A DNA stretch of 64,000 bases from Chloroflexota bacterium (GTDB lineage: Bacteria > Chloroflexota > Dehalococcoidia > E44-bin15), in the NCBI GenBank assembly GCA_034189655.1, contig JAXHUE010000003.1, positions 35,969 through 99,968 of the forward strand. The letters are read 5' to 3'. The position numbers were made by a program, and so were the translations under genes. This document shows, piece by piece, positions 1-64,000 of the stretch. The notes under the pieces are model-generated. The model had not been told where the DNA came from. It did not search any database and saw nothing but the letters and a program-made list of their open reading frames with translations. Every line of letters begins with the position of its first letter. Within the stretch, counting starts at the first letter, position 1.

Positions 1-879
1 ATCACCGTCGCCTTCCTCATCGTGCTCAAGGTAGCGGTGGGGGTGGCGAGTGGCAGCGTGAGCGTGATCGCCCAGGCCACGGACAGCCTGCTCGACCTCT
101 TCGCGGCGCTGGTCACCTTATTCAGCCTGCGCTTCGCCCAGAGGCCGCCGGACGCCGAGCACCCCTTCGGCCACGGCAAGGCAGAGAGCATAAGCGGGCT
201 GGTGCAGAGCGGCCTGATATTCGCCGCCGCCGCCTTCATCCTGTACCAGGCCATCACCAGGATCATCTCCGGCGCCGTCATCGAGTACGTCACTGCGGGC
301 ATCGCGGTGATGGCGGTGTGCATCGTGGTGAACGTCCTCCTCTCTCGCCACCTGCTCCGGGTGGCGCGCAAGGAGGACTCCATAGCGCTGGAGGCCAATG
401 CCCGCAACATCACCACCGACATCTACACCGCGCTGGGCGTGCTCGCCGGGCTGGTGGTGGTGCAGGTCACCGGCCTGGCCATACTGGACTCCATCATCGC
501 CATCGCGGTGGCCGCGGTCATCGTGAAGACGGCCCTCGATGTCATCAAGAGGTCGCTCGAGCAGCTCATGGACGTGCGGCTGCCCCCGGAGGAAGAGACG
601 GTGGTGCAGGAAATCATCTGCGCTCACTACGGGGAAGTGGTGGGCTTCCACGCGCTGCGCACCCGCAAGGCAGGAGACCAGCGCTACATCGACCTCCACC
701 TGGTGGTGGCCCGCGGGACCAGCGTCGGGGAGTCGCACCGCCTCTGCGAGAAGATCGAGGGGGAGATACAGGAGCGGCTCAGCAACTCCAACGTCACCAT
801 CCACGTCGAGCCCTGCCCGCTGGACTGCCCGCACTGCGTCAACCCGTGCCCTCTCGCCCAAGACCGTCGGGGCCGCTGA
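1..879 (+). CDS. Cation diffusion facilitator (CDF) family metal efflux transporter, 5'-partial (continues upstream of window)
   Basis: The reading frame is open from position 1 and runs into ORF 22..879. TM-rich N-terminal half carries the CDF signature region HPFGHGKAESISGLVQSGLIFAAAAF. C-terminal cytoplasmic domain has His/Cys-rich tail (HVEPCPLDCPHCVNPCP). Confidence 0.8.
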   Translation: MTVAFLIVLKVAVGVASGSVSVIAQATDSLLDLFAALVTLFSLRFAQRPPDAEHPFGHGKAESISGLVQSGLIFAAAAFILYQAITRIISGAVIEYVTAGIAVMAVCIVVNVLLSRHLLRVARKEDSIALEANARNITTDIYTALGVLAGLVVVQVTGLAILDSIIAIAVAAVIVKTALDVIKRSLEQLMDVRLPPEEETVVQEIICAHYGEVVGFHALRTRKAGDQRYIDLHLVVARGTSVGESHRLCEKIEGEIQERLSNSNVTIHVEPCPLDCPHCVNPCPLAQDRRGR

Positions 880-880
880 C

Positions 881-2002
881 ATGGCCGGCCTCTACGTTCA
901 CATACCCTTCTGCCGCTCCCGCTGCCGCTACTGCAGCTTCAACTCGTACATGGGCCTGGAGGGGCTCATCCCCCGCTATGTCTCCGCCTTGATCGCCGAG
1001 GCCCAGGGCTGGGCCGGTGCCATAGAGGTGGACACCATATATTTCGGTGGCGGGACTCCCTCGCTGCTCTCTGCCGGGCAGCTCGGTGACATCCTCGGTG
1101 CCCTTCGCCGCGCCTTCGTCGTCGATCCCGGTGCCGAGATAACCGTGGAGGTCAACCCGGGCACGGCCAGTGCCGGCTCACTGGCGGCGATGCGGGCGCT
1201 GGGGGTGAACCGGGTGAGCCTGGGGGTCCAGAGCCTCGACGACCGTGAGCTTGGGATGCTGGGCCGTATCCACACCGCTGCCGAGGCCGTCGCCGCCTTC
1301 GAGATGGCGCGGGGGTCATTCGACAACGTGAGCATAGACCTGCTCTACGGCCTTCCCGGGCAGGGGCTGGGGCGGTGGCGGCGCACACTGGAGCGGGCCC
1401 TGGGGCTGGGGCCGGAGCACCTCTCACTCTACCCTTTGAGTGTAGAGGAGGGCACCCCACTGGCGCAGGCAATAGCGCAGGGGCGGATGTCGCCGCCGGA
1501 CGCCGACCTCGCCGCCGAGATGTACCAGCTGGCCGAGGAGGCCCTGGGCGCCTACCGCCACTACGAGCTCTCCAACTGGGCGCGGCCGGGAAGGGAGTGC
1601 CGCCACAACCTGGCCTACTGGCACAACCTTCCCTACCTGGGGCTGGGCGCCGGCGCCCACTCCTGCCTTGGGGGGAGCCGCTTTTACAACGTGGCCTCGC
1701 CGCGGGAGTACATAGCGCGGGTGGCGGGCGAGGTGCCCGGTGAGGGGGCCATCGCCGGCTCGGAGCCCATCGCAGAGGCGCTGGAGATGGCGGAGACCAT
1801 GATCCTGGGGCTTCGGCTGGAGGAGGGGGTGGGCCTTGACCGTCTTGCCCTGCGCTTCGGCGGGGACGCCGTCGCCCGCTACCGCTCCCAGATAGACGAG
1901 CTCAAGTGCCTGGGCCTGCTCGAGGAGGGCGAGGGCCACGTCCGCCTCACTGCGCGGGGCCGACTCCTGGGGAACGAGGCCTTTCTGCGCTTCCTGCCCT
2001 AG
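881..2002 (+). CDS. hemW: Radical SAM heme chaperone HemW (HemN-like, oxygen-independent coproporphyrinogen oxidase family)
   Basis: Starts MAGLYVHIPFCRSRCRYCSFNSY, the CxxxCxxC radical-SAM motif. ~374 aa, typical HemW size. The listed ORF 539..2002 is an out-of-context N-terminal extension overlapping the CDF gene; ATG at 881 lies 2 nt after the CDF stop. Confidence 0.85.
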   Translation: MAGLYVHIPFCRSRCRYCSFNSYMGLEGLIPRYVSALIAEAQGWAGAIEVDTIYFGGGTPSLLSAGQLGDILGALRRAFVVDPGAEITVEVNPGTASAGSLAAMRALGVNRVSLGVQSLDDRELGMLGRIHTAAEAVAAFEMARGSFDNVSIDLLYGLPGQGLGRWRRTLERALGLGPEHLSLYPLSVEEGTPLAQAIAQGRMSPPDADLAAEMYQLAEEALGAYRHYELSNWARPGRECRHNLAYWHNLPYLGLGAGAHSCLGGSRFYNVASPREYIARVAGEVPGEGAIAGSEPIAEALEMAETMILGLRLEEGVGLDRLALRFGGDAVARYRSQIDELKCLGLLEEGEGHVRLTARGRLLGNEAFLRFLP

Positions 2003-3033
2003 GCCGTGGGGTGGGACTCCCTGACCGCCTGGAGGAGGGAGTCGATGGGGGGTGCTCCCCACAGGTGAGAGGCCTTACCCAGGGGGTCGGCGATATCTGG
2101 GCTTTCGAGCAGCACGTCCAGGGTGGCCTTCACCGAGAAGGCCAGCGCGTCCAGGTCGTAGCCCCCTTCCAGGGTGAACACGGTGCGCCCGTCGCACAGC
2201 TCCTCTGCCAGCCCCTTGATGATGCCGGCCATGCGGCCGAAGCCGGTCACGCTCACCTGCATCATAGAGATGCGGTCTGCCCAGTGCGCGTCGTACCCTG
2301 CGGAGACCAGGATGAGCTGGGGCTGGAAGCCCCTGGCCGCTGGCACCAGTATCTCCTCGAAGGCCTGGAGGTACTCCTCGTCGCCGCAGCGAGGGGGCAG
2401 GGGGACGTTCACCGTGGCCCCCAGGCCCAGGCCGCTGCCGGTCTCCTCGATGAGTCCAGTGCCGGGGTAGAGGGGGTGCTGGTGCGTGGAGAAGTAGAGG
2501 ACGCCGGGGTCGCTGTAGAAGGCCTCCTGGGTGCCGTTGCCGTGGTGGACGTCGAAGTCGACGATGAGGATGCGCTCGAGCCCGTGGTTGCGGATGGCGT
2601 GCCTTGCGGCGATGGCGATGTTGTTGAAGACACAGAAGCCCATGGCCTCTAATCGCAGGGCGTGGTGTCCTGGGGGCCTCACCAGGGCGAAGGCGCTCTC
2701 CACCTTCCCCCTCATCACGGCGTCGACGGCGGCGATGGTGCCCCCCGCGGCGTAGCAGGCCACCCGGTAGGAGGCCGGCGATACCACGGTATCGATGTCG
2801 AGCCACCCCCCGCCCTGGCTGGTGCAGGTCTCCACGTAGGAGATGAGGCCCGGGGCGTGCACCATCTGCAGCTCCTCCGCTGTGGCGGCGCGGGGGGTCA
2901 AGGGCACCAGCTGGGCCATGGTGCCGCTGTCCTCCAAGAGGGCCACCGTGCTTGCCAGGCGCGAGGGGTGCTCCATGTGGCGCCCGGTATCGTGCTCCAT
3001 ATAGAGTGCGTCGTAGACCAGTCCTACTTTCAC
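1999..3033 (-). CDS. Histone deacetylase-family protein (AcuC/AphA-like Zn-dependent deacetylase)
   Basis: Contains the HDAC-family motif DFDVHHGNGTQ with flanking GFCVFNN and PPGHHA. GTG start at 3033 sits 7 nt after a GGAGG. The stop overlaps the hemW stop by 4 nt (convergent). Confidence 0.8.
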   Translation of the reverse strand: MKVGLVYDALYMEHDTGRHMEHPSRLASTVALLEDSGTMAQLVPLTPRAATAEELQMVHAPGLISYVETCTSQGGGWLDIDTVVSPASYRVACYAAGGTIAAVDAVMRGKVESAFALVRPPGHHALRLEAMGFCVFNNIAIAARHAIRNHGLERILIVDFDVHHGNGTQEAFYSDPGVLYFSTHQHPLYPGTGLIEETGSGLGLGATVNVPLPPRCGDEEYLQAFEEILVPAARGFQPQLILVSAGYDAHWADRISMMQVSVTGFGRMAGIIKGLAEELCDGRTVFTLEGGYDLDALAFSVKATLDVLLESPDIADPLGKASHLWGAPPIDSLLQAVRESHPTA

Positions 3034-3216
3034 GTTATATCCTCCGTATCTATGATAGCAGACCGCTCCTCTACGAGCAACACACAGGGCGAGCCGGGCG
3101 CGGCATGTGCCTCGTGCAACGAGCGAGCGGCCGGGGCAGGCCCCTGGCGCGCCCCCTTACAGAGGTGGCGGATTGCCGCGTCCAGTGGCCTATGCTATAC
3201 TCGTGGCGGAGGCCCA

Positions 3217-4426
3217 GATGCCCATCGACCTGGTGAGGCTGGCGTTGCAGGTAGAGGGGCTCGCCGCCGAGCTCAAGGCAGGGGAGCGGAAGGCAGGGGA
3301 GCGCCTGGAGAGCGCCGTCGCCGCGCTCTGGGCCCAGGCCGACGCACTCGAGCAGTTTCGCGCCCGGCTCGCCGCGAGCCGTACTAGCTGGCTGGTGGCC
3401 GGCCTCGTCGACGGCCTGGGCGGGCGGGTGTCGCCGCCCCCCTGTCCCGGCGAGTTCACCGTCGTTGCCACCGATGGCTCCCACATCGATGTTGACCGTC
3501 ACAGCTCGGTGAGGTGCTGCCTGATTAACATCGGGAGCGCCGTGCTCCGCTACGGTGAGAGCCCTGGGGCCGAGCTCGTGGCCGTGCCCCAGCTCCTCTT
3601 CGGCGATGAGCTTATCATCGCCGACCCCTCCGCCCCCGGGGGTGGCGAGCGCGTCGAGGGGGCGCTCCTGGGGCTTGTGCGCGGCGTGGCCGAGTGCGAC
3701 GCGCTCGCCGCCCTCCTCGAGGGGCAGCCCGTAGAGCGGCCCGTGCTGGGCCTCATCGACGGCTCCCTCATCCTGTGGGGCCTGGCGGGGCGAGACTTCG
3801 AGGAGCAGAAGAGGTTCGTGAGGGAGGAGCTCCTCGACCGCCGTTACCTGGACGCCCTCGAGCGCATGAGGGTGCGCAGCGGGCGCGGGCCCTGTGTCCC
3901 CGCCAGCTACATAAGCTACCCGCGGAGCGCCGACGTAGTGAATGCGCTGCGCGTAGGCCTGTGCCCCCATGATGTCGCCGACTGCGACCGCTACTGCGCC
4001 GGGAACAGGGAGCGGGGGTGCGATGCCGTGTCCGGCGTGTGCGATGCCGACCTCTTCGCGGTGCTCCTCATGCCTGGCCAGAGGTCGGAGGCCTTCGTGA
4101 GCGGCTCCCGCTTCATGCAGCGGCACTATGGAGAGCACCAGATATGCTTCTTCTACTTGAAGCTGGAGGAGGAGGTGGCCCGGGTGGAGGTGCCGCGCTG
4201 GGTGGTGGATGGGGGGCTCCTGGACCTGGTGCACTGCCTGGTCCTCGACCAGTGCCGCCGCGGGCTGGGCTACCCGGTGGCGCTCCAGGAGGCGCACGAG
4301 CAGGCCGTGGTCACCGCCGCCTGTCGCGAGCAGTTCTGGGGGCTCATGGAGGGCGTCCTTGCCGAGGGCGGCGTGGCGCTGGGGGGCTCGGCCAAGCGCA
4401 TGAGCAAGCGCACGCGCTGGGTGTAA
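3217..4426 (+). CDS. nurA: NurA-family nuclease (DNA end-resection 5'-3' exo/endonuclease, RNase H-like fold)
   Basis: Two DGS motifs (VVATDGSHIDV and GLIDGSLILWG) at spacing characteristic of NurA domain catalytic Asp motifs. ~400 aa. The ATG at 3217 is preceded by GGCGGAGG, so the ORF-track start at 3107 is probably too early. First gene of an operon that ends in a HerA-like ATPase. Confidence 0.6.
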
Positions 4427-4516
4427 GAGCAGAGAGGTTCTGCACCGGGGCCAGGCCCCGGCGCAGCGCGTCTGTTTGAGTGTATAAGTATTAAAGTGAG
4501 GCGTGGGAGAGAGAGC

Positions 4517-5104
4517 GTGCCCACCAGGATAGGCGAGGTCATCGAGGCATCCACTGCGGAGTTCGTCGCCCAGTGCTACGAGCTGCACCGTCCGCCCCCC
4601 CTGGGCAGCCTGGTGCGCACCCGCGAGGGGGAGGTGGAGGTCTACGGCGTGGTGAGCCATGCCCAGACCCAGGGCATCGAGCCGGGGCGGCGCCCCATCG
4701 CCAGGGGCCGTGAAGAGGCCGTCGAGGAGGACATCTATCGCGCAAGCCCGCAGCTTGCCCGGCTGCTGCGCACCGATTTCAGCGCCCTCGTGGTGGGCCA
4801 CCGCGACGGCGAGCGCATCAGGCACTACCTGCCCCCGCGGCCGGCCATGCTCCACGGGTTCGTCCATGTCTGTGAGCGGGCGGAGGTCGCCGAGTTCAGC
4901 CAGTCCCTGGACTTCTTGAGCATCCTGGTCGGCGCCTGCGGGCAGGGGAGTGGCGATGAGCTGGTGGCCGCCGCGGTGCGCCAGGCGGCGGCGGCGCACG
5001 GCGACCCCCGCTCCTTCCTGGTGCGTGCCGGCAAGGAGCTCGCCGTGCTCCTGGGCGGCGACAGCCAGCGCCTGGGCATTATCTTGAGGAGGATAAAGGG
5101 GTGA
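4517..5104 (+). CDS. Hypothetical protein with HAS-barrel-like N-terminus (no ATPase domain), operonic between nurA and herA
   Basis: GTG at 4517 is preceded by GGGAGAGAGAG. N-terminus RIGEVIEASTAEFVAQCYELHRPPPLGSLVRT..EVEVYGVVSHAQT resembles the N-terminal HAS barrel of HerA-type proteins. The stop overlaps the herA GTG start (GTGA), suggesting translational coupling. Confidence 0.5.
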   Translation: MPTRIGEVIEASTAEFVAQCYELHRPPPLGSLVRTREGEVEVYGVVSHAQTQGIEPGRRPIARGREEAVEEDIYRASPQLARLLRTDFSALVVGHRDGERIRHYLPPRPAMLHGFVHVCERAEVAEFSQSLDFLSILVGACGQGSGDELVAAAVRQAAAAHGDPRSFLVRAGKELAVLLGGDSQRLGIILRRIKG

Positions 5105-6744
5105 GCCAGGGGAGTGATTTACATAATGAGTCACAGCGGCGGCTCGGCGTCGTCGTCGAGGGCTCGCTCACCAGGGGCGTCGAGGTCAGGCTCGACGGCG
5201 GCGTCTCCATCGAGGACATCGCCGTGGGCCGCTACGTCACCATCGAGGGGGAGAGGCGCCGCTTCTTCGGCATGATCACCGATGCCGAGCTGGGCACCAT
5301 CGACCCGCGGCTGCTCACCATGCCCCCGGATATATCAGACCCCTTCATCGCCGAGGTGCTCGCCGGCACCGGCACCTACGGCCGCATCCACGTCCTGCCC
5401 GTGCTCACCATCGGCGGGGACGCCATGGGCCTCCTGGAGGGGCCGCAGCCGGTGAAGACCGTGCCCGCCCACTTCTCCGCGGTGCGCGAGGCCAGCGAGC
5501 GCGACGTGGAGCAGGTCTTCGGCGGGGTGGAGGAGCGCCAGTTCTACATCGGCACCCCGCTCGACATGGAGACCAAGGTGCGGCTCGACCCCGGGGAGCT
5601 GGTGGTGCGCTCGAGCGGCGTCTTCGGCAAGAGCGGCACCGGCAAGACCTTCCTCGCCCGGCTGCTGCTCATCGGCATCATCCAGGAGGGCGCCGCGGTG
5701 AACCTGGTCTTCGACATGCACAGCGAGTACGGCTGGGAGGGGAGCAGCGAGGAGGGGCGAAAGGTGAAGGCACTCAAGCAACTCTTCCCCTCCAAGGTCG
5801 CCGTGTTCGCCCTCGACGAGGAAGGGGCGCGGCGGCGTAATGTCTCCACCGACTTCGTGGTGAAGATCGGCTATGACGAGGTGGAGCCCGAGGACATCGC
5901 CATGCTCCAGGAGACACTGGGCCTGAGCGAGGCCGCGGTGCAGGCCACGTACCGCCTGGCGCGGCACTACGGCGAGCGCCGCTGGCTGGAGTGCTTCCTC
6001 GACGTGGAGGGCAGGGAGGACATCGCCGCGCTGGCGCAGGGCCTGGGGGAGCACGAGGCCACCCTGGCCGCGCTGCGGCGCCGCCTCGATGTGCTGCGCC
6101 GTCTCTCGTTCCTGGTGCCCCACGCCGCAGACAACGCCATCCGTCACATACTGGAGTACCTCGACCGCGGGATGAACGTCGTCCTGGAGTTCGGGCGCTT
6201 CACCGACATCGTCGCCTACATACTGGTGGCCAACCTGCTCACCAGGCGCATCCACGAGCGCTGGCGCGAGCGCACGGAGCGGGCCATTGGCGGGGACGGG
6301 GACAAGCCGCCGCCCCTGGTCATCACCATCGAGGAGGCGCACAAGTTCCTGAGCCGGGAGCTTGCCGGGCACACCATATTCGGCACCATCGCCCGCGAGA
6401 TGAGGAAGTACAACTGCACCCTCCTGGTCATCGACCAGCGCCCCAGCGGCATCGACGAGGAGGTGATGAGCCAGATCGGCACCAAGATCACCTGCCTCCT
6501 CGACAACGAGCGCGACATAGAGAGCGTGCTCACCGGCGTCTCGGGCAAGGGGGAGCTCAGGGCGGTGCTGGCCAAGCTCGATTCACGGCAGCAGGCCCTC
6601 ATCTTCGGCCACGCCGTCCCCATGCCGGTGGTGGTGCGCACCAGGGAGTACGGCTCGGCGCAGTCCTACAGCGAGCTGGGCATCCGCGATGCCCTGGAGC
6701 GGCGCCGGCAGGCCGAGGAGGAAGGCAGAGACCTGTGGGGGTAG
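5101..6744 (+). CDS. herA: HerA-like hexameric ATPase/helicase (DUF87/FtsK-HerA superfamily)
   Basis: Walker A FGKSGTGKTFLARLL. Walker B/DEAH-like LVITIEEAHKFL. Conserved C-terminal LLVIDQRPSGIDEEVMSQIGTKI. N-terminal HAS-barrel-like region (LGVVVEGSLTRGVEVRL..VGRYVTIEGERRRFFGMI). Adjacent to the NurA-like gene. Confidence 0.75.
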   Translation: MSQGSDLHNESQRRLGVVVEGSLTRGVEVRLDGGVSIEDIAVGRYVTIEGERRRFFGMITDAELGTIDPRLLTMPPDISDPFIAEVLAGTGTYGRIHVLPVLTIGGDAMGLLEGPQPVKTVPAHFSAVREASERDVEQVFGGVEERQFYIGTPLDMETKVRLDPGELVVRSSGVFGKSGTGKTFLARLLLIGIIQEGAAVNLVFDMHSEYGWEGSSEEGRKVKALKQLFPSKVAVFALDEEGARRRNVSTDFVVKIGYDEVEPEDIAMLQETLGLSEAAVQATYRLARHYGERRWLECFLDVEGREDIAALAQGLGEHEATLAALRRRLDVLRRLSFLVPHAADNAIRHILEYLDRGMNVVLEFGRFTDIVAYILVANLLTRRIHERWRERTERAIGGDGDKPPPLVITIEEAHKFLSRELAGHTIFGTIAREMRKYNCTLLVIDQRPSGIDEEVMSQIGTKITCLLDNERDIESVLTGVSGKGELRAVLAKLDSRQQALIFGHAVPMPVVVRTREYGSAQSYSELGIRDALERRRQAEEEGRDLWG

Positions 6745-6778
6745 GCGGCGTGCCGACGTTCCGCTATAATGGAGAGGC

Positions 6779-8251
6779 ATGGTGCCCACCACTGGCCCGA
6801 TGACACGCCGTCCCCTCGTCGAGGAGATCGATGCCCCCTCCGCACTGGAGGCCTTCTCCCTGATCAGGGGGCGTCCCCACAGCTTCTTCCTCGATAGCGG
6901 CATGGGCCGCGAGCGCCTGGGCCGCTACTCGTTCATCGGCAGCGACCCCTTCCTGGTGCTCAAGAGCTACGGCCGCGATGTCTGCCTGGTCGAGGGCTGC
7001 AACGAGACCAGGATGAGCGCCGACCCCTTCGACGTGCTGCGGGAGGTACTGTCCCGGTACGCCCTCGACCCCGGCCCCGCGCCCATCCCCTTCACCGGCG
7101 GCGCCGTGGGCTACCTCGGCTACGACCTGTGCCACTTCGTCGAGCGCCTGCCCCAGACCGCCGCCGACGACCTGGGGCTCCCCGAGCTCTACCTGGCCTT
7201 CTACGACGGTGTCATCGGCTTCGACCACCTGGAGGGGCGGTGCTACGTCGCCGCAAGCGGCCTTCCCTGTGAGGAAGAGGAGCGGCGGCTGCGCCGCGCC
7301 CGGGAGCGCCTCGACGAGCTCAAGGACATCGTGGAGCGGGCCCCGCGGCAGGGAGAGGAGCGCCCCATGGAGCACGGCCAGCCCGCGGCGACCCCTGTGT
7401 CCAGCGTCGTGCCACAGTCAAACTTCACCCACGAGGGGTATGTGCGCGCGGTCGCGGCGGCGCGGGAGTACATCTGTGCCGGCGACATCTTCCAGGTGAA
7501 CCTGTCGCAGCGGTTCCAGGCCCCGCTCGACGTCGCCCCCTTCGAGCTGTACCGGCGCCTGCGCGCCATCAACCCGGCGCCGTTTGCCAGCTACTTAAAC
7601 CTCGACGGGGTGACCATCGTCAGCGCCTCGCCGGAGCGGTTCCTCCGCACGAGCGGCGACCTGGTGGAGACCCGCCCCATCAAGGGGACGAGGCCCCGGG
7701 GGCGCACGCCGGCCCGGGACCAGGCACTGGCCTGGGAGCTGGCGCACAGCGTCAAAGACCGCGCCGAGAACGTGATGATAGTAGACCTGGAGCGCAACGA
7801 CCTGGGGCGCGTGTGCCGCTATGGGACGGTGCGGGTGAGCGAGCTGTGTGCCCTGGAGCGCTATGCCACGGTGTTCCACCTCACCTCCACGGTGGAGGGC
7901 AGGCTGCGCCACGACCGAGACCGCGTAGACCTGCTCAAGGCCACCTTCCCTGGGGGCTCGATCACCGGGGCCCCCAAGGTGCGTGCCATGGAGATCATAG
8001 ACGAGCTGGAGCCCACGCGGCGGGGGGTCTACACCGGCTCCATCGGGTATGTGGGCTTCGATGGAGAGATGGACTTGAACATCGTCATTCGCACCTTCGT
8101 GGTAGCGGGGGGAAAGGCCTACTTCCAGGTAGGAGGGGGCATCGTGTACGATTCCGACCCCGAGGCCGAGTACGTGGAGACGCTGGACAAGGCGAGGGCC
8201 CTCGTCGAGTCGCTTGGGCCCCAGCCGCTCCCGGCACCAGAGGAGAGGTGA
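6779..8251 (+). CDS. pabB: Aminodeoxychorismate synthase component I (chorismate-binding enzyme, PabB/TrpE family)
   Basis: Chorismate-binding domain motifs (NPAPFASYLNL, SASPERFLR, ETRPIKGTRPRG, FPGGSITGAPK, RGVYTGSIGY). Assigned to pab rather than trp because the partner amidotransferase and a class IV aminotransferase (ADC lyase) lie downstream. Confidence 0.75.
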   Translation: MVPTTGPMTRRPLVEEIDAPSALEAFSLIRGRPHSFFLDSGMGRERLGRYSFIGSDPFLVLKSYGRDVCLVEGCNETRMSADPFDVLREVLSRYALDPGPAPIPFTGGAVGYLGYDLCHFVERLPQTAADDLGLPELYLAFYDGVIGFDHLEGRCYVAASGLPCEEEERRLRRARERLDELKDIVERAPRQGEERPMEHGQPAATPVSSVVPQSNFTHEGYVRAVAAAREYICAGDIFQVNLSQRFQAPLDVAPFELYRRLRAINPAPFASYLNLDGVTIVSASPERFLRTSGDLVETRPIKGTRPRGRTPARDQALAWELAHSVKDRAENVMIVDLERNDLGRVCRYGTVRVSELCALERYATVFHLTSTVEGRLRHDRDRVDLLKATFPGGSITGAPKVRAMEIIDELEPTRRGVYTGSIGYVGFDGEMDLNIVIRTFVVAGGKAYFQVGGGIVYDSDPEAEYVETLDKARALVESLGPQPLPAPEER

Positions 8252-8299
8252 CGGGGTGGCCAATTGTAGCAAACCACCTCCAGTACCACGTAATAGCTA

Positions 8300-8328
8300 T
8301 TGACAAACGGGTGGGAATATACTATAAA
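8300..8328 (+). promoter_or_regulatory. Sigma70-like promoter for the repeat-protein gene (TTGACA - 17 nt - TATAAA)
   Basis: TTGACA at 8300-8305 and TATAAA at 8323-8328 with a 17-nt spacer, in a locally AT-rich intergenic stretch. Followed by GGAGAAGGGAGATGAGCC (RBS) and ATG at 8442. Confidence 0.6.
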
Positions 8329-8441
8329 ATAGTGCCAAGGGTGGCGGTGGGCGTGAGTATCACAGGTTCACTTTGCCTGTTTACAGTGTGTCTTGGAAAT
8401 AGGAGTGGTGAGTGGAAAAGACTGGAGAAGGGAGATGAGCC

Positions 8442-11321
8442 ATGAGAAGTAAATATCCTGGGCTCACCAGGCCGACGGCGGTGCTCATAGCGCTGGCACT
8501 GATCGCCACACTTCTCGCCATCGTTATCCCGACGACCATTGGCTCGGCGGTCAACGAGGAGTGGGCCAACGCCGTCGTCGAGGAGGCGACTGAGAGGGTG
8601 GTCAACCCCGATAACGCCCTGGGCCCCAACGATGGCACGTGCGCCACCATGAGGCGCAGCGCCGAGCTTACCCTGGACATGGGAGTCGGCGAGGAGGCGC
8701 TGGACGGCCCGGGCAACGACCTCAAAGTCTATTCCCAGGGCGGTGACTACGAGGTCTTCGTGTGGGACGGCTTCACCTGGCAGTCGCTGGGTATTGGCGC
8801 CGGCACTCAGGAGTTCGACCTGGCCGATGCCGGCGTGGCCCAGTCGCGGTACGTGAGGATTGAGAATCGCACCAAGGGTGATATATGCATCGATGCCGTA
8901 GAGGTGCTGGGCGGCGAGCCCAAGCCCAGGATAACCGCTCCTGGCTACGAGGCCGACCTCACCGGCAATACCCAGATAGTGGCCGAGGACGAGGATGATG
9001 GCAACATCACCGATTGCTGGTTCTACTACTGGTACGACCTCGACCAGGACTGCGTGGCCGATGAGGGCGAGGACACCTGGCACCTCATAGGCCACGATAG
9101 CGTTGGCGGCAATTGGAGCGTGTGGTGGGACACCGGCAACTACAGCGACTGCTGCTACATCCTGAAGGCCGTGATGGAGAACTCCAGGGGCATCCAGGGT
9201 GACAGCTACGAGCAGGGCTTCCCCCACAACGTGCAGCTCACCAACCACGACCCCCAGCCCGAGATAACCGCCCCTGATGACCAGACCCCCTGCGATGCCG
9301 CCCCGGTGAGTGGCAACGTGACCCTCACCGCGGTGGACAACAGCTTTGAGCAGGGGGCAGACGTCACAGAGTGCACGTTCGAGTACTACTACGATGAGAA
9401 CATGAACTGCGACGACGATGACGGCAACCAGTGGACCGACATCGCCGGCATGGGCGCTAGCGGTGTGGTCAAGGGTAACGGTGGCGAGGGCTACGAGTTC
9501 ACCTACGACTGGGACACCACCCAGATGCCAGACTGCTGCTACCTCCTCCGTGTCACCATGGAGGACAAGCACGGGCGTGCCAACACCACGGACCATATCA
9601 ACATCGCCCTCTCCAACCACGACCCGCAGCCCGTGTTCTTGAACCCCGGCGAGGACGACACCGTGCAGGGCACCATCCTGCTGGAGGTAGAGGACGCCAG
9701 CCTTGACCAGGGCAGCGACGTGATATGCACCACCTGGGAGTACTGCTACGCCACCGACGAAAGCCAGTGCAGCGGTGATGACTGGAACCTGATACTGCAG
9801 GACTGCGACCCCGTCGGTGACACCTGGAGGCTGTGGTGGGACACCAACCAGGTACAGGACTGCTTCTACACCATCCGCGCCACCATGGAGGATGAGCACG
9901 GCCGTATCGGGGTGAGCTACCTCCACGTCGGCGTGGGCAACGACCCGCCGGTGGTCGAGATAGAGCAGCCCTACAACAACGACCTCCTCTGTGAGGACAA
10001 CCCGGTGAGTGGCAACGTCACCGTCAGGGCCAAGGACACGCAGCAGGCCACCGACATCGAGGCCGCCACCTTCCGCTACTACTATGACACAAACCAGGAC
10101 TGCGTGGCCAACGACGGCAACTCGTGGGTGCAGTTCGGCTACGATGGGACGAAGGAGATGGTGGGCGGCAACGCCACCTTCGAGGTGAACTGGGACACGA
10201 GCCAGCTCAACGACTGCTGCTACATCGTCCGCGTCTACATATCCGACCTCCACGCGCTGAACGGCTATGACACCCTCTGCGTGGCCCTCACCAACCACAA
10301 CCCGGTGCCCGAGATCACCCAGCCCGAGGGCAACACCACCATAAGCGGCACCCAGAGGATCATCGCCAAGGACACCGGCTTTGACCTGGGCAACGACATC
10401 AACCTGCCTGGCCACGGCAACGTGACCTTTGAGTATGCCACCGCAGACCAGAACTGCCAGCAGGTGGGCCAGTGGACAGACATGGGGGCGACCGTCACCC
10501 AGGTCGGCAGCCCGCCCGACCGCACCTGGTACGTGGACTGGGACACCACCCAGGTGGAGGACTGCTTCCACCTCATCAGGGTGACCCTGGAGGACAAGCA
10601 CGGCAGAACTGGCACCACCACCATCTGCGTGGGCGTGGCCAACAACCCGCCCCAGCCGCGGATGACGGCCCCGCCTGATGCCACTCCCTGCACCGCGGGC
10701 GAGGTGAACGGGAACATCGACCTGGTGGCGGTGGACGACAAGGCCAACAGCACCGTGCAGAGCTGCGTCTTCGAGATCTGGGACGACTTCAACCAGAACT
10801 GCACCGCCGACGAGGGGAACACCACCTGGGTCGCCATCGGCTCGGGCACGCTCTCTGCGGGCAACTGGACCCTCGATTGGGACACCACTGATGTCCCCGA
10901 CGAGTGCTACCTGGTGCGGGCCAACATGACCGACATCCACGGTCTGGGCAACGTCTCCACCCACATCAACCTGTACGTGAACAACCTGCGCCCGGCGCCG
11001 TACTTCTGGTATCCGTACGACAGGTCGGACTATCCTGTGGGCGACCCCGTCAACCTCTACGTGTACGACAAGACCGGGGCCACCGATATCCACGACGCCG
11101 ATGTGTACTTCGAGTGGTGGGACCCGGTAGCGAGGGAGTGGGTCTACATAGGCACCGGCACCTCTTACTATGAGAGCTCCATGGGCATGTGGATGTGGTA
11201 CAACTACAACCTCTACTACCCCGACCGCGACTGGATAGCGGTGAGGGTGACCATGACCGACAAGGGGGCCACACCACAGTCCGGCGACGACATCGTCCAG
11301 ATTTACCGAGTGCAAGAGTAG
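8442..11321 (+). CDS. Large exported Cys-rich tandem-repeat protein (959 aa): N-terminal signal/anchor, ~125-aa beta-sandwich-like domain, then seven ~105-120-aa repeats of an unrecognised domain
   Basis: N-terminus MRSKYPGLTRPTAVLIALALIATLLAIVIP is a signal peptide or type II anchor. Seven repeats (aa ~160-270, 271-393, 394-500, 501-620, 621-735, 736-849, 850-959) share three conserved blocks: PQP(E/V)IT.P at the start, C.F.YYYD.N.(D/N)C..D(D/E)GN.W in the middle, and W.(L/V).WDT.....DCCY..R..MED.HGR at the end. The protein is acidic and N/T/D/W/Y-rich with conserved Cys pairs. The opposite-strand 997-aa ORF is a V/H/G-rich shadow. Confidence 0.7.
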   Translation: MRSKYPGLTRPTAVLIALALIATLLAIVIPTTIGSAVNEEWANAVVEEATERVVNPDNALGPNDGTCATMRRSAELTLDMGVGEEALDGPGNDLKVYSQGGDYEVFVWDGFTWQSLGIGAGTQEFDLADAGVAQSRYVRIENRTKGDICIDAVEVLGGEPKPRITAPGYEADLTGNTQIVAEDEDDGNITDCWFYYWYDLDQDCVADEGEDTWHLIGHDSVGGNWSVWWDTGNYSDCCYILKAVMENSRGIQGDSYEQGFPHNVQLTNHDPQPEITAPDDQTPCDAAPVSGNVTLTAVDNSFEQGADVTECTFEYYYDENMNCDDDDGNQWTDIAGMGASGVVKGNGGEGYEFTYDWDTTQMPDCCYLLRVTMEDKHGRANTTDHINIALSNHDPQPVFLNPGEDDTVQGTILLEVEDASLDQGSDVICTTWEYCYATDESQCSGDDWNLILQDCDPVGDTWRLWWDTNQVQDCFYTIRATMEDEHGRIGVSYLHVGVGNDPPVVEIEQPYNNDLLCEDNPVSGNVTVRAKDTQQATDIEAATFRYYYDTNQDCVANDGNSWVQFGYDGTKEMVGGNATFEVNWDTSQLNDCCYIVRVYISDLHALNGYDTLCVALTNHNPVPEITQPEGNTTISGTQRIIAKDTGFDLGNDINLPGHGNVTFEYATADQNCQQVGQWTDMGATVTQVGSPPDRTWYVDWDTTQVEDCFHLIRVTLEDKHGRTGTTTICVGVANNPPQPRMTAPPDATPCTAGEVNGNIDLVAVDDKANSTVQSCVFEIWDDFNQNCTADEGNTTWVAIGSGTLSAGNWTLDWDTTDVPDECYLVRANMTDIHGLGNVSTHINLYVNNLRPAPYFWYPYDRSDYPVGDPVNLYVYDKTGATDIHDADVYFEWWDPVAREWVYIGTGTSYYESSMGMWMWYNYNLYYPDRDWIAVRVTMTDKGATPQSGDDIVQIYRVQE
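8919..11318 (+). repeat. In-frame coding tandem repeat array (7 diverged units of ~320-370 bp)
   Basis: DNA-level reflection of the seven protein repeats. Units are diverged (protein identity roughly 30-50%), so this is not a recent satellite expansion. Confidence 0.6.
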
Positions 11322-11354
11322 CCCAGCCGCGGTTGCGGCCGGAAAGAGACCGCC

Positions 11355-11389
11355 GGGGGGCGTCCTTCAATGGGCGCCCCCCTTTCGTT
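11355..11389 (+). terminator. Rho-independent terminator after the repeat-protein gene
   Basis: GGGGGGCG - 11-nt loop - CGCCCCCC followed by TTTCGTT, 34 nt downstream of the stop. Confidence 0.55.
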
Positions 11390-11484
11390 GGGGTGGTGTG
11401 CCCCTCCCGTCCCAGCCTTGCCCCCTCCCGCCGTAGCTGCTACAATCTGTGTGGGGGGAGTGCCTTTATAAAGGGGAGGGGGCC

Positions 11485-12087
11485 TTGGTCATCATCATCG
11501 ATAACTACGACTCCTTCTGCTACAACCTGGCCCAGTACATCGGGGAGCTGGGCTGGGAGCCCATGGTGTGCCGCAACGACCAGCTCTCACTGGTGGAGAT
11601 CGCGGCCCTGGCCCCGTCCCACATCGTGATCTCTCCCGGGCCGGGCACCCCGCTCGATGCCGGCATCTCCAACGCAGTGATACGCCGCTTTGCCGGCCAC
11701 ATCCCCATACTGGGGGTGTGCCTGGGACACCAGTGCATCGGCCACTGCTTCGGCGGGCACATAGTGCGCACCGTGCCGGTGCACGGCAAGTCCTCCCTCA
11801 TCTACCACGACGGCAAGACGCTGTACCGCGGCCTGGCCAACCCCTTCGAGGCCGGGCGCTACCACTCCCTGGCCGTCGCCCCGTGGGGCCTGCCCGCGGA
11901 GCTTGAGCTCTCGGCGCAGACCGAGACCGGGGAGGTCATGGGGGTGCGCCACCGCCAGTTCGTGGTCGAGGGCATCCAGTTCCACCCCGAGTCCATCCTC
12001 ACCGCCTGTGGCCACGATGTGCTGCGTGCCTTCCTGGGCATAGAGCATCCGCGGTGGCAGGCCGCCCTGGGGGGGCCCCATGGCTAG
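11485..12087 (+). CDS. pabA: Aminodeoxychorismate/anthranilate synthase component II (class I glutamine amidotransferase)
   Basis: LVIIIDNYDSFCYNLAQY N-terminus and GVCLGHQCIG catalytic Cys motif, with HPES near the C-terminus. Likely TTG start at 11485, 4 nt after GGGGAGGGGG; the ORF-track start at 11449 adds 12 non-homologous residues. Confidence 0.8.
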   Translation: MVIIIDNYDSFCYNLAQYIGELGWEPMVCRNDQLSLVEIAALAPSHIVISPGPGTPLDAGISNAVIRRFAGHIPILGVCLGHQCIGHCFGGHIVRTVPVHGKSSLIYHDGKTLYRGLANPFEAGRYHSLAVAPWGLPAELELSAQTETGEVMGVRHRQFVVEGIQFHPESILTACGHDVLRAFLGIEHPRWQAALGGPHG

Positions 12088-12931
12088 CTGGGTGTACGTA
12101 GACGGGGCCCTGGTGCCCGGCGACCAGGCCGCCGTCTCCCCCCTCGACCGCGGCCTGCTCTACGGCTACGGCCTGTTCGAGACCGTGCGCGCCTACGAGG
12201 GGCGCTGCTTCCGCCTGGGGCGGCACCTGGAGCGGCTCATGGCAGGTGCCGAGCGGCTCGCCCTCGCCGCCGCGCTCGACCGCGATGGCCTGGAGCGGGC
12301 GGTGTATCGCACCATGGAGGCAAACGGCCTCCGCGATGCCCGGGTGCGGCTCACCGTCACCGCCGGCGTAGGCGAGCGGGGGCTCTCCCCACCGCTGTCG
12401 GGGGCTGCCACCGTCATCGTAGTCGCCGAGGGGCTGGCCGCGCCGGGCCACGACGAGGGGGTGAGCGCCGCCATCGTCGGTGCGAGGAGGAACAGCGCCT
12501 CGCCGCTCGCCGGGATAAAGTCGTTGAACTACCTGGAGGCCCTGGTGGCCCACGCCCAGGCCCTGGCCCAGGGTGCCCAGCAGGCCATCATGTTAAACGA
12601 GCGCGGCCACGTCGCCGAGGGCAGCACCAGCAACATCTTCCTGGTCTCCGCAGGGAGACTGCTCACCCCGGCGCCGGCCTGTGGCATCCTCTGTGGCATA
12701 ACCAGGGAGGCCGTGCTGGAGTGTGCCGCCGACCTCGGCATCGAGGCCGCCGAGGTGGAGCTATCCCCGGAGGCCCTCTTCGCCGCCGACGAGGTCTTCC
12801 TCACCAGCTCCATAGTCGAGCTTGCGCCCGTGGCCCGCGTGGACGGCCGGGCCATCGGCGACGGCGGGCGTGGCAAGGTCACCTCCCTGCTCGCCGCCGC
12901 CTACCGGGAGCTGGTGCGGCGGGAGAGATGA
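12080..12931 (+). CDS. pabC: Aminodeoxychorismate lyase (class IV PLP aminotransferase fold)
   Basis: 283 aa, class IV aminotransferase features (YGYGLFETVRAY, EGSTSNIFLV, GITR). Size and operon context with pabA (8-nt overlap) favour ADC lyase over IlvE. Confidence 0.65.
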   Translation: MASWVYVDGALVPGDQAAVSPLDRGLLYGYGLFETVRAYEGRCFRLGRHLERLMAGAERLALAAALDRDGLERAVYRTMEANGLRDARVRLTVTAGVGERGLSPPLSGAATVIVVAEGLAAPGHDEGVSAAIVGARRNSASPLAGIKSLNYLEALVAHAQALAQGAQQAIMLNERGHVAEGSTSNIFLVSAGRLLTPAPACGILCGITREAVLECAADLGIEAAEVELSPEALFAADEVFLTSSIVELAPVARVDGRAIGDGGRGKVTSLLAAAYRELVRRER

Positions 12932-14100
12932 GCAGGAGGAACGCGGCGCGGCTGCTCCCCCTCTATGCCGTAGGCTTCCTGGGCTATGTCGGCTTCAGCC
13001 TGCTCTTTCCCGTCGTCCCCCAGTATGCCGACTCCGTGGGCACGCCCCTGGCACTGGTGGGGGTGGCGGTGGGGATGTTCTCCTACGTCACCGCGGTGGC
13101 CATGGTGCCCTTTGGCCTCCTGTCAGACCGGGTGGGACGGCGTCTCCTCCTGGTGGTAGGGCTGGTGCTGTACACAGTGGCCCCGCTGCTCTACCTCTGG
13201 GCCGACGGCCCGCTTCTGCTCATCGTGGTGAGGGGCATACACGGGCTGGCCTCGGCGGCCTTCATCCCCGCGGCCAACGCCATCGTGGTGGACATGGCCC
13301 CGCCCCAGAGGCGGGGCGAGGCCCTGGGGTGGTTCACCGGTGCCACCATGATGGGCTTCATCGTCGGCCCGGTAACGGGCGGCTTCCTCTTGAGCGCCTT
13401 CGGGTTCGATGCCGTCTTCTACGCGTGCAGCCTCACCTCCCTCATCGCCCTGGTGCTGGTGCTCCCCTGGCTTAAGGGCATGCCGGAGAGCCCCGCCGCC
13501 GCAGAGCGCAGCGAGGGCACCTGGGCCTGGATGGGGCAGCGGCGGGCCATCGGTGCCCTGCTCACCCCCCTGTTCATCACCTTTGGGTCGGGCACCATCG
13601 TGGCCTTCATGCCCCTGTATGGGGAAGAGCTGCTCATAACCGCTGCGCAGGTAGGGGTGATGATAACCGCGGTCTATGCCGCCTCGGCGCTGGTGCGTGC
13701 CCCGGCGGGGCGGCTCTCCGACCGCATGGGGAGGGGGCGGGTCATCCTCTCAGGCTTCGCTGCGAGCGCCCTCTTCGTCGCCCTCATCGCCGTGCCCACG
13801 TCCTTCCCGCTGCTGGTGCTGGTGGGCGTTGCCTTCGGGCTGGGCATGGGGCTGGCCATGCCCGCGGCATTCGCCCTGGTCGCCGACCTGGCCCCGCCTG
13901 ACAGGCGCGGGCTGGCCATGGGGGCCGCCAGCAGCTCGCTACAGGCGGGACTGGCCCTGGGGGCGACGGCCATGGGGGGCGTGGCCGTGGCCGTGGGCTA
14001 TGCCCCCATGTTCGGGGCGTGCGGCGCCGTCATGGCCCTGGGCCTTGCGGTGGTGTACCTCTTGCTGCGCCGCCGCGGGGACAGCGGTCGGCAGGGGTGA
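12928..14100 (+). CDS. MFS transporter
   Basis: 12 predicted TM helices. MFS loop motifs GLLSDRVGRRLLLV and GRLSDRMGRGRVI. ATG overlaps the pabC stop (ATGA). Confidence 0.75.
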   Translation: MSRRNAARLLPLYAVGFLGYVGFSLLFPVVPQYADSVGTPLALVGVAVGMFSYVTAVAMVPFGLLSDRVGRRLLLVVGLVLYTVAPLLYLWADGPLLLIVVRGIHGLASAAFIPAANAIVVDMAPPQRRGEALGWFTGATMMGFIVGPVTGGFLLSAFGFDAVFYACSLTSLIALVLVLPWLKGMPESPAAAERSEGTWAWMGQRRAIGALLTPLFITFGSGTIVAFMPLYGEELLITAAQVGVMITAVYAASALVRAPAGRLSDRMGRGRVILSGFAASALFVALIAVPTSFPLLVLVGVAFGLGMGLAMPAAFALVADLAPPDRRGLAMGAASSSLQAGLALGATAMGGVAVAVGYAPMFGACGAVMALGLAVVYLLLRRRGDSGRQG

Positions 14101-14171
14101 CCGCGGGGCGAACGCGGCGTTCTAGCATCTCGGAAAACGGTGCACGCAGAGGGCCTAGTGGGCAATATTCG

Positions 14172-14209
14172 TTGACCGCCCTGGGTGAGGCGTGCTATCA
14201 TGCTATAAT
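14172..14209 (+). promoter_or_regulatory. Candidate sigma70 promoter upstream of ftsY (TTGACC - 18 nt - TATCAT, with a second TATAAT 2 nt downstream)
   Basis: Sequence match only, located 20-57 nt upstream of the ftsY ATG. Confidence 0.4.
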
Positions 14210-14228
14210 CTCTGCTGTCGGAGTGACG

Positions 14229-15149
14229 ATGGGCGAGCGGGAACAGATGGAGAAGGGGGTGAAGCGCTCCCGGGAGGGCTGGTTCGGCCGGGTGATGCGC
14301 CTCTTCGACCGTGCCGCCATCGACCAGGGGCTGTGGGACGAGCTGGAGGAGCTGCTCATCGCCGCCGACGTCGGGGTGGCCACCAGCGCCAGGCTGCTGG
14401 GGCGGGTGCAGGAGCGGGTGGGCCGGGAGCGGCTCCAGGAGGCCTCCCAGGTCAGGGCCGTGCTGCGCCAGGAGATGGTGGCCATGCTGCGGGTGGACGG
14501 TGCCCCTTCCGGGGGGGGCGTCAGGCTGGCGCCGTCGCCGCCCACGGTGGTGCTGGTGGTGGGGGTCAACGGGGTGGGCAAGACGCTCTCCATCGCCAAG
14601 CTGGCCCACATGCTGAAAGGGGAGGGGAGGCGGGTGGTGCTCGCCGCCGCCGACACATTCCGCGCCGCGGCCGTCGAGCAGCTCCAGGTGCTGGGCAGGC
14701 GCATCGGGGTGGAGGTCATCGCCCAGGGGCCCGGCGCCGACCCCGGGGCCGTGGTGTACGACAGCCTGGAGGCGGCGAGGGCGCGCGGCGCCGACGTGGT
14801 AATCGTCGATACCGCGGGCCGGCTGCACACCAAGTTCAACCTGATGGAGGAGCTCAAGAAGATCAGGCGGGTGGCCTCTCGCAGCGACCCCGAGGCCCCC
14901 CACGAGGTGTTCCTGGTGCTCGACGCCACCACCGGGCAGAACGGCCTGCTCCAGGCGCGGCGCTTCACCGAGGCGGTGGAGGTCACCGGCGTCTTCCTCA
15001 CCAAGCTCGATGGCACTGCCAAGGGGGGCATCGTGCTCGCCATATGCGACGAGCTCAAGGTGCCCATACGCTTCATCGGAACCGGCGAGTCGGTGGCAGA
15101 CATCGCCCCCTTCGACGCCGACTCGTTTGTCGAGGTGCTCTCGTCGTGA
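14229..15149 (+). CDS. ftsY: Signal recognition particle receptor FtsY (short form, NG domain only)
   Basis: [15 protein letters not shown] (G1), DTAGRLH (G3), [10 protein letters not shown] (G4). ~306 aa. Confidence 0.9.
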
Positions 15150-17509
15150 GCGGCGTGACCTTCGCCTCGATGTGGTGGCTCACGGTCGAGCTCCTGGGGC
15201 TCATCGCCCTGCCGCTCACCCTGGTGGTGTTCAAGCGCCTCCCCGACAGGGGCTATGCCTTCAGCAAGGCGCTGGCCATACTGCTGGTCTCTTTTATCTT
15301 GTGGCTCCTGGCCTATGCCCACATCCTGCCCAACACCTGGTGGGCCATCATACTCATCATAGCCGCGGGTGCTATAGGCTCCCTGGTGCTGGCGGTGCGC
15401 CGTCGCCGCGAGCTCGCCGAGTTCTTCAGGCGGGAGCGCACCATCATCATCGCCACCGAGGCCGTGTTCCTGCTCGCCTTCGTCGCCTATCTCGCGATAC
15501 GCGCCTTCAACCCGGACATCCTCTTCGGCGAAAAGCCCATGGACTTCGCCTTCATGAACGGCATCTTGAGGAGCACCTACTTTCCCCCCATCGACCCGTG
15601 GCTTGCCGGCTACAGCATCAGCTACTACTACGGCGGCTACCAGATAATGGCCATGCTCACCATGCTTACCGGCGTGCCCGCGGCGGTGTCGTTCAACCTC
15701 TCCCTGGCACTGGTCTTCGCCCTGACCACCGTCGGCGCCTTCAGCGTGGTCTACAACCTGGTACGCATGGGCAGGGGTGGGGTCAGGGCGGCGGTGGGGA
15801 TGGGCCTGGTCGCCGCCGGCCTGCTTTTAGTCCTGGGCAACCTGGTGGGGGTGCTGGAGATGCTGCATGCCCACGGGTTCGGCAGCGCCGGGTTCTGGGA
15901 GTGGGTGGGCATCGCCGGGCTGGACCACCCCTATAGCGGCGTGACCTGGTACCCCAACGAGCACTGGTGGTGGTGGCGCTCGACGCGGCTGATAAACACC
16001 CTGTCCCCCGGCGTCAGCAACGGTCTGGACTACACCATCACGGAGTTCCCCGCCTTCAGCTTCCTCTTCGCCGACCTCCACCCCCACCTCATGGCGCTGC
16101 CCTTCTCCCTGCTCACCATGGCGATGTGTCTGGAGCTCATGGTGTCGGCGCAGTCGCCGGGGGTGGCCTGGTTCAAGGCCAACTGGCCCCGCTTCCTGGT
16201 CTTTGCCATCGCCCTGGGGTCGCTCGGCTTCATCAATACCTGGGACATCACCACCTATAGCCTGCTCTTCGCACTGGCCGCGCTCATCGGGGGCTACCTG
16301 GCCTGGGGGCGGATGAGCCTCGGCCTGCTCAAGGACGTGGCCCTGTTCGTCGCTGCCCTCGTTGCCTGTGCCTTCGTGCTCTACCTCCCCTTCTACATCG
16401 GGCTCGACACCCAGGTCCAGGGCATCGGACTGGTGGGCGATATCGACACCCAGCCGCACCACTTCTTCCTCTTCTGGGGGGTCCTGCTGTTCATCACCGT
16501 GTCCTTCGTGGTGGCCCAGTCGTGGGGCGCGCTCAAGGAGGGCCTGCCGTCGTGGGGGTATGTGCTCCTGGCGGTGGCGGTGCCCGTCCTGCCGTTTGTC
16601 ATATGGGCCGTGGCCAGCCAGGCCGGCGGTGTGGGCCTCCTCGCCGCGATGGGCAAGCTGTGGCACGTGCTTCCCTTAATAATAGTGCTCATACTGGCCC
16701 TCCTGGTCATCGTGAAGAGGGCGCAGCGCGTCGTGGCCAGCGACGACGGGGACGGCGGTGAGGAGCGGGCCTCCATCTTCGCCATGGTGCTCCTGTTCAC
16801 CGGCTTCCTCCTCGTCATGGGCTGCGAGCTCTTCCTGGTGAAGGACTTCTTCTATCCCTGGCGCATGAACACCATGTTCAAGCTGTACTACATGGCGTGG
16901 CTGGTGCTCGCCATCTCAGCGGCCTATGGCCTCTACTGGATCGCGGTGCACTGGCGGCCGGCCTCACTCGCTGCCATGGTAGGTCGCGCCACCTGGTGGG
17001 TGGTCTTGGGCTTCCTCATCCTGGGCAGCCTCATCTACCCGGTGGCGGCCTCCATCACGATGTACGATTTCAACCGCTCGCCCACGCTCAATGGCCTGGC
17101 CTTCGTGGAGAGCGCCCGTCCATCGGAGTACGAGGCCATCGCCTGGCTCAACAGCGATGTCGAGGGGGCGCCGGTCATCGTGGAGGCCACCGGCGGGTAC
17201 TTCACCGACTACTTCCGCATATCGGCGCGCACCGGGCTGCCCACCATCCTGGGCTGTCCCGGGCACGAGCGCCAGTGGCGTGGCGGGGACGAGCTCTTCG
17301 TCGGCCGCGAGGCAGACATCGATGCCATCTACGAGGGCGAGGACATGGCCCAGGTCGAGGCCCTCTTCCAGGAGTACGATGTCACCTACGTCTACGTGGG
17401 CCACCTGGAGCGGGAGCAGTACGGTGAGGCAGTGGCCGACCGCTTCGCCGGCTTCATGGACGTGGCCTTCGCCAACGAGGGCGTCACCATATACCAGGTG
17501 AGGGAGTAG
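15146..17509 (+). CDS. DUF2298 / TIGR03662 (Chlor_Arch_YYY) family integral membrane protein
   Basis: Polytopic membrane protein of ~790 aa with the hallmark [10 protein letters not shown] triple-Tyr motif. GTG at 15146 overlaps the ftsY stop. The ORF-track 14192 start is an artefact of an open frame overlapping ftsY. Confidence 0.7.
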
Positions 17510-17511
17510 CG

Positions 17512-19263
17512 GTGGAGAGGGTGAAGGCGTGGGCCGTGCGCTGGGCGCGCCCCCTGCTCAACTGGGAGGTTGCGGCATACGTCTTTCTAGCGGTGGTGGC
17601 GCTGGGGATGCACCTGTGGGCCCTGGACGCCCGCGCCTTCCAGTACGATGAGACCCTGCACGCCTTCTATAGCTGGAAGCTGTATACCGGGGAGAGCTAC
17701 CAGCACAGCCCCATGATGCACGGCCCCTTCCAGTTCTACGGCACCGCGGCGTTGTTCCACCTCTTCGGCGATAGCGATGTTACGGCGCGCCTCCTCCCCG
17801 CCCTCTTCGGCACCGCGCTGGTGGCGCTGCCGTACCTTCTGCGTCGCCAGATGGGCCGCTGGGGGGCCATGGCCGCTGCTGTCCTGCTGGCCTTCTCCCC
17901 CACGCTGCTCTACTTCGGGCGCTTTGCCCGCAACGACATCTACATCGTGTTCTGGACGCTGCTCCTGGTGGTGTGCCTGTGGCGCTACATCGACGAGGGC
18001 AAGTCGCGCTACCTGTACATCGGGGCCGCCGCCTTGAGCTTGAGCTTCTGCACCAAGGAGGTGAGCTGGATCACCACCGGCATCATCGGCCTCTTCCTCC
18101 TCATCTGGGCCGGCCGTGAGCTCGTCGGCCGGGTGCGGCGCCGTGTCGACCTGAAGGCCCTCTCGCCACCCGCCGACTACCTGATCGTCGTCGGCACCCT
18201 CTCCCTGCCCCTGTTCGCCGCCTTCTGCCAGCTCATCCCCGGCGTGGACATCGATGGCGGGGCGGTGTGGCAGAAGGCGCTGGTGGTGGGGATACTCTTC
18301 GCGGTATCGCTGGCCGTCGGGCTACGCTGGGACTGGCGGCGCTGGTCGATCGCGGCCATCATCTTCTACGGCATCTTCTGCCTGTTCTACTCGTCGTTCT
18401 TCTCCAACGTAGATGGCCTGGCCAGCGGGATATGGGGCTCGGTGGACTACTGGCTGGCCAACCGCGACGCCCCGCGCATCGTGCAGCCCCTGTTCTACTA
18501 CCCCATGGTGCTGGCCACGTACGAGTTCCTGCCCCTGCTCTTCGGCCTGGTCGGCGGGGTGTACTACGCGATAAAGGGGGACGCCTTCTCCCGCTTCCTG
18601 GTGTACTGGGCGGCGATGGCCCTCATCCTCCAGGTGTGGTCCGGGGAGAACACCGCCTGGCTCTCCGTCCACATCGCCCTGCCCCTCATCCTGCTCGCCG
18701 CGATGTTCATCGGCCGCGCACTGGCCGGAGGCTGGCCCGGGCGCTGGGCGCGGGTGGTGCCCGCCGCCGTCGTCCTGGCGCTTGCCGTCGTCTTCCCCTT
18801 CAGCGTGCACGTCGCCCTCCAGGCGAGCTACAATGTGAGCGACGAGCCGCCGCAGATGCTGGTCTACGCCGGCATGAGCCACGAGATGCGCCAGGTCGTG
18901 GACCAGATAGAGGGGCTGGCCGCAGACAGCGGCAAGGGGACAGGGTTGAGGATAAGCGTCGATAACCCCCTCTACTGGGACTGGGCGTGGTACATCAGGG
19001 ACTACGACGTGCAGTGGCTGTACGCCACCGACCTGGTCCCCGACGGGGACGTGCTGCTGCTGGCCCCGGAGAACGAGGCCGCCTTCGAGCCCCACCTGGG
19101 CGGCTACGGCGAGGGGCAGCACTTCCACGAGCGTATCTGGTTCCCCGAGGAGTACCGCGACCACGGCATCGGGTGGTGGTGGCGCTACTTCTTGAGCAAG
19201 GAGACCGAGGGCCCCTACTGGTCGAGCGAGAGCATCGTCTACGTCGCCCAGGGGGTGCCGTGA
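17512..19263 (+). CDS. TIGR03663-family GT-C-fold membrane glycosyltransferase-like protein (PMT/ArnT-like, 2-TM-rich, 583 aa)
   Basis: N-terminal region with ...DETLHAFYSWKLYTGESYQHSPMMHGPFQFY, typical of GT39/ArnT-like dolichyl-phosphate-mannose transferases. The family is characteristically adjacent to TIGR03662. Confidence 0.65.
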   Translation: MERVKAWAVRWARPLLNWEVAAYVFLAVVALGMHLWALDARAFQYDETLHAFYSWKLYTGESYQHSPMMHGPFQFYGTAALFHLFGDSDVTARLLPALFGTALVALPYLLRRQMGRWGAMAAAVLLAFSPTLLYFGRFARNDIYIVFWTLLLVVCLWRYIDEGKSRYLYIGAAALSLSFCTKEVSWITTGIIGLFLLIWAGRELVGRVRRRVDLKALSPPADYLIVVGTLSLPLFAAFCQLIPGVDIDGGAVWQKALVVGILFAVSLAVGLRWDWRRWSIAAIIFYGIFCLFYSSFFSNVDGLASGIWGSVDYWLANRDAPRIVQPLFYYPMVLATYEFLPLLFGLVGGVYYAIKGDAFSRFLVYWAAMALILQVWSGENTAWLSVHIALPLILLAAMFIGRALAGGWPGRWARVVPAAVVLALAVVFPFSVHVALQASYNVSDEPPQMLVYAGMSHEMRQVVDQIEGLAADSGKGTGLRISVDNPLYWDWAWYIRDYDVQWLYATDLVPDGDVLLLAPENEAAFEPHLGGYGEGQHFHERIWFPEEYRDHGIGWWWRYFLSKETEGPYWSSESIVYVAQGVP

Positions 19264-19291
19264 TTGCATGCCGGTACCCGTTGTACTATAA
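19264..19291 (+). promoter_or_regulatory. Candidate sigma70 promoter (TTGCAT - 16 nt - TATAAT) for the flippase-like gene
   Basis: Near-consensus hexamers 40 nt upstream of GTG 19331. Confidence 0.45.
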
Positions 19292-19330
19292 TGGGCCGAA
19301 TAGAGGGCAGGCGTCTTTCCGTGAGGGGGG

Positions 19331-20365
19331 GTGAGGGCGTTTAGGAACAGACGGTTCTGGATAGGCCTGGTCATCACGCTGGTGTTTCTGGCCCTCTTCC
19401 TCTACCCCCTGCTGCGGACGGGCTTCGCCGACATGGGCCGGGCCCTCGCCGAGGCCAACTACCTCTATCTCATCCCCGCGCTCGCCGTATACTTCGTGGG
19501 CGTCTTCCTGCGCTCCGTCCGCTGGAGCTACCTGCTCCTGCCCCTGGGCCGCTTCTCCCCCTTCCGCCTCTTCCCGCTCGTCGTCATCGGCTTCATGGTG
19601 AACAACGTGCTGCCGGCGCGCCTGGGCATCGTGGCCCGGGCCATCATCCTGGGGGAGCGGGAGCGCATGAGCAAGATGGCCGCCGGGGGCACCATGGTGG
19701 TGGAGCAGGTGTTCGATGGCGTGACCCTCCTCTTCTTCATCGCCGTGGTCGCCATCTTCGGGGTATCACTGGCCGGGGTGTTGCAGGGCACGGTATACGT
19801 GGTGGCCGGCCTCTTCATATTGGCCCTGGTGCTGTGCCTGGCCCTGGCCTCGTCGGAGCGGCTGGCGCAGTGGGTGGTATCGCTCGTCGTGCGCCTGCTG
19901 CCCCATCGCTGGCGGGAGCGGGTGGGGCTGTGGCTTGTGCGGCTGGTGGAGGGCCTGGGTATCATGCGCAGCCCGTGGCGGCTCCTGGTGGTGTTCCTGC
20001 TCTCGAACCTGGTGTGGCTCGCCGAGGCGGGCACCTTCTACTTCGTCGCCCTCTCCTTCGACCTGGGGCAGCCCTTCTACGTGCTGCTGCTGGCGACGGC
20101 GGTGGCCAACCTGGCGTGGGCGCTGCTCATGACCCAGGGCGGCCTGGGCTCCTTTGACCTGGCCGCACAGCAGACGCTGGTGTTCTTCGGCGTCGGCGTG
20201 GGGCTGGCCAGCTCCTACGTGCTGGTGCTCCACGCCGTGCTCCTCCTGCCCATGACCGCTCTCGGGTTCGTGTTCCTGTGGCTGGAGAACCTCTCGCTGT
20301 CACGCCTGGTGTCACGTGGCGAGGAGCTCTCGGCGCAAGAAGATACAGCGGAGGGCGAGACATGA
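19331..20365 (+). CDS. Flippase-like / lysylphosphatidylglycerol-synthase TM-domain (UPF0104) membrane protein
   Basis: 8 TM helices. Architecture and length match the UPF0104/TIGR00374 flippase-like family commonly paired with membrane glycosyltransferases. Confidence 0.55.
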   Translation: MRAFRNRRFWIGLVITLVFLALFLYPLLRTGFADMGRALAEANYLYLIPALAVYFVGVFLRSVRWSYLLLPLGRFSPFRLFPLVVIGFMVNNVLPARLGIVARAIILGERERMSKMAAGGTMVVEQVFDGVTLLFFIAVVAIFGVSLAGVLQGTVYVVAGLFILALVLCLALASSERLAQWVVSLVVRLLPHRWRERVGLWLVRLVEGLGIMRSPWRLLVVFLLSNLVWLAEAGTFYFVALSFDLGQPFYVLLLATAVANLAWALLMTQGGLGSFDLAAQQTLVFFGVGVGLASSYVLVLHAVLLLPMTALGFVFLWLENLSLSRLVSRGEELSAQEDTAEGET

Positions 20366-21678
20366 GGGTCGGCATAGTTGGCGGCGGCATCGCCGGGCTC
20401 ACCGCGGCCTACGAGCTGGGCCAGCGGGGCCACACCCCCGTGGTCTTCGAGAAGCGGCCTGAGCTCGGCGGCCAGGCGGCCACCATAGAGGTCGGTGGGG
20501 AGCGCCTGGAGGGGTTCTACCACCACATCTTCACCAGTGACCAGGAGGTACGCCAGCTCATCGATGAGCTGGGGCTGGGGGGAGACCTCCGCTGGCTCGA
20601 CTCTAGGGTAGGCTTCTACCACAGGGGGAGGGTATACCCCTTCGTCACCCCGCTGGACCTGCTGCGCTTCCGCCCCTTACGTCCCGTCGACCGGGTGCGC
20701 CTGGGGCTGGCCTCGCTGTACCTGAGGCGCTACCGGGACTGGCAGCGCCTCGAGGGGGTCACCGCGCGCGAGTGGGTGACGCGCTATGCCGGCAGGCGCA
20801 GCTACGAGGTGGTGTGGGGCCCCATGCTGCGCAACAAGTTCGGCGACAGCCTCGATGAGGTGGGCATGGTGTGGCTGTGGGGCAAGATACACCTGCGCCT
20901 CACCTCGCGCCAGGGGGAGCACGAGCAACTGGGATACCTCGATGGGAGCTACGGCCGGCTCATCGATGCCCTGGGCGAGGCCGTCCTCGGCTCAGGCGGG
21001 GAGATTTACACGGAGGCGACGGCCACCGCCGTCGCCGTCGAGGGGGGGAAGGTGGTGGGGCTGCGGGTGGGGGGAGAGGTGCACCCCTGCGACGCCGTGA
21101 TCGCCACCGTGTCATCGCCGGACTTCCTCCAGCTCGCACCTCCGCTGCCCGCGGAGTATGGCGCAATGCTGCGGATGGCGCGCTACCAGTCGGCGGCGTG
21201 CCTGGTGCTCGCCTTGAACCAGCCCTTCATGGACTACTACTGGCTGAACATCGGCGAGAGCACCATGCCCTTCGTCGCCGTCATCGAGCACACCAACTTC
21301 GTCGAACCGTCGCGGTACCGGGGACGGCGCATCCTGTATGTCTCCAACTATCTCTCCAGTGAGAGCCCTCTCTACGGCATGGGCCCACAGGGGCTTCTGG
21401 ACGAGTACCTGCCCTACCTGCAGCGCATAAACCCCCGCCTCGACCTCTCCTGGGTGGAGGAGAGCCATGTCTTTCGCGAGGAGTGGGCGCAGCCCATCGT
21501 CACCACCGACTACCTGCGGCAGATACCCGACCATCGCACCCCGGTCCCCGGCCTCTACCTGGCCAACACCACCCAGATATACCCTGAAGACCGGGGGATG
21601 AACTACAGCGTGCGCCTGGGACGGCAGATAGCCGATATCGTCACCGCCGACGGCGCCCGCCACGGCGAGGAGGGTTGA
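20362..21678 (+). CDS. FAD-dependent oxidoreductase (amine oxidase/phytoene desaturase-like)
   Basis: N-terminal Rossmann MRVGIVGGGIAGLTAAYEL...FEKRPELGG. The start overlaps the previous stop (ATGA). Confidence 0.7.
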   Translation: MRVGIVGGGIAGLTAAYELGQRGHTPVVFEKRPELGGQAATIEVGGERLEGFYHHIFTSDQEVRQLIDELGLGGDLRWLDSRVGFYHRGRVYPFVTPLDLLRFRPLRPVDRVRLGLASLYLRRYRDWQRLEGVTAREWVTRYAGRRSYEVVWGPMLRNKFGDSLDEVGMVWLWGKIHLRLTSRQGEHEQLGYLDGSYGRLIDALGEAVLGSGGEIYTEATATAVAVEGGKVVGLRVGGEVHPCDAVIATVSSPDFLQLAPPLPAEYGAMLRMARYQSAACLVLALNQPFMDYYWLNIGESTMPFVAVIEHTNFVEPSRYRGRRILYVSNYLSSESPLYGMGPQGLLDEYLPYLQRINPRLDLSWVEESHVFREEWAQPIVTTDYLRQIPDHRTPVPGLYLANTTQIYPEDRGMNYSVRLGRQIADIVTADGARHGEEG

Positions 21679-21902
21679 AATTCTCACTGCCCCGTAGTAT
21701 AGTGAGTAGGGCCCGCCAGGGGCTTACCCCGCACACACGTTTTAGCTATGAGAGAGAGCGCCAGCCAGGTTCCTCGCCCGTCCGCACTCGTAGCGGGTAC
21801 CCATTTTCTATTCAGGCCATCTTCCATCGCAGCGCGGGCATGTCGGCGGCCTTACAGGCTCTTGCCGGGCGAGGTACCGGGAAGACACGGAGGGTCTAGA
21901 GT

Positions 21903-22760
21903 ATGTACCGTATAGTGCACCGAGAGGACCTGGTCCCCAACATACACCTGTTCGACGTTGAGGCCCCGCTGGTGGCACGCAAAGGCCAGGCGGGGCAGTT
22001 CGTCATCGTGAGGGTGGGCGAGACCGGGGAGCGCATACCGCTCACCATCGCCGACTGGGACCGGGAGGCCGGCACCATCACCATCGTGTTCATGGAGGTA
22101 GGTGCCACCACGCGCAAGCTGGCCACCCTGGGCGTCGGCGACCACCTCGATAACTTCGTGGGGCCCCTGGGGTTGCCCACCCACATCGAGCGCTTCGGCA
22201 CGGTGTGCTGTGTCGGCGGCGGTGTGGGGGTGGCCCCCATCATGCCCATCGCACGGACGCTCAAGGAGGCCGGGAACCGGGTGGTCTCCATCATGGGGGC
22301 CAGGAACAGAGACCTCCTCTTCTGGGAGGACCGCCTCCGTGAGGTGAGTGACGAGCTCATCGTGACCACCGACGATGGCTCCTATGCCCGCAAGGGGGTG
22401 GTCACCGAGCCCCTCAAGGAGCTCCTGGAGGGGGACGAGCGCATAGACCTGGTGATCGCCATCGGGCCGGTGGTGATGATGAAGTTCTGCTGCCGCACCA
22501 CAGAGCCCTTCGGGGTAAAGACCATGGTGAGCCTAAACCCCATCATGGTAGACGGTACCGGGATGTGCGGCTGCTGCCGCGTCGAGGTAGGTGGCGATAC
22601 CAGGTTCACCTGCGTCGATGGCCCCGACTTCGACGGCCACCAGGTGGACTGGGACCTCCTGCTCTCCCGGCAGCGGATATACCTTGACGAGGAGCGAAAG
22701 TCCGTGGAGCACTGGGAGCACCAGTGCCAGTCCCTAGGCCGAGAGGTACGTCATGGCTAA
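21903..22760 (+). CDS. nfnA: NfnA/SudB-type ferredoxin:NADP oxidoreductase small subunit (FAD/NAD-binding, 2Fe-2S)
   Basis: Dihydroorotate dehydrogenase electron-transfer-subunit-like fold. C-terminal Cys cluster GMCGCCRV...FTCVDGP. GGAGGG RBS. Followed by a GltD-like partner. Confidence 0.75.
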   Translation: MYRIVHREDLVPNIHLFDVEAPLVARKGQAGQFVIVRVGETGERIPLTIADWDREAGTITIVFMEVGATTRKLATLGVGDHLDNFVGPLGLPTHIERFGTVCCVGGGVGVAPIMPIARTLKEAGNRVVSIMGARNRDLLFWEDRLREVSDELIVTTDDGSYARKGVVTEPLKELLEGDERIDLVIAIGPVVMMKFCCRTTEPFGVKTMVSLNPIMVDGTGMCGCCRVEVGGDTRFTCVDGPDFDGHQVDWDLLLSRQRIYLDEERKSVEHWEHQCQSLGREVRHG

Positions 22761-24150
22761 GATAGACCTAAACCGCATGTCGATGCCCAAGCAAGACCCC
22801 GAGGTGCGGGCCCACAACTTCAACGAGGTGGCGCTGGGGTACACCGAGGAGATGGCCAGGGCGGAGGCCGCCCGCTGCATCCAGTGCAAGAAGCGAAACT
22901 GCGTCACCGGCTGCCCCGTAGATATCGACATCCCTGAGTTCATCGCCGCAGTTGCCGAGGGTAACATGCCAGAGGCGGTGCGCGTCCTGAAGGGCAAGAA
23001 CAGCCTGCCCGGCATCTGCGGCCGGGTGTGTCCCCAGGAGAGCCAGTGCGAGGAGACCTGCTCCCTGGCCAAGAAGGGCGCCCCCATCGCCATCGGGAGA
23101 CTTGAGCGCTACGTGGCCGACTGGGAGCTGGCCCAGGGACGGATGGAGCGCCCCCAGATGGCCTCCTCGTCGGGGAAGCGAGTGGCCGTGGTGGGGTCGG
23201 GGCCGGCGGGGCTCACCGCCGCCGCTGACCTGGCCAAGCTGGGACACCAGGTCACCATGTTCGAAGGCCTCCACGTCGCCGGGGGGGTGCTGATGTATGG
23301 CATCCCTGAGTTCCGCTTGCCCAAGCACATCGTGCAGCAGGAGGTGGAGTTCGTGAAGTCGCTGGGGGTGGAGCTGGTGCTCGATGCCGTGGTGGGCAAG
23401 ACCATGACCGTGGACGAGATCATGGCCGACGGCTATCACGCCGTGTTCCTGGGCACCGGGGCCGGGCTGCCCATGTTCATGAACATACCGGGAGAGAACT
23501 TAAACGGCATCTACTCCGCCAACGAGTACTTGACCCGCACCAACCTGATGAAGGCCTACCTCTTCCCCGACTACGAGACCCCCATCAAGCTGGGGCAGCG
23601 GGTGGCGGTGGTCGGCGGGGGCAACGTGGCCATGGACTCAGCGCGCTGCGCCCTGCGCCTCGGTGCCGAACAGGTATACATCATCTACCGCCGCTCCGAG
23701 GCCGAGATGCCGGCGCGCCGCGAGGAGGTAGAGAACGCCCAGGAGGAGGGCGTCATCTTCAAGCTGCTCACCAACCCCAAGCAGTTCCTGGGCAACGACC
23801 AGGGATGGGTAGTGGGCGCCGAGTGCTACGAGATGGAACTGGGGGAGCCCGACGCCAGTGGCCGCCGTCGCCCCGTGGTCAAGGAGGGCAGCGAGCACAC
23901 CATCGATGTCGATACCGTGGTGGTGGCCCTGGGCACCACCCCCAACCCCCTGGTTCCCACCACCACCGAGGGGCTGGAGGTCACCAAGCGGGGCACCGTG
24001 GTCGCCGACGAGGAGACGGGGAAGACGGTGAAGACCGCCGTGTGGGCCGGCGGCGATGTGGTAACCGGCGCCGCCACCGTGATCAGCGCCATGGGGGCGG
24101 GGAAGCGGGCCGCCGCCTCCATCGATACCTACCTGCGTAACGGGGCCTGA
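22753..24150 (+). CDS. nfnB: NfnB / glutamate synthase small-subunit-like (GltD family) NADPH-dependent FAD oxidoreductase with 2x[4Fe-4S]
   Basis: CIQCKKRNCVTGCPV...CGRVCPQESQCEETC and GKRVAVVGSGPAGLTAAADLAKLGH. Confidence 0.8.
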   Translation: MAKIDLNRMSMPKQDPEVRAHNFNEVALGYTEEMARAEAARCIQCKKRNCVTGCPVDIDIPEFIAAVAEGNMPEAVRVLKGKNSLPGICGRVCPQESQCEETCSLAKKGAPIAIGRLERYVADWELAQGRMERPQMASSSGKRVAVVGSGPAGLTAAADLAKLGHQVTMFEGLHVAGGVLMYGIPEFRLPKHIVQQEVEFVKSLGVELVLDAVVGKTMTVDEIMADGYHAVFLGTGAGLPMFMNIPGENLNGIYSANEYLTRTNLMKAYLFPDYETPIKLGQRVAVVGGGNVAMDSARCALRLGAEQVYIIYRRSEAEMPARREEVENAQEEGVIFKLLTNPKQFLGNDQGWVVGAECYEMELGEPDASGRRRPVVKEGSEHTIDVDTVVVALGTTPNPLVPTTTEGLEVTKRGTVVADEETGKTVKTAVWAGGDVVTGAATVISAMGAGKRAAASIDTYLRNGA

Positions 24151-24468
24151 TCCGGGCCCTGCATCCCGCCGGGAAGAGAGATATGCCGCGGCGGCGGCCC
24201 GCCGCGGGAGGGGCGGGGTGCTCCGTGCTCCTGGCGGCGGCTATTCAGTCATGCCGAGAGCGTCTCCCTTGAGGTGCGTAGTGTTAAGGCCAGGCTGACC
24301 CTCGGAGGGGGCCTTCACTCATGTCACCGGCGAGATAGCGTCCGTCGTCCCCTACGGCCACGTGCATCGCGAGCCCCCACATACCCGTACCGACGCTATC
24401 GAGAGGGTCTGCACATCCCCCCCCGAACAGGCAGGCGAGCGGCCATGCCATGCTCCCCGTGCCCCTGG

Positions 24469-27400
24469 TCACGCCCGCTCCACGCGCACCGCGGCCACCT
24501 TGAGCTCTGGTATCTTGGCCACCGGGTCCAGGCCTGGGTTGGTGACGATATTGGTACGGCTCTCGGTGAAGTGGAAGCTCATGGAGACCACCCCCGGCGG
24601 CGAGCCATCGGTCACGCGGGCGTGAGCGAAGACCTCCCCCCGCCGCGAGGCAACGCGCACCCTGTCGCCGCCGCCTATGCCCAGCCTCTCGGCGTCCGCG
24701 GGGTTGATCTCCACCAGCTCCTGCCCCCGTATCTGGTTTAAGCCGGCCACGCGCCTGGTCATGGTGCCGGTGTGGTACTGGTTGAGCAGGCGCTCCGTGG
24801 TGAGCACCAGGGGGTAGTCGCTGCTGGGCTCCTCCAGGGGCGGCCGGTAGGTGAGCGGGATGAAGCGGCCCAGGCCGCGGGAGAAGAGCTGGGTGTGGAG
24901 GATGGGCGTCCCCGGGTGGTCGTCGAAGGGGCAGGGCCAGGCCAGGCCCCCCTCCTCCAGCCGCTGGTAGGAGATGCCGCCGTAGGCCGGGGAGAGCCCG
25001 GCGATCTCGTCGAAGACCTGCGAGGGGTGGGAGAAGTCGAAGCCCCCGGCCCCCATGCGCTGGGCGATGCGGCACACTATCTGCCAGTCGGGCAGGGCCT
25101 CTCCCACCGGGTCGATGGCCCGGCGCACCCGCTGCACGCGGCGCTCGGTGTTGGTGAAGGTGCCGTCCTTCTCGGCGAAGCTCGCTGCCGGCAGCACCAC
25201 GTCGGCGAGCTGGGCGGTCTCGCTCAAGAAGATGTCCTGCACCACCAGGAAGTCCAGGTTCTTCAAGGCCTGCTCCACGTGGGTGGCGTCGGGCTCACTC
25301 AAGAGCGGGTTCTCTCCCACCAGGTAGATGGCGCGCACCTCGCCGCGGTAGGCGGCATCTACCATCTCGGTGAGGGTGAGACCGGGCGCGGGGTTTAGCG
25401 TCACATCCCAGGCCGACTCGAACTTCACCTGGAGGTTGGGGTCGGCCACGCCCTGGTAGCCAGGGTAGACGTTGGGCAGGGCGCCCATGTCACAGGCCCC
25501 CTGCACGTTGTTCTGCCCGCGGAGGGGGTTCACCCCCGTCGAGGGGCGGCCCACGTTGCCGGTGAGCATTGCCAGGTTGGCGGTGGCGATCACGTTATCG
25601 GTGCCGTGGGAGTGCTGGGTGATGCCCATGGCGTAGAGGATGGTGGCCGGGCTGCCCTCGGCGTAGAGGCGGGCGGCCTCGGCGACGCGCTCCTGGGGCA
25701 CGCCGGTGAGCTGCTCCACTCGCTCTGCGTCGAACCACTCGAGCGACTCCCGGAACTCGGCATAGTTCTCGCAGCGCTCCTCGATGAACTGCTTGTCGAT
25801 CAGGCCCTGCTCCACGATGACCCGCATCATCCCCATGAGCAGTGCGACGTCGCTCCCCGGCCGCTGCTGCAGCCAGACGGTGGCGAAGCGGCACAGGTCG
25901 ATGTGGCGCGGGTTGGCCACGATGAGAGCGGCCCCCCTCCTCACCGCGTCCTTTATCTCGAGGCCGATGATGGGGTGGCTCGCCGTGGTATTGGTGCCGA
26001 TGGCGAAGATACAGCGGGCCTGGCCGATCTCGGCGATGGAGTTGGTCATGGCCCCGCTGCCGAAGCTCTGGGCCAGCCCGGAGACGCTGGGGGCGTGGCA
26101 CAGGCGGGCGCAGTGGTCGACGTTGTTGGTGCCCATCGCGGCACGGGCGAACTTCTGCAAGAGGTAGTTCTCCTCGTTGGTGCAGCGCGCCGAGGCGATC
26201 AGGGCAAACCTCTCGCCCCGGTACTGGGGGAGCCTGCTGGCGATGAGCTCCAGGGCCTCGTCCCACGAGGCCGGCACCAGCCCCCCTGCTTTCCTGACGA
26301 GGGGGGTGGTGAGCCTCTCGGGGTGGCTCACGAAGTCGGCGATGCCGAAGCGGCCCTTGACGCATGTCTTGCCCCGGTTCACCGGGCTCTCCGGGTCGCC
26401 GCGCACGTCGACGATGGTGTTGCCGACGACGCCCAGGTACAGGCTACAGCCCACGCCGCAGTAGGGGCAGACGGTCTTCACCTCGGCCAGTGGCGGCCGG
26501 CTCCCCTTGGACACCAGCGCCCCCACCGGGCAGCTGGCGATGCACAGGCCGCACGACTCGCAGGTGGTATCGGCCAGGGAGCGGGCCCCAGGCGGCACTG
26601 CCACCCGGTAGGCGAAGCTCCACGCCCCCACGCCCTGCACGGAGAGGCAGGTGCGGGCACAGCGGGCGCACATGATGCACTTATTGGCGTCGATCTCCAC
26701 GAAGGGGTGGGAGCTGTCCACGGGATAGTGGTAGCCTGCCTCCCTGGCGAGCGAGGGGGAGACCCCGTAGTCAGCGGCGAGGTGGCGCAGGGTGCAGCTC
26801 TCCACGGCGCCGCAGCCGCAGGCAAGGCAGCGCTGCGCCTCCTTCTGTGCCAGGTCCTGGGTGTAGCCGCGCTCTATCTCCTGGAAGTTGCCCTGTCTCT
26901 CGTCGGGGCGGAGCCGGGGCATGGCGCGCCGCGGCTGCCGCTCTATGGTGGCGAACTCCTCGCCCCCCAGCTCATCGAGCTCGCCCTTGCGCCAGTTGAA
27001 GGGCTTCGTGGCATCGGCGAGCGGCTCCCCGCGCAGGTAGCGGTCGATGGAGATGGCCGCCTTTCGACCCGCGGCCATGGCGTCCACGGCGCGCGCCGGC
27101 CCGGTGACGGCATCGCCGCCGGCAAAGACCCCCTCGATGTCGGTCTGGAGCGTCTCCTCGTCGGCCACGATGACGTCGCCCCTGCCTATCTGGAGGCCGT
27201 CGGCGCTGAAGGAGATGTCGGGGCCCTGCCCGATGGCGGCGATCACCGAGTCCACGGGCACGGTGAACTCGGAGCCGGGGATGGGCTCGGGGCGGGGGCG
27301 CCCGCTCGCGTCGGGCTCGCCCAGGGCCATGCGGGTACAGCTCAGGCTGGCCACCCGGCCGTTGCGGCCGTTCACCGTGGTCGGCGCCGCCAGGAAGTGG

Positions 27401-28536
27401 AGCCTGATCCCCTCCTCCTCGGCCTCCTCAACCTCCCACTCGCTGGCCGGCATCTCGGCGCGAGAGCGGCGGTAGACGATGGTGACCTCCTCGGCGCCCA
27501 TGCGCAGCGCGGTGCGGGCGGCGTCGATGGCGGTGTTGCCGCCCCCGACGACCGCTACCCGCCGCCCCACCTCCATGGGCTGGCCCAGGGCGCAGGCGCG
27601 GAGGAAATCGGTGCCCGGCAGCACCCCCTCCAGCTCCTCCCCCTCCACCCTCATGCGCTGGCTCTTGTGGGCGCCGATGGCGAGGAAGCAGGCGTCGTAG
27701 CCCTCCTGGAGCAGGCCCTGGAGGGTGATGTCCCGGCCCAGGGCGCACCCCGTCCTGATGTCGACGCCCATCTGGGCGATGGCCGCTATCTCCCGGTCGA
27801 GGATATCCTTGGGCAGGCGGTAGTCCGGTATCCCGTAGCGCAGCATCCCCCCCGGCTGGGGCAGGGCCTCGAAGACGACGACGGCGTGCCCCATGCGCGC
27901 CAGGTAGAAGGCGCAGGCCAGCCCCGCCGGCCCCGCGCCGACCACGGCCACGCGGCGGCCGCTGTCCGGCCCCCGGGGCGGGACGTACATAGGCTCCGAG
28001 GAGAACAGGTCATAGTCGGCGGCGGCGCGCTTTAGGTGGCAGATGGCCAGGGGCTCGTCCACCAGGTTACGGCGGCACGCCTCCTCGCAGGGGTGGGGGC
28101 ACACCCTGCCCAGGACGGCGGGCATGGGCACCCGCTCCTTGATGAGGGCGACGGCGTCCCGCAGGCGCCCCCTGGCGATCAAGTGTATGTAGCCCTGGAC
28201 GTCTATCCCCGCGGGGCAGGCCAGCTCACAGGGGGCGGTGCAGTCGCCGTAGTGGGAGGCCAGGAGCTCCTCCAGGCGGCGCTTCCTGGCGCTGCGCACC
28301 CTCTCGCTGTCGGTCTGCACCGTCATGCCCGGCCAGATGGTGGTGGCGCAGCTGGGCACCATGCCGTGACCGGCCACCTCGACGGTGCATATCAGGCAGC
28401 CGCCCAGCGGCTCCAGGTGGTCGTCGTGGCACAGGGTGGGGATGGGGATGCCGCTCGCGCGGCAGACCTCCAGGATGGTCTCGTGGGCCTCGGCCCGTAG
28501 CTCTCTCCCGTTTACGGTAATGCTTACCTCGGTCAC
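24469..28536 (-). CDS. fdhA: Formate dehydrogenase catalytic (alpha) subunit fused to N-terminal 2Fe-2S ferredoxin and GltD-like NAD(P)H/FAD domain (1355 aa), Cys-type (non-seleno)
   Basis: N-term 2Fe-2S (CHDDHLEPLGGCLICTV). GltD-like domain (RRVAVVGAGPAGLACAFYLARMGH). MopB N-terminal 4Fe-4S (CPYCGVGCS). Fdh active-site region NVDHCARLCHAPSVSGL with Cys at the Sec/Cys position and AMGITQHSHGTDN. Long opposite-strand ORF (25606..28035) is a shadow. Confidence 0.8.
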   Translation of the reverse strand: MTEVSITVNGRELRAEAHETILEVCRASGIPIPTLCHDDHLEPLGGCLICTVEVAGHGMVPSCATTIWPGMTVQTDSERVRSARKRRLEELLASHYGDCTAPCELACPAGIDVQGYIHLIARGRLRDAVALIKERVPMPAVLGRVCPHPCEEACRRNLVDEPLAICHLKRAAADYDLFSSEPMYVPPRGPDSGRRVAVVGAGPAGLACAFYLARMGHAVVVFEALPQPGGMLRYGIPDYRLPKDILDREIAAIAQMGVDIRTGCALGRDITLQGLLQEGYDACFLAIGAHKSQRMRVEGEELEGVLPGTDFLRACALGQPMEVGRRVAVVGGGNTAIDAARTALRMGAEEVTIVYRRSRAEMPASEWEVEEAEEEGIRLHFLAAPTTVNGRNGRVASLSCTRMALGEPDASGRPRPEPIPGSEFTVPVDSVIAAIGQGPDISFSADGLQIGRGDVIVADEETLQTDIEGVFAGGDAVTGPARAVDAMAAGRKAAISIDRYLRGEPLADATKPFNWRKGELDELGGEEFATIERQPRRAMPRLRPDERQGNFQEIERGYTQDLAQKEAQRCLACGCGAVESCTLRHLAADYGVSPSLAREAGYHYPVDSSHPFVEIDANKCIMCARCARTCLSVQGVGAWSFAYRVAVPPGARSLADTTCESCGLCIASCPVGALVSKGSRPPLAEVKTVCPYCGVGCSLYLGVVGNTIVDVRGDPESPVNRGKTCVKGRFGIADFVSHPERLTTPLVRKAGGLVPASWDEALELIASRLPQYRGERFALIASARCTNEENYLLQKFARAAMGTNNVDHCARLCHAPSVSGLAQSFGSGAMTNSIAEIGQARCIFAIGTNTTASHPIIGLEIKDAVRRGAALIVANPRHIDLCRFATVWLQQRPGSDVALLMGMMRVIVEQGLIDKQFIEERCENYAEFRESLEWFDAERVEQLTGVPQERVAEAARLYAEGSPATILYAMGITQHSHGTDNVIATANLAMLTGNVGRPSTGVNPLRGQNNVQGACDMGALPNVYPGYQGVADPNLQVKFESAWDVTLNPAPGLTLTEMVDAAYRGEVRAIYLVGENPLLSEPDATHVEQALKNLDFLVVQDIFLSETAQLADVVLPAASFAEKDGTFTNTERRVQRVRRAIDPVGEALPDWQIVCRIAQRMGAGGFDFSHPSQVFDEIAGLSPAYGGISYQRLEEGGLAWPCPFDDHPGTPILHTQLFSRGLGRFIPLTYRPPLEEPSSDYPLVLTTERLLNQYHTGTMTRRVAGLNQIRGQELVEINPADAERLGIGGGDRVRVASRRGEVFAHARVTDGSPPGVVSMSFHFTESRTNIVTNPGLDPVAKIPELKVAAVRVERA

Positions 28537-28674
28537 CTGGGCAGTCCTCCTTAGCTCTGTAGCGCTGGGGATACGCTAGAGGTGGCCATGGTATATCTGG
28601 ACCCTCGGCGATGATTATAAAGAAAAGGGGGCCCAGGGTCAAACCTCCCTCCAGGTGGAGAGTGCCTCACTGTT

Positions 28675-28699
28675 ATCGGGCGCCCGATTCTGGTAGAAT
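28675..28699 (+). promoter_or_regulatory. 14-bp perfect palindrome ATCGGGCGCCCGAT abutting an extended -10 (TGGTAGAAT) upstream of mutS
   Basis: Palindrome at 28675-28688. TGGTAGAAT at 28691-28699, 60 nt upstream of the mutS ATG. Lies in the divergent fdhA/mutS intergenic region. Confidence 0.4.
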
Positions 28700-28759
28700 A
28701 GCCCAGGGGCGGCCCCCGGACGTACTGGCCACCTCAAGGTCGGTGAAAGGCCCTAGGAG

Positions 28760-31312
28760 ATGACCCCGCTCAGGCGGCAGTACCTAAAGATCAAGCAGCA
28801 GTACCCCGATGCCATCGTCTTCTTCCGCCTCGGCGACTTCTACGAGACCTTCGAGCAAGACGCCGAGGTGGCATCGCGGGAGCTGGAGATCGTGCTCACC
28901 TCGCGCGAGATGGGCAAGGGGCTCCGCGTGCCCATGGCCGGCATCCCGTGCCATGCCGTGGAGAACTACCTGGCGCGGCTCATCGCCCGCGGCCACAAGG
29001 TGGCCATCTGTGAGCAGGTGAGCCCGCCGCCGGCGCGGGGCCTGGTGGAGCGGGAGGTCATCCGCGTGGTGACGCCGGGCACCGTGGTGGAGCCCGGCCT
29101 CCTGGAGGGCAAGGCCAACAACTACCTCCTGTCCATCGTCGAGGAGGGGGACGACGTAGGCCTGGCCCATGTTGACATAACTACTGGCGAGTTCGCCACC
29201 ACCCAGGTGCCGGCAGAGGACGCCCCCGCCGAGCTCGAGCGCCTGCGGCCCTCGGAGGTCATCTGTCCCCAGGGCGCCGAGCCTGCCTGGCTACCCATCG
29301 CCGCGGCGCTGACCCCGCTCGACGGGCGCTTCTTCCAGCTTGAGGGTGCCACCCGTCTCCTGCTCGAGCACTTCGGCGCGGCCACGCTCGAGGGCTACGG
29401 CTGTGCCCACCTCCCCCTCGCCACAAAGGCCGCCGGCGCCATCGTTCACTACCTGGGCCAGACCCAGCGCCAGGCCCTGGGGCAGCTCGGTGCCCTCTCC
29501 ACCTACTCCGTGCAGTCGTTCATGGTGCTCGACCCCCAGACACGGCGCAACCTGGAGCTGTTCAGCGGCATGCGCCAGGGGACGGCGTCGGGCTCGCTGC
29601 TCTCCGTCATCGACGCGACGAAGACGGCGATGGGGGGCAGGCTGCTGCGCCGCTGGCTGGGGCAGCCCCTGCTGGACATAGCGCAGCTTGAGCGACGCCT
29701 CGATGCCGTGGAGTGGTTCCATGGCAGGGCAGGGCAGCGCGCGGGCGTCATCTCCGTGCTGGGCCGCGTGGCCGACATCGAGAGGCTGTGCCACCGCATC
29801 GGGGCCGGCATCGCCACGCCGCGGGAGGTGGTGGCGCTGCGCCACGGCCTGGAGGCCGCGGCGAGGGCAGGGGAGGTGGTGGCGCAGGCGGAGGGGGCAG
29901 CCGCCATCGGCTGGCTCATCGAGGGCCTGCGGCCGTGCACCGACGTCGTCGACCTCATCGCGCGCGCCATCGCCGAGGAGCCACCGCCGAGCATGGGCGA
30001 CGGCGTCATCAGGGAGGGCTTCTCCGAGGAGCTCGATGGCCTGAGGCGGGCGGCGGGCGATGCCAGGAGGTACCTGGCCACCCTGGAGCGCACCGAGCGA
30101 GAGCGCACCGGGATAAAGTCGCTCAAGGTGGGCTACAACCGCGTCTTCGGCTACTACATAGAGGTATCCAAGGCCAACCTCTCCCAGGTGCCCGCAGACT
30201 ACATCCGCAAGCAGACCCTGGTCGGTGCCGAGCGCTTCTTCACCCCCGAGCTCAAGGAGTACGAGTCGCTCATCTTGAGCGCCCAGGAGCGGCTCGCCGA
30301 GCTTGAGGGGGGGCTCTTCCGCCGGGTGATGGCCCAGGTGGCCGAGGCCCAGGGGCGCATCCAGCCAGTGGCCCAGGCGCTGGCCCAGATGGACTGCTTT
30401 GCCGCCCTCGCCGAGGTAGCGGTGCGCCATGGCTATGTGCGCCCCGTGCTCGACGAAAGCGATGCCATATCCATAGCCAACGGGCGCCACCCTGTGGTGG
30501 AGCTTCTGGCCGAAGAGCCCTTCGTCCCCAACGATACCCACCTCTCCGCGAGCGATGTGCAGGTAGTGGTGCTCACCGGCCCCAACATGTCAGGCAAGTC
30601 CACCTACCTGCGGCAGGTGGCGCTCATCGTGCTTCTGGCCCAGGTGGGCAGCTTCGTCCCCGCCGATGCCGCCACCATCGGCGTGGTAGACCGCATATTC
30701 ACCCGCGTTGGCGCCCAGGACGAGCTCGCCATGGGGCGCTCCACCTTCATGGTAGAGATGGTGGAGACCGCCGCCATCCTAAACCACGCCACGCCGCGCT
30801 CGCTCATCATCCTCGACGAGATCGGGCGCGGCACCAGCACCTATGACGGCCTCTCCATTGCCCGGGCGGTGGCCGAGCACATCCACAACAGCCCGCGGGT
30901 AGGGGCCAGGACACTGTTCGCCACCCACTACCACGAGATGGTGGGGCTCGCCGCCTGCCTGCCCCGGGTGAGGAACTACAACGTCGCCGTTGCCGAGGAG
31001 GGGGGGAAGGTGGTGTTCCTGCACAGGATCGTCCCCGGCGGCGCCGACAAGAGCTATGGCATACACGTGGCCCAGCTTGCCGGGCTCCCCCGCTCGGTGG
31101 TCCAGCGTGCCCACGAGGTCCTCTACGAGCTGGAGGACGGACAGCGGGGGAAGGCGGGGCGGGCCCGGCGCCCTGGGGGGCAGCAGCTCTCGCTGTTTGC
31201 GGCGCCGTCGCCGCTCCTTGAGGAGCTTGCCGCCCTCGACGTCGATGCCATGACCCCGCTTGAGGCGCTCACCGAGCTCTACCAGCTGAAGAAACGGGCG
31301 GTAGAGGGGTGA
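28760..31312 (+). CDS. mutS: DNA mismatch repair protein MutS
   Basis: N-terminal mismatch-binding domain (TPLRRQYLKIKQQYPDAIVFFRLGDFYE) and Walker A GPNMSGKST. 850 aa. Confidence 0.95.
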   Translation: MTPLRRQYLKIKQQYPDAIVFFRLGDFYETFEQDAEVASRELEIVLTSREMGKGLRVPMAGIPCHAVENYLARLIARGHKVAICEQVSPPPARGLVEREVIRVVTPGTVVEPGLLEGKANNYLLSIVEEGDDVGLAHVDITTGEFATTQVPAEDAPAELERLRPSEVICPQGAEPAWLPIAAALTPLDGRFFQLEGATRLLLEHFGAATLEGYGCAHLPLATKAAGAIVHYLGQTQRQALGQLGALSTYSVQSFMVLDPQTRRNLELFSGMRQGTASGSLLSVIDATKTAMGGRLLRRWLGQPLLDIAQLERRLDAVEWFHGRAGQRAGVISVLGRVADIERLCHRIGAGIATPREVVALRHGLEAAARAGEVVAQAEGAAAIGWLIEGLRPCTDVVDLIARAIAEEPPPSMGDGVIREGFSEELDGLRRAAGDARRYLATLERTERERTGIKSLKVGYNRVFGYYIEVSKANLSQVPADYIRKQTLVGAERFFTPELKEYESLILSAQERLAELEGGLFRRVMAQVAEAQGRIQPVAQALAQMDCFAALAEVAVRHGYVRPVLDESDAISIANGRHPVVELLAEEPFVPNDTHLSASDVQVVVLTGPNMSGKSTYLRQVALIVLLAQVGSFVPADAATIGVVDRIFTRVGAQDELAMGRSTFMVEMVETAAILNHATPRSLIILDEIGRGTSTYDGLSIARAVAEHIHNSPRVGARTLFATHYHEMVGLAACLPRVRNYNVAVAEEGGKVVFLHRIVPGGADKSYGIHVAQLAGLPRSVVQRAHEVLYELEDGQRGKAGRARRPGGQQLSLFAAPSPLLEELAALDVDAMTPLEALTELYQLKKRAVEG

Positions 31313-31404
31313 CAGGTGGGTGCCTGCGATAGTACGATATGGTAGAGTGGTATGTGGAATAGACGGAGGCCCTATCCCATTCTGCTGAGTTGGAGGGAGT
31401 GCCC

Positions 31405-31596
31405 ATGACCATGCCCACAGAGGTTGAACACGTCCCCAAGAAGTGTGCCAAGTGTGGCAACGACATCATCAAGCGGGAGCAACTGGAGATGCACTCCCGC
31501 TGGGGCTTTGCCGGTCCCGCCTACCGCTTCAACGTCTACACCTGCGGCAACTGCGGCTACTCCGAGTTCTTCTACCAGAAGAGCACGTGGATCTAG
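31405..31596 (+). CDS. Small zinc-ribbon protein (63 aa, CxxC...CxxC)
   Basis: KKCAKCGN ... YTCGNCGY four-Cys ribbon. GGAGGGA RBS 6 nt upstream of ATG. Nested between mutS and mutL on the same strand. Confidence 0.45.
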   Translation: MTMPTEVEHVPKKCAKCGNDIIKREQLEMHSRWGFAGPAYRFNVYTCGNCGYSEFFYQKSTWI

Positions 31597-31615
31597 CGAG
31601 AGAGGCAACCTGGCC

Positions 31616-33307
31616 GTGCCCATCAAGGTGCTAGAGCATGACATGGTCTCCCGCATCGCCGCCGGCGAGGTAGTGGAGCGCCCCGCCTCCGTGGTCAAGG
31701 AGCTCATCGAGAACTCGCTCGATGCCGGTGCCACCGCCGTCTCCGTCGAGGTACGTGGTGGGGGGGTGAGCCTCATCCGGGTGAGCGATAACGGTGTCGG
31801 CATCCCCGCCCCCGAGCTCCCCCTCGCCTTCCAGCGCCACGCCACCAGCAAGGTAGAGACCCCCCAGGACCTGGCCGCCATCGCCACCCTGGGCTTTCGC
31901 GGCGAGGCGCTGCCCAGCATCGCCGCCTGCGCCGAGGTAGAGGTGGTGACCCGCACCCCGGGCGAGGTAGCGGGGGCCTTCGTAAGGCTGCTGGGAGGTG
32001 TCGTCGTCGAGGAGGGCGGGCGTGGCTCGCCCCAGGGGACCGTGGTGACCGTGCACCACCTCTTCCGCGACCATCCCGCCCGCCTGAAGTTCCTGAAGCC
32101 TGCCGCCACCGAGAGCGGTCACATCAGCCACATCGTGGGCCAGTATGCCCTGGCCTTCCCCGAGGTGCGCTTCACCCTCACCGTTGACGGCCGCCGCGCC
32201 CTGGTGACGGCGGGGAGCGGTCGGTTGGGCGATGTGCTGGTGGAGGTCTACGGGGCAGACATCGCCGGTGCGATGGTGCCCGTAGTCGAGCGAGACGGAG
32301 TGCCGCGGGTGACCGGCCACGTGAGCCGGCCCGAGCTGACCCGCTCCAGCCGCAGTCATCTGTCATTTTTCGTAAATCGTCGCTTTGTGAGGAGCCGCGT
32401 GTGCGTCCGTGCTGTGGAGGAGGCCTATCGCGGGCTGCTGATGACGGGGAGGTACCCCGTTGCCGTGCTCACCGTGTGGCTGCCCCGCGAGGAGGTAGAT
32501 GTCAACGTGCACCCGGCCAAGGTCGAGGTCAAGTTCCGCAGCGAGAGAGAGGTCTTCGAGGTCGTGCAGCGAGCGGTGCGGGAGGCCCTGGTGGAGGAGA
32601 TGGCCGTTCCCGCGATGAGGGGCGCCCCCCGCACCCCTGCCCCGCCCCTCCCGCCCACCCGCCGCCCCTCCCCCCTGGCGGCGGCCCAGGGGCCGCCGCC
32701 CGCAGCCCCTGCCGGCGCCGAGTTGGGTTTACGCCTGCCCATCCTGCGTGTGCTGGGCCAGCTATTACAGACCTACATTGTCGCCGAGGGCCCTGACGGC
32801 CTGTACCTCGTTGACCAGCATGCCGCTCACGAGCGCATCCTCTTCGAGCGAGTGCGCTCCCAGCGAGAGAGGGGAGAGGTAGAGGTACAGGGGTTGCTCG
32901 AGCCGCTGGCTGTTGAGCTCATGCCGCGGCAGGCAGAGACACTGTTGTCCGAGGGGGAGTGTCTTGCGTCGTATGGTTTCGCCGTGGAGCCGTTTGGCGA
33001 GAGGACGTGCCTGGTGCGCGCCGTGCCCGCGGCGCTTGCCCGTGGTGAGGTGGTCACGGCCCTGGTCGACATCCTGGATGCCCTGGGCCAGGTAGGGGAG
33101 CCTGATACGAGAGAGGAGCGGATAGCCCAGTCCCTGGCGTGCCATAGTGCGGTACGTGCCGGGCAGGCACTGAGTATGGAGGAGATGCGCCACCTGCTGG
33201 GGGAGCTAGAGCTGGCGCATCTCCCTCACACCTGTCCTCATGGCAGACCCACCATGGTCTGCACGAGCATAGCGCAGCTAGAGCGTGATTTTGGGCGCTC
33301 CCTATAG
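31616..33307 (+). CDS. mutL: DNA mismatch repair protein MutL
   Basis: GHKL ATPase N-terminus IAAGEVVERPASVVKELIENSLDAGAT...SDNGVGI. GTG start at 31616 after GAGAGAGG; the ORF-track start at 31424 overlaps the small ORF out of context. Confidence 0.9.
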   Translation: MPIKVLEHDMVSRIAAGEVVERPASVVKELIENSLDAGATAVSVEVRGGGVSLIRVSDNGVGIPAPELPLAFQRHATSKVETPQDLAAIATLGFRGEALPSIAACAEVEVVTRTPGEVAGAFVRLLGGVVVEEGGRGSPQGTVVTVHHLFRDHPARLKFLKPAATESGHISHIVGQYALAFPEVRFTLTVDGRRALVTAGSGRLGDVLVEVYGADIAGAMVPVVERDGVPRVTGHVSRPELTRSSRSHLSFFVNRRFVRSRVCVRAVEEAYRGLLMTGRYPVAVLTVWLPREEVDVNVHPAKVEVKFRSEREVFEVVQRAVREALVEEMAVPAMRGAPRTPAPPLPPTRRPSPLAAAQGPPPAAPAGAELGLRLPILRVLGQLLQTYIVAEGPDGLYLVDQHAAHERILFERVRSQRERGEVEVQGLLEPLAVELMPRQAETLLSEGECLASYGFAVEPFGERTCLVRAVPAALARGEVVTALVDILDALGQVGEPDTREERIAQSLACHSAVRAGQALSMEEMRHLLGELELAHLPHTCPHGRPTMVCTSIAQLERDFGRSL

Positions 33308-34222
33308 TTGCAGGTAGCTGTGGGCGTAGATGGTCTTGTTCTCCAGCACCCTGATGGTCTTCAAGATATCGCTCTGCATTGGGTCGTTCTTATCGGCCAC
33401 CGAGGGGTCGAACTCCTCGTCGGCGGCGTAGGCATCGTAGAGGGCCAGGTAGAGCTTGCCCTTGGGTGTAGAGCCGTCGCGGCCCTCGATGATGCGGATG
33501 GTCTCCATCATCTCGTCGTCCAGCGGGTCGAGGATGGCCGAGTCCATGCCCGCCCCCATGAGCATGATGAGGAAGACGCGGTTGATGAGGGGTCTTATCT
33601 CGTTGGGGGCCCCGTTGGAGACGTTAGAGAGGCCGCAGGTGGTGTGGAAGGGGGGGTCGCTGATCTGCTTGAAGATACGAGTTGCCTTCACGATCTCTGG
33701 TGCGTGCTCCTGGCAGCCGTTCACCGTGAGCACCAGCGGGTCGAGGTAGACGTTCTCCAGGGGGACCCCGTACTGGTCGACGGCCGGCATCAGGTCTTCA
33801 GAGACGATCTCCACCCGGGCGTCCGAGGTTGCCGGCAGGCCGGTGGCGCGCAGGGTGAGGGCGATGATGTTGGCGTTGTGCTCCACGGCGAGGGGGAAGA
33901 GTACCGCCATGCGCTCCGGGTCGGCGTTGGTGCTATTGATGAGGGGCTTGTGCTTGCACACCTTGAGGCCCGCCTTGATGGCCTCGGCGTTGGTGGTGTC
34001 GAGTGAGAGGGGGACATCGGTCACCTCCTGCACGGCACCTACCAGCCACTCCATCACCTCAGGCCCGTCCTTCTTGCGGGGGCCGATATTGAGCTCCAGG
34101 ATATTGGCGCCCCGCTCTACCTGGCGCGTGGCCACATCCTGGATGAAGCCCTTGTCCCGCTCGTCGATGGCCTCCCTGACCCTCTTGGCCAGGATCTGGA
34201 TGCTTTCCCCGATAACCAGCAT
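33302..34222 (-). CDS. acsE: Methyltetrahydrofolate:corrinoid/iron-sulfur protein methyltransferase (pterin-binding, AcsE/MeTr-like)
   Basis: Pterin-binding (DHPS-like TIM barrel) domain. Last gene of the acs cluster. Confidence 0.7.
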   Translation of the reverse strand: MLVIGESIQILAKRVREAIDERDKGFIQDVATRQVERGANILELNIGPRKKDGPEVMEWLVGAVQEVTDVPLSLDTTNAEAIKAGLKVCKHKPLINSTNADPERMAVLFPLAVEHNANIIALTLRATGLPATSDARVEIVSEDLMPAVDQYGVPLENVYLDPLVLTVNGCQEHAPEIVKATRIFKQISDPPFHTTCGLSNVSNGAPNEIRPLINRVFLIMLMGAGMDSAILDPLDDEMMETIRIIEGRDGSTPKGKLYLALYDAYAADEEFDPSVADKNDPMQSDILKTIRVLENKTIYAHSYLQL

Positions 34223-34274
34223 GCTTGTCCTCCTTTCTTAAAAGACCGCAAAGTAATGGGCGGGGCCATATCCG

Positions 34275-35033
34275 CTATAGCAGGCCCAGCTCCTCCGCGA
34301 CGGCGGCCACTGCCTGCCTGACTGGCGAGTCGGTGGCGAGCTCGGTGAGTGGGGCTCCCACCTGCTCCAGCGCAGCCAGGGCCGGGTCCTCGGGGAGGGT
34401 AGTGATGAGCTCCAGGCCGGCCTCCGTGATGGCCTGCTGGATCTGGGGGCTCAGGCCGTCGCCCACGCGGTTCACCATCAGGACGACGCGCTCCACGTGA
34501 GTCCTCATCTCGGTGATGAGCTCCTTGGTGCGGATAGCGGCGGAGATCCCCCTCATCGTTGGGTCAGAGACGATGAGGAGGACATCCACGTCGCGCGTTG
34601 TCTGGCGGCTGATGTGCTCCATGCCTGCCTCGGAGTCGATGACCACGAACTGGTAGTTGCTCCCCAGGCGGTCGATGGAGTGGCGCAGCATATTGTTGGC
34701 GGCGCAGTAGCACCCTGGGCCCTCGGGGCGTCCCATGGCGAGCAGGTCCACCCCCTTGGACTCCACCAGTGCCTCGAATATCTTCATCTCCAGGTAGTCC
34801 GGTTTGGATATCCCGCCCTCCAGGCGTCCCTTGCTTGCCAGCTTGGCCATGTCCTCCCGCACCCGGCCCACGGTCTCGTCCAATGGGAGGCCCAGGGCCA
34901 TGTGGAGGTTAGAGCTGGGGTCGCCGTCGATGGCGAGCACTGCACCCTTCTCCTTGAGCATTGTGATGAGCAGGGCAGAGATGGTGGTCTTGCCCGTGCC
35001 CCCCTTTCCTACCACGGCTATAGTCTTGGTCAT
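34275..35033 (-). CDS. cooC: CooC-family Ni-insertion ATPase (CODH/ACS maturation factor)
   Basis: Deviant Walker A AVVGKGGTGKTT. MinD/ParA-like. CooC-type CxC motif region (GPGCYCAANN). Confidence 0.8.
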   Translation of the reverse strand: MTKTIAVVGKGGTGKTTISALLITMLKEKGAVLAIDGDPSSNLHMALGLPLDETVGRVREDMAKLASKGRLEGGISKPDYLEMKIFEALVESKGVDLLAMGRPEGPGCYCAANNMLRHSIDRLGSNYQFVVIDSEAGMEHISRQTTRDVDVLLIVSDPTMRGISAAIRTKELITEMRTHVERVVLMVNRVGDGLSPQIQQAITEAGLELITTLPEDPALAALEQVGAPLTELATDSPVRQAVAAVAEELGLL

Positions 35034-36475
35034 CGCTCGGTATCACCCCGATTCTCACTATACTTGATGAAGCGGCTTATGGCAATGGCGGCCCGGGCCA
35101 CGGTGGGGAACACCGGGAAGCCGGCGTCTAAGCACCTCTCCTGGAGCGTGAGGAAGGTCTGCCACGCCTCCATGGCACCCGCGGTGCGCAGCACCACGGC
35201 GATGGGCTTATCGGTCTCCCTGCCGGCGCGGATGACGTTCTCGGCCACGTGCTCCATGAGGTTGTAGCCCGTGGGCTGGCGGGCGCTGAAGTCGATGCCC
35301 AGGTGGACGATGAGGAAGTCGATCTGGGGGCACCGGGCCACGGTGCTTATGGTGCGGTAGAAGTCCTCCGGGTTGAAGATGAGCAGGGAGTCCACCGGGT
35401 TGGCCACGCTGGAGCCGGCGTCGGGTGTGAAGCGGCGCAGCTCCTCCCGCACCTCTGGTGGCAGAGGTGGGACAGAGAGGCCGGCGAGGCCGCAGTCGTC
35501 CGTCGCCTGGACGCTGGCGCCGCCGCCCACGCCGACGACCCCGGCGTTGCGACCCCGGGGCAGGCCCATGCGCAGGAAGCACTGGAGCACGTCGGCCATC
35601 TCCTCCAGGCTGGCCACCCCTATCACGCCCATCTGGCGACAGAGGGCGTCCCATATCGCCACCGCCCCTGCCAGAGAGCCGGTGTGCGAGGCCACCGCCC
35701 TGGCGCCGCTCTCCGTTCTTCCCCCTTTGAGCAGTATCACCGGCTTTGTGGCGGAGGCCTCGCGGAGCGCCCGTATGAAGCCGGGGCCGTTGCGCACCCC
35801 CTCGATGTAGCCGGTGATGATCCCGGTCTCCGGGTCGTGGGCCAGGTACTCCATGAAGTCGGTCTCGTTCAAGTCGCAGGCATTGCCGTAGCTCACCACC
35901 TTGCTGAAGCGGATGCCGCGGAGGCGGGCGGCGTTGGTGATATCGGTGGCGTTGCCCCCGCTCTGGGAGATGAAGGCCACCGGGCCGCTCTCCTTGGGCA
36001 GGCCCTGTGCGTTGAACACCAGGCCGCTCCGCGGGCAGTAGACGCCTACGCAGTTGGGGCCGATGATGCGCAGGTTGCCCTTCCTGGCGATGCTCACCAT
36101 CTCCTGCTCCAGCTTGGCCCCCTCCGCGAGGCCGGTCTCGGAGAATCCGGCGGTGAAGAGCTGGAGCGTCTTGACCCCCATGTCCACGCAGTCCCGGACC
36201 ATCTGGATGACGTGCTGTGCCGGGATGTTGGAGATGGCGTAGTCGATGGGTGGCGGGGCGTGCCTTATGCTGGGGTATGTCTTTATCCCCAGCACCTCTT
36301 CCCGGTTGGGGTTGATGGGGTAAATGTTCCCCTCGAAGCCGAGCTCCATGATCCCCTTCAAGTAGCCGTAGCCGAACTTCACCGGGTCGCTGGTGGCCCC
36401 TACTACCGCCACCGAGCGGGGGTGGAACACGTCTTCCAGGTCTGGTCTCCCCTTGCCATTAGTCATGCTGTACAT
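35030..36475 (-). CDS. CoA-binding domain protein (ADP-forming acetyl-CoA synthetase alpha-like / succinyl-CoA synthetase-like)
   Basis: N-terminal CoA-binding Rossmann (RSVAVVGATSDPVKFGY), ligase-CoA domain, 481 aa. Embedded in the acs cluster. Confidence 0.65.
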   Translation of the reverse strand: MYSMTNGKGRPDLEDVFHPRSVAVVGATSDPVKFGYGYLKGIMELGFEGNIYPINPNREEVLGIKTYPSIRHAPPPIDYAISNIPAQHVIQMVRDCVDMGVKTLQLFTAGFSETGLAEGAKLEQEMVSIARKGNLRIIGPNCVGVYCPRSGLVFNAQGLPKESGPVAFISQSGGNATDITNAARLRGIRFSKVVSYGNACDLNETDFMEYLAHDPETGIITGYIEGVRNGPGFIRALREASATKPVILLKGGRTESGARAVASHTGSLAGAVAIWDALCRQMGVIGVASLEEMADVLQCFLRMGLPRGRNAGVVGVGGGASVQATDDCGLAGLSVPPLPPEVREELRRFTPDAGSSVANPVDSLLIFNPEDFYRTISTVARCPQIDFLIVHLGIDFSARQPTGYNLMEHVAENVIRAGRETDKPIAVVLRTAGAMEAWQTFLTLQERCLDAGFPVFPTVARAAIAISRFIKYSENRGDTER

Positions 36476-36525
36476 CCTCGCTGTGCCGGGAGCTGCCGTG
36501 GCCCCTCCTCCGGGCCTGGTGCCCC

Positions 36526-38478
36526 CTACTTCGTTTCTCTTGCCTCCAGGAGCGCCTTCACCGAGGGGAAGCTGCCTATATCGGTGTGGGGCAGGAAGAG
36601 GGCGGCGGTGAACTGGTCCATGAAGGAGCCATCGGCGATGAGCTCCAGGTAGGTGAGCGTGTCCGCGACCTCCTCCCCCTTGGCCCGGGCGTACTTTGAG
36701 AGGAGGACGTTGTCGGCCCCCCAGGCCGAGGTGTTGCCCAGGAAGCGGAATCGCTCCCAGGGCAGGTCGGGGAGCAGCCCGATCTGGATGGACTGCTCCA
36801 CGTTGATGTGCTGTCCGAACGCGCCGCCGATGAGCACCTCCTCGACGTCGGAGAGGGGGATGCCGATGCTCTTGGCCATGATGGTGATGCCGGCATAGAT
36901 GGCGGCCTTGGCGCGGACGATGTTATCGATATCGACGCTGGTGAGCACTATGTCCTCGCCGCTGCCCGACTCCCGGGCCCAGGCCAGGACGAACTCCGGG
37001 CCGTGGTCTCCCCTGCGGGCGCGGCTCCGCTTTTTCCCCATCACCCCCTCCACGAAGGGGATGTTGATGCGGCCCGCCTTGTCGATGACGCCGGTGATGA
37101 GCATCTCGGCCAGTGCCGCTATCATCCCGGAGCCGCAGATGCCCAGGGGTGGGCCGCCGCCGATGACCTTGAGGGACGGCTCCAGCGTCGTGGAGCTGAT
37201 GGTGACGTTCTCGATGGCCCCGTCCACGGCGCGCATGCCGCAGCGCACCCCGGCCCCCTCGAAGGCGGGGCCGGCGCTACAGGCGCAGGTCACCATCCAG
37301 TCGCTGTTGCCCAGGGCTATCTCCCCGTTGGTGCCCACGTCGAGGAAGAGGGTGAGCTGCTCGGCCTGGAACATGCACGAGCTGAGCACCCCGGCGGTGA
37401 TGTCGCCGCCGACGTAGGCGGCGACGGCGGGTAGACAGTACACCCGTGCCTCGGGGTTAATGGCGATGCCGAGCTCGGTGGCGGTCGTCAGTGGGAAGTG
37501 GCTGGCGGTGGGGACGTAGGGCTCCTCGCGGATGTGGCGGGGATCGAGCCCCAGGAAGAGGTGTATCATGGTGGTGTTCCCCGCCACCGCCATGTCCTGG
37601 ATGTCGGTGGTGGCGAAGCCGTGCTGCCGTGCCAGCTCCTCCAGGAGCTCGTTCACGGTGCCCACCACCAGCCCCTGGAGCTCGGCCAGCCCCCCGCGGT
37701 GGCGCTCGGCGTAGATGATGCGCGAGATGACGTCCTCGCCTTTGACCACCTGCTTGTTGCGCTGCGACACGCGGCCCAGGGAGCGGCCGTTACGCAGGTC
37801 GAGGAGGTCGACCACCACGTTGGTGGTGCCGATGTCTACGGCCGCTGCGAGCAAGGGCCCCCGTGCCCGTCCCGGGCGCAGGTCTATTAAGCGGGCCGTC
37901 TCCCCCTCGAGGGCCAGGGTGGCGGTGACCCGCCACTGGGCCTGGCGCAGGGAGGCGGCAAGCCTCTGCATCAGGGGCAGCCCGACGTGGAACTCGTCGA
38001 TATCGGCCTTCTTCTTAAGCGCCATGCGCAGCCGCTCCAGGTCGGTGGCGTTGTCCTCCAGTGACGGCGGCGTGATATCCAGGTAGACCTGGCGCACCAG
38101 CGGGTAGTGCGGCCAGTCGCAGGATACAGAGAGGGCGGCCCGCTCCGCGGCCTCCTCGCTCACCACCCGCTCCCGCTCCTTGCGCGGGGGCACCGACACC
38201 GTGGCGTCCCCGCTCACCCTGGCGGTGCAGGAGAGCACCCAGCCCTCCTCGCGCTGCCCCGCGGTGAGGTGGGGATTGGGAGGCATGGAGACCTGGCCCT
38301 CCTCCACCCTCACGATGCAGCGCCCGCAGCGGCCCTGGCCGCCACAGGGGGTATCGATGGCCACCCCGGCGGCTACAGCGGCATCCAGGAGCAGGGCCCC
38401 GGCGGCGACCTGGGCGCTCTTCCCCTGCGGCCGGAAGGTGATGGTAGAGGTATTTCCGTCGGCGCTCAAAGGTGCCAT
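36526..38478 (-). CDS. Corrinoid activation/regeneration protein RACo (ASKHA-fold ATPase with N-terminal 2Fe-2S ferredoxin)
   Basis: N-terminal plant-type ferredoxin Cys pattern (CGGQGRCGRC...C). ASKHA/actin-like fold motifs (AVDIGTTNVV, DVGTNGEIAL). Confidence 0.7.
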   Translation of the reverse strand: MAPLSADGNTSTITFRPQGKSAQVAAGALLLDAAVAAGVAIDTPCGGQGRCGRCIVRVEEGQVSMPPNPHLTAGQREEGWVLSCTARVSGDATVSVPPRKERERVVSEEAAERAALSVSCDWPHYPLVRQVYLDITPPSLEDNATDLERLRMALKKKADIDEFHVGLPLMQRLAASLRQAQWRVTATLALEGETARLIDLRPGRARGPLLAAAVDIGTTNVVVDLLDLRNGRSLGRVSQRNKQVVKGEDVISRIIYAERHRGGLAELQGLVVGTVNELLEELARQHGFATTDIQDMAVAGNTTMIHLFLGLDPRHIREEPYVPTASHFPLTTATELGIAINPEARVYCLPAVAAYVGGDITAGVLSSCMFQAEQLTLFLDVGTNGEIALGNSDWMVTCACSAGPAFEGAGVRCGMRAVDGAIENVTISSTTLEPSLKVIGGGPPLGICGSGMIAALAEMLITGVIDKAGRINIPFVEGVMGKKRSRARRGDHGPEFVLAWARESGSGEDIVLTSVDIDNIVRAKAAIYAGITIMAKSIGIPLSDVEEVLIGGAFGQHINVEQSIQIGLLPDLPWERFRFLGNTSAWGADNVLLSKYARAKGEEVADTLTYLELIADGSFMDQFTAALFLPHTDIGSFPSVKALLEARETK

Positions 38479-38619
38479 CTCCTGTACAGGCCCGGCCCCG
38501 CGGCGGAAGACAGACGCCCCCTCACGTCATCGACATCGAAGAGGTGCCTGCGCAGCGAGGGCCCAGGCACATATGCCCGGGCCCATGCCTTTACCCACCC
38601 GGTGCCGTGCCGGCGGGCG

Positions 38620-39975
38620 CTAGTTGGTCCACTGCTGCTTGAGATAGCCACCCACGTCCACCGCCTCGCGGGGGCCTACCATGACCGTCCAGTCGGGGAG
38701 TTCCTCCTCGAGCTCTCCCCTGAGCACGGCGACGTGCCCGGGGAGGATGACCTTCTTGTGGCTCACGCTCTCGGCCACGTTGAACTCCTTGACCGTCTTG
38801 GCGATCTTCTCGGCGTCGAACTTGCCGGCGGCCCACGCCGTGAGCACGGAGAGGCCCTCGGTATCGCACACCAGGAGCCACGAGGGGAAGCCGCTGGACT
38901 CGAGCTCGCCGGCGATGGAGAAGTAGGTGAGAGAGAAGTTGGTGGTGACGCACAGCGGGCTGGTAGCCTTGGGGGTGCCTATCTCGTACATCCCTGGCGA
39001 GAGCTGGATGGGCTTCTGCGGGTCGGTGTAGATGTTCAGGCGCAGCGTGAGCAGCGGATATACCATGGCCGGGGAGAAGTGGTCGAGCACGATGAGGCTG
39101 GCGTACTTGGATATCTGCTGCCCGGCGAGGACGGCCTCATCCTCCTCCGTGGAGGTGGCCTCACCGGGGAAGGCGATGATGGGGAACCCCAGTGGCTGGA
39201 AGCTCTTCTTGAGCGCCATGCGCCTGATCTGGGTCAGCGTAGAGAGAGACTCTCCGAAGTCGCGGGCGCCGGGGTCGAGGACGATGTCTTCCACACCCTT
39301 GTCCATGACCTGCTCGGTGAGCGCGGCCAGCTCATCGAGGCCCCCGGCCTCACTGACCGCCAGCGGGCACTTGAACTGGGTGGCCAGCCCCGCCATCTGC
39401 TCCCAGTTCTCCTTGGTGGCGGTGTAGATGAGCGGCCTTGTCTGGCTATCGGCCTTGGCCAGGGCCTGCTCCATGGCCGTGGGATTGCTTGACATAAGGA
39501 TTAAGGGCAGCTTGGTCTTGGCCCGCACCGCCGCCACGCACGCGGCAAAGGTGGCGGCATCGCCGGAGGCGTTCTCGATGGCGAAGCCGTCCATGGAGAT
39601 CTCGAGCCCCACGCGCTCCACGTTGTAGCCGGCGACGGCATCGACGCGGCTGGCGATGGCATCGGCGGGGTCGGAGTCCTTCAAGCGCACCACGATCCCG
39701 GGCTGGTGGTAGAAGGTCTTCTCGTGGCGGAACATGACCACCTCGTTGCCCACCTCTATCTTCTTATCGTCTCCACCGACGGTGACCAGGCGGATGGGGG
39801 GCCGGGAGGCCGCCTCCAGGGCCTGCGTGGCCTCTTCGGTGACGTAGGGGCACTGCGCCAGCTCCACGCTCTTGGCCGCCAGCTTCATGGCGAAGGCGAG
39901 GCAGGTGGGGAAGCCGCACTCCTTGCAGTTGGTCTTGGGGAGGTACTTGTATATCTCTATTCCGGTAAGTGCCAT
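38620..39975 (-). CDS. acsC: Corrinoid iron-sulfur protein large subunit (AcsC/CdhE, 4Fe-4S + TIM barrel + B12-binding)
   Basis: N-terminal CxxCxxxxC...C ([4Fe-4S]: KTNCKECGFPTCLAFAMKLA...CPY). ~450 aa. Confidence 0.8.
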   Translation of the reverse strand: MALTGIEIYKYLPKTNCKECGFPTCLAFAMKLAAKSVELAQCPYVTEEATQALEAASRPPIRLVTVGGDDKKIEVGNEVVMFRHEKTFYHQPGIVVRLKDSDPADAIASRVDAVAGYNVERVGLEISMDGFAIENASGDAATFAACVAAVRAKTKLPLILMSSNPTAMEQALAKADSQTRPLIYTATKENWEQMAGLATQFKCPLAVSEAGGLDELAALTEQVMDKGVEDIVLDPGARDFGESLSTLTQIRRMALKKSFQPLGFPIIAFPGEATSTEEDEAVLAGQQISKYASLIVLDHFSPAMVYPLLTLRLNIYTDPQKPIQLSPGMYEIGTPKATSPLCVTTNFSLTYFSIAGELESSGFPSWLLVCDTEGLSVLTAWAAGKFDAEKIAKTVKEFNVAESVSHKKVILPGHVAVLRGELEEELPDWTVMVGPREAVDVGGYLKQQWTN

Positions 39976-39990
39976 TTCGTGCTCCCTCCT

Positions 39991-40956
39991 CTACCGGGCA
40001 CTCTGGCCCATGAGATTATCGAGTACCGCTTTGGTGCTCTCCACTGTCCTGGGGTGGCGTAGTACCACGATATCGGCGCCGGAGTAGAGCAACTGGGTGG
40101 CGGTGATCTTCTCCCACAGCAGCGACCGCTCATCGTTGTCGCCCCATGTATCGGGCACGCCCTCGACGACCTTGGACTCCTTCTGTCGCCACGACTCCTC
40201 GCCCACGTTGCAGATCATGGGCATCGCCGTCATGTTGTCGCCGCCCAGCGCCGAGAGGCGTAGCCGCTCCATCACTGAGTAGGTGTACTCCAGGCCATAG
40301 CCCAGGCTCCCCGTCGTCGGGTCCATGAGGATGGAGTTAGGGGTCAGGCCGACATCGCAGAGCAGGACGTTTAACTGCTTGGCCAGATTGATCTCGATGG
40401 GGCTCTTGGCGATGGCTACGTGGCCGTCGGCGATGCAGGCCGCGGCAATGGTGCGGTGGTTCTTCTCTAAGCAGCTGCCCAGGGCGATACGCTGCCCCCT
40501 GGCCGCGTCCGAGGCTGCCACCAGCACCTCGTTGTCCTTCTCTGCCACCTCGGGCCCGATGACGATTACCGGGATGTCCACTGCCGAGAGCACCTTCTCC
40601 ACGCTCTTCTTGGCATCGTCGGCGCTGGTGTTGCCCTCCTCGGGGTGGGCACTTCTCAGGTACAGCGCGACGATATCGGCACCGAACTCAACCGCCTTCT
40701 TGGCCCAGGCCCCGGGGTCGCCAAGGCAATCGCCCCACACCGAGACCAGGGAGGGCGGCCAGTCATTGGGCTCGCGGTCCTGTACCTCGATGGCGACCAG
40801 CGGCCTGTGGGGCATCTGGCCCTCGAAGTGGAGGAAGGGCAGGGTGGACGCGCCGCCTAAGACTACGCTCTTCCTACCGTTCCCTCCCAGGGTCACCTCA
40901 TGCACCTTGCCGGTCCACTTCTCAATGGGCACTTCCACTGTGGACATAGCGGTCAC
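39991..40956 (-). CDS. acsD: Corrinoid iron-sulfur protein small subunit (AcsD/CdhD)
   Basis: TIM-barrel DHPS-like fold protein of ~320 aa, positioned between acsB and acsC as in canonical acs operons. Confidence 0.7.
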   Translation of the reverse strand: MTAMSTVEVPIEKWTGKVHEVTLGGNGRKSVVLGGASTLPFLHFEGQMPHRPLVAIEVQDREPNDWPPSLVSVWGDCLGDPGAWAKKAVEFGADIVALYLRSAHPEEGNTSADDAKKSVEKVLSAVDIPVIVIGPEVAEKDNEVLVAASDAARGQRIALGSCLEKNHRTIAAACIADGHVAIAKSPIEINLAKQLNVLLCDVGLTPNSILMDPTTGSLGYGLEYTYSVMERLRLSALGGDNMTAMPMICNVGEESWRQKESKVVEGVPDTWGDNDERSLLWEKITATQLLYSGADIVVLRHPRTVESTKAVLDNLMGQSAR

Positions 40957-41038
40957 TCCTTTCTAAAGACCTGTCATAAAACAAGGGCCGAGGAACGACC
41001 CTTGTCTATGGGTGTTTCCTCCGGGCGACGGCCCGTGT

Positions 41039-43264
41039 TTACATAATAGGCTCCATGGTGAGGGCGGGGTGCCCCTTCTCCTCGAGGAAGGGGAGCATCT
41101 CCTCTACCGTGGTGGCGACGGTGCCGTCGGCCATCTTATCGATGAGGTCGGGAACGCCCTCGCGTTCGCAGGCCGCCTGGATCTCCTCTGCGAACTCCTC
41201 CTTGACGTTCTTGGAGAGCCACACCACCCGCTTGATGCCGCCCTCTACCGGGATGAACTTCTTGGAGGTGACGTAGAGCTTGCTGTGTCCCATCATGCCC
41301 GGCGTCTGCAGGCCGCCTCCCACCATGCCCATGAGCGTGGTGAAGGTCATGCCGCAGGGGGTCATGCTGTAGTCGTCGCGGGACACGATCATGACCCCGT
41401 TGGCCTCGGGGATGACCACCATGACGCACTCGCAGCAGCCGCAGGTGGTGAGCGGGGCGTCCATGAGCGAGTAGATGGTGAAGCGATCTATGGACCGGTT
41501 AGAGTTCTCGTAGACGAACTGGTTCACCCCTTCCCACTCTCCCAGATGCTCGCTTATGATCTTGCCCTTGGCCACTGGCTGGTTGGGGCCGGTGGGCTTA
41601 ATCTCGTACGCGGCGCGGCAGTCCAACCAGGAGTAGGCCCCGCACAGCCCGGTGCGCTCCGGGTTGATGACGCACACGTGGTTGGGGGCGAAGGACTGGC
41701 ACAGGGTGCAGCTGTAGTAGGTGTCTACAGCCTCGTCGGTTAAGCCCTGGATCCGCGCCTCGCGCTCCCGGAAGATGTGGCGTGCCTGCTCCATGAGCTC
41801 GTTTACCTTGTCGAGATCGGTGTAGAGCGTGATCTGCACCTTGTCCACGATGGCGCCGAAGTCGTTGTGCAGGTTGGCGTGGAGGATGCTGCCCAGGTGC
41901 TGGATGGTGAAGCCGCGCTGCACCGCGCCCTTGGAGAAGCGGATCCAGGTGATGTCGCGCTGCCCGATGTGCTGGATCCCCTCGGCGCCGTTGATGAAGT
42001 GGTGTATCTGGCGCTCCAGGACGGGCTCGAAGTCCTTCTGCATCTTGCGCCCGGCCACGTGGACCACTATGCCCAGGGGCAGCTTGCCCCCTTCCGCCAC
42101 GGTGTCGATGTCGGGCCCCACCAGGGTGATCTTGCCGTCCTCTACCTCGTCCATGTCCTTCTGGGTGAGCCACTCGAAGCACACGCCGCCCTTGCCGCCG
42201 AACTCCACCTGGAGGCTGTCCTTGCGCACTACCTCGCCCTCGAAGGCGGGGCCGTAGGCCACCGGGATGGGCACCTTGGCGATCTTGACCTTGATGCCGC
42301 GCACCTCGATGCAGCGCTGCACTAGCCTCTCGGCGCGCTCCATATCGTCGGCGCCGGGGATATCGTCGAAGGGCATGCTCACCACGTGCTCGTACCTGGT
42401 GACGCCGGTGGGCAGGATGTTGGGTATGGTGGTGTCGGCAATGACCGGGAAGCCGTAGTTGATGGCCCCGGCGGCGGCGGCGTACTTCAGGTCGTCGACC
42501 GGCCCCAGGGCCAGGACGAAGGCAAAGCAGCGGAACTTGTTGTAGAGCAGGTTGGCCCGTGCGTCGCCCGGCTTGAAGCCGCCGAAGCTGATGGCGGCCC
42601 TGGTGGCGTAGCCCAAGGCGTATATCGCCGAGATGGTATCGGAGCCGAAGGGCACGGTGAAGGTGTTGTAGCCCAGCTCCACGCCCTCCTCCAGCAACTG
42701 GTCGACGATGCTGCGGCCGCCGCTGTTCGCAGAGGAGAGAAAGACGAGCTGGCCCTTTGACTGCAGCTCGCGCACTATCTTGACCGCGACCTCGTTGCTC
42801 TTGGCGGCGCCGACCAGTGCGGCGAACCCGGGCATGCTGCCGTCGACCATCTGGATGCCCCAGGCGCGCATCTGCACGTCGTCAATGGGCCCGTTGAAGG
42901 TAAAGCCGTTGCGCGCTTCGGGCTGTTCCCCCCTGGCAAAACGAACGCCCTCGATGGTCTCGAAGGCGTAGAGGGTAGCCATGCCGGCGTCGAGCGTCTC
43001 TCCGAGGTAGGGCAGCCACAGGTTCTCACTGGGCACCGGTGGCAGCAGGCTCCTGGCGTGCTCCAGGGGCCATGTCAGGTCGCCGATCTTCTCTACCTTG
43101 TGGCCAGTGAGCCCGTAGATGACCGGCAGGTAGTATGCGGTATGGGGGAAAGCGACAGGGGTATCAGGTCCAATAGTCTCCAGGGCGTCCTTCAACACCC
43201 TGTCTGCTTCGTCGACTGCGGCGTGGGCACCCCGTATCGCTGAGGTGGCAATAAATCTCGACAT
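41039..43264 (-). CDS. acsB: Acetyl-CoA synthase catalytic subunit (A-cluster protein AcsB/CdhC)
   Basis: 741 aa with the A-cluster Cys motifs (CGCCEC in ...TTCGCCECVM..., plus upstream CTLCQSF...C). AcsB length and organisation. Confidence 0.85.
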   Translation of the reverse strand: MSRFIATSAIRGAHAAVDEADRVLKDALETIGPDTPVAFPHTAYYLPVIYGLTGHKVEKIGDLTWPLEHARSLLPPVPSENLWLPYLGETLDAGMATLYAFETIEGVRFARGEQPEARNGFTFNGPIDDVQMRAWGIQMVDGSMPGFAALVGAAKSNEVAVKIVRELQSKGQLVFLSSANSGGRSIVDQLLEEGVELGYNTFTVPFGSDTISAIYALGYATRAAISFGGFKPGDARANLLYNKFRCFAFVLALGPVDDLKYAAAAGAINYGFPVIADTTIPNILPTGVTRYEHVVSMPFDDIPGADDMERAERLVQRCIEVRGIKVKIAKVPIPVAYGPAFEGEVVRKDSLQVEFGGKGGVCFEWLTQKDMDEVEDGKITLVGPDIDTVAEGGKLPLGIVVHVAGRKMQKDFEPVLERQIHHFINGAEGIQHIGQRDITWIRFSKGAVQRGFTIQHLGSILHANLHNDFGAIVDKVQITLYTDLDKVNELMEQARHIFREREARIQGLTDEAVDTYYSCTLCQSFAPNHVCVINPERTGLCGAYSWLDCRAAYEIKPTGPNQPVAKGKIISEHLGEWEGVNQFVYENSNRSIDRFTIYSLMDAPLTTCGCCECVMVVIPEANGVMIVSRDDYSMTPCGMTFTTLMGMVGGGLQTPGMMGHSKLYVTSKKFIPVEGGIKRVVWLSKNVKEEFAEEIQAACEREGVPDLIDKMADGTVATTVEEMLPFLEEKGHPALTMEPIM

Positions 43265-43290
43265 TCCTTCCGCCTCCTAATTTGCGAATG

Positions 43291-43794
43291 CTAATACTTT
43301 CGGAAGTCTCCTGACATAGGGGCATCGATGGGGTTAGTCTCCAGCATACGTTCCGCCACCTCGAAGGTGGGGTTGGTCGTCGCCGGCTCGTTCCACGGCG
43401 ACGCTGGCAGGGAATCGACCCCTCTCATGATATCCCTGGCCTGGGCCAGACGCGATTCATCGGCGTGGACGCTTAGCAAGATGCCGCCCACTGAGACACT
43501 GAAATCGTAGTAGAGAATGGCCTCCTCGGGGAGCCCCAGCAGGCCGCCTAAGGCCAGGGCAGTCTCAGCTTCGTCGCCCTTGGGCAGGGATGTGGCCATG
43601 GCACCCAGGGCCACGGCGCTTCCCGCTTCGGGCAGTTGCACCTTTGTGGGGTTGGTGCCGAAGCCCTCTGCCCTCTTCGCCTCGTGGACCAGGACGCCGA
43701 TCTCATCGGCCTTGAAGCCATTCGCCTGTAGCTCCTCCACCGCCCTCTTGGCTACCAGGGGGTCTTTATAGAGCCTCGCGTGTGCCTTTGGCAT
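43291..43794 (-). CDS. YflT/general-stress-protein-17M-like domain protein
   Basis: ATG 43794 after GGAGGG. Gly/Ala-rich amphipathic central segment typical of YflT domain. Low confidence on family. Confidence 0.35.
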   Translation of the reverse strand: MPKAHARLYKDPLVAKRAVEELQANGFKADEIGVLVHEAKRAEGFGTNPTKVQLPEAGSAVALGAMATSLPKGDEAETALALGGLLGLPEEAILYYDFSVSVGGILLSVHADESRLAQARDIMRGVDSLPASPWNEPATTNPTFEVAERMLETNPIDAPMSGDFRKY

Positions 43795-44034
43795 CGAGCC
43801 CTCCTTTCTCACGGTCAGAGATAAATAGAGCACCTCTTACCAGAGCGAGCCTTTACGCTCCGGGCAGAGGCGCACCGATTCGAGGAACACTAATGGCAGC
43901 CATGGTGAGCGTAGTTTCCTGGACTTATTTTATCATGCACAGGTAACCCACGTCAAGGATGGATGCGGCGCGCGGGGGCGGTAGCAGACCCCTCGGCAGG
44001 GCAGGGCAGGGCCGCGATGGGGCTGGAAAAGAGT

Positions 44035-44377
44035 TGGTGGAGACGGGGGAGAGTCGAACTCCCCGTCCAGAGGGGGCACAATCAGGATATGCTACAGGCT
44101 TAGTCGGCTCCTCGCTCTTGCCTGGCCGTCCTCTGCCGACCGAGCCGCGGCCAGACCAGCCGATTGTTCTTATTCAGCCCTTACCGGCGTGGGGGCTGCT
44201 GCACCTCGACTTCGCTCACCTATCCCGCCCATCGAGGGAGGCGAGGGGGTGTGTCTGCCTTTCTTATGAGGCGTAGACGTAGTTGTCGGTTATTTTTTGC
44301 CACTTGTTTAGCGAGGTGAGTGGCACCTCGGCCTGCAATCCTGTCACGCTCCTCCCCTGTCGAAACCACTCGTCCCC
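44035..44377 (-). ncRNA. ssrA: tmRNA (ssrA), ~343 nt, encoded CCA end
   Basis: Minus-strand 5' end GGGGACGAGUGGUUUCGACAGGGG and 3' end GGGGAGUUCGACUCUCCCCCGUCUCCACCA (T-arm plus CCA). Acceptor stem 7 bp with the G3-U wobble characteristic of tRNA-Ala-like tmRNA. Immediately downstream of smpB on the same strand. Confidence 0.85.
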
Positions 44378-44422
44378 ACGTTTTCCTTCCTCGCCATGGG
44401 GCTATGCCCCGACAGACGCCTT

Positions 44423-44878
44423 CTATCTCTTGGCCCGCTTCACCACGCGCTCCATGTGGCGCTCCGCCTCCCGCCTGGCGATGGTGTGGCGCTTGTCGTG
44501 GAGCTTCTTCCCCCTTGCCAGGCCCAGCTCTACCTTGGCCACGCCGTTCTTGATGTAGAGCTTCAAGGGCACCAGGGTGAAGCCCTTGGCCCTCACCTTG
44601 ATGGTGAGCTCGTCCAGCTCTCTGCGGTGGAGCAAGAGCTTCCGGGGGCGTGTTGGCTCGTGGTTGTAGCGGTTGCCGCCCTCGTAGCGGGCGATATGTG
44701 CATTGTACAGCCACAGCTCGCCGCCCTGGGGGTGGGCGTAGGCCTCGCGGATATTCACCTTCCCGGCGCGGACCGACTTTATCTCGGTGCCAGTGAGGAC
44801 CAGCCCAGCCTCGATGCTCTGGCTGATTTCGTAGTCGTGGTGGGCCTTTCGGTTGATGGCGATGGTCTTTGCTGTCAC
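44423..44878 (-). CDS. smpB: SsrA-binding protein SmpB
   Basis: 151 aa, IAINRKAHHDYEI...GTEIKS... consensus. Confidence 0.95.
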   Translation of the reverse strand: MTAKTIAINRKAHHDYEISQSIEAGLVLTGTEIKSVRAGKVNIREAYAHPQGGELWLYNAHIARYEGGNRYNHEPTRPRKLLLHRRELDELTIKVRAKGFTLVPLKLYIKNGVAKVELGLARGKKLHDKRHTIARREAERHMERVVKRAKR

Positions 44879-44921
44879 AGCCGATTATAGCACAGGGGGC
44901 GCCTGTTTTCAATCGAGGAGG

Positions 44922-46097
44922 TCACAGAGACTCCAGGTAGTCGATGGCGAACTCCAGTTGCGTGTCGGTGCCGCTCGCCCAATCCTCGTCGGTGATCTCG
45001 ACCGTGAAGTCCGGGGTGAGCCCCTCTCCCTCGATGAGGCGCATGGAGGGGGTGAGCCAGCGGGCGGTGGTTACGTAGACAGCGGAGCCGTCGCTCAGCT
45101 TGTCCACCACGTTCACGCTGCCCTTGCCGTAGGTGGTGGTGCCGACGAGCACGGCGCGTCCCCGGTCCTGGAGCGCCCCGGCCAGGACCTCGCTGCCGCT
45201 GGCGCTGGCCTCGTTGACCAGGACGGCCACGGGTATATCGGTGGCCAGCCCGCCGCGCCGCGCCGACCAGGTCTGCACCCTGCCGTCGCCGTGCTGCTCG
45301 TAGAGGACGGGGCCGCCGTCGAGGAAGTGGCTGGCCACCTCTACCACGGCGGAGAGCAGGCCCCCCGGGTTATTCCTCACGTCGAGGATGAGGGCGGTGG
45401 CGCCCTCGTCGATGGCCTGGGAGATGGCGCTCTGGGCCTCTCCGGCGGTGCGCTCCGAGAAGTAGGTGATGTGGATGTAGGCGATGTCGCCGGGGAGCAT
45501 CTCCAGGTAGACGCTGTCGAGCTCGATCTCGGCGCGCACGATCTCGATGGTCACCGGGGCGTCGGCCCCCTGGTGCTGTACGAGGAGGGTCACCGTGGTG
45601 CCCTGGGGCCCCCTGATGCGGAGCACGGCCTCGGCGAGGCTTATGTCAGAGGTGGCCTCGCCGTCAATCTCCAGGATGACATCGCCGGCCTCGAGCCCCT
45701 GCTGCTCGGCGGGGCTGCCGGCGATAGGGGAGACCACGGTGAGCTGGCCATCATCCATGGTGACCACGGCGCCGACACCCTCGAAGGAGCCCTCGAAGGA
45801 GGCCTGGTCCAGCTCGTAGGTCTCGGCGTCCAGGTAGGAGGTATAGGGGTCATCGAGGGCCTCGAGCATCCCCTCGATGGCGCCCTGGGCCAGCGTATCC
45901 GCGTCGAGGGCGCTCTTATCGACATAATCTCGCTGCAGGTAGGTCCACGTCTCCCACAGGGCGTCGAACCCCTCTGGGAGGTCGGGGGGTGCCGATTGAT
46001 AGGAGAAGAGGAAGCCGGCCCCGAAGGCGAGGGCAACCAGGATGAGGACGAAGAGCGGGAGCAGTAACCTGTTCTCATTCATGGCGCGACGGTACAC
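44922..46097 (-). CDS. ctpA: S41 family C-terminal processing peptidase (tail-specific protease, PDZ-containing)
   Basis: N-terminal TM anchor, PDZ (GDVILEIDG), S41 catalytic region (TYGKGS ... Ser-Lys dyad context). Confidence 0.85.
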   Translation of the reverse strand: MYRRAMNENRLLLPLFVLILVALAFGAGFLFSYQSAPPDLPEGFDALWETWTYLQRDYVDKSALDADTLAQGAIEGMLEALDDPYTSYLDAETYELDQASFEGSFEGVGAVVTMDDGQLTVVSPIAGSPAEQQGLEAGDVILEIDGEATSDISLAEAVLRIRGPQGTTVTLLVQHQGADAPVTIEIVRAEIELDSVYLEMLPGDIAYIHITYFSERTAGEAQSAISQAIDEGATALILDVRNNPGGLLSAVVEVASHFLDGGPVLYEQHGDGRVQTWSARRGGLATDIPVAVLVNEASASGSEVLAGALQDRGRAVLVGTTTYGKGSVNVVDKLSDGSAVYVTTARWLTPSMRLIEGEGLTPDFTVEITDEDWASGTDTQLEFAIDYLESL

Positions 46098-46355
46098 ATG
46101 GCAGTTAAGGCACTATACCACAGAACGGGGCCGGTGGACAATGATGGGTGCCGGGCAAATGGAGGGGCTTTCGCGCTCGTGGTCTCCAGGGCTGCGGTGA
46201 ATATTTATGTAAAGTACAGGCAAGGGGGCACGCAATAATGTGACATAATGGATATTGTGCGTACATGGGAGACACAATACTCTACATAATGTTCGTCTTG
46301 AACAGCAGGACACGCCTTTTCGACCCTGGCGCTCCATGCACGGGTGGAAAGACGG

Positions 46356-47561
46356 TCATGCCGGGGTGACCTCCCGCCGCAGCCGCTCGATGAGCTGTTG
46401 CGGGGCGGCGTCCTCGGGCGCGGCACCGGGCCCGGTGCCGGCCACCATCTCATCGATGCGGGCAAGCAGCCCGTCCAGGCCCCACCCCCTGGCCGCCGAG
46501 ACCAGGAGCGCTGCCTGTCCGCTCTCCCTCACCGAGCCGTTGAACTCTTCGAGCTCGTCGGCGGATGCCAGGAAAAGGTCTACCTTGTTTAAGACGGCGA
46601 GCCTGGGCTTATCGCCCAGCCCCAGCTCGTCGAGGATATGCTCCACGGTGGTGCTCTGCTCGACGGCATTGGGATGATTTATGTCAATTACATGGAGGAG
46701 GAGGTCGGCCTCGGCCAGCTCCTCCAGGGTGGCCCTGAAGGCGGCGATGACGGCGTGGGGCAGCTTGTTGATGAAGCCCACGGTATCCGATATGAGCAAC
46801 TGACCCCCGCCGGGCATCGAAAGCCGCCTGGTGGTGGGGTCGAGGGTGGCGAACAGGCGGTCCTCGACGAGGACGCCGGCGTGGCTCAAGGCATTGAAGA
46901 TGGTGCTCTTGCCGGCGTTGGTGTAGCCGATGAGGGCGGCGACGGGGATGCCGCTCGCCGAGCGCTGGCGGCGGTAGAGGGCGCGGTGCCTCCTCACCTG
47001 CTCTATCTCCCGTTTGAGCCTGCCTATGCGCTCGCGGACGAGGCGGCGGTCGGTCTCGATCTGGGTCTCGCCGGGCCCCCTGGTGCCGATGCCGCCGCCG
47101 AGGCGTTCCAGGTGGCTCCACTGGCCGGCCAGGCGGGGCAGGAGGTACTGGTGCTGGGCCAGCTCCACCTGGAGGCGGCCCTCGTGGGTATGGGCACGGC
47201 GGGAGAAGATATCCAGGATGAGGGCGGTGCGGTCTATTATCTTCACCTCCAGGGCGCGCTCCAGGTTGCGCTGCTGGGTGGGAGAGAGCTCATCGTCGAA
47301 GATGGCCAGGTCGTAGCCCAGCCTGTCACGGAGCTCGACCAGCTCCTGTACCTTCCCCCGGCCTATGTAGTAGGCCGGGGTGGGCCGGGCCAGGCGCTGC
47401 ACCGTGGCCCCGACGATCTCGGCGCCGGCGGTGGTGGCAAGCTGTGCCAGCTCCTCGATGGAGTCCTCGGCGCTCCAGGCATCGCGTGCCCCCTTCACCG
47501 CCACGCCGATGAGGAAGGCCCTCTCTGCCGGGCTGCGGGTAGGAACGGTGCTCCTGGTGAT
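46356..47561 (-). CDS. hflX: GTPase HflX (start codon uncertain: annotated GTG 47504, probable upstream non-canonical start near 47561)
   Basis: G-domain GYTNAGKSTIFNALS, DTVGF, NKVD. The frame stays open upstream of GTG 47504 and encodes ...TRSPAERAFLIGVAV, matching the conserved HflX N-terminus (E.coli ...DAGEQAVLVHI). An AGGAGG lies 6 nt before an in-frame ATC at 47561. Confidence 0.8.
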   Translation of the reverse strand: MTRSTVPTRSPAERAFLIGVAVKGARDAWSAEDSIEELAQLATTAGAEIVGATVQRLARPTPAYYIGRGKVQELVELRDRLGYDLAIFDDELSPTQQRNLERALEVKIIDRTALILDIFSRRAHTHEGRLQVELAQHQYLLPRLAGQWSHLERLGGGIGTRGPGETQIETDRRLVRERIGRLKREIEQVRRHRALYRRQRSASGIPVAALIGYTNAGKSTIFNALSHAGVLVEDRLFATLDPTTRRLSMPGGGQLLISDTVGFINKLPHAVIAAFRATLEELAEADLLLHVIDINHPNAVEQSTTVEHILDELGLGDKPRLAVLNKVDLFLASADELEEFNGSVRESGQAALLVSAARGWGLDGLLARIDEMVAGTGPGAAPEDAAPQQLIERLRREVTPA

Positions 47562-47574
47562 GGTCTTCCTCCTT

Positions 47575-48741
47575 CTAACCCTTCCTGTGCCAGGTGCGCA
47601 GCCTGCGCATGGCCTCCTCCAGGTGGTGGTCGGGGGTGGTGAGCGAGAGCCGGATATACCCCTCGCCGTGCCTGCCGTAGCCTATGCCCGGGGTGACCAC
47701 CACGCCTGTCTCGTCGAGCAGCGTGGCGGCGAACCCCACGGACGAGTGCCCCGGGGGCACCCGGGCCCACACGTAGAGGCTGGCGCGGGGGGTGTGGGCC
47801 TCGAGCCCGATCTCGTGGAGGGCCTGGAGCAGCAGGTCGCGGCGGCGCTGGTAGATGGCGTTGTGCTCCTCGATGCATCCCTGGGGCCCGGAGAGCGCCT
47901 CGATGGCGGCGAGCTGTATTGCCTGGGGGATGCCTGAGTCCAGGTTCGACTTCACCCTGGTGAGGGCATCGATGATGGTGGCGTTTCCCACCACCATGCC
48001 CACGCGCCACCCCGTCATGTTGTAGCTTTTTGAGAGGGAGTGGAACTCCACGGCCACCGCTTTGGCCCCTGGGACCTGGAGAGGGCTTGGTGGCCGGTAG
48101 CCGTCGAAGGCCACCTCGGTATAGGGCCCGTCGTGGCACAGCGCGATGTCGTGCCGCTGGGCGAAGGCCACCGCCCGCTCGAAGAAGTCCAGGTCGGCCA
48201 CCGCCGCCGTGGGGTTGTTGGGGTAGTTGAGCCACATGAGCCTGGCCCGCTCAGCGACATCCCTGGGTATGGCCTCGAGCTCTGGGAGGAAGCCGTTCTC
48301 CTCCAGGAGCGGCATGAAGTGCGGGGTGCCGCCGCAGAACATGGTGCCGATAGAGTACACCGGGTAGCCGGGGTCTGGCACCAGGGCGATATCGCCGGGG
48401 TCGATGAAGCACAGGGAGATGTGCCCGATGCCGTCCTTGGAGCCGATGAGGGGCAGCACCTCCCGCTCCGGGTCGAGGCTGATGTCGAAGCGGGCCTGGT
48501 ACCACCGGGCGATGGCCTGGCGTAGCTCGGGGAGCCCCTCGGACTCGGGGTAGCGATGGTTACTGGGGTCCCTGGCCGCCTGGCACAGGCGCTCGATGAC
48601 GTGGCCCGGCGTAGGGATATCCGGGTCACCGATAGCCAGGCTGATGACGTCCTCGCCCCGCGCCCGCTTCTCCGCGATCTTACGGGATATCTCGACGAAG
48701 AGGTACGGGGGCAGCTCCTTGATGCGCTGGGCCAGCCGCAT
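47575..48741 (-). CDS. dapL: PLP-dependent aminotransferase, LL-diaminopimelate aminotransferase (DapL)-like
   Basis: N-terminus LAQRIKELPPYLFVEI...ISLAIGDPDIPTP resembles DapL. SLSKSYNMTGWRVG carries the PLP-lysine. dapF lies 500 bp downstream. Confidence 0.6.
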   Translation of the reverse strand: MRLAQRIKELPPYLFVEISRKIAEKRARGEDVISLAIGDPDIPTPGHVIERLCQAARDPSNHRYPESEGLPELRQAIARWYQARFDISLDPEREVLPLIGSKDGIGHISLCFIDPGDIALVPDPGYPVYSIGTMFCGGTPHFMPLLEENGFLPELEAIPRDVAERARLMWLNYPNNPTAAVADLDFFERAVAFAQRHDIALCHDGPYTEVAFDGYRPPSPLQVPGAKAVAVEFHSLSKSYNMTGWRVGMVVGNATIIDALTRVKSNLDSGIPQAIQLAAIEALSGPQGCIEEHNAIYQRRRDLLLQALHEIGLEAHTPRASLYVWARVPPGHSSVGFAATLLDETGVVVTPGIGYGRHGEGYIRLSLTTPDHHLEEAMRRLRTWHRKG

Positions 48742-48776
48742 TACTCTACCTTCTTCCCGCGCCGGTATGATTTATG

Positions 48777-49208
48777 TTAAGTGCTCATCCGCTTCTTGAG
48801 CACCTCGAGCACCGGCGGGTCCCACGAGGCCTGGTCCCAGGCGCGGGAGCCGGAGATATCGAGCTTCTCGGCGTCGAGCGTGGCCCCCCTGAAGTTGGCC
48901 TCCTGGAGGTCGGTGCGGGCCAGCACGGCACCTGTCAGGTCGGCGCCGCCGAAGTCGGCCCCCCTGAGGCGGGCCCGGGTGAGGTCGGCGCCTTTGAGGT
49001 TGGCGCCGGAGAGGTCGGCGTCGGTGAGGTCGGCGCCGTTCATGTTTGCCTCCGAGAGGTTGGCGCCGGAGAGGTCACAGTTCAAGAGGTTGGCCTGGAC
49101 CAGGGTAGCGCCTGAGAAGTCGTACCCGCTCAAGTCCTCGCCGCGGAAGTTGGCCTCGGGCAGTATGGCACCTGCCATGTTCTTTCCTGCTTGTTCGCTC
49201 ATGTGCAA
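48777..49208 (-). CDS. Pentapeptide-repeat protein (143 aa)
   Basis: Consecutive A(D/N)LxG-type pentapeptide repeats (ANLLNCDLSGANLSEANMNGADLTDADLSGANLKGADLTRARLRGADFGGADLTGAVL). Confidence 0.75.
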   Translation of the reverse strand: MHMSEQAGKNMAGAILPEANFRGEDLSGYDFSGATLVQANLLNCDLSGANLSEANMNGADLTDADLSGANLKGADLTRARLRGADFGGADLTGAVLARTDLQEANFRGATLDAEKLDISGSRAWDQASWDPPVLEVLKKRMST

Positions 49209-49251
49209 TCTTCCTCCTCGGTACGTATTTTACCCTCCCTGCCGCCAGATG

Positions 49252-50091
49252 TCATCCGTCCCCGGGCCACTCGCCCCGGAACACCAGCCCCGCCGCCCCC
49301 TGGAGCACTACCTCCCCTGCCCCTGCCCACTCGATGGTGAGCGTGCCCCCGGGCAGCACTACGTCGACCGGGCTCTCGGCGAGGCCCAGGCAGCGCGCCG
49401 CCACGGCGATGGCACAGGCGCCGCTGCCGCAGGAGAGGGTCTCCCCTGCCCCGCGCTCCCACACCCGGGCCTGGATCTCCCTGCGGCTGGCGATGGTGGC
49501 CACCTCGAAGTTGGTGCGGTTTAGGAAGAGGGGGTGGTCTTCCACCTCCGGCCCCACCTGGGAGAGGGGGAATTCCTCCACAGGCCCCGGTGTGAAATGG
49601 ACAGCGTGGGGGTTCCCCATAGAGAGGCAGCTTACGGAGAGCTCCTGTCCCGCCACCGCGAGCGGGAAACCTATTGTTATGTCAATATCATCGCTCACCA
49701 GCATCGGTATCTGCCACGCCCCGAAGCCGGGCACGCCCATACCCACCCGGGCCCCGGTGACCGCGCCTCCTTCCCTGGTGACGTGCGCCCTTCTCGTCCC
49801 GGCCCTGGTCTCTACCGTGAGCTCGTCGCCGCTGGCGAGGCCGTGCGTCACGGCGTACACCGCCAGGCAGCGCAGGCCGTTGCCGCAGGCCTCGGCCTCC
49901 GAGCCGTCGGGGTTGAGCATGCGCATGCCCACGTCGGCGTGCTGCGAGGGCGTGACCAGGATGAGGCCGTCGCCCCCGACGCCCAGGTGGCGGTGGCACA
50001 TGGCCACGGCCAGGCGGGGCCAGTCCCGCTCCTCGTGGGCCTCGACCAGGACGAAGTCGTTGCCCGTGGCCTCCATCTTGGTGAACTTCAC
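49252..50091 (-). CDS. dapF: Diaminopimelate epimerase
   Basis: N-terminus VKFTKMEATGNDFVLV (E.coli MQFSKMHGLGNDFMVV) and the two active-site Cys contexts (CGNGLRC, SCGSGACA). The ORF-track N-terminal extension to 50628 is low-complexity P/G/R-rich and spurious. Confidence 0.85.
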   Translation of the reverse strand: MKFTKMEATGNDFVLVEAHEERDWPRLAVAMCHRHLGVGGDGLILVTPSQHADVGMRMLNPDGSEAEACGNGLRCLAVYAVTHGLASGDELTVETRAGTRRAHVTREGGAVTGARVGMGVPGFGAWQIPMLVSDDIDITIGFPLAVAGQELSVSCLSMGNPHAVHFTPGPVEEFPLSQVGPEVEDHPLFLNRTNFEVATIASRREIQARVWERGAGETLSCGSGACAIAVAARCLGLAESPVDVVLPGGTLTIEWAGAGEVVLQGAAGLVFRGEWPGDG

Positions 50092-50198
50092 TCTTTCGCC
50101 CTCTCCCTCTCTAGTGCCTTTTCCGTGATGGCCCGGCACGAGCCGATATACCGCCGGCCACCAACGTTTTTCCGCCCCGCCATTACAGGCCAGCCCGT

Positions 50199-51128
50199 CT
50201 AGCGAGCCGCCCTCTCGCCCGCGAGGAAGCCCTCGGCCAGGTGTCGGGCCTGGGCGTTCGCGCCCTCGGCCGCGTCGAGCCAGTGGATGCGCTCGTCGTT
50301 GGGGCGGAACCAGGCGTACTGCTTGCGAGCGAGGCGGTGGGTATCGTGCTTGGTGTGCTGCACCGCCTCGTCGAGGGTGATGTCCCCCTGGAGGTAGCGG
50401 CCGATGTAGCGGTATCCCAGGGAGGACATGGCGGGCAGGTCGAGCCCGTAGCCCCGGGCCACCAGCCCCTCCACCTCCGCCACCAGGCCCCGCCGCATCA
50501 TGTCCTCCACCCTTCGGTCGATGCGGTGGTAGAGGTCGTCCCGCTCCATGGTAAGCCCGATGATGAGGGTGCGGAAGAGGGGCTCGCTGCGATAGAGCTG
50601 GGAGAAAGGCGTCCCCGTCGCCTGGCACACCTCCAGCGCGCGCACCACCCGGCGCACGTTGCGTGGGTCGATGCGCCCTGCGGCTTCGGGGTCCCGCTCG
50701 AGGAGCTCCTGGTGGAGCGCCATGTAGCCGTGGCGCGCCGCCCTCTCCTCCAGCTCGCGGCGCAGCGCCTGGTCCGGCGGGACGTGAGGTATCCTCATGC
50801 CGGCGAGCACCGACCAGACATAGAGGCCACTGCCGCCGACGAGGAGGGCGCTCCTGCCCCTTGCCCCGATGTCCTCCACCGCGCGGAGCGCCATGTCCTG
50901 GTAGCGGGCCAGGCTGAAGTCCTCGTCGGGGTCGGCGACGTCGATGAGGTGGTGCGGTGCCGCCGCCCTCTGCTCCGCGGTGGGCTTTGCCGTGCCGATG
51001 TCCATGAAGCGGTAGACCTGGCGGCTATCGGCGCCCACGATCTCGGCGTCCAGGGCCTGGGCCAGGTGCAGGGCCAGGTCGCTCTTGCCGGTGGCGGTAG
51101 GCCCCACGATGGCGACGAGCTCCCTCAT
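50199..51128 (-). CDS. miaA: tRNA dimethylallyltransferase
   Basis: P-loop IVGPTATGKSDLALHLA and DSRQVYR. Confidence 0.9.
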   Translation of the reverse strand: MRELVAIVGPTATGKSDLALHLAQALDAEIVGADSRQVYRFMDIGTAKPTAEQRAAAPHHLIDVADPDEDFSLARYQDMALRAVEDIGARGRSALLVGGSGLYVWSVLAGMRIPHVPPDQALRRELEERAARHGYMALHQELLERDPEAAGRIDPRNVRRVVRALEVCQATGTPFSQLYRSEPLFRTLIIGLTMERDDLYHRIDRRVEDMMRRGLVAEVEGLVARGYGLDLPAMSSLGYRYIGRYLQGDITLDEAVQHTKHDTHRLARKQYAWFRPNDERIHWLDAAEGANAQARHLAEGFLAGERAAR

Positions 51129-51889
51129 GGGCCTCCCCTGCCCCGTGCCGCCTGCTGCACGATGCTCACGAACTCCTCGGCCTTTAAGCTGGCCCCGCCG
51201 ACCAGGGCGCCGTCGATATCGGGCTGCTCCATGAAGCCGGCGATGTTGGCCGCGGTGACGCTGCCGCCGTAGAGGATGCGCATCGCCCCTGCCGCGTCCT
51301 CGCCGAAGAGCCCGGCCACGGTGCGGCGCAGCAGCGCGATGGTGTCGTTCGATTCAGAGGGGGTGGCGGCGCGGCCGGTGCCTATGGCCCACACCGGCTC
51401 GTAGGCGATGACCGTGTCGCCCGGGGCGTCGATGCCGTCGAGCCCCTTCCTGGTCTGGGACACCACCACCTCCTCGGTGCGTCCCGCCTCCCGCTCCTCC
51501 AGCCTCTCCCCGACGCACAGGATGGGCACCAGGCCGTGGGCCAGGGCGGCCTTCACCTTGCGGTTTATGGCCTCGTCGCCCTCGCCGAAGACGTGCCTGC
51601 GCTCCGAGTGCCCCAGGATGACGAGCTGGCACAGCCCTTTGAGCATGAGGGGCGAGACCTCACCGGTGAAGGCGCCTCGCTCCTCGAAGTGCATAGTCTG
51701 CGCCCCCAGCCGTATCGAGGAGCCAGTGGTGAGCGCGGCCACCGCGGCCAGCGAGATGAAGGGGGGGCAGAGCACCTTGTCCACCCCCTCGGTGGCGTCG
51801 AGGGCCCCCTTCATCGCCGTCACCAGGTCGACGGCCTCCGCGATGGTGGTGTTCATCTTCCAGTTGCCAGCGATCATCGGTCTTCGCAT
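51125..51889 (-). CDS. tpiA: Triose-phosphate isomerase
   Basis: [26 protein letters not shown]. Confidence 0.95.
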
Positions 51890-51901
51890 GGTAGCCGTCC
51901 T

Positions 51902-53104
51902 TTATGCTCCGTATTTGTCCAGCTTGCCCGCGTTGGCCATGGCCAGGGGCATCAGGCTGGTAGCGGGGAGGGTGCCCAGCCCCCCGGCACGGCACGCCGC
52001 CTCGGAGAACTGCGTGACTTGGTCGCGGCGGCACAGGCGCGAGCGCAGCAGGCAGGGCACCGGGTGCCAGCTATGGCTGGCCATGGCCGCCGGTGTGGAG
52101 TGGTCGGCGGTTATGACCATGACGTCGGGCTCGAGGGCGACGATGCCGGGCAGGTGGCGGTCCACCTCCTCGATGACGCGCACCTTGCGCTCGAAGTCGC
52201 CGTCCTCGCCGGCGCTGTCGGTCTCCTTGACGTGGAGGAAGAAGAAATCATAGCCGTCGTAGCTCTCTACGAGGGTGGCCACCTCGTCCTCGATGCTGGG
52301 GCCGGTGTCCAGGACCTCCATGCCCACCACCTTGGCCAGGCCGCGGTACATGGGGTAGGCGGCGATGGCCGCGGCCTTGAGCTTGTAGACCTGCCCCATG
52401 GGGGGGAGCTTTGGATACTGGGCGAAGCCGCGCAGCAGCACCATGTTGGTGGGGTGATGGTCGGCGAGGATGGTGGCGGCCCGGGCCAGGAACTCGTTGG
52501 CGATGTAGGCCGTCCGCCGCGACGCCGCGTCGAGGGCGGCCACCTTCCTGGGGGCCAGCCCCTCCTGTTGCGGGTCGCTGCCGGTGAGGGCGCCAGAGAG
52601 CCCTTCGCCGCGGAAGACGGCGGCGAGGCGGTGCTCCTTGACCGCGGTGACCAGGACGGTGGTGCCCTCGATCTCCATGCCGTCGAGGAGGCGGCACATC
52701 TCGGTGCAGCGCTCGGTGGCGATGCGCCCGGCGCGGCGGTCGGTTATGGTGCCCTCCCGGTCCACGGTGCACAGGTTGCCGCGGGCGGCGACGTCCCCAT
52801 CCTTGAGGTCGAAATCTATGCCCAGCGCCTCCAGGATGCCGCGCCCCACGGTGAAGCGCAGCGGGTCGTAGCCGAAGAGGGCCAGGTGGCCCGGGGCGCT
52901 CCCCGGCGTGATCCCGGGGGCCACCGGGTCCAGGAGGCCGCATATCCCCTCGCTGGCCAGGCGGTCCATGGTGGGGGTGTGGGCCGTCTCCAGCTCCGTC
53001 TTCCCCGTCTCGGGGTGAGGCAGCCCTCCCAGGCCGTCCATGACCACCAGCACTATCTTGGTGGGGGTGGTGCGGGCGATATCGGCGATGACATCCAGCT
53101 CCAT
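51902..53104 (-). CDS. apgM: Cofactor-independent phosphoglycerate mutase, archaeal type (ApgM)
   Basis: 400 aa alkaline-phosphatase superfamily. ApgM-type N-terminus ([12 protein letters not shown]) and C-terminal ADHSTP motif. Confidence 0.75.
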
Positions 53105-53106
53105 GG

Positions 53107-54300
53107 CTATCCCTCTCTCTCGGCTAACACTGCGATCCCGGGGAGGGTCTTGCCCTCGAGGAACTCCAGGGAGGCGCCGCCCCCGGTGGATACGTGGGTC
53201 ATCCTGTCGGCGAGGCCCAGCTCGGCGACGGCCTCGGCGGTGGAGCCGCCGCCGATGATGGTGGCGGCGTCGAGCCCGGCGAGGAGCCTGGCCATGGCGT
53301 AGGTCCCTTCCTGGAACTTGGGGTACTCGAAGACCCCCATGGGCCCGTTCCAGATGACCGTCCTGCAGGTGATGAGCTCCTCTTCGAAGCGCGCGATGGT
53401 CTTGGGCCCGATGTCCATGATGAGCCAGCCGTCGGGTATGTCGCTGAGGGGCACCACGCGGCTTGCGGCCTCGGGGTGGAACCCGTCGGCGACGCAGACG
53501 TCTTCGGGCAGGAGGAGGCGGACGTCCCGCTTCCGCGCCCGCTCCATGAGGTCCTGGGCCAGCTCTATCTTGTCCTCCTCCACTGCCGAGCTGCCCACGG
53601 TGTGGCCCAGGGCGCGTGCGAAGGTGGAGACCATGCCGCCGCCGATGAGCAGGCTGTCCACGCGGGCGAGGATGTGCTCCAGGACGCCTATCTTATCGCT
53701 TATCTTGGCCCCGCCGATGAGAGCGGCCAGGGGGCGGGCCGGGCTCTCCAGTGCACCGCCCAGGGCATCGAGCTCCCGCTCCAGCAGGAGCCCGGCCACT
53801 GCCGGGAGGTACTGGGCCACGCCCACGGTGGAGGCGTGGGCGCGGTGGGCGGTGCCGAAGGCATCGTCGATATAGACTTCGCCCAGCCTGGCCAGCGCCC
53901 GGGCGAACTCGGGGTCGTTGCGCTCCTCCTCAGGGTGGAAGCGCAGGTTCTCCAGGAGGAGGACATCGCCGTCGTTCAAGGCGGCGGCCGCCGCCTCCAC
54001 CTCGGGGCCGATGCAGTCAGTGGCCGTTGCCACCTCCCTGCCCAGGAGTGCAGAGAGGGCCTGGGCCACCGGGGCCATCCTCATCGACTCCACCACCTTG
54101 CCCCCGGGCCGGCCCAGGTGAGAGCACAGGACCACCCTGGCCCCCTGCTCGACGAGGTACCTGATGGTGGGGAGCACCGCCTTCAGGCGGGTGTCGTCGG
54201 AGATGGCGCCCGTCTCCCGGCCCATGGGGACGTTCAGGTCTACCCTGACCAGGACCCTCTTTCCCCGCACGTCGATGTCGCGCAGGCCCTTCTTGCTCAT
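53107..54300 (-). CDS. pgk: Phosphoglycerate kinase
   Basis: [13 protein letters not shown]-terminus and GGGASLE C-terminus. Confidence 0.95.
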
Positions 54301-55076
54301 CGCCTTACCTCGCTGTCGAGTTTCTCCTTTATGGCGCGGGCGTCGGCCACCGCCTGCGGGGCGGCCTCGAACACGCTCACGCCCTTGCGGTCGGCCTCAA
54401 TTATCTCGGGGTTGTAGCTGATGAAGCCCAGCACCTCGAAGTCGCCTGCGCCTTCGCGGATGAACTGGCGGTCGGCCTCGCCCTGGGCCTTGGAGCCTAC
54501 CGCGTAGCACTTCTCGACGCCGATATCCCTGGCCAGCTGTCTGATGGCCTGGGCCGTCTGCAGGCTGCGCCTGCCCGGCTCTACCACCACGATGAAGGCG
54601 TCCACCGCGGCGGCGGTGCCGCGCCCGATGTGCTCCATGCCGGCGTCCATGTCCATGATGACCACGTCGGACTCGCGCAGCAGCAGGTGGTTCATCAGGC
54701 CCTTCAAGAGGGCGCTCTCTGGGCACATACAGCCCCCGCCCCCCTTCTTCACCGCACCCATGACCAGGAGCCTCACCCCGTCGACCCGTGCCGAGAAGCG
54801 CTCCGGGATATCGTCCACGCGCGGGTTCAAGGTGAAGAATGCCCCCTGGCTCCCCGGCCGGGCCCCGGTGCGCTCCTCGATCAAGTCCTCCATCTCGGCG
54901 ATGGGGGTGATGAGGCGCGCCTGCTCCGCCGGGAGGCCCAGTGCCATCCCCAGGTTGGCGTCGGGGTTGGCGTCTATGGCGAGCACGTTCATACCATCGG
55001 CTGCGTACAGCCTGGCCAGCAGGCTGGCCAGCGTGGTCTTGCCCACGCCCCCTTTTCCGGTGATTGCCACCTTCAT
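54297..55076 (-). CDS. cooC: Second CooC-family Ni-insertion ATPase paralog
   Basis: MKVAITGKGGVGKTT deviant Walker A and CMCPES CxC motif. 259 aa. ~40% identity by eye to the acs-cluster cooC. Confidence 0.7.
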   Translation of the reverse strand: MKVAITGKGGVGKTTLASLLARLYAADGMNVLAIDANPDANLGMALGLPAEQARLITPIAEMEDLIEERTGARPGSQGAFFTLNPRVDDIPERFSARVDGVRLLVMGAVKKGGGGCMCPESALLKGLMNHLLLRESDVVIMDMDAGMEHIGRGTAAAVDAFIVVVEPGRRSLQTAQAIRQLARDIGVEKCYAVGSKAQGEADRQFIREGAGDFEVLGFISYNPEIIEADRKGVSVFEAAPQAVADARAIKEKLDSEVRR

Positions 55077-55089
55077 AGCTGCTACCTCA

Positions 55090-55656
55090 CTATAGCGTAG
55101 TGGGCCTGCTAACGCCCTTTTTCAATTGTAACTCGATCCCCTGTTGGGAGGCAAAGTCCTCTATGGCGGCCCTCATCGCCCTGGCCCTGGCCTTGATGTC
55201 GGGGCCCTGGCCCTCACCTGCCGCCACCTCGTCCGCCGCCGCGTGGAGCGAGCCTGGCGGCATGAGCGTGGCCGCCGTGCAGTAGAAGCTCATGGAGCGG
55301 CCGTCGTTGTAGCCGTCGAGGAGCCGCTCCAGCGCGATACGTCGCTCCCGCTGCTCGCCGAGCCAGGCCCAGATGCCGGCCCCCCGCACCCGTTCCAGGC
55401 CTTCCATGGCCGCCCTGCTGCTCCAGTCGCTCCCCCATCCCCTCCTGGCGAAGCGCTCGCAGGGGTACTCCTCGCACTCGACGCAGGTGACGAGCCCGCG
55501 CTTCACCACGGCGCAGCGGTAGATGCTGCACCAGGAGTGCTGCTCCCCTATGCGGCAGCCCAGGCAGCGCGAGGGCGCCCGCGACTGGTACTTGGTGCAC
55601 AGCCCGCAGTATATGCCACAGGGGCCGGCGATATCGAGCTCACCCGCCAGCACCAT
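55090..55656 (-). CDS. DUF3795-like Cys-rich metal-binding protein
   Basis: CGIYCGLC...CLGCR...CSIYRC...CVECEEYPC pattern. Start taken at internal M (55656); the ORF-track N-terminal extension is low-complexity S/R-rich. Confidence 0.5.
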   Translation of the reverse strand: MVLAGELDIAGPCGIYCGLCTKYQSRAPSRCLGCRIGEQHSWCSIYRCAVVKRGLVTCVECEEYPCERFARRGWGSDWSSRAAMEGLERVRGAGIWAWLGEQRERRIALERLLDGYNDGRSMSFYCTAATLMPPGSLHAAADEVAAGEGQGPDIKARARAMRAAIEDFASQQGIELQLKKGVSRPTTL

Positions 55657-56227
55657 GCCGGCGCCTCCTGAACCTGGGGATGAACATGGGCACCTGCTCC
55701 TTGTAGCGCAGGTACTCCTGGCCGAACTTGCGCTCAAGCTCCCGCTCCTCGACACCCTTTAAGTAGAGCACATTGAGCAGGGCGAAGAGGGGCGCGGCGA
55801 TGAAGGTATAGGATATCGAGCCCAGCACTATGCCCAGGCCCACCATCCCCACCAGCCAGCCGGCGACCATGGGGTTGCGCACAGAGCCATAGAGGCCGGT
55901 GGTCACCAGCTCCTGTGGCGAGTTCAAGGGCACCGGCGAGCCGCGGGCGATGAAGAAGCGGGCCGCCGTCCACCCGCAGAGCGCTGCCCACAGCAGGAGG
56001 AGGGGGACGCCCAGGGCGATGCTCGCCGGCGGCGAGACGAAGTGGGGGAGGTGGGCGGCCCCGTCGAGCCACAGGGAGGCGAACACCAGGAGGGCCGCGA
56101 TGCCGAACCAGAAGGTGAGCCCGATGGGGGTCACCACGGCGCGGTACCGTGGCCCCCGCGTGGTGGTGCGGTAGATGAGGTCGGCCCAGCTATCGAGAAG
56201 GCCCAAAGGGCACCTCCGTTGCGGCAC
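55640..56227 (-). CDS. Isoprenylcysteine carboxyl methyltransferase (ICMT/PEMT) family membrane methyltransferase
   Basis: TTGLYGSVRNPMVAGW ... EEREL..KFGQEYLRYKEQVPMFIP C-terminal signature. 4-5 TM helices. Start uncertain (GTG at 56227 overlaps the dxs stop). Confidence 0.6.
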   Translation of the reverse strand: MPQRRCPLGLLDSWADLIYRTTTRGPRYRAVVTPIGLTFWFGIAALLVFASLWLDGAAHLPHFVSPPASIALGVPLLLLWAALCGWTAARFFIARGSPVPLNSPQELVTTGLYGSVRNPMVAGWLVGMVGLGIVLGSISYTFIAAPLFALLNVLYLKGVEERELERKFGQEYLRYKEQVPMFIPRFRRRRHGAGG

Positions 56228-58125
56228 TATCTCTTGCTCTTGGCCTCCATGGATGGGATGAGCTCAGGGAAGGAGCCGGCTATCCGCTCCGCTATGCCCG
56301 CGGCGTCGAGGTGGTACTGGGCCAGGAGCGCCCGTCGCGGGCCGTGCTCCACGAACTCGTCGGGGAGGCCGATGCGCTCGGTGCGGAGCCCCGGTATGGC
56401 ATAGTCCTCTAAGAGCGCGACGACGGCGCTGCCGAATCCGCCGCGGAGGGCGTTGTCCTCCACGGTGACGATGCGCCCCGTGCGCCGCGCGGCGTCCACG
56501 ATGAGCGCCTCGTCGAGCGGCTTGGCGAAGCGGGCGTTGAGCACGGAGCACTCCACCCCGCGCTCGGCCAGGGCGTCGGCCGCCTCCAGCGCCGCGGCCA
56601 CCGTGGAGCCTATGGCGACGATGGCCACGTCGTTCCCCTCACGGAGCTGCTCCCCGCGGCCGATAGCCAACTCGTGGAGCTCCCCGTCCAGGGGCACCCC
56701 CTGCGCCCTGCCCTTGGGGTAGCGGATGGCCACGGGGCGTCCCGCCCCCACCGCGGTGAAGAGCATGTGCTGGAGCTCGTTCTCGTCCTTGGGTGCCGCT
56801 ATCACTATATTGGGGATGGGGCCCAGGTAGGAGAGGTCGAAGGAACCCTGGTGGGTCTTGCCGTCCTCGCCCACGATGCCAGCGCGGTCGATGGCGAACA
56901 CCACCGGCAGGCCCTGGAGGCACACGTCGTGGATGACCTGGTCGATGGCCCGCTGCAGGAAGGTGGAGTACACCGCCACGATGGGGACATAGCCCCCGGT
57001 GGCCAGGCCCGCGGCCATGGTGACCGCGTGCTGCTCGCAGATGCCGGTATCGAACACCCTGGAGGGGAGCTCGTGGGCGGCGGTGGTCAGGCCCGTGCCC
57101 TCGATCATGGCCGCGGTGACCGCCACCACCCTGGGGTCCTCCCTCATGATGCGGAGCACGGTCTGCCCCACGACGTCGCTGTAGCTCGGCGCATCTTCAG
57201 CCGCTGCACCTTCGCTGCGTCGGGGCGACACACCGTGGAAGCCGATGGCGTCCTGCTCTGCCCCCGGGTGTCCCTTGCCCTTGGTGGTGACCACGTGGAC
57301 CACGATGGGCTTGCCGAAGTACCCCTTGGCCTTGTGCAGTGCCGTGTCCAGCTCGGCGATATCGTGCCCGTCGATGGGGCCGATGTAGGTGAACCCCATC
57401 TCGTCCCAGAACATAGAGGGGATGATGATACCTTTGAGCCCCTTCTTCACCCGCCTGAACAGGTAGCGCATCTCGTGGCCCAGGGGCACATGGGAGAGCA
57501 TGTGGTCCGCCTCTTCCTTGGCCCGGTAGTAGCGCCAGTTGAGGCGGCGCTGGGAGAACACCCTGGAGAGGGCGCCCACGCTGGGCGATATGGCCATCCC
57601 GTTGTCGTTGAGCACCACGATGAGCCTGGTGCCCAGGTGCCCCGCCTGGTTCAGGGCCTCGAAGGCCATGCCGCCGGTCATGGCGCCGTCGCCGATGACG
57701 GCGATGACGTGGTGTCTCTCCCCCCTCAGGTCGCGGGCGATGGCCATGCCCAGCGCTGCCGAGACCGAGGTGGAGGCGTGGCCGGCGCCGAAGCAGTCGT
57801 GGGGGCTCTCCGTGCGCTCGGTGAAGCCGCTCAAGCCCCCCTGCTGGCGGATGGTAGGGAACCGCTCGCGCCTGCCGGTGAGCAGCTTGTGGGCGTAGGT
57901 CTGGTGTCCTACGTCCCAGACGAGCTTGTCCCTGGGGCTGTCGAAGCAGCGGTGCAGGGCGATGGTGAGCTCCACCACGCCCAGGTTGGAGGCCAGGTGG
58001 CCCCCGGTGGCGGTGATGGTAGAGACGATGCGCTCTCTTATCTCGGCGGCGAGCTGCTCCAGCTCCGGGATGGAGAGCCGCTTTAAGTCGGCAGGCCCTT
58101 CGATGGTATCCAATAGTGTGGGCAT
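56227..58125 (-). CDS. dxs: 1-deoxy-D-xylulose-5-phosphate synthase
   Basis: TPP motif GDGAMTGGMAFEALN, DVGHQTYAHK. Start chosen at MPTLLDTIEGPADLKRL (58125) rather than 58179 to match the Dxs N-terminus and avoid overlap with rpiB. Confidence 0.9.
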   Translation of the reverse strand: MPTLLDTIEGPADLKRLSIPELEQLAAEIRERIVSTITATGGHLASNLGVVELTIALHRCFDSPRDKLVWDVGHQTYAHKLLTGRRERFPTIRQQGGLSGFTERTESPHDCFGAGHASTSVSAALGMAIARDLRGERHHVIAVIGDGAMTGGMAFEALNQAGHLGTRLIVVLNDNGMAISPSVGALSRVFSQRRLNWRYYRAKEEADHMLSHVPLGHEMRYLFRRVKKGLKGIIIPSMFWDEMGFTYIGPIDGHDIAELDTALHKAKGYFGKPIVVHVVTTKGKGHPGAEQDAIGFHGVSPRRSEGAAAEDAPSYSDVVGQTVLRIMREDPRVVAVTAAMIEGTGLTTAAHELPSRVFDTGICEQHAVTMAAGLATGGYVPIVAVYSTFLQRAIDQVIHDVCLQGLPVVFAIDRAGIVGEDGKTHQGSFDLSYLGPIPNIVIAAPKDENELQHMLFTAVGAGRPVAIRYPKGRAQGVPLDGELHELAIGRGEQLREGNDVAIVAIGSTVAAALEAADALAERGVECSVLNARFAKPLDEALIVDAARRTGRIVTVEDNALRGGFGSAVVALLEDYAIPGLRTERIGLPDEFVEHGPRRALLAQYHLDAAGIAERIAGSFPELIPSMEAKSKR

Positions 58126-58150
58126 CTCTATCGCCCCCAGGGTCACGACA

Positions 58151-58621
58151 TCATAGCAATGTGGGCCGAGCCCTGTCAAGCGTGCTGGACTCTATGGCCC
58201 TAATCTTCTCCACTCGTGCCGCGTGCCGGCCCCCCTCGAACTCGGCCTCGAGGTAGGCCTTCACGATATCCGTGGCGACGTCCTCCCCCAGCCCCGATGC
58301 CCCCAGGCAGAGCACGTTGGCGTCGTTGTGCTCCCGGCTGCGGCTGGCGCTTAGGGGCTGGTGGCACAGGGCGGCGCGTACGCCCGGCACCTTGTTGGCC
58401 GCCATGCTCATACCGATGCCGGTGGCGCATATGAGGATGCCGTGGCGGCAGCGCCCCTGGGCCACGGCACCGGCCGTAGCGGCGGCGATGTCGGGGTAGT
58501 CCACCGCCCCCTCGTCGTAGCAGCCCATGTCGAGAGGCGTGTGGCCCATCTCGGCGAGGCAGCCGATGAGATGCCTCTTCAGGTCGAGACCCCTATGGTC
58601 GCAGCCGATGGCTATGTCCAT
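58151..58621 (-). CDS. rpiB: Ribose-5-phosphate isomerase B
   Basis: MDIAIGCDHRGLDLKRHL N-terminus, 156 aa RpiB/LacAB fold. Confidence 0.85.
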   Translation of the reverse strand: MDIAIGCDHRGLDLKRHLIGCLAEMGHTPLDMGCYDEGAVDYPDIAAATAGAVAQGRCRHGILICATGIGMSMAANKVPGVRAALCHQPLSASRSREHNDANVLCLGASGLGEDVATDIVKAYLEAEFEGGRHAARVEKIRAIESSTLDRARPTLL

Positions 58622-59240
58622 GGCCGTCCTCCTCGAGAGTGGTCACCGGGCACACCCTCTCTATCTCCTCGCGGGGCAGTGCCCCCTGGCGCAGGATGGT
58701 GGGCGTCTGCGCGGTGAGGTCGAGCACCGTGGACTCGACACCGCCGGGGCAGCGCCCGCCGTCGACGATGATGTCGATGTGCCCCCCCAGTTGCAGGTGC
58801 ACGTCCCCCGCGGTGAGGGGGCTGGGGCCGCCGCTCCTGTTGGCGCTGGTGCCGGTGATGGGGTGGCCCAGGCCCTCGATCAGGGCGATGGGGGTGGGGT
58901 GCCTGGGTACCCGCACCGCTATACGGTCGCCGCCGCCGCTTAAGATGCTGGGTACAGAGGGCGCACGGTGCAGCACCAGGGTCAGGGGGCCGGGCAGGAA
59001 GCGCTCGGCGAGGAGCCACGCGATGTCGGGCACGCCCTGGGCCACGCTGGCGATCTGTGAGATGTGCGAAAGGAGCAATGGGAGTGCCATGGTCGGTGGC
59101 CGCTCCTTGGCCCGGTACACCCTGGCGATGGCCTCCTCATTGCGGGCATCGGCCCCCAACCCGTACACAGTGTCGGTGGGAAAGGCGACGATACCCCCTC
59201 CTTTCAGGGCTTCGATGGCCTGCCGCGTCTCTACCTCCAT
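58593..59240 (-). CDS. tsaC: L-threonylcarbamoyladenylate synthase (TsaC/YrdC)
   Basis: GGIVAFPTDTVYGLGADA YrdC signature, 215 aa. 3' end overlaps the rpiB start by 29 nt. Confidence 0.85.
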   Translation of the reverse strand: MEVETRQAIEALKGGGIVAFPTDTVYGLGADARNEEAIARVYRAKERPPTMALPLLLSHISQIASVAQGVPDIAWLLAERFLPGPLTLVLHRAPSVPSILSGGGDRIAVRVPRHPTPIALIEGLGHPITGTSANRSGGPSPLTAGDVHLQLGGHIDIIVDGGRCPGGVESTVLDLTAQTPTILRQGALPREEIERVCPVTTLEEDGHGHSHRLRP

Positions 59241-59443
59241 CCTCCCTCTAGAGGCAGTATATCACAGAAGCGCGCCCCACGAAAGGATGGGTGGGCGAGT
59301 GCCGCTCGAGCGATGGCCGTACCGTCGTCGAAAAAAGGCCCATCTGTGCCACCACGGTGACCCTTTTCCCTGGGGGGGGCGTTGCCTGGCCATGTGTAGT
59401 ATAATAGGGACACATCCACATAGATATCGTGGGAGGTTTAGCG

Positions 59444-59908
59444 ATGCGGCAGATACGTGTCGACGAGGTGTTTGATCCCACAGAGAACCTCTGTACCATA
59501 GTGGATGAGAATGAGCCCTTCGACCGGGTGGTGGCCAGGCTCTCCGGACAGCGCCAGCTGCGCTGCGTGGTGGTGGTGGATAGCGAGTACAAGTTGCGGG
59601 GGGTTATCACCAGGCAGATAATACTGAGGTGGGCGCAGATGAAGCTGCGCGGCGGGGTTGACGAGCCTTCCTCTGACGTGATGGGGCTGGTGCGCCTGGC
59701 CTATGGCAGCAGCGCCGGCGCTGTGGCGCGGCCTACGCCGGGCATAAAGCTAAGCGATAGCATTGAGAGGGCGATACAGGTGATGATGGACACCGACCTC
59801 ATCGACATGCCGGTGGTCGATGACGACAATCACGTGCTGGGCGACCTCAGGCTCTCCGAGATCCTTTCCCAGATGATAGACATCACCGAGGGGGGGACCG
59901 AGGTGTGA
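59444..59908 (+). CDS. CBS-domain pair protein
   Basis: Two CBS motifs. ATG after GGGAGG (the ORF-track GTG 59429 lies inside the RBS). Confidence 0.6.
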   Translation: MRQIRVDEVFDPTENLCTIVDENEPFDRVVARLSGQRQLRCVVVVDSEYKLRGVITRQIILRWAQMKLRGGVDEPSSDVMGLVRLAYGSSAGAVARPTPGIKLSDSIERAIQVMMDTDLIDMPVVDDDNHVLGDLRLSEILSQMIDITEGGTEV

Positions 59909-59926
59909 GCTGGGGCCCCCTCTGCC

Positions 59927-60448
59927 CTACCCTCCCCCGCCCCCAAGCTGTTCCCTGGCCCTGGTGAGCAGCTCCTCCTCGCTGCTGGCGTGGGCCTCCA
60001 GCAGGTTGGCGGTATGGCGCATATAGGCGCGGATGCCCCAGGCCTTTGCCTGCCACACCTCCAGGCTTGTCTGCTCCGAGAGCAGCTCGGCGACGTCCTT
60101 TCTCAAGGTGGCGATGCGCTGTCGCAGCTCCTGGTGCTCGCCGAGGAGCGCCGCGAGCGCCCCGGCCATGGCCTTGTTCGCCTGCCGCTCGAAGGCGCCG
60201 AGGAGGGCCCGCTCCTCGCGCTGGAAGTGCTCCTCCAGCCCGGCCTGGAGCGTGACCAGCGACTCCTGGAGGCGCTCCATGGCCGCTCTCTGGCCGCCCA
60301 GCCTTCCCGGCGTCATTTGCTCCCTGGCCTCGCTCAGCCACATGCTGGCACACACGTCCTCGGCGATGGTCTGCGAGTCGAGGGCGCAGTGCAGCACCGA
60401 CTTGTGCTCTTCTATGGTCTTATCTACGGTAGCGATGATGTCTTCCAT
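59927..60448 (-). CDS. Hemerythrin HHE cation-binding domain protein
   Basis: H...E/HxxxEE spacing (IEEHKSVLH ... LEEHFQREERALL ... EAH). Start at internal Met (MEDIIATVD). Confidence 0.4.
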   Translation of the reverse strand: MEDIIATVDKTIEEHKSVLHCALDSQTIAEDVCASMWLSEAREQMTPGRLGGQRAAMERLQESLVTLQAGLEEHFQREERALLGAFERQANKAMAGALAALLGEHQELRQRIATLRKDVAELLSEQTSLEVWQAKAWGIRAYMRHTANLLEAHASSEEELLTRAREQLGGGGG

Positions 60449-60578
60449 GGTGCACCTCTTTTTTCGATGGGGCGTTTCGGGGGCAGGCAGCCGCCCCCGA
60501 TGCCATTGTAGCGGTACGCTCGAAGTCCTCCCCGGCCAGTAGAGCGATGCGTCTTCCCCCACGCGTCATATCGTCCCC

Positions 60579-61427
60579 CTAGATGAACTCGTCGAGCAGT
60601 GCCTCGGCCGCTGTCGGGTCGAGGGCGCGCCCCACCAGGGGCCCCTTTGCCAGGGCGGGGAGCCGCTCCTCGAAGGTGGGCCGCTCCTCCAGGTAGAGCA
60701 CCCCGATGGGGATGTGGTCGCCCCACTCCCAGGCCCGTGCCATGGCCGTCTCCTTGTCGCGGGGGTTGTAGTCGTCGCCCAGCGCGTAGACCCGTTGCCG
60801 GTACCAGTCGAAGGTATTCTTCGCGTTGAAGGTGGGGCAGGGCTGGAGCGTGTCGATGAGGGCGAGGCCGCGGTGCCTGATGCCCACCATGATGGTATGG
60901 GAGAGGTGGTCTATGTCCCCGGCGAAGCTGCGGGAGACGAAGGTGCCGCCGGCGGCGATGGCCAGGGCCATGGGGTTTAACGGGACGTCGGCACCCTGGG
61001 GCGTGGTCTTGGTGACGAAGCCCAGGTCGCTGGTAGGGGATGCCTGCCCCTTGGTGAGGCCGTAGACCTGGTTGTTGTGCACGATGTAGGTGATGTCGTG
61101 GTTACGGCGCAGGGCGCTCAAGAAGTGGTTCCCCCCCTCGCCGTAGCCGTCGCCGTCGCCGCCGATGGCGATGACGATGAGCTCCGGGTTGGCCACCTTG
61201 GCCCCGGCGGCCACGGGCAGGGTGCGCCCGTGGAGGCTGTTGAACACGTTGCCCCTGGTGTAGTGGGGCGTCTTCCCCGCCTGCCCGATGCCCGATACCA
61301 TGAGCACGCGGTGTGGCTCTATCTCCAGGGCCACCAGCGCCCGCTTCAGCGCGGTGAGGATGCCGAAGTTGCCGCACCCCGGGCACCATGCCGTCTTGGG
61401 CCCGGCGTAGTCCTTCAAGGTCACCAT
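60579..61427 (-). CDS. korB: 2-oxoacid:ferredoxin oxidoreductase beta subunit (TPP-binding)
   Basis: WCPGCGNFGI N-terminus, GDG...N TPP motif. Confidence 0.85.
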   Translation of the reverse strand: MVTLKDYAGPKTAWCPGCGNFGILTALKRALVALEIEPHRVLMVSGIGQAGKTPHYTRGNVFNSLHGRTLPVAAGAKVANPELIVIAIGGDGDGYGEGGNHFLSALRRNHDITYIVHNNQVYGLTKGQASPTSDLGFVTKTTPQGADVPLNPMALAIAAGGTFVSRSFAGDIDHLSHTIMVGIRHRGLALIDTLQPCPTFNAKNTFDWYRQRVYALGDDYNPRDKETAMARAWEWGDHIPIGVLYLEERPTFEERLPALAKGPLVGRALDPTAAEALLDEFI

Positions 61428-61428
61428 G

Positions 61429-63132
61429 TCACGCCACCCCCTCTCGTTTCAGCTCGCGCGCGATGGAGGCCGGGGTGAAGGGGCGCCCGTCGAACTTGAG
61501 GATGCTCCCCGTGACCGCCTTGCCGGTCTCGGCGCGGATGAGTCGTGCCAGCTGTCCGCTGGCGTTGTTCTCCACCGTAAAGCACCTTCCCGTGGCCTGT
61601 AGGGCCTCGGCCACCTGGGTTGCGGGGAAGGGCCACAACTCGCTCACGTGGAGCATGGCGACATCGAGGCCCTCGCCGCGCAGGCTGTCCACCGCCTCGC
61701 GGAGCGCGCCGCGGGTGCTGCCCCACCCGATGAGGGTGACCTCGGCCTGGGGCGGCCCGTAGCTATAGGGAGGGGCCACCTCCTGGCGCAGGCCGTCGAG
61801 CTTGCGCTGCCGCTTGAGCACCTGCTCCGTCCTGGTGGCGGCGGCCTCGGTGAGGTGTCCCCACTCGTCGTGCTCGTCGCTGTCGGTGACCACCAGGGCT
61901 GGGCCCTGCAGTGGCAGTGCCCGCGGCGATACGCCGTCGGGGGTGACGAGGTGCCGCCTGTAGTCGCCGTCGGTCTCCGCGGCCGAGAGGAGCGCCCCGC
62001 GGTCGATGCTCACCTGGGAGAGGTCGAACCTGTCCACCGTGGTGTAGGAGCTGGCCAGGTGCTGGTCGGTGAGCAGTATCACCGGTATCTGGTACCTCTC
62101 GGCGATGTTGAATGCCTTGACGGTGAGCCAGAAGGCCTCCGCGACGTCCCCCGGAGCCAGGACGGCGCGCTGGGCATCGTCGTGGTGGGCGTGGAGGGCG
62201 AAGAGGAGGTCGCCCTGCTCCGTCCTGGTGGGGAGCCCCACCGCCGGGCCTGGCCGCTGTGCGTCCACGATGACCAGCGGCGTCTCGGTGATGGCGGCCA
62301 GGCCCAGCCCCTCCACCATGAGGCAGAACCCGCTGCCTGATGTAGCGGTGAGGGCGCGGGCGCCGGCGAACCCGGCCCCGACGGCCATGGTGATGGCCGC
62401 GATCTCGTCCTCGGCCTGCACCACGGCCAGCCCCAGCCCCTCCGAGTGGCCTGCCAGGTACTCCATTATCGAGGTGGCGGGGGTCATGGGGTAGGCCGAC
62501 ATGAAGGTACAGCCGGCGGCGACCGCCCCCAGTGCGATGGCCTCGTTCCCGTTGAGCAGCAGCCTGGTGCCGTCGCCCCGCGGTGACACGTCGCGGTCCA
62601 GCCTCCGCCCCGCGCTGCGGGCGAACTCATAGCCGGCCTCGGCCGCCCGCACGTTATCCTCCGCCGACTCGCCGTGGCCGAACTGGTGGCGCACCACGTC
62701 GCTCAAGATGGCCAGGTCGAAGCCGGCGACCCCCGCGGCCACGCCCAGGGCCACCGTGTTGGCCATGCGCCTGCCCCCGGCCTGCTGCTCGGCGAGCCGC
62801 TCCAGGGGCACGGCGAAGCGGTCGCCTGTGCCCGTGGCCACGGCCTCGTCGCAGATGATGACCCCTCCCGGTGCCAGCTCCCCCCGGTGGTGCTCGATGG
62901 TGTCCTCGTTGAGCGCAAGCAGGATGTCCACCGTCTCGGATGCCGCCGACACCTCTGCGTCGGCGACGCGCACGCGGAAGAAGTTATGGCCGCCCCTCAC
63001 CCTCGACTCGTAGTCCTGGTCGGCGAACACGTGGAACCCGGCGTGGGCGAAGGCGCGGGCGAGGATCATGCCCATGGTCTGTACCCCCTGGCCGGCCTCG
63101 CCCCCGACCATGATAGTGAGCCTCGTCTCCAT
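61429..63132 (-). CDS. korA: 2-oxoacid:ferredoxin oxidoreductase alpha subunit (fused gamma-alpha)
   Basis: N-terminal gamma-like domain (IMVGGEAGQGVQT) fused to alpha domain (SAYPMTPAT). Start at METRLTIMV. Confidence 0.8.
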   Translation of the reverse strand: METRLTIMVGGEAGQGVQTMGMILARAFAHAGFHVFADQDYESRVRGGHNFFRVRVADAEVSAASETVDILLALNEDTIEHHRGELAPGGVIICDEAVATGTGDRFAVPLERLAEQQAGGRRMANTVALGVAAGVAGFDLAILSDVVRHQFGHGESAEDNVRAAEAGYEFARSAGRRLDRDVSPRGDGTRLLLNGNEAIALGAVAAGCTFMSAYPMTPATSIMEYLAGHSEGLGLAVVQAEDEIAAITMAVGAGFAGARALTATSGSGFCLMVEGLGLAAITETPLVIVDAQRPGPAVGLPTRTEQGDLLFALHAHHDDAQRAVLAPGDVAEAFWLTVKAFNIAERYQIPVILLTDQHLASSYTTVDRFDLSQVSIDRGALLSAAETDGDYRRHLVTPDGVSPRALPLQGPALVVTDSDEHDEWGHLTEAAATRTEQVLKRQRKLDGLRQEVAPPYSYGPPQAEVTLIGWGSTRGALREAVDSLRGEGLDVAMLHVSELWPFPATQVAEALQATGRCFTVENNASGQLARLIRAETGKAVTGSILKFDGRPFTPASIARELKREGVA

Positions 63133-63249
63133 GGCTGTCCCCCTCTCGTCGGGGCGGCCCATTCTCTGTGGCCACCCCTCGCTCCCACCTGGCCGTCTCA
63201 TGCGTTATGACAAGTAATGCCCCGCCTCCGATGGGGTATCGGCTATGTA

Positions 63250-63705
63250 CTAGTTCTCCGCGAGGAAGAGCTCATCGTAGAGCAGCTCCAGCCTGAGCTT
63301 GTGCGTGAGCTCCTCGTGCACCATCCGCTGGCACAGTGCCTTGGCGTCGGGGTTTCGCAGTGCGCCCATCATCCGCGAGTAGAACTCCACGCTCTCCTGC
63401 TCCCGCTTCATGGCGAAGAGGAGCGTTTCCTGGAGCCCGGCCCCTGCCAGCGAGTCGCCGCCAGCCAGGTACTCGCTGATCATGAGGTGGGGCACCCGCT
63501 CCCGGTGCCAGTCGCCCCCCTGCCAGTCCTGCTCCTTGAGACCTTTCAGCACCTCTGAGTGGTGGTGCTCCTCCGCGGCCAGCTCCTTCATCAGGGCCTT
63601 GGCCCCGGGATCGTTGGTCCTCTCCTGCCCCGCGATGTAGTAGGCCTCGGAGGCGACCTCCTTGTACATGGCGGTCTCCAGGAGCTCACCGAGCTCGTCC
63701 TGCAT
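63250..63705 (-). CDS. Rubrerythrin/ferritin-like diiron-domain protein
   Basis: Two ExxH-containing helices (AAEEHHHSE..., VHEELTHK). Confidence 0.5.
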   Translation of the reverse strand: MQDELGELLETAMYKEVASEAYYIAGQERTNDPGAKALMKELAAEEHHHSEVLKGLKEQDWQGGDWHRERVPHLMISEYLAGGDSLAGAGLQETLLFAMKREQESVEFYSRMMGALRNPDAKALCQRMVHEELTHKLRLELLYDELFLAEN

Positions 63706-63809
63706 AGCGCACCCCCTCTGTGTACGGTATCGCTCTTCCCGGCCGCCCCTGCCGTGCCACCCGTGGTATCAACTATAGCTCCCGGGGCGTGCCCCCGATA
63801 GGACTTTCG

Positions 63810-64000
63810 TCATATCGGCCTGGCCCCACCTTCGAGGGCCCGCTCCAGCATATCGAGGAGCGCCTCCTCCCGGGCGGCGTGCTCCCCCACCAGGTGCCCG
63901 ATGCCGTCCACGGCCTGCTGTATGCGGGCGTCCTGTGCCATGGCCTCTTCCCGCCCCAGCCCCTCGGTGGTCATGGACGCCGCCATTGAGATGGCCCCCC
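63810..64000 (-). CDS. Hypothetical protein, 3' portion only (gene continues past the window end)
   Basis: Open minus-strand frame from the window edge to TGA at 63810-63812 (..HLVGEHAAREEALLDMLERALEGGARPI*). Confidence 0.3.
   Translation of the reverse strand, partial: GAISMAASMTTEGLGREEAMAQDARIQQAVDGIGHLVGEHAAREEALLDMLERALEGGARPI

Follow-up and report, generated by a model that had tools for sequence, protein, structure and literature searches.

Three co-directional genes, encoding a NurA-type nuclease, a small protein of no named family (here called X) and a HerA-type ATPase, form a conserved chromosomal module of Chloroflexota. The module was analyzed in a 64,000-nucleotide stretch of a Chloroflexota genome contig, referred to as the window. 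The most likely role of X is that of a dedicated third subunit, or of a regulator, in a machine processing the ends of DNA double-strand breaks. The preferred reading, to which a probability of about 0.6 is assigned, is that of a vertically inherited, chromosomal three-component NurA-HerA DNA-end-processing machine, in which X is the dedicated third subunit. The three-part layout recurs across Chloroflexota and in a few other bacterial phyla.

Organization of the locus

The order nurA, X, herA is found where the initial annotation of this DNA had placed it, with boundaries slightly corrected. The module ends at position 6744, as proposed, but starts at the nurA ATG at 3218 rather than at 3217. 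The middle gene exists as described, but encodes 195 amino acids (aa) and not 196. Its start is most likely the GTG at 4517, because this choice fits the lengths of the homologues, and that of a 195-aa database protein 99% identical to X; an alternative in-frame GTG at 4496 would give a product of 202 aa. A GGAGG sequence is located 5 nt before the start of nurA. The start codon of herA overlaps the stop codon of X as GTGA, and a GAGGAGG sequence lies 7 nt upstream. Features of the locus are listed in Table 1.

Table 1. Features of the nurA-X-herA locus (positions refer to the window)
Feature	Position	Strand	Description
Promoter-like site	3173–3201	+	TTGCCG-17 nt-TATACT, with TG; in the divergent deacetylase-nurA gap, just upstream of nurA
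nurA	3218–4426	+	402-aa RNase-H-fold nuclease of the NurA family; ATG start
GC-rich hairpin	4445–4461	+	7-bp stem, 3-nt loop, no T-run after; in the 90-nt nurA-X gap
X	4517–5104	+	195-aa protein, no family name; GTG start
herA	5101–6744	+	547-aa HerA/FtsK-superfamily ATPase with its own HAS barrel; GTG start

A promoter consensus scan returned 2 sites, against 0.3 expected. The site upstream of nurA is promoter-like by pattern match only, a label which says nothing on function. The hairpin in the nurA-X gap was considered as a terminator and rejected: the terminator scan returned none, the T-run is missing, and the folding is not statistically unusual (z-score -1.72, not significant). The hairpin is probably not a terminator.

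The neighbours are housekeeping genes, in agreement with the initial annotation. The order CDF transporter, deacetylase, nurA, X-herA, pabB-pabA-pabC is common to the window and to a relative 81% identical in HerA. The GC content is uniform over the module, with no anomaly. Neither mre11 nor rad50 is found within the 64 kb analyzed, and no membrane, pilus or relaxase genes are found near the module.

The nuclease and the ATPase

The product of nurA matches the Pfam family PF09376 with 75.6 bits (cutoff 21), aa 81–365 covering the full model. The predicted structure, made with database homologues, has an RNase-H-like fold, and its best matches are solved NurA structures. On both grounds the protein belongs to the NurA family, as originally proposed, and its close homologues are named by NCBI 'DNA double-strand break repair nuclease NurA'. 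A search of the PDB with the NurA sequence profile gave nothing meaningful, the informative result being that of the fold comparison; by predicted structure, the nuclease is closest to the archaeal resection enzyme. The DGS motifs map at aa 86–88 and 181–183. A set of 17 diverse orthologues shows no variation at D86, E159 and D181, and conservation of at least 90% at H360; judged by motif position and not by superposition, these residues would correspond to the catalytic D-E-D-H set of the Sso and Pfu enzymes. The protein also features an N-terminal helical hairpin (aa 5–53) and a Cys4 insertion (aa 249–268).

HerA matches the Pfam families DUF87 (PF01935; 94.3 bits, cutoff 23.2) and HAS-barrel (PF09378; 36.5 bits, cutoff 25.2), and carries the Walker A GKSGTGKT (aa 176–183), the Walker B IEEAH (aa 410–414) and a DQRPS motif (aa 445–449). 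The family assignment is confirmed, and all the motifs originally quoted for NurA (two DGS) and HerA (Walker A, Walker B, QRPS block) are found in the translations. Among solved structures, the sequence is matched by the SIR2-associated HerA 8wiv (E 8e-18, over only 112 residues), and by the HerA proteins of T. kodakarensis and S. solfataricus (E about 4e-16). Scores against the NCBIfam equivalogs HerA_Thermprot, helicase_HerA, HerA_antiphage, HerA_antiphage_2 and CedD range from 54 to 79 bits, and are all below the cutoffs (600–970). By sequence, the window HerA falls outside all curated NCBIfam subfamilies, in a distinct HerA clade.

Protein X

The predicted fold of X is very confident. A HAS-type beta-barrel occupies residues 1–118; a linker helix and a five-helix bundle (aa 121–193) come after it. 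Walker motifs are not present in X. The protein had been described as made by a HAS barrel only; its HAS-barrel nature is borne out by the predicted structure, but X is not barrel-only, because of the extra five-helix bundle. The conserved motifs are GRRPIARG (aa 57–64), SPQLARLLRT (aa 77–86, with P78 invariant) and LPPRPAMLH (aa 105–113).

Sequence comparisons alone place X at the margin of known families. X scores 17.5 bits against PF09378, under the cutoff of 25.2, although 29 of 68 family members match the model at E ≤ 0.01 (best 2e-9); the same 68 proteins match no other Pfam family. The hhalign probability for X against HAS barrels is just 25%, and a search of the PDB with the X profile gave nothing meaningful. 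PF26500 (DUF8166) is a weak precomputed match on one Bacillota homologue of X, but is not returned by a Pfam scan of the same protein, and no paper mentioning PF26500 was found. As for NurA, the informative result is the fold comparison, in which the X model matches HerA N-terminal regions only, including the HAS regions of anti-phage HerAs. X aligns collinearly with residues 7–165 of its cognate HerA. In terms of predicted structure, X is a paralogue of the HerA N-terminus with its own C-terminal helical domain.

SPQLARLLRT, the most conserved motif of X, aligns with the alpha1 helix of the HerA HAS domain. In the T. kodakarensis structure, this helix and the loop preceding it in HerA contact NurA (PMC12977600). 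The corresponding surface of X may plausibly be a contact surface as well.

X homologues number 3222, sort into 801 clusters at 50% identity, and feature invariant and near-invariant residues. These data essentially refute the notion that X is a leftover of a duplicated herA in the course of decay, or an unrelated passenger gene, without function in the system, a notion fitting its look of a truncated HerA-like N-terminus below the Pfam threshold; the confident fold, a sequence more conserved than that of NurA, and a position kept across phyla also speak against it. A 372-aa NurA-X fusion (P0228) is probably an assembly artefact, as it resides on a contig of 2x coverage in which nurA is split by a frameshift.

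Conservation and linkage of the three genes

Relatives were collected by a profile search of genome contigs with a HerA alignment. The HerA clade counts at least 586 confirmed genome matches. Upstream sequence of at least 700 nt is available for 72 loci, nearly all from Chloroflexota, and in 69 of these X immediately precedes herA; the X-herA gap has a median of about 20 nt, with many overlapping pairs. A NurA gene is found near herA in 37/53 loci with at least 5.5 kb of upstream sequence. All these linkage statistics are conditioned on HerA, because loci were found through the HerA alignment. X is missing at three HerA loci with full upstream sequence and a nearby NurA at 16/53; therefore, the genes are not strictly inseparable. 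NurA-X pairs without an adjacent HerA reside in locus L004 and in L092, from a MAG labelled Deltaproteobacteria, X-HerA pairs without a nearby NurA in a KSB3 locus (L091) and in many Chloroflexota. The module is split, with a partner missing from the cluster, in L061, L070 and L078 as well.

Over 50 loci, the mean identity to the window proteins is 51.7% for X, 46.7% for NurA and 60.6% for HerA, X being more conserved than NurA. Conservation suggests that all three genes are under purifying selection. The clade, with identities of 52–81% across Chloroflexota, is near-universal and vertically inherited. The triad is conserved and not sporadic, and the view that such systems are uncommon in bacteria fails for this lineage, given the genome matches and the thousands of proteins homologous to NurA and to X.

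In a Bacillota MAG (L088; GCA_009711615.1) and in a metagenome contig (L007) the genes are arranged as nurA-X-herA-mre11-rad50; in a further locus (L065) mre11 follows herA.

Comparison with known systems

The archaeal HerA-NurA end-resection complexes (S. solfataricus, P. furiosus, T. kodakarensis) are encoded as herA-mre11-rad50-nurA. Here the host is bacterial, the order is nurA-X-herA(-mre11-rad50), with the conserved X between nurA and herA, NurA carries the helical hairpin and the Cys4 insertion, and HerA stays below all the NCBIfam HerA equivalog cutoffs. The Deinococcus-Thermus systems (drNurA-HerA, PDB 7f6d; Thermus NurA-HepA) likewise are bacterial and chromosomal, with nurA followed by herA among metabolic genes. 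In Deinococcus the two genes form an operon, and NurA docks on the HAS barrel of HerA (PMC9960219); in Thermus the two-gene unit has the stop codon of nurA overlapping the start codon of herA (PMC5448004). The described bacterial pairs are two-gene units, and the triad appears undescribed, as originally suggested: no paper on it was found in the literature searched, and a mention in early comparative genomics is possible.

Anti-phage HerAs (Sir2-HerA/Nezha, DUF4297-HerA, TdpAB) are hexamers coupled to an effector by their N-terminal face, as would be the case here. Their effectors are Sir2, DUF4297 or TdpB instead of NurA, and they are two-gene systems found in defence or mobile contexts, whereas the present module includes X and has housekeeping neighbours. 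In ATPases of the F1/V1/FliI type the barrels are always fused to the ATPase; X, in contrast, is free-standing, and its barrel is followed by a helical bundle instead of an ATPase. The N-terminal beta-barrel crown of these enzymes accounts for the 'ATP synthase' part of the name HAS-barrel.

A proposed three-component machine and its alternatives

In the proposed machine, HerA would be a ring-shaped translocase of double-stranded DNA, and NurA the RNase-H-fold nuclease seated on its N-terminal (HAS-barrel) face. X would be an ancient paralogue of the HerA N-terminal module, having kept the HAS barrel and the linker, lost the ATPase and gained a private five-helix bundle. The overlap of the X stop and the herA start would have the two proteins produced together, and therefore in roughly equal amounts. 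X could add a HAS tier to the stack, with the HerA ring on one side and the NurA dimer on the other, or grip NurA by the alpha1-helix surface, the same one that HerA uses; either way, it would set the coupling of the nuclease to the motor. The machine would then feed DNA ends to NurA, probably acting downstream of Mre11-Rad50 in double-strand-break resection. Several points count against this model. The cellular role of bacterial NurA-HerA is disputed: deletion mutants of Deinococcus and Thermus are not sensitised (PMC9960219), and a 2026 study of T. kodakarensis questions a pure resection role (PMC12977600). The sequence similarity of X to HAS barrels is weak, some HerA loci have no X or no nearby NurA, and the window contains neither mre11 nor rad50.

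A more specific form of this model is tentative. X would be an obligate stoichiometric subunit, placed between the HerA motor and the NurA dimer either as a HAS-barrel ring of its own or alternating with the HerA barrels. The module would represent a three-component end-resection class, standard in Chloroflexota, including the abundant marine SAR202, and also found in some Bacillota and other phyla, whose nuclease carries a previously unreported Cys4 metal site.

X may instead be a decoy or a brake, which mimics the NurA-docking domain and sequesters NurA, or caps the HerA pore, so that the nuclease stays apart from the motor until damage occurs. X is a copy of the NurA-docking domain of HerA, the NurA-X pairs without adjacent HerA (L004, L092) suit such a role, and unrestrained NurA-HerA of T. 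kodakarensis degrades both strands in vitro (PMC12977600). Computation does not separate an inhibitor from an adaptor. Translational coupling is tightest with HerA (69/72), and a stoichiometric HerA partner fits at least equally well; this reading is held to be unlikely.

The initial annotation also considered a defence module. An anti-phage triad, with HerA as motor, a nuclease as effector and X as adaptor, would resemble Sir2-HerA, DUF4297-HerA and TdpAB, but is improbable. PADLOC matches neither NurA nor X, the NCBIfam anti-phage HerA model gives the window HerA 72 bits where the cutoff is 800, and no relatives were found among 2.9 million viral contigs. The housekeeping flanks, the conserved synteny, the lack of GC anomaly, the vertical inheritance of the near-universal clade and the linkage to mre11-rad50 (L007, L088) argue in the same direction.

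Improbable as well is a role in another DNA transaction, such as transfer, uptake or replication-fork processing, rather than in double-strand-break resection. Relatives of HerA take part in transjugation in Thermus and in DNA import in archaea, and the window HerA is a weak match of CedD. Bacterial mutants of nurA and herA are not sensitive to damage. Against such a role stand the similarity of the partner nuclease to the archaeal resection enzyme, the clustering with mre11-rad50 in relatives, and the lack of membrane, pilus and relaxase genes nearby.

Significance

The literature presents NurA-HerA as an archaeal machine of two proteins, rarely found in bacteria and there of unclear role. 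The module analyzed here belongs to a large bacterial clade which is closer to the archaeal enzymes than the Deinococcus-Thermus pair studied so far, is sometimes still linked to mre11-rad50, and almost always includes an extra unnamed protein, derived from the same part of HerA on which the nuclease docks. Should X be a true subunit, the coupling of motor and nuclease would differ from expectation in both architecture and regulation, and the clade would provide a natural experiment on the fitting of a C2 nuclease dimer to a C6 ring. A function would also be gained for a family of several thousand proteins now annotated as hypothetical, which are common in Chloroflexota of the subsurface and the ocean.

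Organization of the triad

Three ORFs on the + strand, namely nurA, herA and between them a gene without family name, here called X, were found by ORF search at 3218-6744 of the window. The initial annotation had proposed the same triad; its nurA start was one base ahead of the real one, and every motif it quoted was found at the residues to which it had been assigned. The GTG at 4517 is preferred as the X start because homologues measure 190-200 aa, and a database protein 99% identical to X measures 195 aa; starting at an alternative in-frame GTG (4496) would lengthen the protein to 202 aa. The nurA-X gap (90 nt) contains a GC-rich hairpin, in which no terminator is predicted and whose stability is statistically ordinary. 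The X stop codon and the herA start share the tetranucleotide GTGA, and this overlap suggests that X and HerA are co-translated in similar amounts.

Features of the window (nt positions; aa, residues of the protein)
Feature	Position	Strand	Description
Promoter-like site	3173-3201		pattern match
nurA	3218 (ATG)-4426	+	402 aa; GGAGG 5 nt upstream of start
NurA N-terminal helical hairpin	3230-3376	+	aa 5-53; helices aa 5-39 and 41-53; pLDDT about 70
NurA Cys4 insertion	3962-4021	+	aa 249-268; C-x6-C-x3-C-x7-C (CPHDVADCDRYCAGNRERGC)
X	4517 (GTG)-5104	+	195 aa; GGGAG 7 nt upstream; most plausible start
herA	5101 (GTG)-6744	+	547 aa; GAGGAGG 7 nt upstream
ORF between pabB and pabA	8442-11321	+	959 aa; N-terminal membrane anchor
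Two long overlapping candidate ORFs	24469-28536	-/+	1355 aa (-), 809 aa (+)
mutS and mutL, tandem	28760-33307	+	850 and 627 aa; about 22 kb downstream of the triad
Wood-Ljungdahl-type genes	33302-38478		RACo and pterin-binding methyltransferase

NurA and HerA

Both proteins are true members of the families to which they had been assigned. In Pfam profile searches NurA scores 75.6 bits against the NurA family (cutoff 21), and HerA 94.3 bits against DUF87 and 36.5 bits against HAS-barrel. Residues D86, E159 and D181 of NurA are invariant in 17 diverse orthologues, and H360 is conserved in at least 90%. No NurA was found among the PDB sequence matches of the window protein, searched singly or as a profile. 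The best matches of HerA among sequences of solved structures, over the C-terminal part, are a SIR2-associated HerA and the two archaeal HerAs; Deinococcus HerA was not detected at E <= 1e-3, and with all NCBIfam HerA equivalogs the window HerA scores far under cutoff. The two proteins fall in a clade separate from those curated, and resemble the archaeal enzymes more closely than the Deinococcus-Thermus pair that has been studied.

NurA carries two additional elements. Cysteines spaced as C-x4-12-C-x2-4-C-x5-14-C mark the insertion in 45 of 53 full-length orthologues, four cysteines at other spacings occur in 4, and the insertion is missing in the NurAs of 4 loci (L004, L065, L074, L077). It is modelled by AF2 at low confidence, and possibly binds Zn or an Fe-S cluster; to our knowledge, no Cys4 metal site has been reported for NurA. 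The helical hairpin lies ahead of the Pfam NurA domain and keeps its length throughout the clade; it could be a dimerisation arm or bind X or HerA.

X is a paralogue of the HerA N-terminal module

Neither Pfam nor NCBIfam has a family dedicated to X. The sole match of the window protein in the two collections is HAS-barrel, at 17.5 bits, under cutoff; HAS-barrel is matched at E <= 0.01 by 29 of 68 diverse family members, none of which matched any other family. The family is large, with 3222 matches in a 90%-clustered database, and 801 clusters at 50% identity (475 of these at E <= 1e-10). The AlphaFold model of X is very confident (pLDDT 96, pTM 0.90), and features a beta-barrel (residues 1-118) with a short helical insertion (70-83), followed by five helices (121-193). 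X had been described as HAS-barrel-only: the barrel is borne out, the restriction leaves out the C-terminal helical bundle.

The 50 top Foldseek hits of the model are all HerA chains (best E 5e-7). In profile-profile alignment X is collinear with 83 cognate HerA N-termini over 140 columns (E 7.7e-4), X SPQLARLLRT lying opposite HerA SDPFIAEVLAGT, and X LPPRPAMLHGFVHVCERAEVAEF opposite HerA PQPVKTVPAHFSAVREASERDVEQVF. These fold matches and this alignment identify X as an ancient paralogue of HerA's N-terminal module (barrel and linker helix), one that lacks the ATPase and carries a helical bundle not shared with HerA.

One member is auto-named "Helicase HerA barrel domain-containing protein" in UniRef. 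A weak precomputed match to PF26500 (DUF8166) marks P0277, a Bacillota X homologue encoded at 7001-7576 of locus L088; P0277 did not match PF26500 when scanned against Pfam locally, and the literature searched does not mention this family, which may be a recent Pfam entry overlapping the X family. The X barrel is partly recognised by automated annotation, the three-gene system is not.

Conservation and arrangements

The triad is conserved rather than sporadic. Scanning one genome per species with an alignment of four clade HerA sequences gave at least 586 confirmed matches. Linkage was counted in the best 80 of these, scored by HMMs for X, NurA and HerA; all are from Chloroflexota (Dehalococcoidia, SAR202, Anaerolineae, Chloroflexia, Caldilineaceae), except one MAG labelled Acidobacteriota. 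Among these 80, X lies directly upstream of herA in 69 of the 72 loci with at least 700 nt upstream; the gap has a median of about 20 nt, and overlaps of 1-10 nt are many. The three loci without X have a divergent gene upstream of herA instead. Solo herA genes with a divergent upstream gene lie around 6001 in L061, L070 and L078. Where at least 5.5 kb of upstream sequence is available (53 of the 80 loci), X is found in 50 and nurA in 37, nurA-to-X spacing ranging from overlap up to 3.6 kb. NurA, X and HerA of 50 complete triads share on average 46.7%, 51.7% and 60.6% identity, respectively, with their window counterparts; constraint on X is at least as strong as on the nuclease.

The order nurA-X-herA was also found at two loci (L006, L089) in a search begun from X homologues. 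Locus L001, from a close relative, has CDF, deacetylase and pabBAC flanks as in the window, and four genes between nurA and X-herA (5644-7984: unknown gene, DUF3795, GNAT acetyltransferase, SMR transporter); an MmeI-like N6-methyltransferase/restriction gene (10246-13851) separates herA from pabB. The module therefore tolerates inserts at the nurA/X and herA/pabB junctions, not at X/herA. X-herA without nurA occurs in a KSB3 MAG (L091), nurA-X without adjacent herA in L004 (4795-6606) and L092 (5832-7570, adjoining groES-groEL in a MAG labelled Deltaproteobacteria). X stays with whichever partner is present, as expected of a protein working with both. An apparent fusion of the NurA C-terminus to X (372 aa, L090, 3450-5167) is likely an assembly artefact, found on a 2x-coverage contig with a frameshift-split nurA.

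Bacterial NurA-HerA has been described in the literature as a two-gene unit, and termed rare; in the Thermus unit, the stop codon of nurA and the start codon of herA overlap (PMC5448004). The window system is nurA-X-herA, and the module, said by the initial annotation to be uncommon in bacteria, is common in its phylum. A third, HAS-barrel gene is not mentioned in the full-text literature searched, to which the foundational comparative papers do not belong, and the triad is apparently undescribed, as had been supposed.

Genomic setting

The triad resides among housekeeping genes, as first noted: a cation-efflux transporter, a HemW-like radical-SAM protein, a deacetylase, pabB, pabA and pabC, with mutS and mutL 22 kb downstream. 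GC content is flat across it, and synteny is shared with a relative 81% identical in HerA. NurA and X have no PADLOC match, HerA matches are partial, and a search of 2.9 million viral contigs yielded no relative. In three lineages mre11, or mre11 and rad50, are kept beside herA, and the order nurA-X-herA-mre11-rad50 occurs in L007 and L088, the latter from the MAG of a spore-forming Bacillota bacterium; neither gene lies within the 64-kb window. Taken together, flanks, GC content, PADLOC and viral negatives, synteny and mre11/rad50 linkage support a chromosomal DNA-end-processing role, and argue against a defence island, the alternative once suggested. The triad is real and conserved, and most probably a repair-type chromosomal module rather than a defence system.

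The mutS-mutL and Wood-Ljungdahl-type genes fit a Dehalococcoidia-like chromosome segment. The 959-aa ORF and the 809-aa + strand ORF have no Pfam match. The former contains some seven repeats, each roughly 110 aa long and ending in a D-C-C-Y-x-L-R-V-x-M-x-D-x-H-G-like motif; its lower GC (0.62 vs 0.70 in the flanks) and strong AT skew make it look inserted into the pab cluster.

A proposed third subunit of the NurA-HerA machine

In solved complexes a NurA dimer is seated on the HerA hexamer at its HAS-barrel face (PMC9960219), and in T. kodakarensis all NurA-HerA contacts are made via HAS alpha1 helices and the preceding loops (PMC12977600). The most conserved motif of X, which includes the invariant P78, aligns to the HerA HAS alpha1 helix. 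X is best interpreted as a third subunit of the machine, its contact, stoichiometry and effect on activity all being inferred. X would add a HAS tier between the HerA motor and the NurA nuclease, or alternatively hold NurA through its HerA-like surface; either way, it would tune motor-nuclease coupling. The main mechanistic rival is that X acts as a decoy or brake rather than as a coupling subunit, and the two are not separable computationally. Even for the organisms studied, what NurA-HerA does physiologically is not settled (PMC9960219; PMC12977600). The third-subunit reading of X provides a testable hypothesis on a protein family that has several thousand members and no name.

What the first reader, a model, noticed from the sequence alone, without database searches (positions are those of the whole stretch)
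4517..5104. Middle gene resembles a free-standing HerA HAS-barrel and is translationally coupled to herA
Its N-terminus (IGEVIEASTAEFVAQ...LGSLV...EVYGVVS) mirrors the HAS-barrel N-terminus of HerA, which in the next gene reads LGVVVEGSLTRGVEV...GRYVTIEG...FFGMI, but it lacks any P-loop. Its stop overlaps the herA GTG start (GTGA), implying stoichiometric co-expression. A duplicated, ATPase-less HAS barrel could cap or gate the HerA ring, or bridge it to NurA.
Basis: inference. Interest (0 to 1): 0.6.

Follow-up and report, generated by a model that had tools for sequence, protein, structure and literature searches.

The report
Free-standing HAS-barrel partner of NurA–HerA
The small gene between nurA and herA encodes a stand-alone copy of the barrel domain that HerA uses to dock its nuclease, plus a helical domain with no match among solved structures. 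It is conserved in nurA–herA operons of several bacterial phyla, so it is probably an undescribed third subunit of this DNA-end-resection machine.

Summary
Window 4517-5104 (+) is a real 195-aa gene with no P-loop, and its TGA stop overlaps the herA GTG start (GTGA, 5101-5104).

- **Fold.** An AlphaFold2 model (pLDDT 96) shows an N-terminal beta-barrel (res 4-118) and a five-helix C-terminal domain. All 50 listed Foldseek PDB hits are HerA chains (best E 7e-7). The Pfam HAS-barrel model scores below threshold for this protein (17.6 bits, cutoff 25.2). It matches 31 of 71 family members and passes the cutoff in several. The helical domain has no structural relative in the PDB.
- **Family.** It is large: 943 clusters at 50% identity, nearly all about 190-210 aa. 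Members are named only "hypothetical" or "HAS-barrel domain-containing protein".
- **Gene context.** In 82 of 82 Dehalococcoidia loci, herA follows it directly, and 62 of 82 have the NTGA overlap. In Bacillota, a Gemmatimonadota MAG and unclassified metagenome contigs the order is nurA–X–herA, often followed by mre11–rad50. In a HerA-centred sample, all 10 loci with nurA also had this gene, while 55 solitary herA loci had neither.

I read it as a dedicated accessory subunit acting at the HAS-collar/NurA interface. This is inferred, not shown. I found no paper describing it. It is a new variant of a known system and of moderate interest.

The parts
3173..3201 (+). Sigma-70-like promoter match (TTGCCG-17-TATACT with TG) just upstream of the probable nurA start
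   Evidence: This is a consensus match only. 2 sites were found against 0.3 expected in shuffles.
3215..4426 (+). nurA (NurA-domain nuclease). The mechanical ORF starts at GTG 3107, but the likely start is ATG 3215.
   Evidence: Pfam PF09376 E 7e-21. Homologues align only from residue about 35-38 of the 3107 ORF and are about 399 aa long.
4505..4509 (+). Shine-Dalgarno-like GGGAG, 7 nt before the GTG start of the middle gene
   Evidence: Read directly from the sequence.
4517..5104 (+). Middle gene: a 195-aa free-standing HAS-barrel protein (coordinates include the stop codon)
   Evidence: ORF and translation. 3222 homologues in the 5.8-billion-protein set. 943 clusters at 50% identity. AF2 model pLDDT 96.2.
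4526..4870 (+). HAS-barrel domain (residues 4-118). Strands at 4-11, 15-20, 32-37, 40-53, 84-97, 100-102 and 115-118.
   Evidence: AF2 secondary structure. Foldseek PDB hits listed are all HerA. Pfam PF09378 aligns residues 5-62 to model positions 1-57.
4676..4765 (+). Most conserved segment of the family (residues 54-83), an insertion in the barrel. It is a loop [DE]-P-x-R-[RK]-P-x-A-x-G, then an acidic patch (70-72), then helices with invariant P78 and L83-L84-R-T86.
   Evidence: Column statistics on the 71-sequence alignment A2: R58 99%, P78 100%, T86 96%. Secondary structure.
4871..5101 (+). C-terminal five-helix domain (residues 119-195) with no recognisable structural relative
   Evidence: Modelled alone at pLDDT 95.4. 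Best Foldseek PDB hit is E 2.2, probability 0.14.
5086..5092 (+). GAGGAGG Shine-Dalgarno for herA, embedded in the L-R-R-I codons at the C-terminus of the middle gene, 8 nt before the herA start
   Evidence: Sequence. An SD-like motif lies in the last 18 nt in 73 of 82 loci. Junction strings are listed.
5101..5104 (+). GTGA overlap: herA start GTG (5101-5103) and middle-gene stop TGA (5102-5104)
   Evidence: Sequence. An NTGA overlap is conserved in 62 of 82 non-redundant loci: 34 ATGA, 27 GTGA and 1 TTGA.
5101..6744 (+). herA (HerA-type ring ATPase/translocase with its own N-terminal HAS barrel)
   Evidence: Pfam DUF87 1.5e-26 and HAS-barrel 5.3e-9. NCBIfam HerA models score 2e-22 to 5e-20, all far below their equivalog cutoffs. 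Nearest solved relatives by sequence are 8wiv, 9x1l and 4d2i.

Best explanation
The middle gene encodes a dedicated accessory subunit of a bacterial NurA-HerA DNA-end-resection machine. In some lineages this machine is extended by Mre11-Rad50.

Shown:
- It is a real, strongly conserved 195-aa protein.
- It consists of a free-standing HAS barrel, the fold HerA uses at its N-terminus, followed by a small five-helix domain with no match among solved structures. It has no ATPase module.
- Its gene sits between nurA and herA across several phyla, with overlapping or abutting stop and start codons on one or both sides.
- The herA ribosome-binding site is embedded in its last codons.
- It co-occurs with nurA. 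HerA genes of the same clade that lack nurA nearby also lack it.

Inferred:
- In solved NurA-HerA complexes the ring of six HerA HAS barrels is the platform on which the NurA dimer docks.
- HAS barrels associate side by side into rings. The protein therefore most likely assembles at that interface, either as its own barrel ring stacked on the HerA collar or as peripheral copies bound to it.
- There it would act as an adaptor or regulator that couples the NurA nuclease to the HerA motor.
- The conserved Arg-rich loop and acidic patch (residues 54-86) and the helical domain would provide the partner contacts.
- Translational coupling would keep its supply matched to HerA.
For: Fold:
- AF2 model pLDDT 96.2, pTM 0.90.
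- All 50 listed Foldseek PDB hits are HerA chains, including Sulfolobus 4d2i, T. kodakarensis HerA-NurA 9x1l/9x1m, D. radiodurans 7wrw/7f6d, and SIR2-HerA and DUF4297-HerA complexes.
- Pfam HAS-barrel matches 31 of 71 family members and scores above the gathering cutoff in P0300, P0298 and P0312.

Real gene under selection:
- 943 clusters at 50% identity.
- Median pairwise identity is 61%, against 59% for NurA and 70% for HerA in the same 45 loci.

Linkage:
- herA lies directly downstream in 82 of 82 loci, and 62 of 82 have the NTGA overlap.
- nurA lies upstream in 51 of 55 loci with enough flank.
- nurA-X-herA-mre11-rad50 occurs in L089/L090, L091/L092, L095 and L097, which encodes the Desulfofalx alkaliphila protein.
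- nurA-X-herA occurs in L093 and in a Gemmatimonadota MAG, L098.
- Junction gaps are -4 to +26 nt (nurA to X) and -4 to +64 nt (X to herA).
- Either junction can be broken while the other is kept. In Dehalococcoidia, inserts lie between nurA and X. L154 and L143 have inserts between X and herA. L085 and L088 have nurA-X without an adjacent herA.

Co-occurrence in 80 HerA-centred loci: 10 have nurA and all 10 have X between nurA and herA. 55 have neither, and none has nurA without X.

Literature: the HerA HAS-barrel ring is the NurA docking surface (PMC3326311, PMC9960219).

Housekeeping context, not mobile:
- The flanks are a conserved CDF transporter, a deacetylase and chorismate-binding/GATase genes.
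- There are no relatives in IMG/VR.
- There are no PADLOC hits for X or NurA.
Against: - No physical interaction was tested or modelled.
- D. radiodurans and archaeal NurA-HerA assemble and work as two-component 2:6 complexes (PMC9960219). A third subunit is therefore not intrinsically needed.
- HerA here keeps its own complete HAS barrel, so nothing is obviously missing that X must supply.
- Correlations of pairwise identities do not discriminate between partners: r is 0.92-0.94 for all three pairs.
- The helical domain gives no functional clue.
- In 19 of 82 loci the X/herA overlap is replaced by gaps of up to about 640 nt, some holding inserted elements or ORFs. Strict translational coupling is therefore dispensable.
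- In some genomes nurA-X lies without an adjacent herA.
Confidence: 0.55

Rival explanations
1. NurA-directed mimic or platform. X presents a HerA-like HAS surface to NurA. It would act either as a decoy that keeps the nuclease inactive until HerA takes over, or as a passive ring that lets NurA work on DNA without the HerA motor.
For: - nurA-X pairs with overlapping or near-abutting genes exist without herA nearby (L085/L086, L088).
- nurA-X stays together when herA is displaced by 1.7-2.1 kb (L154, L143).
- X is found wherever nurA is found in the HerA-centred sample, 10 of 10.
- NurA binds HAS barrels in solved complexes (PMC9960219).
Against: - In the largest group, Dehalococcoidia, the tight and often overlapping link is to herA. 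nurA is separated by 30-5765 nt of variable genes.
- Whether a herA gene exists elsewhere in the nurA-X-only genomes is unknown.
- No binding data exist.
Confidence: 0.2
2. HerA-only assembly factor or cap. X binds HerA's barrel collar, or HerA protomers, to set the oligomeric state or gate the channel, with no direct contact to NurA.
For: - 82 of 82 loci show adjacency, and 62 of 82 show NTGA coupling to herA with a shared SD.
- HAS barrels are known ring-forming modules.
- A paper on HerA oligomer formation and HerA-NurA assembly exists (PMC5715905, abstract seen).
Against: HerA genes of the same clade (51-63% identity) occur alone in 55 loci without X. This HerA type therefore does not generally need X. 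X tracks nurA, not herA.
Confidence: 0.1
3. Independent function. X is a small nucleic-acid-binding or other barrel protein that merely shares an operon with repair genes and does not join the NurA-HerA complex.
For: - Small beta-barrels with basic loops often bind nucleic acids, and X has a conserved R58-R59 loop.
- The C-terminal domain has no known relatives.
Against: - The best structural matches are specifically HerA N-terminal domains, not OB or other barrels.
- The position between nurA and herA is conserved across phyla, with overlapping reading frames.
- The median pI of about 5.9 is not that of a typical DNA-binding protein.
Confidence: 0.08
4. Component of a HerA-based anti-phage defence system, analogous to SIR2-HerA or DUF4297-HerA, with NurA as the effector.
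For: - HerA scores against PADLOC HerA models (best 1.6e-27).
- Structural hits include defence HerAs.
- One relative has a type II restriction-modification methylase gene downstream of herA (L001).
Against: - There is no PADLOC hit for X or NurA.
- The chromosomal neighbourhood of housekeeping genes is conserved and syntenic.
- The operon is linked to mre11-rad50 in several lineages.
- There are no viral relatives.
- HerA is closer by sequence to archaeal repair HerAs than the defence label implies.
Confidence: 0.04

Closest known systems
N-terminal HAS-barrel domain of HerA (e.g. Sulfolobus solfataricus 4D2I, Thermococcus kodakarensis 9X1L, Deinococcus radiodurans 7WRW)
   Same: Same beta-barrel fold. 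All 50 listed Foldseek PDB hits are HerA chains, at E 7e-7 to 2e-4. Same Pfam family, PF09378. In HerA this domain forms the six-membered collar that binds NurA (PMC9960219, PMC3326311).
   Different: Here the barrel is a separate polypeptide with no RecA-like ATPase or Walker motifs. It carries a family-specific conserved insertion (residues 54-83) and a C-terminal five-helix domain with no match in HerA or elsewhere in the PDB. Sequence identity to HerA barrels is only 8-20%.
Two-component NurA-HerA end-resection complexes (archaeal; Deinococcus radiodurans DR0836/DR0837)
   Same: The same two core genes flank the middle gene. Relatives show the same operon logic and the same link to mre11-rad50.
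   Different: The characterised systems are described as NurA2:HerA6 with no third protein (PMC9960219). The window HerA does not hit D. radiodurans HerA at E 1e-3 and is nearer to archaeal and defence HerAs. This clade has an extra conserved gene between nurA and herA.
RefSeq/UniRef 'HAS-barrel domain-containing protein' of Desulfofalx alkaliphila (P0300), and the protein of Desulfohalotomaculum tongense (P0298; 'hypothetical' in NCBI, 'HAS-barrel domain-cont...' in UniRef)
   Same: Same family as the window protein. Both were retrieved with family member P0182 at 74-75% identity, and P0182 is about 42% identical to the window protein. Same length. In the P0300 locus the position is the same, between nurA and herA.
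   Different: These are automatic domain-level names only. No function, partner or operon role is attached to them, and most members, including all close relatives of the window protein, are 'hypothetical protein'.
N-terminal beta-barrel crown of F1-ATPase alpha/beta subunits (the 'AS' in HAS)
   Same: From established knowledge (Iyer et al. 2004, cited in PMC3326311). It is a homologous barrel whose copies pack side by side into a six-membered crown, including hetero-oligomeric alpha3beta3 packing. This is a precedent for barrel-barrel ring assembly.
   Different: No F1 chain appears among the 50 listed Foldseek hits, and Pfam matches no ATP synthase family. In F1 the barrels are always fused to the nucleotide-binding domain.

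Membership tests
HAS-barrel domain (Pfam PF09378) | The window protein itself scores at or above the Pfam gathering cutoff (25.2 bits) | tested here: not met
   17.6 bits, E 0.0041; residues 5-62 align to model positions 1-57 of 90.
HAS-barrel domain (Pfam PF09378) | Orthologous family members score at or above the gathering cutoff over the whole model | tested here: met
   P0300 30.4 bits, P0312 28.1 and P0298 26.2, covering model positions 1-87/89 of 90. 31 of 71 diverse members match at E<=0.01, best 2e-9, and no other Pfam family is hit.
HAS-barrel domain (Pfam PF09378) | Beta-barrel fold superimposable on the N-terminal domain of HerA | tested here: met
HAS-barrel domain (Pfam PF09378) | Usual architecture: the barrel is fused N-terminally to an ASCE P-loop ATPase domain | tested here: not met
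   The protein is 195 aa with no Walker A and no ATPase family hit. Nearly all listed family representatives are 190-210 aa.
HerA/FtsK-type ATPase (PF01935 DUF87) | RecA-like ATPase core with Walker A/B motifs | tested here: not met
   No DUF87 or AAA hit in the middle protein. These features are present in the next gene, 5101-6744.
NurA-HerA DNA end-resection system | NurA-domain nuclease gene and HerA ATPase gene in one co-oriented cluster | tested here: met
   PF09376 at 3107/3215-4426. DUF87 plus HAS-barrel at 5101-6744. No terminator-like site between the genes.
NurA-HerA DNA end-resection system | Linkage to mre11-rad50 (archaeal-type operon) | tested here: not met
   There is no mre11 or rad50 homologue in the 64-kb window by tblastn. 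The linkage is present in the operons of distant family members L089, L091, L095 and L097.
NurA-HerA DNA end-resection system | Physical NurA2:HerA6 complex with coupled nuclease and translocase activity, and participation of the middle protein | not testable with these tools
   This needs multimer modelling with interface scores, or biochemistry.
HerA-based anti-phage systems (SIR2-HerA, DUF4297-HerA) | Dedicated effector gene (SIR2, DUF4297 etc.) next to herA, and a defence-island context | tested here: not met
   PADLOC has no hit for NurA or the middle protein. HerA hits only generic HerA models. The neighbours are housekeeping genes. No relatives were found in viral contigs.

The most novel reading that the evidence does not exclude
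The protein forms its own six-membered HAS-barrel ring that stacks coaxially between the HerA hexamer and the NurA dimer. This would give a three-tier translocase-adaptor-nuclease machine, a subunit architecture not described for any HerA/FtsK-type motor. The helical domain and the conserved Arg/acidic insertion would set which nuclease, or which DNA end, the motor accepts. In genomes with nurA-X but no linked herA, the same ring would serve NurA as a motor-less DNA clamp.
Probability: 0.25. Interest if true: 0.7.

Novelty: new variant of a known kind. Interest (0 to 1): 0.55.

Why it matters
NurA-HerA is the archaeal-type end-resection machine. Its bacterial versions are barely studied, and every structural and biochemical model treats it as a two-protein complex.

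A conserved, translationally coupled third gene is present wherever nurA accompanies this HerA clade, including in cultured Bacillota. This suggests that many bacterial systems have an unrecognised subunit sitting at the very surface where motor and nuclease meet. That would bear on three open questions: how nuclease activity is licensed, how the oligomeric state of HerA is set, and how HAS-barrel collars recruit partners more generally, including in SIR2-HerA and DUF4297-HerA defence complexes.

The idea can be tested directly by co-expression, pull-down and cryo-EM. It would also give a name and a context to a family of about 1000 sequence clusters now labelled 'hypothetical'.

Tried and rejected
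- **Pairwise BLASTP of the middle protein against the neighbouring HerA.** Nothing significant.
- **hhalign of the family against a HerA profile built from the fetched loci.** Weak, E 0.016, and the HerA profile had low diversity.
- **Profile search against PDB sequences.** Only chance-level hits.
- **NCBIfam and PADLOC.** No family for the middle protein.
- **BFVD viral structures and IMG/VR contigs.** No relatives.
- **C-terminal domain modelled alone and searched.** No significant match, so it is not the HerA helix bundle.
- **Possible Rosetta-stone fusion P0222 (NurA C-terminus plus middle protein).** The NurA part degenerates into low-complexity sequence before the junction. This is most likely a frameshift or gene-call artefact, so I rejected it as evidence.
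- **Mirror-tree-style correlation of pairwise identities.** All three pairs give r 0.92-0.94, which is uninformative.
- **Co-modelling with HerA.** I built a linker-fused, paired middle+HerA sequence set for 73 loci but did not submit it. The tool returns neither PAE nor coordinates, so an interface could not have been judged. The second structure job went to the C-terminal domain instead.
- **Literature.** Searches for a solo HAS barrel or a third NurA-HerA gene found nothing. Iyer et al. 2004 could not be read.
- **Defence-system reading.** Considered and rejected on genomic context.

Full report
**1. What is in the window**

The ORF list and raw sequence show three co-oriented genes.
- nurA: the mechanical ORF is 3107-4426, but the likely start is ATG 3215. 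Homologues align only from residue about 37 and are about 399 aa long. A promoter-like site lies at 3173-3201.
- The middle gene, 4517-5104.
- herA, 5101-6744.

Pfam confirms NurA (PF09376, E 7e-21) and HerA (DUF87 1.5e-26 plus its own HAS barrel, 5.3e-9).

The middle gene starts at GTG 4517, preceded by GGGAG at 4505-4509. Alignment with 29 close homologues supports this start rather than the upstream GTG at 4496. Its TGA (5102-5104) overlaps the herA GTG (5101-5103). The herA Shine-Dalgarno GAGGAGG (5086-5092) is encoded by the L-R-R-I codons at the end of the middle gene. The protein has no Walker A motif and no ATPase family hit. No terminator-like site separates the three genes.

**2. Is the HAS-barrel resemblance more than chance?**

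At the pairwise level it is not. BLASTP between the two window proteins is not significant, and hhalign against a shallow local HerA profile gives only E 0.016.

At the family and fold level it is.
- The window protein hits Pfam HAS-barrel below threshold, at 17.6 bits against a cutoff of 25.2.
- In a 71-member alignment spanning 34-74% identity, 31 members hit that model and no other, best E 2e-9.
- Orthologues from Desulfofalx alkaliphila, Desulfohalotomaculum tongense and a Gemmatimonadota MAG pass the cutoff over the whole model.
- An AlphaFold2 model built on the diverse alignment is very confident, with pLDDT 96.2 and pTM 0.90. It has a beta-barrel (residues 4-118) interrupted by a loop-helix insertion (54-83), then five helices (121-194).
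- Foldseek against the PDB returns only HerA chains among the 50 listed hits. These include Sulfolobus 4d2i at E 7e-7, T. kodakarensis HerA-NurA, D. radiodurans HerA, SIR2-HerA and DUF4297-HerA.
- The C-terminal domain, modelled alone (pLDDT 95.4), has no significant PDB match: best E 2.2. The HerA similarity therefore resides in the barrel, and the helical domain has no match among solved structures.

**3. The family**

The protein has 3222 word-sharing homologues in the 5.8-billion-protein set and 943 clusters at 50% identity. Nearly all are 190-210 aa and stand alone. Source names are 'hypothetical protein' or, for a few, the automatic 'HAS-barrel domain-containing protein'.

Family-wide conserved positions are:
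- G6-E7-V8, P27, G30, V33 and T51;
- the loop [DE]55-P-x-R58-[RK]59...G64;
- an acidic patch at 70-72;
- invariant P78, then L83-L84-R-T86 and G94;
- L105-P-x-x-P109, H113 and C119;
- D147-E148, R155, G172-K173 and R185-L186.

The insertion 54-86 is the most conserved part of the protein.

**4. Genomic association**

*Chloroflexota sample centred on the middle gene.* I analysed 82 non-redundant loci: those returned by the GTDB species-genome scan (best 80 of 335 hits, all but two titled Dehalococcoidia or Chloroflexota), those fetched, and the window itself.
- herA lies immediately downstream on the same strand in 82 of 82.
- 62 have the 4-nt NTGA overlap (34 ATGA, 27 GTGA, 1 TTGA) and one has a 1-nt overlap.
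- 73 of 82 have an SD-like motif in the last codons.
- The 19 exceptions have an 8-nt overlap, small gaps, or insertions of MITE-like hairpin repeats or small ORFs.
- nurA lies upstream in 51 of 55 loci with at least 2.5 kb of flank. The distance varies from 30 to 5765 nt, with unrelated genes in between.

*Outside Chloroflexota.* The gene sits between nurA and herA with junction gaps of -4 to +26 nt and -4 to +64 nt.
- nurA-X-herA-mre11-rad50 occurs in L089/L090, L091/L092 (spore-former context), L095/L096 and L097, which encodes the Desulfofalx alkaliphila protein.
- nurA-X-herA occurs in L093/L094 and in a Gemmatimonadota MAG, L098.
- nurA-X without an adjacent herA occurs in L085/L086 and in L088, whose cluster includes MAGs labelled Deltaproteobacteria and 'bacterium HR37'.

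*Sample centred on HerA.* I took 80 metagenome loci 51-90% identical to the Gemmatimonadota HerA.
- 10 loci contain nurA, and all 10 have the middle gene between nurA and herA.
- None has nurA without it.
- 55 of 70 informative loci have a solitary herA, with neither nurA nor the middle gene within about 5 kb.
- In L154 and L143 the nurA-X unit, or X alone, is separated from herA by about 2 kb.

The gene therefore tracks nurA-linked HerA systems, not HerA as such. It stays attached to at least one of the two partners whenever the operon is broken.

**5. Context and exclusions**

- The window neighbourhood is housekeeping: a CDF transporter, a HemN-like radical SAM enzyme, a deacetylase, and chorismate-binding and GATase genes. 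It is syntenic with relatives.
- PADLOC recognises only generic HerA models and nothing for NurA or the middle protein.
- There are no relatives in IMG/VR or BFVD.
- No mre11 or rad50 lies in this window.
- The window HerA is nearer in sequence to archaeal and defence HerAs than to D. radiodurans HerA, which it does not hit at 1e-3.

Together with the mre11-rad50 linkage in other lineages, this points to DNA repair and end resection rather than defence.

**6. Mechanism**

What is shown is the fold, the conservation, the operon position, the coupling signals and the co-occurrence with nurA.

From the literature, the six HAS barrels of HerA form the collar on which the NurA dimer docks. In D. 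radiodurans this contact is between an acidic HerA motif and basic NurA motifs (PMC9960219; PMC3326311).

I infer that the middle protein is a dedicated accessory subunit acting at that interface. It would be either a second barrel ring stacked on the collar or peripheral copies bound to it, coupling or regulating NurA relative to HerA. I put this at about 0.55.

The main rival, at 0.2, is a NurA-directed mimic or platform. It is favoured by the nurA-X-only loci and disfavoured by the dominant X-herA coupling in Dehalococcoidia. A HerA-only assembly factor (0.1) fits the coupling, but solitary HerAs of the same clade lack X. An independent function (0.08) and a defence role (0.04) are unlikely.

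None of these was tested physically. Rate correlations among the three proteins were uninformative.

**7. Comparison with what is known, and novelty**

The barrel belongs to the HAS-barrel family by fold and, for orthologues, by Pfam score. The window protein itself falls short of the Pfam cutoff. It is not a HerA, because it has no ATPase.

The system is a NurA-HerA end-resection cluster with an extra conserved gene. Characterised NurA-HerA complexes, archaeal and from D. radiodurans, are described as two-component. I found no paper describing a free-standing HAS-barrel protein or a third NurA-HerA gene. Databases already give some members a domain-level name.

I classify it as a new variant of a known kind. 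Interest is moderate (0.55). It is not strange in principle, but it is a widespread, unstudied and directly testable candidate third subunit of a repair machine.

Noticed in passing
window 8442-11321 (+): A 959-aa ORF with an N-terminal hydrophobic segment and about eight internal repeats carrying a D-C-[CF]-Y ... ME[DN]xHG motif. It has no Pfam hit. It lies between the chorismate-binding gene (6779-8251) and its glutamine amidotransferase partner (11449-12087), which are adjacent in relative L004. It therefore looks like a lineage-specific insertion of an uncharacterised secreted or surface repeat protein.
   Followed up: partly
window 3107-3215: The longest nurA ORF starts at GTG 3107, but homologues align only from residue about 37. 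ATG 3215 gives a 403-aa protein like its relatives. A promoter-like site (3173-3201) sits just upstream, implying a very short leader.
   Followed up: partly
L039:3766-3930, L061:6585-6810, L066:6576-6800, L063:6582-7115, L083:6582-7225, L082:6576-7085: In a minority of Dehalococcoidia loci the otherwise overlapping junction between the middle gene and herA carries insertions. Three loci have hairpin-rich MITE-like repeats. Two have a GNAT-like ORF of about 150 aa, and one has an NfeD-like ORF; both labels are judged by eye, not scanned. In several cases the first codons after the old GTGA (V-I-Q-K) are retained.
   Followed up: partly
L111-L178 (for example L118, L123, L129, L146): HerA genes of the same clade (51-63% identical to the nurA-linked ones) occur as solitary genes in unrelated neighbourhoods, with no nurA and no middle gene within about 5 kb: 55 of 70 informative loci. 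Whether these genomes keep nurA-X elsewhere is unknown.
   Followed up: partly
L152:5001-7360: The HerA match in this locus spans about 2.36 kb for the same query residues that take about 1.6 kb elsewhere. This suggests a large insertion, possibly an intein, inside herA.
   Followed up: no
protein P0299 (Bacillota MAG orthologue): The precomputed Pfam label is PF26500.1, not PF09378. That accession is not in the local Pfam copy, where the protein hits only HAS-barrel at 22.6 bits. A newer Pfam release may already contain a dedicated family.
   Followed up: partly
L001:8246-11026: In one close relative, a 926-aa type IIG-like restriction-modification methyltransferase gene (N6_Mtase/MmeI_Mtase/Eco57I/TaqI_C) and a 274-aa ORF lie between herA and the chorismate-binding gene. 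Both are absent from the window.
   Followed up: no

Follow-up and report, generated by a model that had tools for sequence, protein, structure and literature searches.

A 3.2-kb segment carrying one repeat-protein gene, here called REP, separates pabB from pabA and pabC in the 64-kb window (the whole stretch of DNA analyzed, 64,000 nucleotides). We consider it likely, with a probability of roughly 70%, that this segment is an autonomous surface-protein unit whose historical insertion split the pab operon. The account builds on the established anatomy of the segment, the synteny of the locus, the composition of the gene, and the fold of its repeats.

Gene arrangement and expression signals

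A reading made earlier from the sequence alone (the sequence-only reading) had placed a repeat-protein gene in 3.2 kb between pabB and pabA-pabC. This arrangement was borne out, as were all of its coordinates for the segment from 8252 to 11484, the gene being a single 959-aa reading frame (Table 1). Its treatment of pabA-pabC as one fused gene was not upheld, as these are two genes that overlap by 8 nt. pabB has a Chorismate_bind domain (Pfam, 1.7e-95) together with Anth_synt_I_N and scored above the NCBIfam cut-offs of PabB-clade2 (411.7 versus 408.55) and pabB (363.3 versus 328.4) and under those of the TrpE models. For pabA, the NCBIfam subfamily model trpG_papA was above cut-off. The identity of pabC is at the Pfam level only (Aminotran_4), the ADC-lyase equivalogs of NCBIfam being below cut-off. 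A PabB-type enzyme, a class-I amidotransferase (PabA), and a class-IV aminotransferase-fold protein (PabC) are clustered, as expected of a pab operon.

Table 1. Features of the REP cassette and the flanking pab genes
Feature	Position	Strand	Details or basis
pabB, aminodeoxychorismate synthase component I; upstream flank of cassette	6779-8251	+	Pfam, NCBIfam
Cassette promoter	8300-8328	+	-35 TTGACA 8300-8305, 17-nt spacer, -10 TATAAA 8323-8328; read from sequence
Predicted transcription start region, 5' UTR, and ribosome-binding site	8329-8441	+	Start site inferred
REP ribosome-binding site GGGAG	8430-8434	+	7 nt upstream of ATG
REP gene, single long ORF, 959 aa	8442-11321	+	ORF translation
REP residues 1-160: basic N terminus, ~23-residue hydrophobic stretch, orphan beta-rich domain	8442-8921	+	Translation
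REP residues 161-850: six tandem Ig-like repeats, 107-124 aa each	8922-10991	+	Repeat alignments
REP repeat boundaries	8922, 9255, 9627, 9948, 10305, 10650, 10991
REP residues 851-959: divergent seventh Ig-like domain, then stop codon	10992-11321	+	Alignment, HMMER
Intrinsic-terminator-like hairpin (11355-11382), then TTTCGTT	11355-11389	+	Terminator scan
pabA promoter-like site TTGCCC-17-TACAAT with upstream TG	11418-11446	+	Promoter scan
pabA Shine-Dalgarno sequence, G-rich	11472-11481	+	GGAGG 5 nt ahead of TTG at 11485
pabA	11485-12087	+	TTG start; Pfam GATase 2e-50
pabC	12080-12931	+	Pfam Aminotran_4 5.4e-60

The segment had been described as a self-contained promoter-gene-terminator unit, and the signals read in the sequence support this. 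The near-consensus promoter is present, its -10 element being TATAAA where the consensus is TATAAT; an automatic promoter scan overlooked it because the scan requires T at the last -10 position. The exact pattern TTGACA-N17-TATAAW occurs once in the 64-kb window, and with one mismatch there were 3 matches versus 0.03 expected. The promoter lies inside the AT-rich patch that had been pointed out, which spans 8231 to 8470; only four patches in the window have a GC content below 50% per 100 nt, and this one is the largest. The promoter block TATTGACAAA ... GTATA is shared without change by the window, an orthologous locus of another Chloroflexota MAG (L001), and a second REP copy of that MAG (L163), and the ATAGTGCCA box at 8329 to 8337 is kept in all three; in L001, an AGTGC box is conserved together with the block TATTGACAAA ... 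TATAA. The predicted 5' UTR of ~106 nt produced no match in an Rfam search, and its fold was not significant in the window (z = -0.33) or in L001 (z = +1.15). The good ribosome-binding site ahead of the REP start codon was likewise recovered.

Of the claimed GC-rich stem-loop terminator with a T-tract, the hairpin stood, with 11 pairs (10 of them G-C), a fold energy of -48.3 kcal/mol, and a z score of -3.4 (0 of 200 shuffles folded as well), whereas the T-tract is interrupted (TTTCGTT), so that read-through into pabA is possible. The L001 ortholog is followed by a G+C hairpin of unrelated sequence and then TTTCTTTT (z = -2.7). pabA has the TTG start that had been described, behind a Shine-Dalgarno sequence and a TACAAT -10 element. 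The gene caller picks the same start for L002, a 99.5%-identical strain, and homologs align from residue 1. The promoter-like site upstream, the sole call of the scan in 8 kb (chance expectation, 0.8), keeps its hexamers in L002 despite 8 differences in 163 nt of spacer and is a putative promoter of pabA's own.

Positions 8300 to 11389 of the window would then constitute an autonomous monocistronic unit, running from a sigma-70-type promoter to a G+C-rich hairpin terminator. With this cassette in the pabB-pabA junction, the pab genes would now be expressed as two units, pabB being transcribed together with upstream genes and pabA-pabC starting from a promoter-like site of their own, with the cassette terminator shielding them. 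The REP promoter, the start and end of the REP transcript, and the independent expression of pabA are consensus-based predictions. Alternatively, REP may simply be part of the pab operon, its signals being chance matches and transcription running from pabB through pabC. All of the genes run in the same direction, the T-tract is imperfect, and 0.8 weak promoter-like matches would be expected by chance in 8 kb, each of which fits this alternative. We nevertheless regard it as very unlikely in view of the uniqueness of the exact promoter in 64 kb, the excess of near-matches, and the significance of the hairpin, which has an equivalent after the L001 ortholog. The promoter block is kept in three copies whose coding sequences are 35% (protein, between genomes) and 76% (DNA, same MAG) identical. 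Furthermore, -35 and -10 elements of its own and a strong Shine-Dalgarno sequence precede pabA here, whereas the 4-nt overlap in relatives whose site is empty leaves no room for a promoter.

The pabB-pabA junction in relatives and the probable history of the insertion

That pabB and pabA-pabC are normally contiguous was confirmed by synteny. In 57 of 80 loci, no more than 400 bp separated pabB from pabA or pabC (median gap, 21 bp), with no kilobase-scale insert between the adjacent pab genes of those 57; the one exception is L058, where pabA lies 1.2 kb downstream of pabB. The nine closest GTDB loci (pabB 61 to 68% identical) have the order pabB-pabA-pabC with nominal gaps of 6 to 33 bp, taken as the distance between tblastn match ends. 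In L089 and L090 (HerA 79% identical), which read HerA-pabB-pabA-pabC-MFS-FtsY, the REP site is empty and the pabB stop and pabA start overlap as ATGA. Since pabB and pabA/pabC adjoin in most relatives, the operon is interrupted here. In gene order, orientation, and neighbors (HerA upstream and MFS and FtsY downstream, as in L089 and L090), the window matches the uninterrupted pabB-pabA-pabC operons found in Dehalococcoidia and many other phyla. It differs in the 3.2 kb, equipped with a promoter and terminator, that parts pabB from pabA, and in the TTG start and separate promoter-like site of pabA, where relatives show a short gap or ATGA overlap. The cassette would occupy a junction that was ancestrally tight and sometimes translationally coupled.

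The same gene was found at this junction in L001, where HerA (78% identical to that of the window), a 146-aa ORF, and pabB (67%) are followed by REP, whose protein aligns with 98% of the query at 35% identity. This contig ends 256 bp past REP, and the same-site reading covers the pabB side of the junction. The second copy in the MAG carrying L001 (L163) has a different context, and the two copies are 76% identical at the DNA level. REP is missing at the junction from L084, L086, L089, and L090, and with its presence in the window and L001 the distribution is therefore patchy. The claim of an insertion into an operon thus held as regards the contiguous arrangement elsewhere and the empty sites, but not as a recent or foreign event, against which the L001 ortholog and the native codon usage speak. 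The sequence-only reading had taken the same gene at the same place in relatives as a sign against insertion, and with the L001 ortholog and its shared promoter block this is partly what was observed.

A recent horizontal acquisition, with the 3.2-kb segment as a new foreign islet landed in the pab operon, is largely refuted and extremely improbable. It would account for the overall GC content of REP (~62%, lower than the ~70% of the flanks), the AT-rich patch upstream, and the rarity of REP homologs (only 4 matches among 5.8 billion proteins). However, the comparison of GC3 and codon usage that had been proposed for recognizing an inserted gene returned native values, with a GC3 of 0.882 versus 0.904 +/- 0.024 and a codon index of 0.679 versus 0.691 +/- 0.042 in a reference set of 26 genes from the window. 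The GC deficit is located in codon position 1 (0.575), and the 62% results from the abundance of D, N, T, Y, and W in the protein; AGG makes up 43% of the Arg codons in REP versus 17% in the reference genes. In agreement with the earlier statement that no mobile-element remnants are visible, there were no direct or inverted repeats flanking the cassette beyond chance-level 13-mers, no tRNA genes in the 64-kb window, no integrase, transposase, or recombinase beside REP (the flanking genes being HerA, pabB, pabA, and pabC), and no plasmid or phage matches. REP differs between the window and L002 at 3.5 sites/kb, on a par with the neighboring genes (1.2 to 9.3 sites/kb), and the ortholog at the same site in L001 accompanies a pabB that is only 67% identical. 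We conclude that the insertion is real but old and fully domesticated, without recent transfer. Host codon usage, neighbor-like strain divergence, and a fast-evolving ortholog with the same promoter block in L001, a distant relative, mark it as a historical event.

It is conceivable, though rather unlikely, that the cassette entered the pabB-pabA junction repeatedly, or passed between related lineages by homologous recombination through the adjoining pab genes, the junction being a permissive landing site. The presence of REP in the window lineage and L001 and its absence from L089/L090, L084, and L086 would fit such a history, as would the grouping of L089/L090 with L001 (HerA 83%, pabB 78%; quartets 56:8:7 and 41:31:5). 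Noncompositional sites unite L001, which has REP, with L089, which lacks it, by 41 versus 31 and 5, so that a single vertical insertion needs later losses or a different tree, the trees comprising 4 genes, with neighbor-joining and parsimony counts, under strong GC heterogeneity (67% and 64% versus 52 to 53%), which itself weakens the case for recurrence. The ATGA overlap of L089 is unlikely as a deletion scar, other small repeat elements are found in the pabB-pabA gap of L084, and the second REP copy has the same promoter block in another context. On the other side, the REP orthologs are far more diverged (35% identical) than the flanking genes (67 to 78%), and there was therefore no recent transfer; the sites supporting the window with L001 are spread over the four genes, unclustered beside REP; and neither a recombination signature nor integration machinery was found. 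In a related version, which we consider unlikely, a portable surface-protein cassette, moving or duplicating with no dedicated mobility gene, was docked or, through flanking homology, exchanged independently at this junction in two high-GC Dehalococcoidia lineages. One lineage would then now have two diverged copies, with arrays of short repeat elements between. If this were true, the junction would be a place where fast-evolving envelope genes dock repeatedly and are tolerated.

The REP protein and its probable role

The REP product has a mass of 106 kDa, is very acidic (pI 4.05), and contains 2.9% Cys. Its N terminus reads MRSKYPGLTRP followed by 23 hydrophobic residues in the translation, an arrangement conserved in the homologs P0002 and P0009, and no C-terminal sorting motif is present. 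The adjoining nonrepeat domain (aa 37 to 160), the only domain outside the repeats, shares 43% identity with the corresponding part of P0002; it had no Pfam or NCBIfam match and no database homologs, and its AF2 model was weak (pLDDT 62.7) with no significant fold match. The repeats share the motifs PxPxI, WDT, DCCY, and NHDP. The seventh domain is 16% identical to the other repeats and is conserved in P0002, and the HMMER domain count for the protein is 7.

AF2 modeled repeat 6 as an all-beta fold of nine strands (pLDDT 95.8, pTM 0.88). Foldseek against the PDB matched this model to Ig-like and Fn3-like modules (best E value, 9e-5), with 6 matches at E values of up to 1e-3, including the 6tn6 mannanase, the CelAly B1 domain, and a PD-1/antibody Fab complex, and with CbhA Fn3-like modules and shark VNAR domains at 1e-3 to 3e-3. 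By this model, the repeat is an Ig-like beta-sandwich. The whole protein had no Pfam match at an E value of 0.01 or below, and the best single repeat against Pfam Big_7 (repeat 4, 18.4 bits, E value of 0.0035) missed the gathering score of 24.1. A profile of the repeats matched 4,562 representative proteins at E values of up to 1e-3, including giant multirepeat and Big_7-annotated proteins; in the matches P0021, P0035, and P0044, Big_7 scored 80 to 170 bits (P0021, 170). The profile links the REP repeats to Big_7 members by transitive sequence homology. P0003 and P0004 are partial relatives having the REP repeat, which P0004 pairs with a dockerin (above the Pfam cut-off), Big_3_3 and cohesin being just below cut-off.

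REP resembles the stalk repeats of Big_7 (PF17957) and fibrillar adhesins in its all-beta Ig-like sandwich, in repeats that start with PxPxIxxP and have a WDT motif, and in its tandem array of 7 domains behind a predicted N-terminal export or anchor sequence. It differs in that no repeat reaches the Big_7 gathering score, in its repeat length (107 to 124 aa versus 70 model positions), and in an acidic Cys-containing insertion (D-x-N-x-N-C-x-A-D-D-G) and the DCCY motif. Its putative anchor is at the N terminus, in place of a C-terminal sortase or other sorting signal, and no recognizable adhesive tip domain was found. The protein is predicted to be held in the membrane or exported through its N-terminal hydrophobic helix, and the seven tandem Ig-like (Big_7-related) domains and the orphan N-terminal beta domain would form an extended cell-surface stalk. 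REP would then act as an adhesin or envelope protein of this Dehalococcoidia-type Chloroflexota bacterium; judged from its domains, a stalk-like surface protein or adhesin is the most likely role.

In monocistronic, highly expressed S-layer units, for example, Lactobacillus slpA and Caulobacter rsaA, a strong consensus promoter and a long leader precede the coding sequence of one large, acidic, secreted protein, which is followed directly by a strong terminator. The REP unit is alike in its strong promoter, long untranslated leader, single large acidic product, and terminator directly after the gene, and REP might be the main S-layer protein, with these signals serving very high abundance. Its monocistronic unit with a near-consensus promoter, ~106-nt leader, and strong terminator, the Thr/Asn-rich composition of the large acidic protein, and DUF2298 and PMT_2 glycosyltransferase genes 4 to 8 kb downstream accord with such a role, and cultivated Dehalococcoidia have S-layers (PMC10284905). 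Properties of S-layer-type expression units were also drawn from an S-layer review (PMC4232325). We regard this role as doubtful. REP differs in having no SLH or other known anchoring, lattice, or S-layer domain (Pfam, NCBIfam) and in its Cys content, which is unusual for classical bacterial surface-layer proteins. AGG is frequent, and the codon index does not exceed the average. Close relatives lack the gene at the locus and its homologs are very rare, a pattern that one would not expect of an essential envelope protein, though S-layer genes evolve quickly. Beads-on-a-string Ig domains would be better suited to a stalk or adhesin than to a lattice.

Significance of the locus

Under the account of an old insertion, the locus is a clean, datable case in which a self-sufficient gene broke up a tightly coupled biosynthetic operon that was afterward repaired, the repair consisting in the downstream pab genes gaining their own promoter and start signals. 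This is ordinary biology, a tidy example of operon splitting that holds no surprise and leaves current concepts unchanged. The analysis also delineates a variant of the Ig-like surface repeat that is Cys-rich, evolves fast, and is confined to one lineage, accompanied by an orphan domain at the N terminus. The host, a Dehalococcoidia bacterium of acetogenic type, is uncultivated and its envelope proteins are little known, and the finding is valuable chiefly for annotation and for picking a candidate surface marker or adhesin of this group.

Gene order at the pab junction

The sequence-only reading described a repeat-protein gene (REP) with its own promoter and terminator, a cassette inserted between pabB and pabA-pabC. 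Its description of the region, including coordinates, promoter, ribosome-binding site, terminator and the TTG start of pabA, was borne out by inspection of the sequence and by scans.

Features of the interrupted pab region and of the REP product
Feature	Position	Strand	Basis or remark
pabB	6779-8251	+	NCBIfam PabB-clade2 and pabB cut-offs passed, all TrpE models failed
REP promoter	-35 TTGACA 8300-8305; 17 nt; -10 TATAAA 8323-8328	+	read from sequence
REP ribosome-binding site	GGGAG, 7 nt 5' of ATG	+	read from sequence
REP gene	8442-11321	+	single ORF, 959 aa
pabA	11485 (TTG start)-12087	+	trpG_papA model passed
pabC	12080-12931	+	class-IV aminotransferase-fold protein
REP N-terminus			basic, then ~23 hydrophobic residues; anchor or signal, predicted from sequence reading
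REP beta-rich domain	~125 aa		no detectable relatives, no confident fold
REP repeats	six of 107-124 aa, plus diverged seventh		

A PabB query against one genome per GTDB species produced 80 loci. In 57 of these, pabA or pabC was located within 400 bp of pabB (median gap, 21 bp), and no kilobase-scale insert between pabB and pabA/pabC was found in the 80 loci except at L058, where pabA was 1.2 kb downstream of pabB. The nine closest loci, from Dehalococcoidales, Dehalococcoidia or Chloroflexota MAGs with pabB identities of 61 to 68%, all exhibited the order pabB-pabA-pabC, with nominal gaps of 6 to 33 bp between tblastn match ends. Relatives sharing the backbone of the window were found by a metagenome scan using the neighbouring HerA protein as the query. 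Two of these (L089 and L090; HerA 79% identical) had the order HerA-pabB-pabA-pabC-MFS-FtsY without REP, and at the empty site the pabB stop overlapped the pabA start as ATGA. The same genes were present in L086, with a spacer of ~75 bp. In L084, which also lacks REP, the pabB-pabA spacer was 335 bp long and consisted of a ~115-nt repeat element, rich in G/C tracts, present twice in tandem (L084 5129-5447), suggesting that the junction tolerates other insertions. Judged from this comparison of gene order, with the pab genes contiguous in relatives, the pab operon in the window is truly interrupted, as had been proposed.

The HerA-pabB junction was also variable among the relatives. HerA and pabB are 34 bp apart in the window. 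In L086 (11618-15226) the junction holds the gene of a 274-aa membrane protein, preceded by a 927-aa ORF whose sequence, on inspection, resembles that of a restriction enzyme or DNA methyltransferase; in L084 (2785-3612) it holds the membrane protein alone, and in the REP-bearing relative L001 (5170-5610) a 146-aa ORF. NurA is followed directly by a 202-aa gene and HerA in the window (3107-5104), and L001 (1-3459) has two extra genes, of 256 aa and 257 aa (the latter with a faint TPR match), between NurA and the 202-aa gene. A gap of ~2.3 kb at this position in L086 and L089, seen in tblastn coordinates only, suggests an L001-like arrangement. On the minus strand of the window (36526-43264), genes for an ACS/CODH beta subunit and RACo (corrinoid activation) would indicate a Wood-Ljungdahl-type anaerobe, which fits a Dehalococcoidia-like Chloroflexota host.

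Expression signals of REP and pabA

The pattern TTGACA-N17-TATAAW occurred once in the whole 64-kb window, and with at most one mismatch it was observed 3 times compared with 0.03 expected. The REP promoter was absent from the list of a simple promoter scan because that scan demands T at the last -10 position. It lies inside the largest of just four sub-50%-GC patches in the 64 kb. The hairpin 3' of the REP stop has 11 pairs, 10 of them G-C, followed by TTTCGTT, and its fold gave a z of -3.4. The REP unit would be transcribed alone from its near-consensus promoter and halted at this hairpin. The idea of a riboswitch or structured leader for REP was abandoned because Rfam revealed no RNA family between 8000 and 12000 and the 5' UTR fold showed no significant structure in either the window or L001. 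The only two other near-consensus TTGACA-17-TATAAT-type sites in the window, with one mismatch each, were on the minus strand at 28614-28642 and 44884-44912, the former just upstream of a 1355-aa molybdopterin/Fe-S oxidoreductase fusion gene (24469-28536, minus strand).

Upstream of pabA, TTGCCC-17-TACAAT with a TG was followed by GGAGG and then the TTG start. The REP terminator would separate pabA-pabC from upstream transcription, and we propose that pabA has its own promoter-like site, strong Shine-Dalgarno sequence and TTG start for this reason. In REP-less relatives with the empty site, pabA would depend on translational coupling, whereas pabA of the window would depend on its own signals. 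We infer the expression of REP and of the pab genes from such signals in the sequence. A perfect 10-bp inverted repeat, GCCCCCTCCC at 11420-11429 and GGGAGGGGGC at 11473-11482, would allow the -35 region of pabA to base-pair with its ribosome-binding site, solely in RNA reading through from the cassette. The helix was present in the minimum-free-energy fold, but with a z of -0.3 to -0.4 this was no better than shuffles, and masking of the ribosome-binding site in read-through RNA was therefore indistinguishable from composition.

The REP protein

The REP protein (106 kDa, pI 4.05, 2.9% Cys) matched no Pfam or NCBIfam family at standard thresholds. Tandem Repeats Finder detected no repeats in the DNA, where they are too diverged (60-80%), and self-BLASTP of the protein returned the identity match alone; the repeat boundaries were therefore set by motif, and the repeats were aligned by hand and with MAFFT. 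Common to the repeats were PxPxIxxP, an acidic Cys-containing loop (D-x-N-x-N-C-x-A-D-D-G), WDT, DCCY and NHDP. The AlphaFold model of repeat 6, built from an alignment of 17 repeats, was very confident (pLDDT 95.8) and all-beta, and its PDB neighbours were Ig-like and Fn3-like accessory modules and immunoglobulin variable-type domains. Pfam Big_7 matched repeat 4 below threshold (18.4 bits versus 24.1). A profile of the repeat matched 4562 representative proteins at E <= 1e-3, some of which had strong Big_7 matches and among which were giants with up to 47 repeats. Two partial relatives (P0003 and P0004) have the REP repeat in common, and P0004 also has a dockerin, which exceeds the Pfam cut-off, and matches to Big_3_3 and cohesin that narrowly miss it, all of which are extracellular scaffolding modules. 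Neither the rest of the window nor the other 160 loci that were examined contained a further REP-type repeat.

The N-terminal domain gave zero matches in a word-indexed search and a best E of 1.2 in a PDB profile search. Its AF2 model, from a two-sequence alignment, had a pLDDT of 62.7, and Foldseek found nothing below E = 0.1; this domain remains an orphan. A search with the C-terminal alignment (A6) produced no match and also missed its own source proteins, and we read this as a failure of sensitivity and not as evidence. An antisense ORF of 997 aa (8322-11315, minus strand) mirrors REP, and its GC-rich codon position is 1 (0.87), not 3; it was discarded as an artefact of the mirrored high-GC gene, the homology and fold evidence all being for the plus strand.

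From its sequence, the REP product would be exported, retained by the N-terminal helix and project a stalk of seven Ig-like domains, and it is probably an adhesin or envelope component. A role as an S-layer protein is the weaker alternative, since no S-layer domains were present, the Cys content is high and the codon bias is not raised. Two candidate genes for envelope glycosylation are located directly 3' of FtsY (15200-19263), 4-8 kb downstream of REP with its Thr/Asn-rich product; one encodes a DUF2298 membrane protein (382 bits) and the other a PMT_2/PMT-type glycosyltransferase.

Age and origin of the REP insertion

The GC content of the REP gene is ~62% versus ~70% in the flanks. The deficit was located in codon position 1 (0.575) and is explained by a protein rich in D (10.9%), T (9.3%), N (6.5%), Y (5.0%) and W (3.3%). 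With 26 window genes as the reference set, GC3 was 0.882 versus 0.904 +/- 0.024, and the codon index derived from that set was 0.679 versus 0.691 +/- 0.042, both within host-gene values, so that composition gave no foreign signature. The sequence-only reading had seen no mobile-element remnants, and this held: no direct or inverted repeats flanking the REP unit and no tRNA within the window were found, the neighbours of REP are housekeeping genes, and a plasmid or phage origin gained no support from tblastn of the REP protein against plasmid and phage collections, which returned no match. In a strain contig 99.5% identical to the window (L002, run SRR24907505), REP had 3.5 differences per kb, which is inside the range of the adjoining genes (1.2-9.3 per kb); the two spacers differed at 21 and 49 sites per kb, with the promoter hexamers kept.

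The most telling evidence against a recent or foreign insertion is the orthologue in L001, from a Chloroflexota MAG (GCA_034189695.1) whose HerA and pabB are 78% and 67% identical to those of the window. This protein (P0002) is 1144 aa long and 35% identical to REP of the window across 98% of the query, with the same architecture of anchor, N-terminal domain (43% identity), repeats and C-terminal domain. Its gene is directly 3' of pabB, is preceded by the same promoter block as in the window (TATTGACAAA-N-GTATAA, then an A(T/A)AGTGC box) and has its own hairpin and T-tract terminator. The sequence-only reading had held that the same gene at the same place in relatives, with similar composition, would mark REP as ancestral, and L001 goes part of the way to this. 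The proposed insertion into an operon thus stands as history, the pab genes being contiguous in relatives, but not as a recent or foreign event; it is real as an evolutionary event, yet old and domesticated.

The repeat-profile search also found P0009, an N-terminal REP fragment of 585 aa, on another contig of the same MAG (L163). This second copy is 76% identical to the L001 gene at the DNA level and has the same promoter block. Its presence favours regarding the promoter, the leader, the gene and the terminator as a single conserved unit. Upstream of it (L163 1-1029) are ~900 bp of short repeat elements instead of pabB, including hairpins such as CCCTCTCCC-TCAA-GGGAGAGGG-TTTTT and the motif CACCTGTCATTGCGAGGAGTGACAGCGAC. 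These elements and those at the L001 contig end (L001 10816-11018) form one family, suggesting that the two contigs may abut, in the order pabB, REP1, repeats, REP2, with the copies as a tandem pair.

The number of insertion events was considered using parsimony-informative sites in NurA, the 202-aa gene, HerA and pabB. L001 grouped firmly with the REP-less L089 against L084 and L086 (56:8:7). The window fell outside the L001-L089 pair at 41 sites and grouped with L001 at 31, with 5 for the third topology. On one reading, the two lineages with REP are true sisters and would share one old insertion. The sites joining them were mostly V/I, R/K and G/S differences, a pattern expected from the high GC shared by the window genome (67%) and the L001 MAG (64%); GC is 52-53% in L084, L086 and L089, which lack REP. 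Such convergences confound the local phylogeny, and these three are the nearest relatives by gene content. A recombination footprint next to REP was rejected, as the sites joining the window and L001 did not cluster there and all four genes contributed to them. On the other reading, two or more events would have taken place, either as repeated gain, as one gain with losses, or as exchange through homology of the flanks. A deletion scar is unlikely in L089, where pabB and pabA overlap as ATGA at the empty site, and the very low identity of the REP proteins argues against any recent transfer.

REP adds a new, lineage-restricted member to the Ig-like surface-repeat proteins. The only unusual element of its locus is the patchy distribution and duplication of the gene together with its conservation as a promoter-to-terminator unit.
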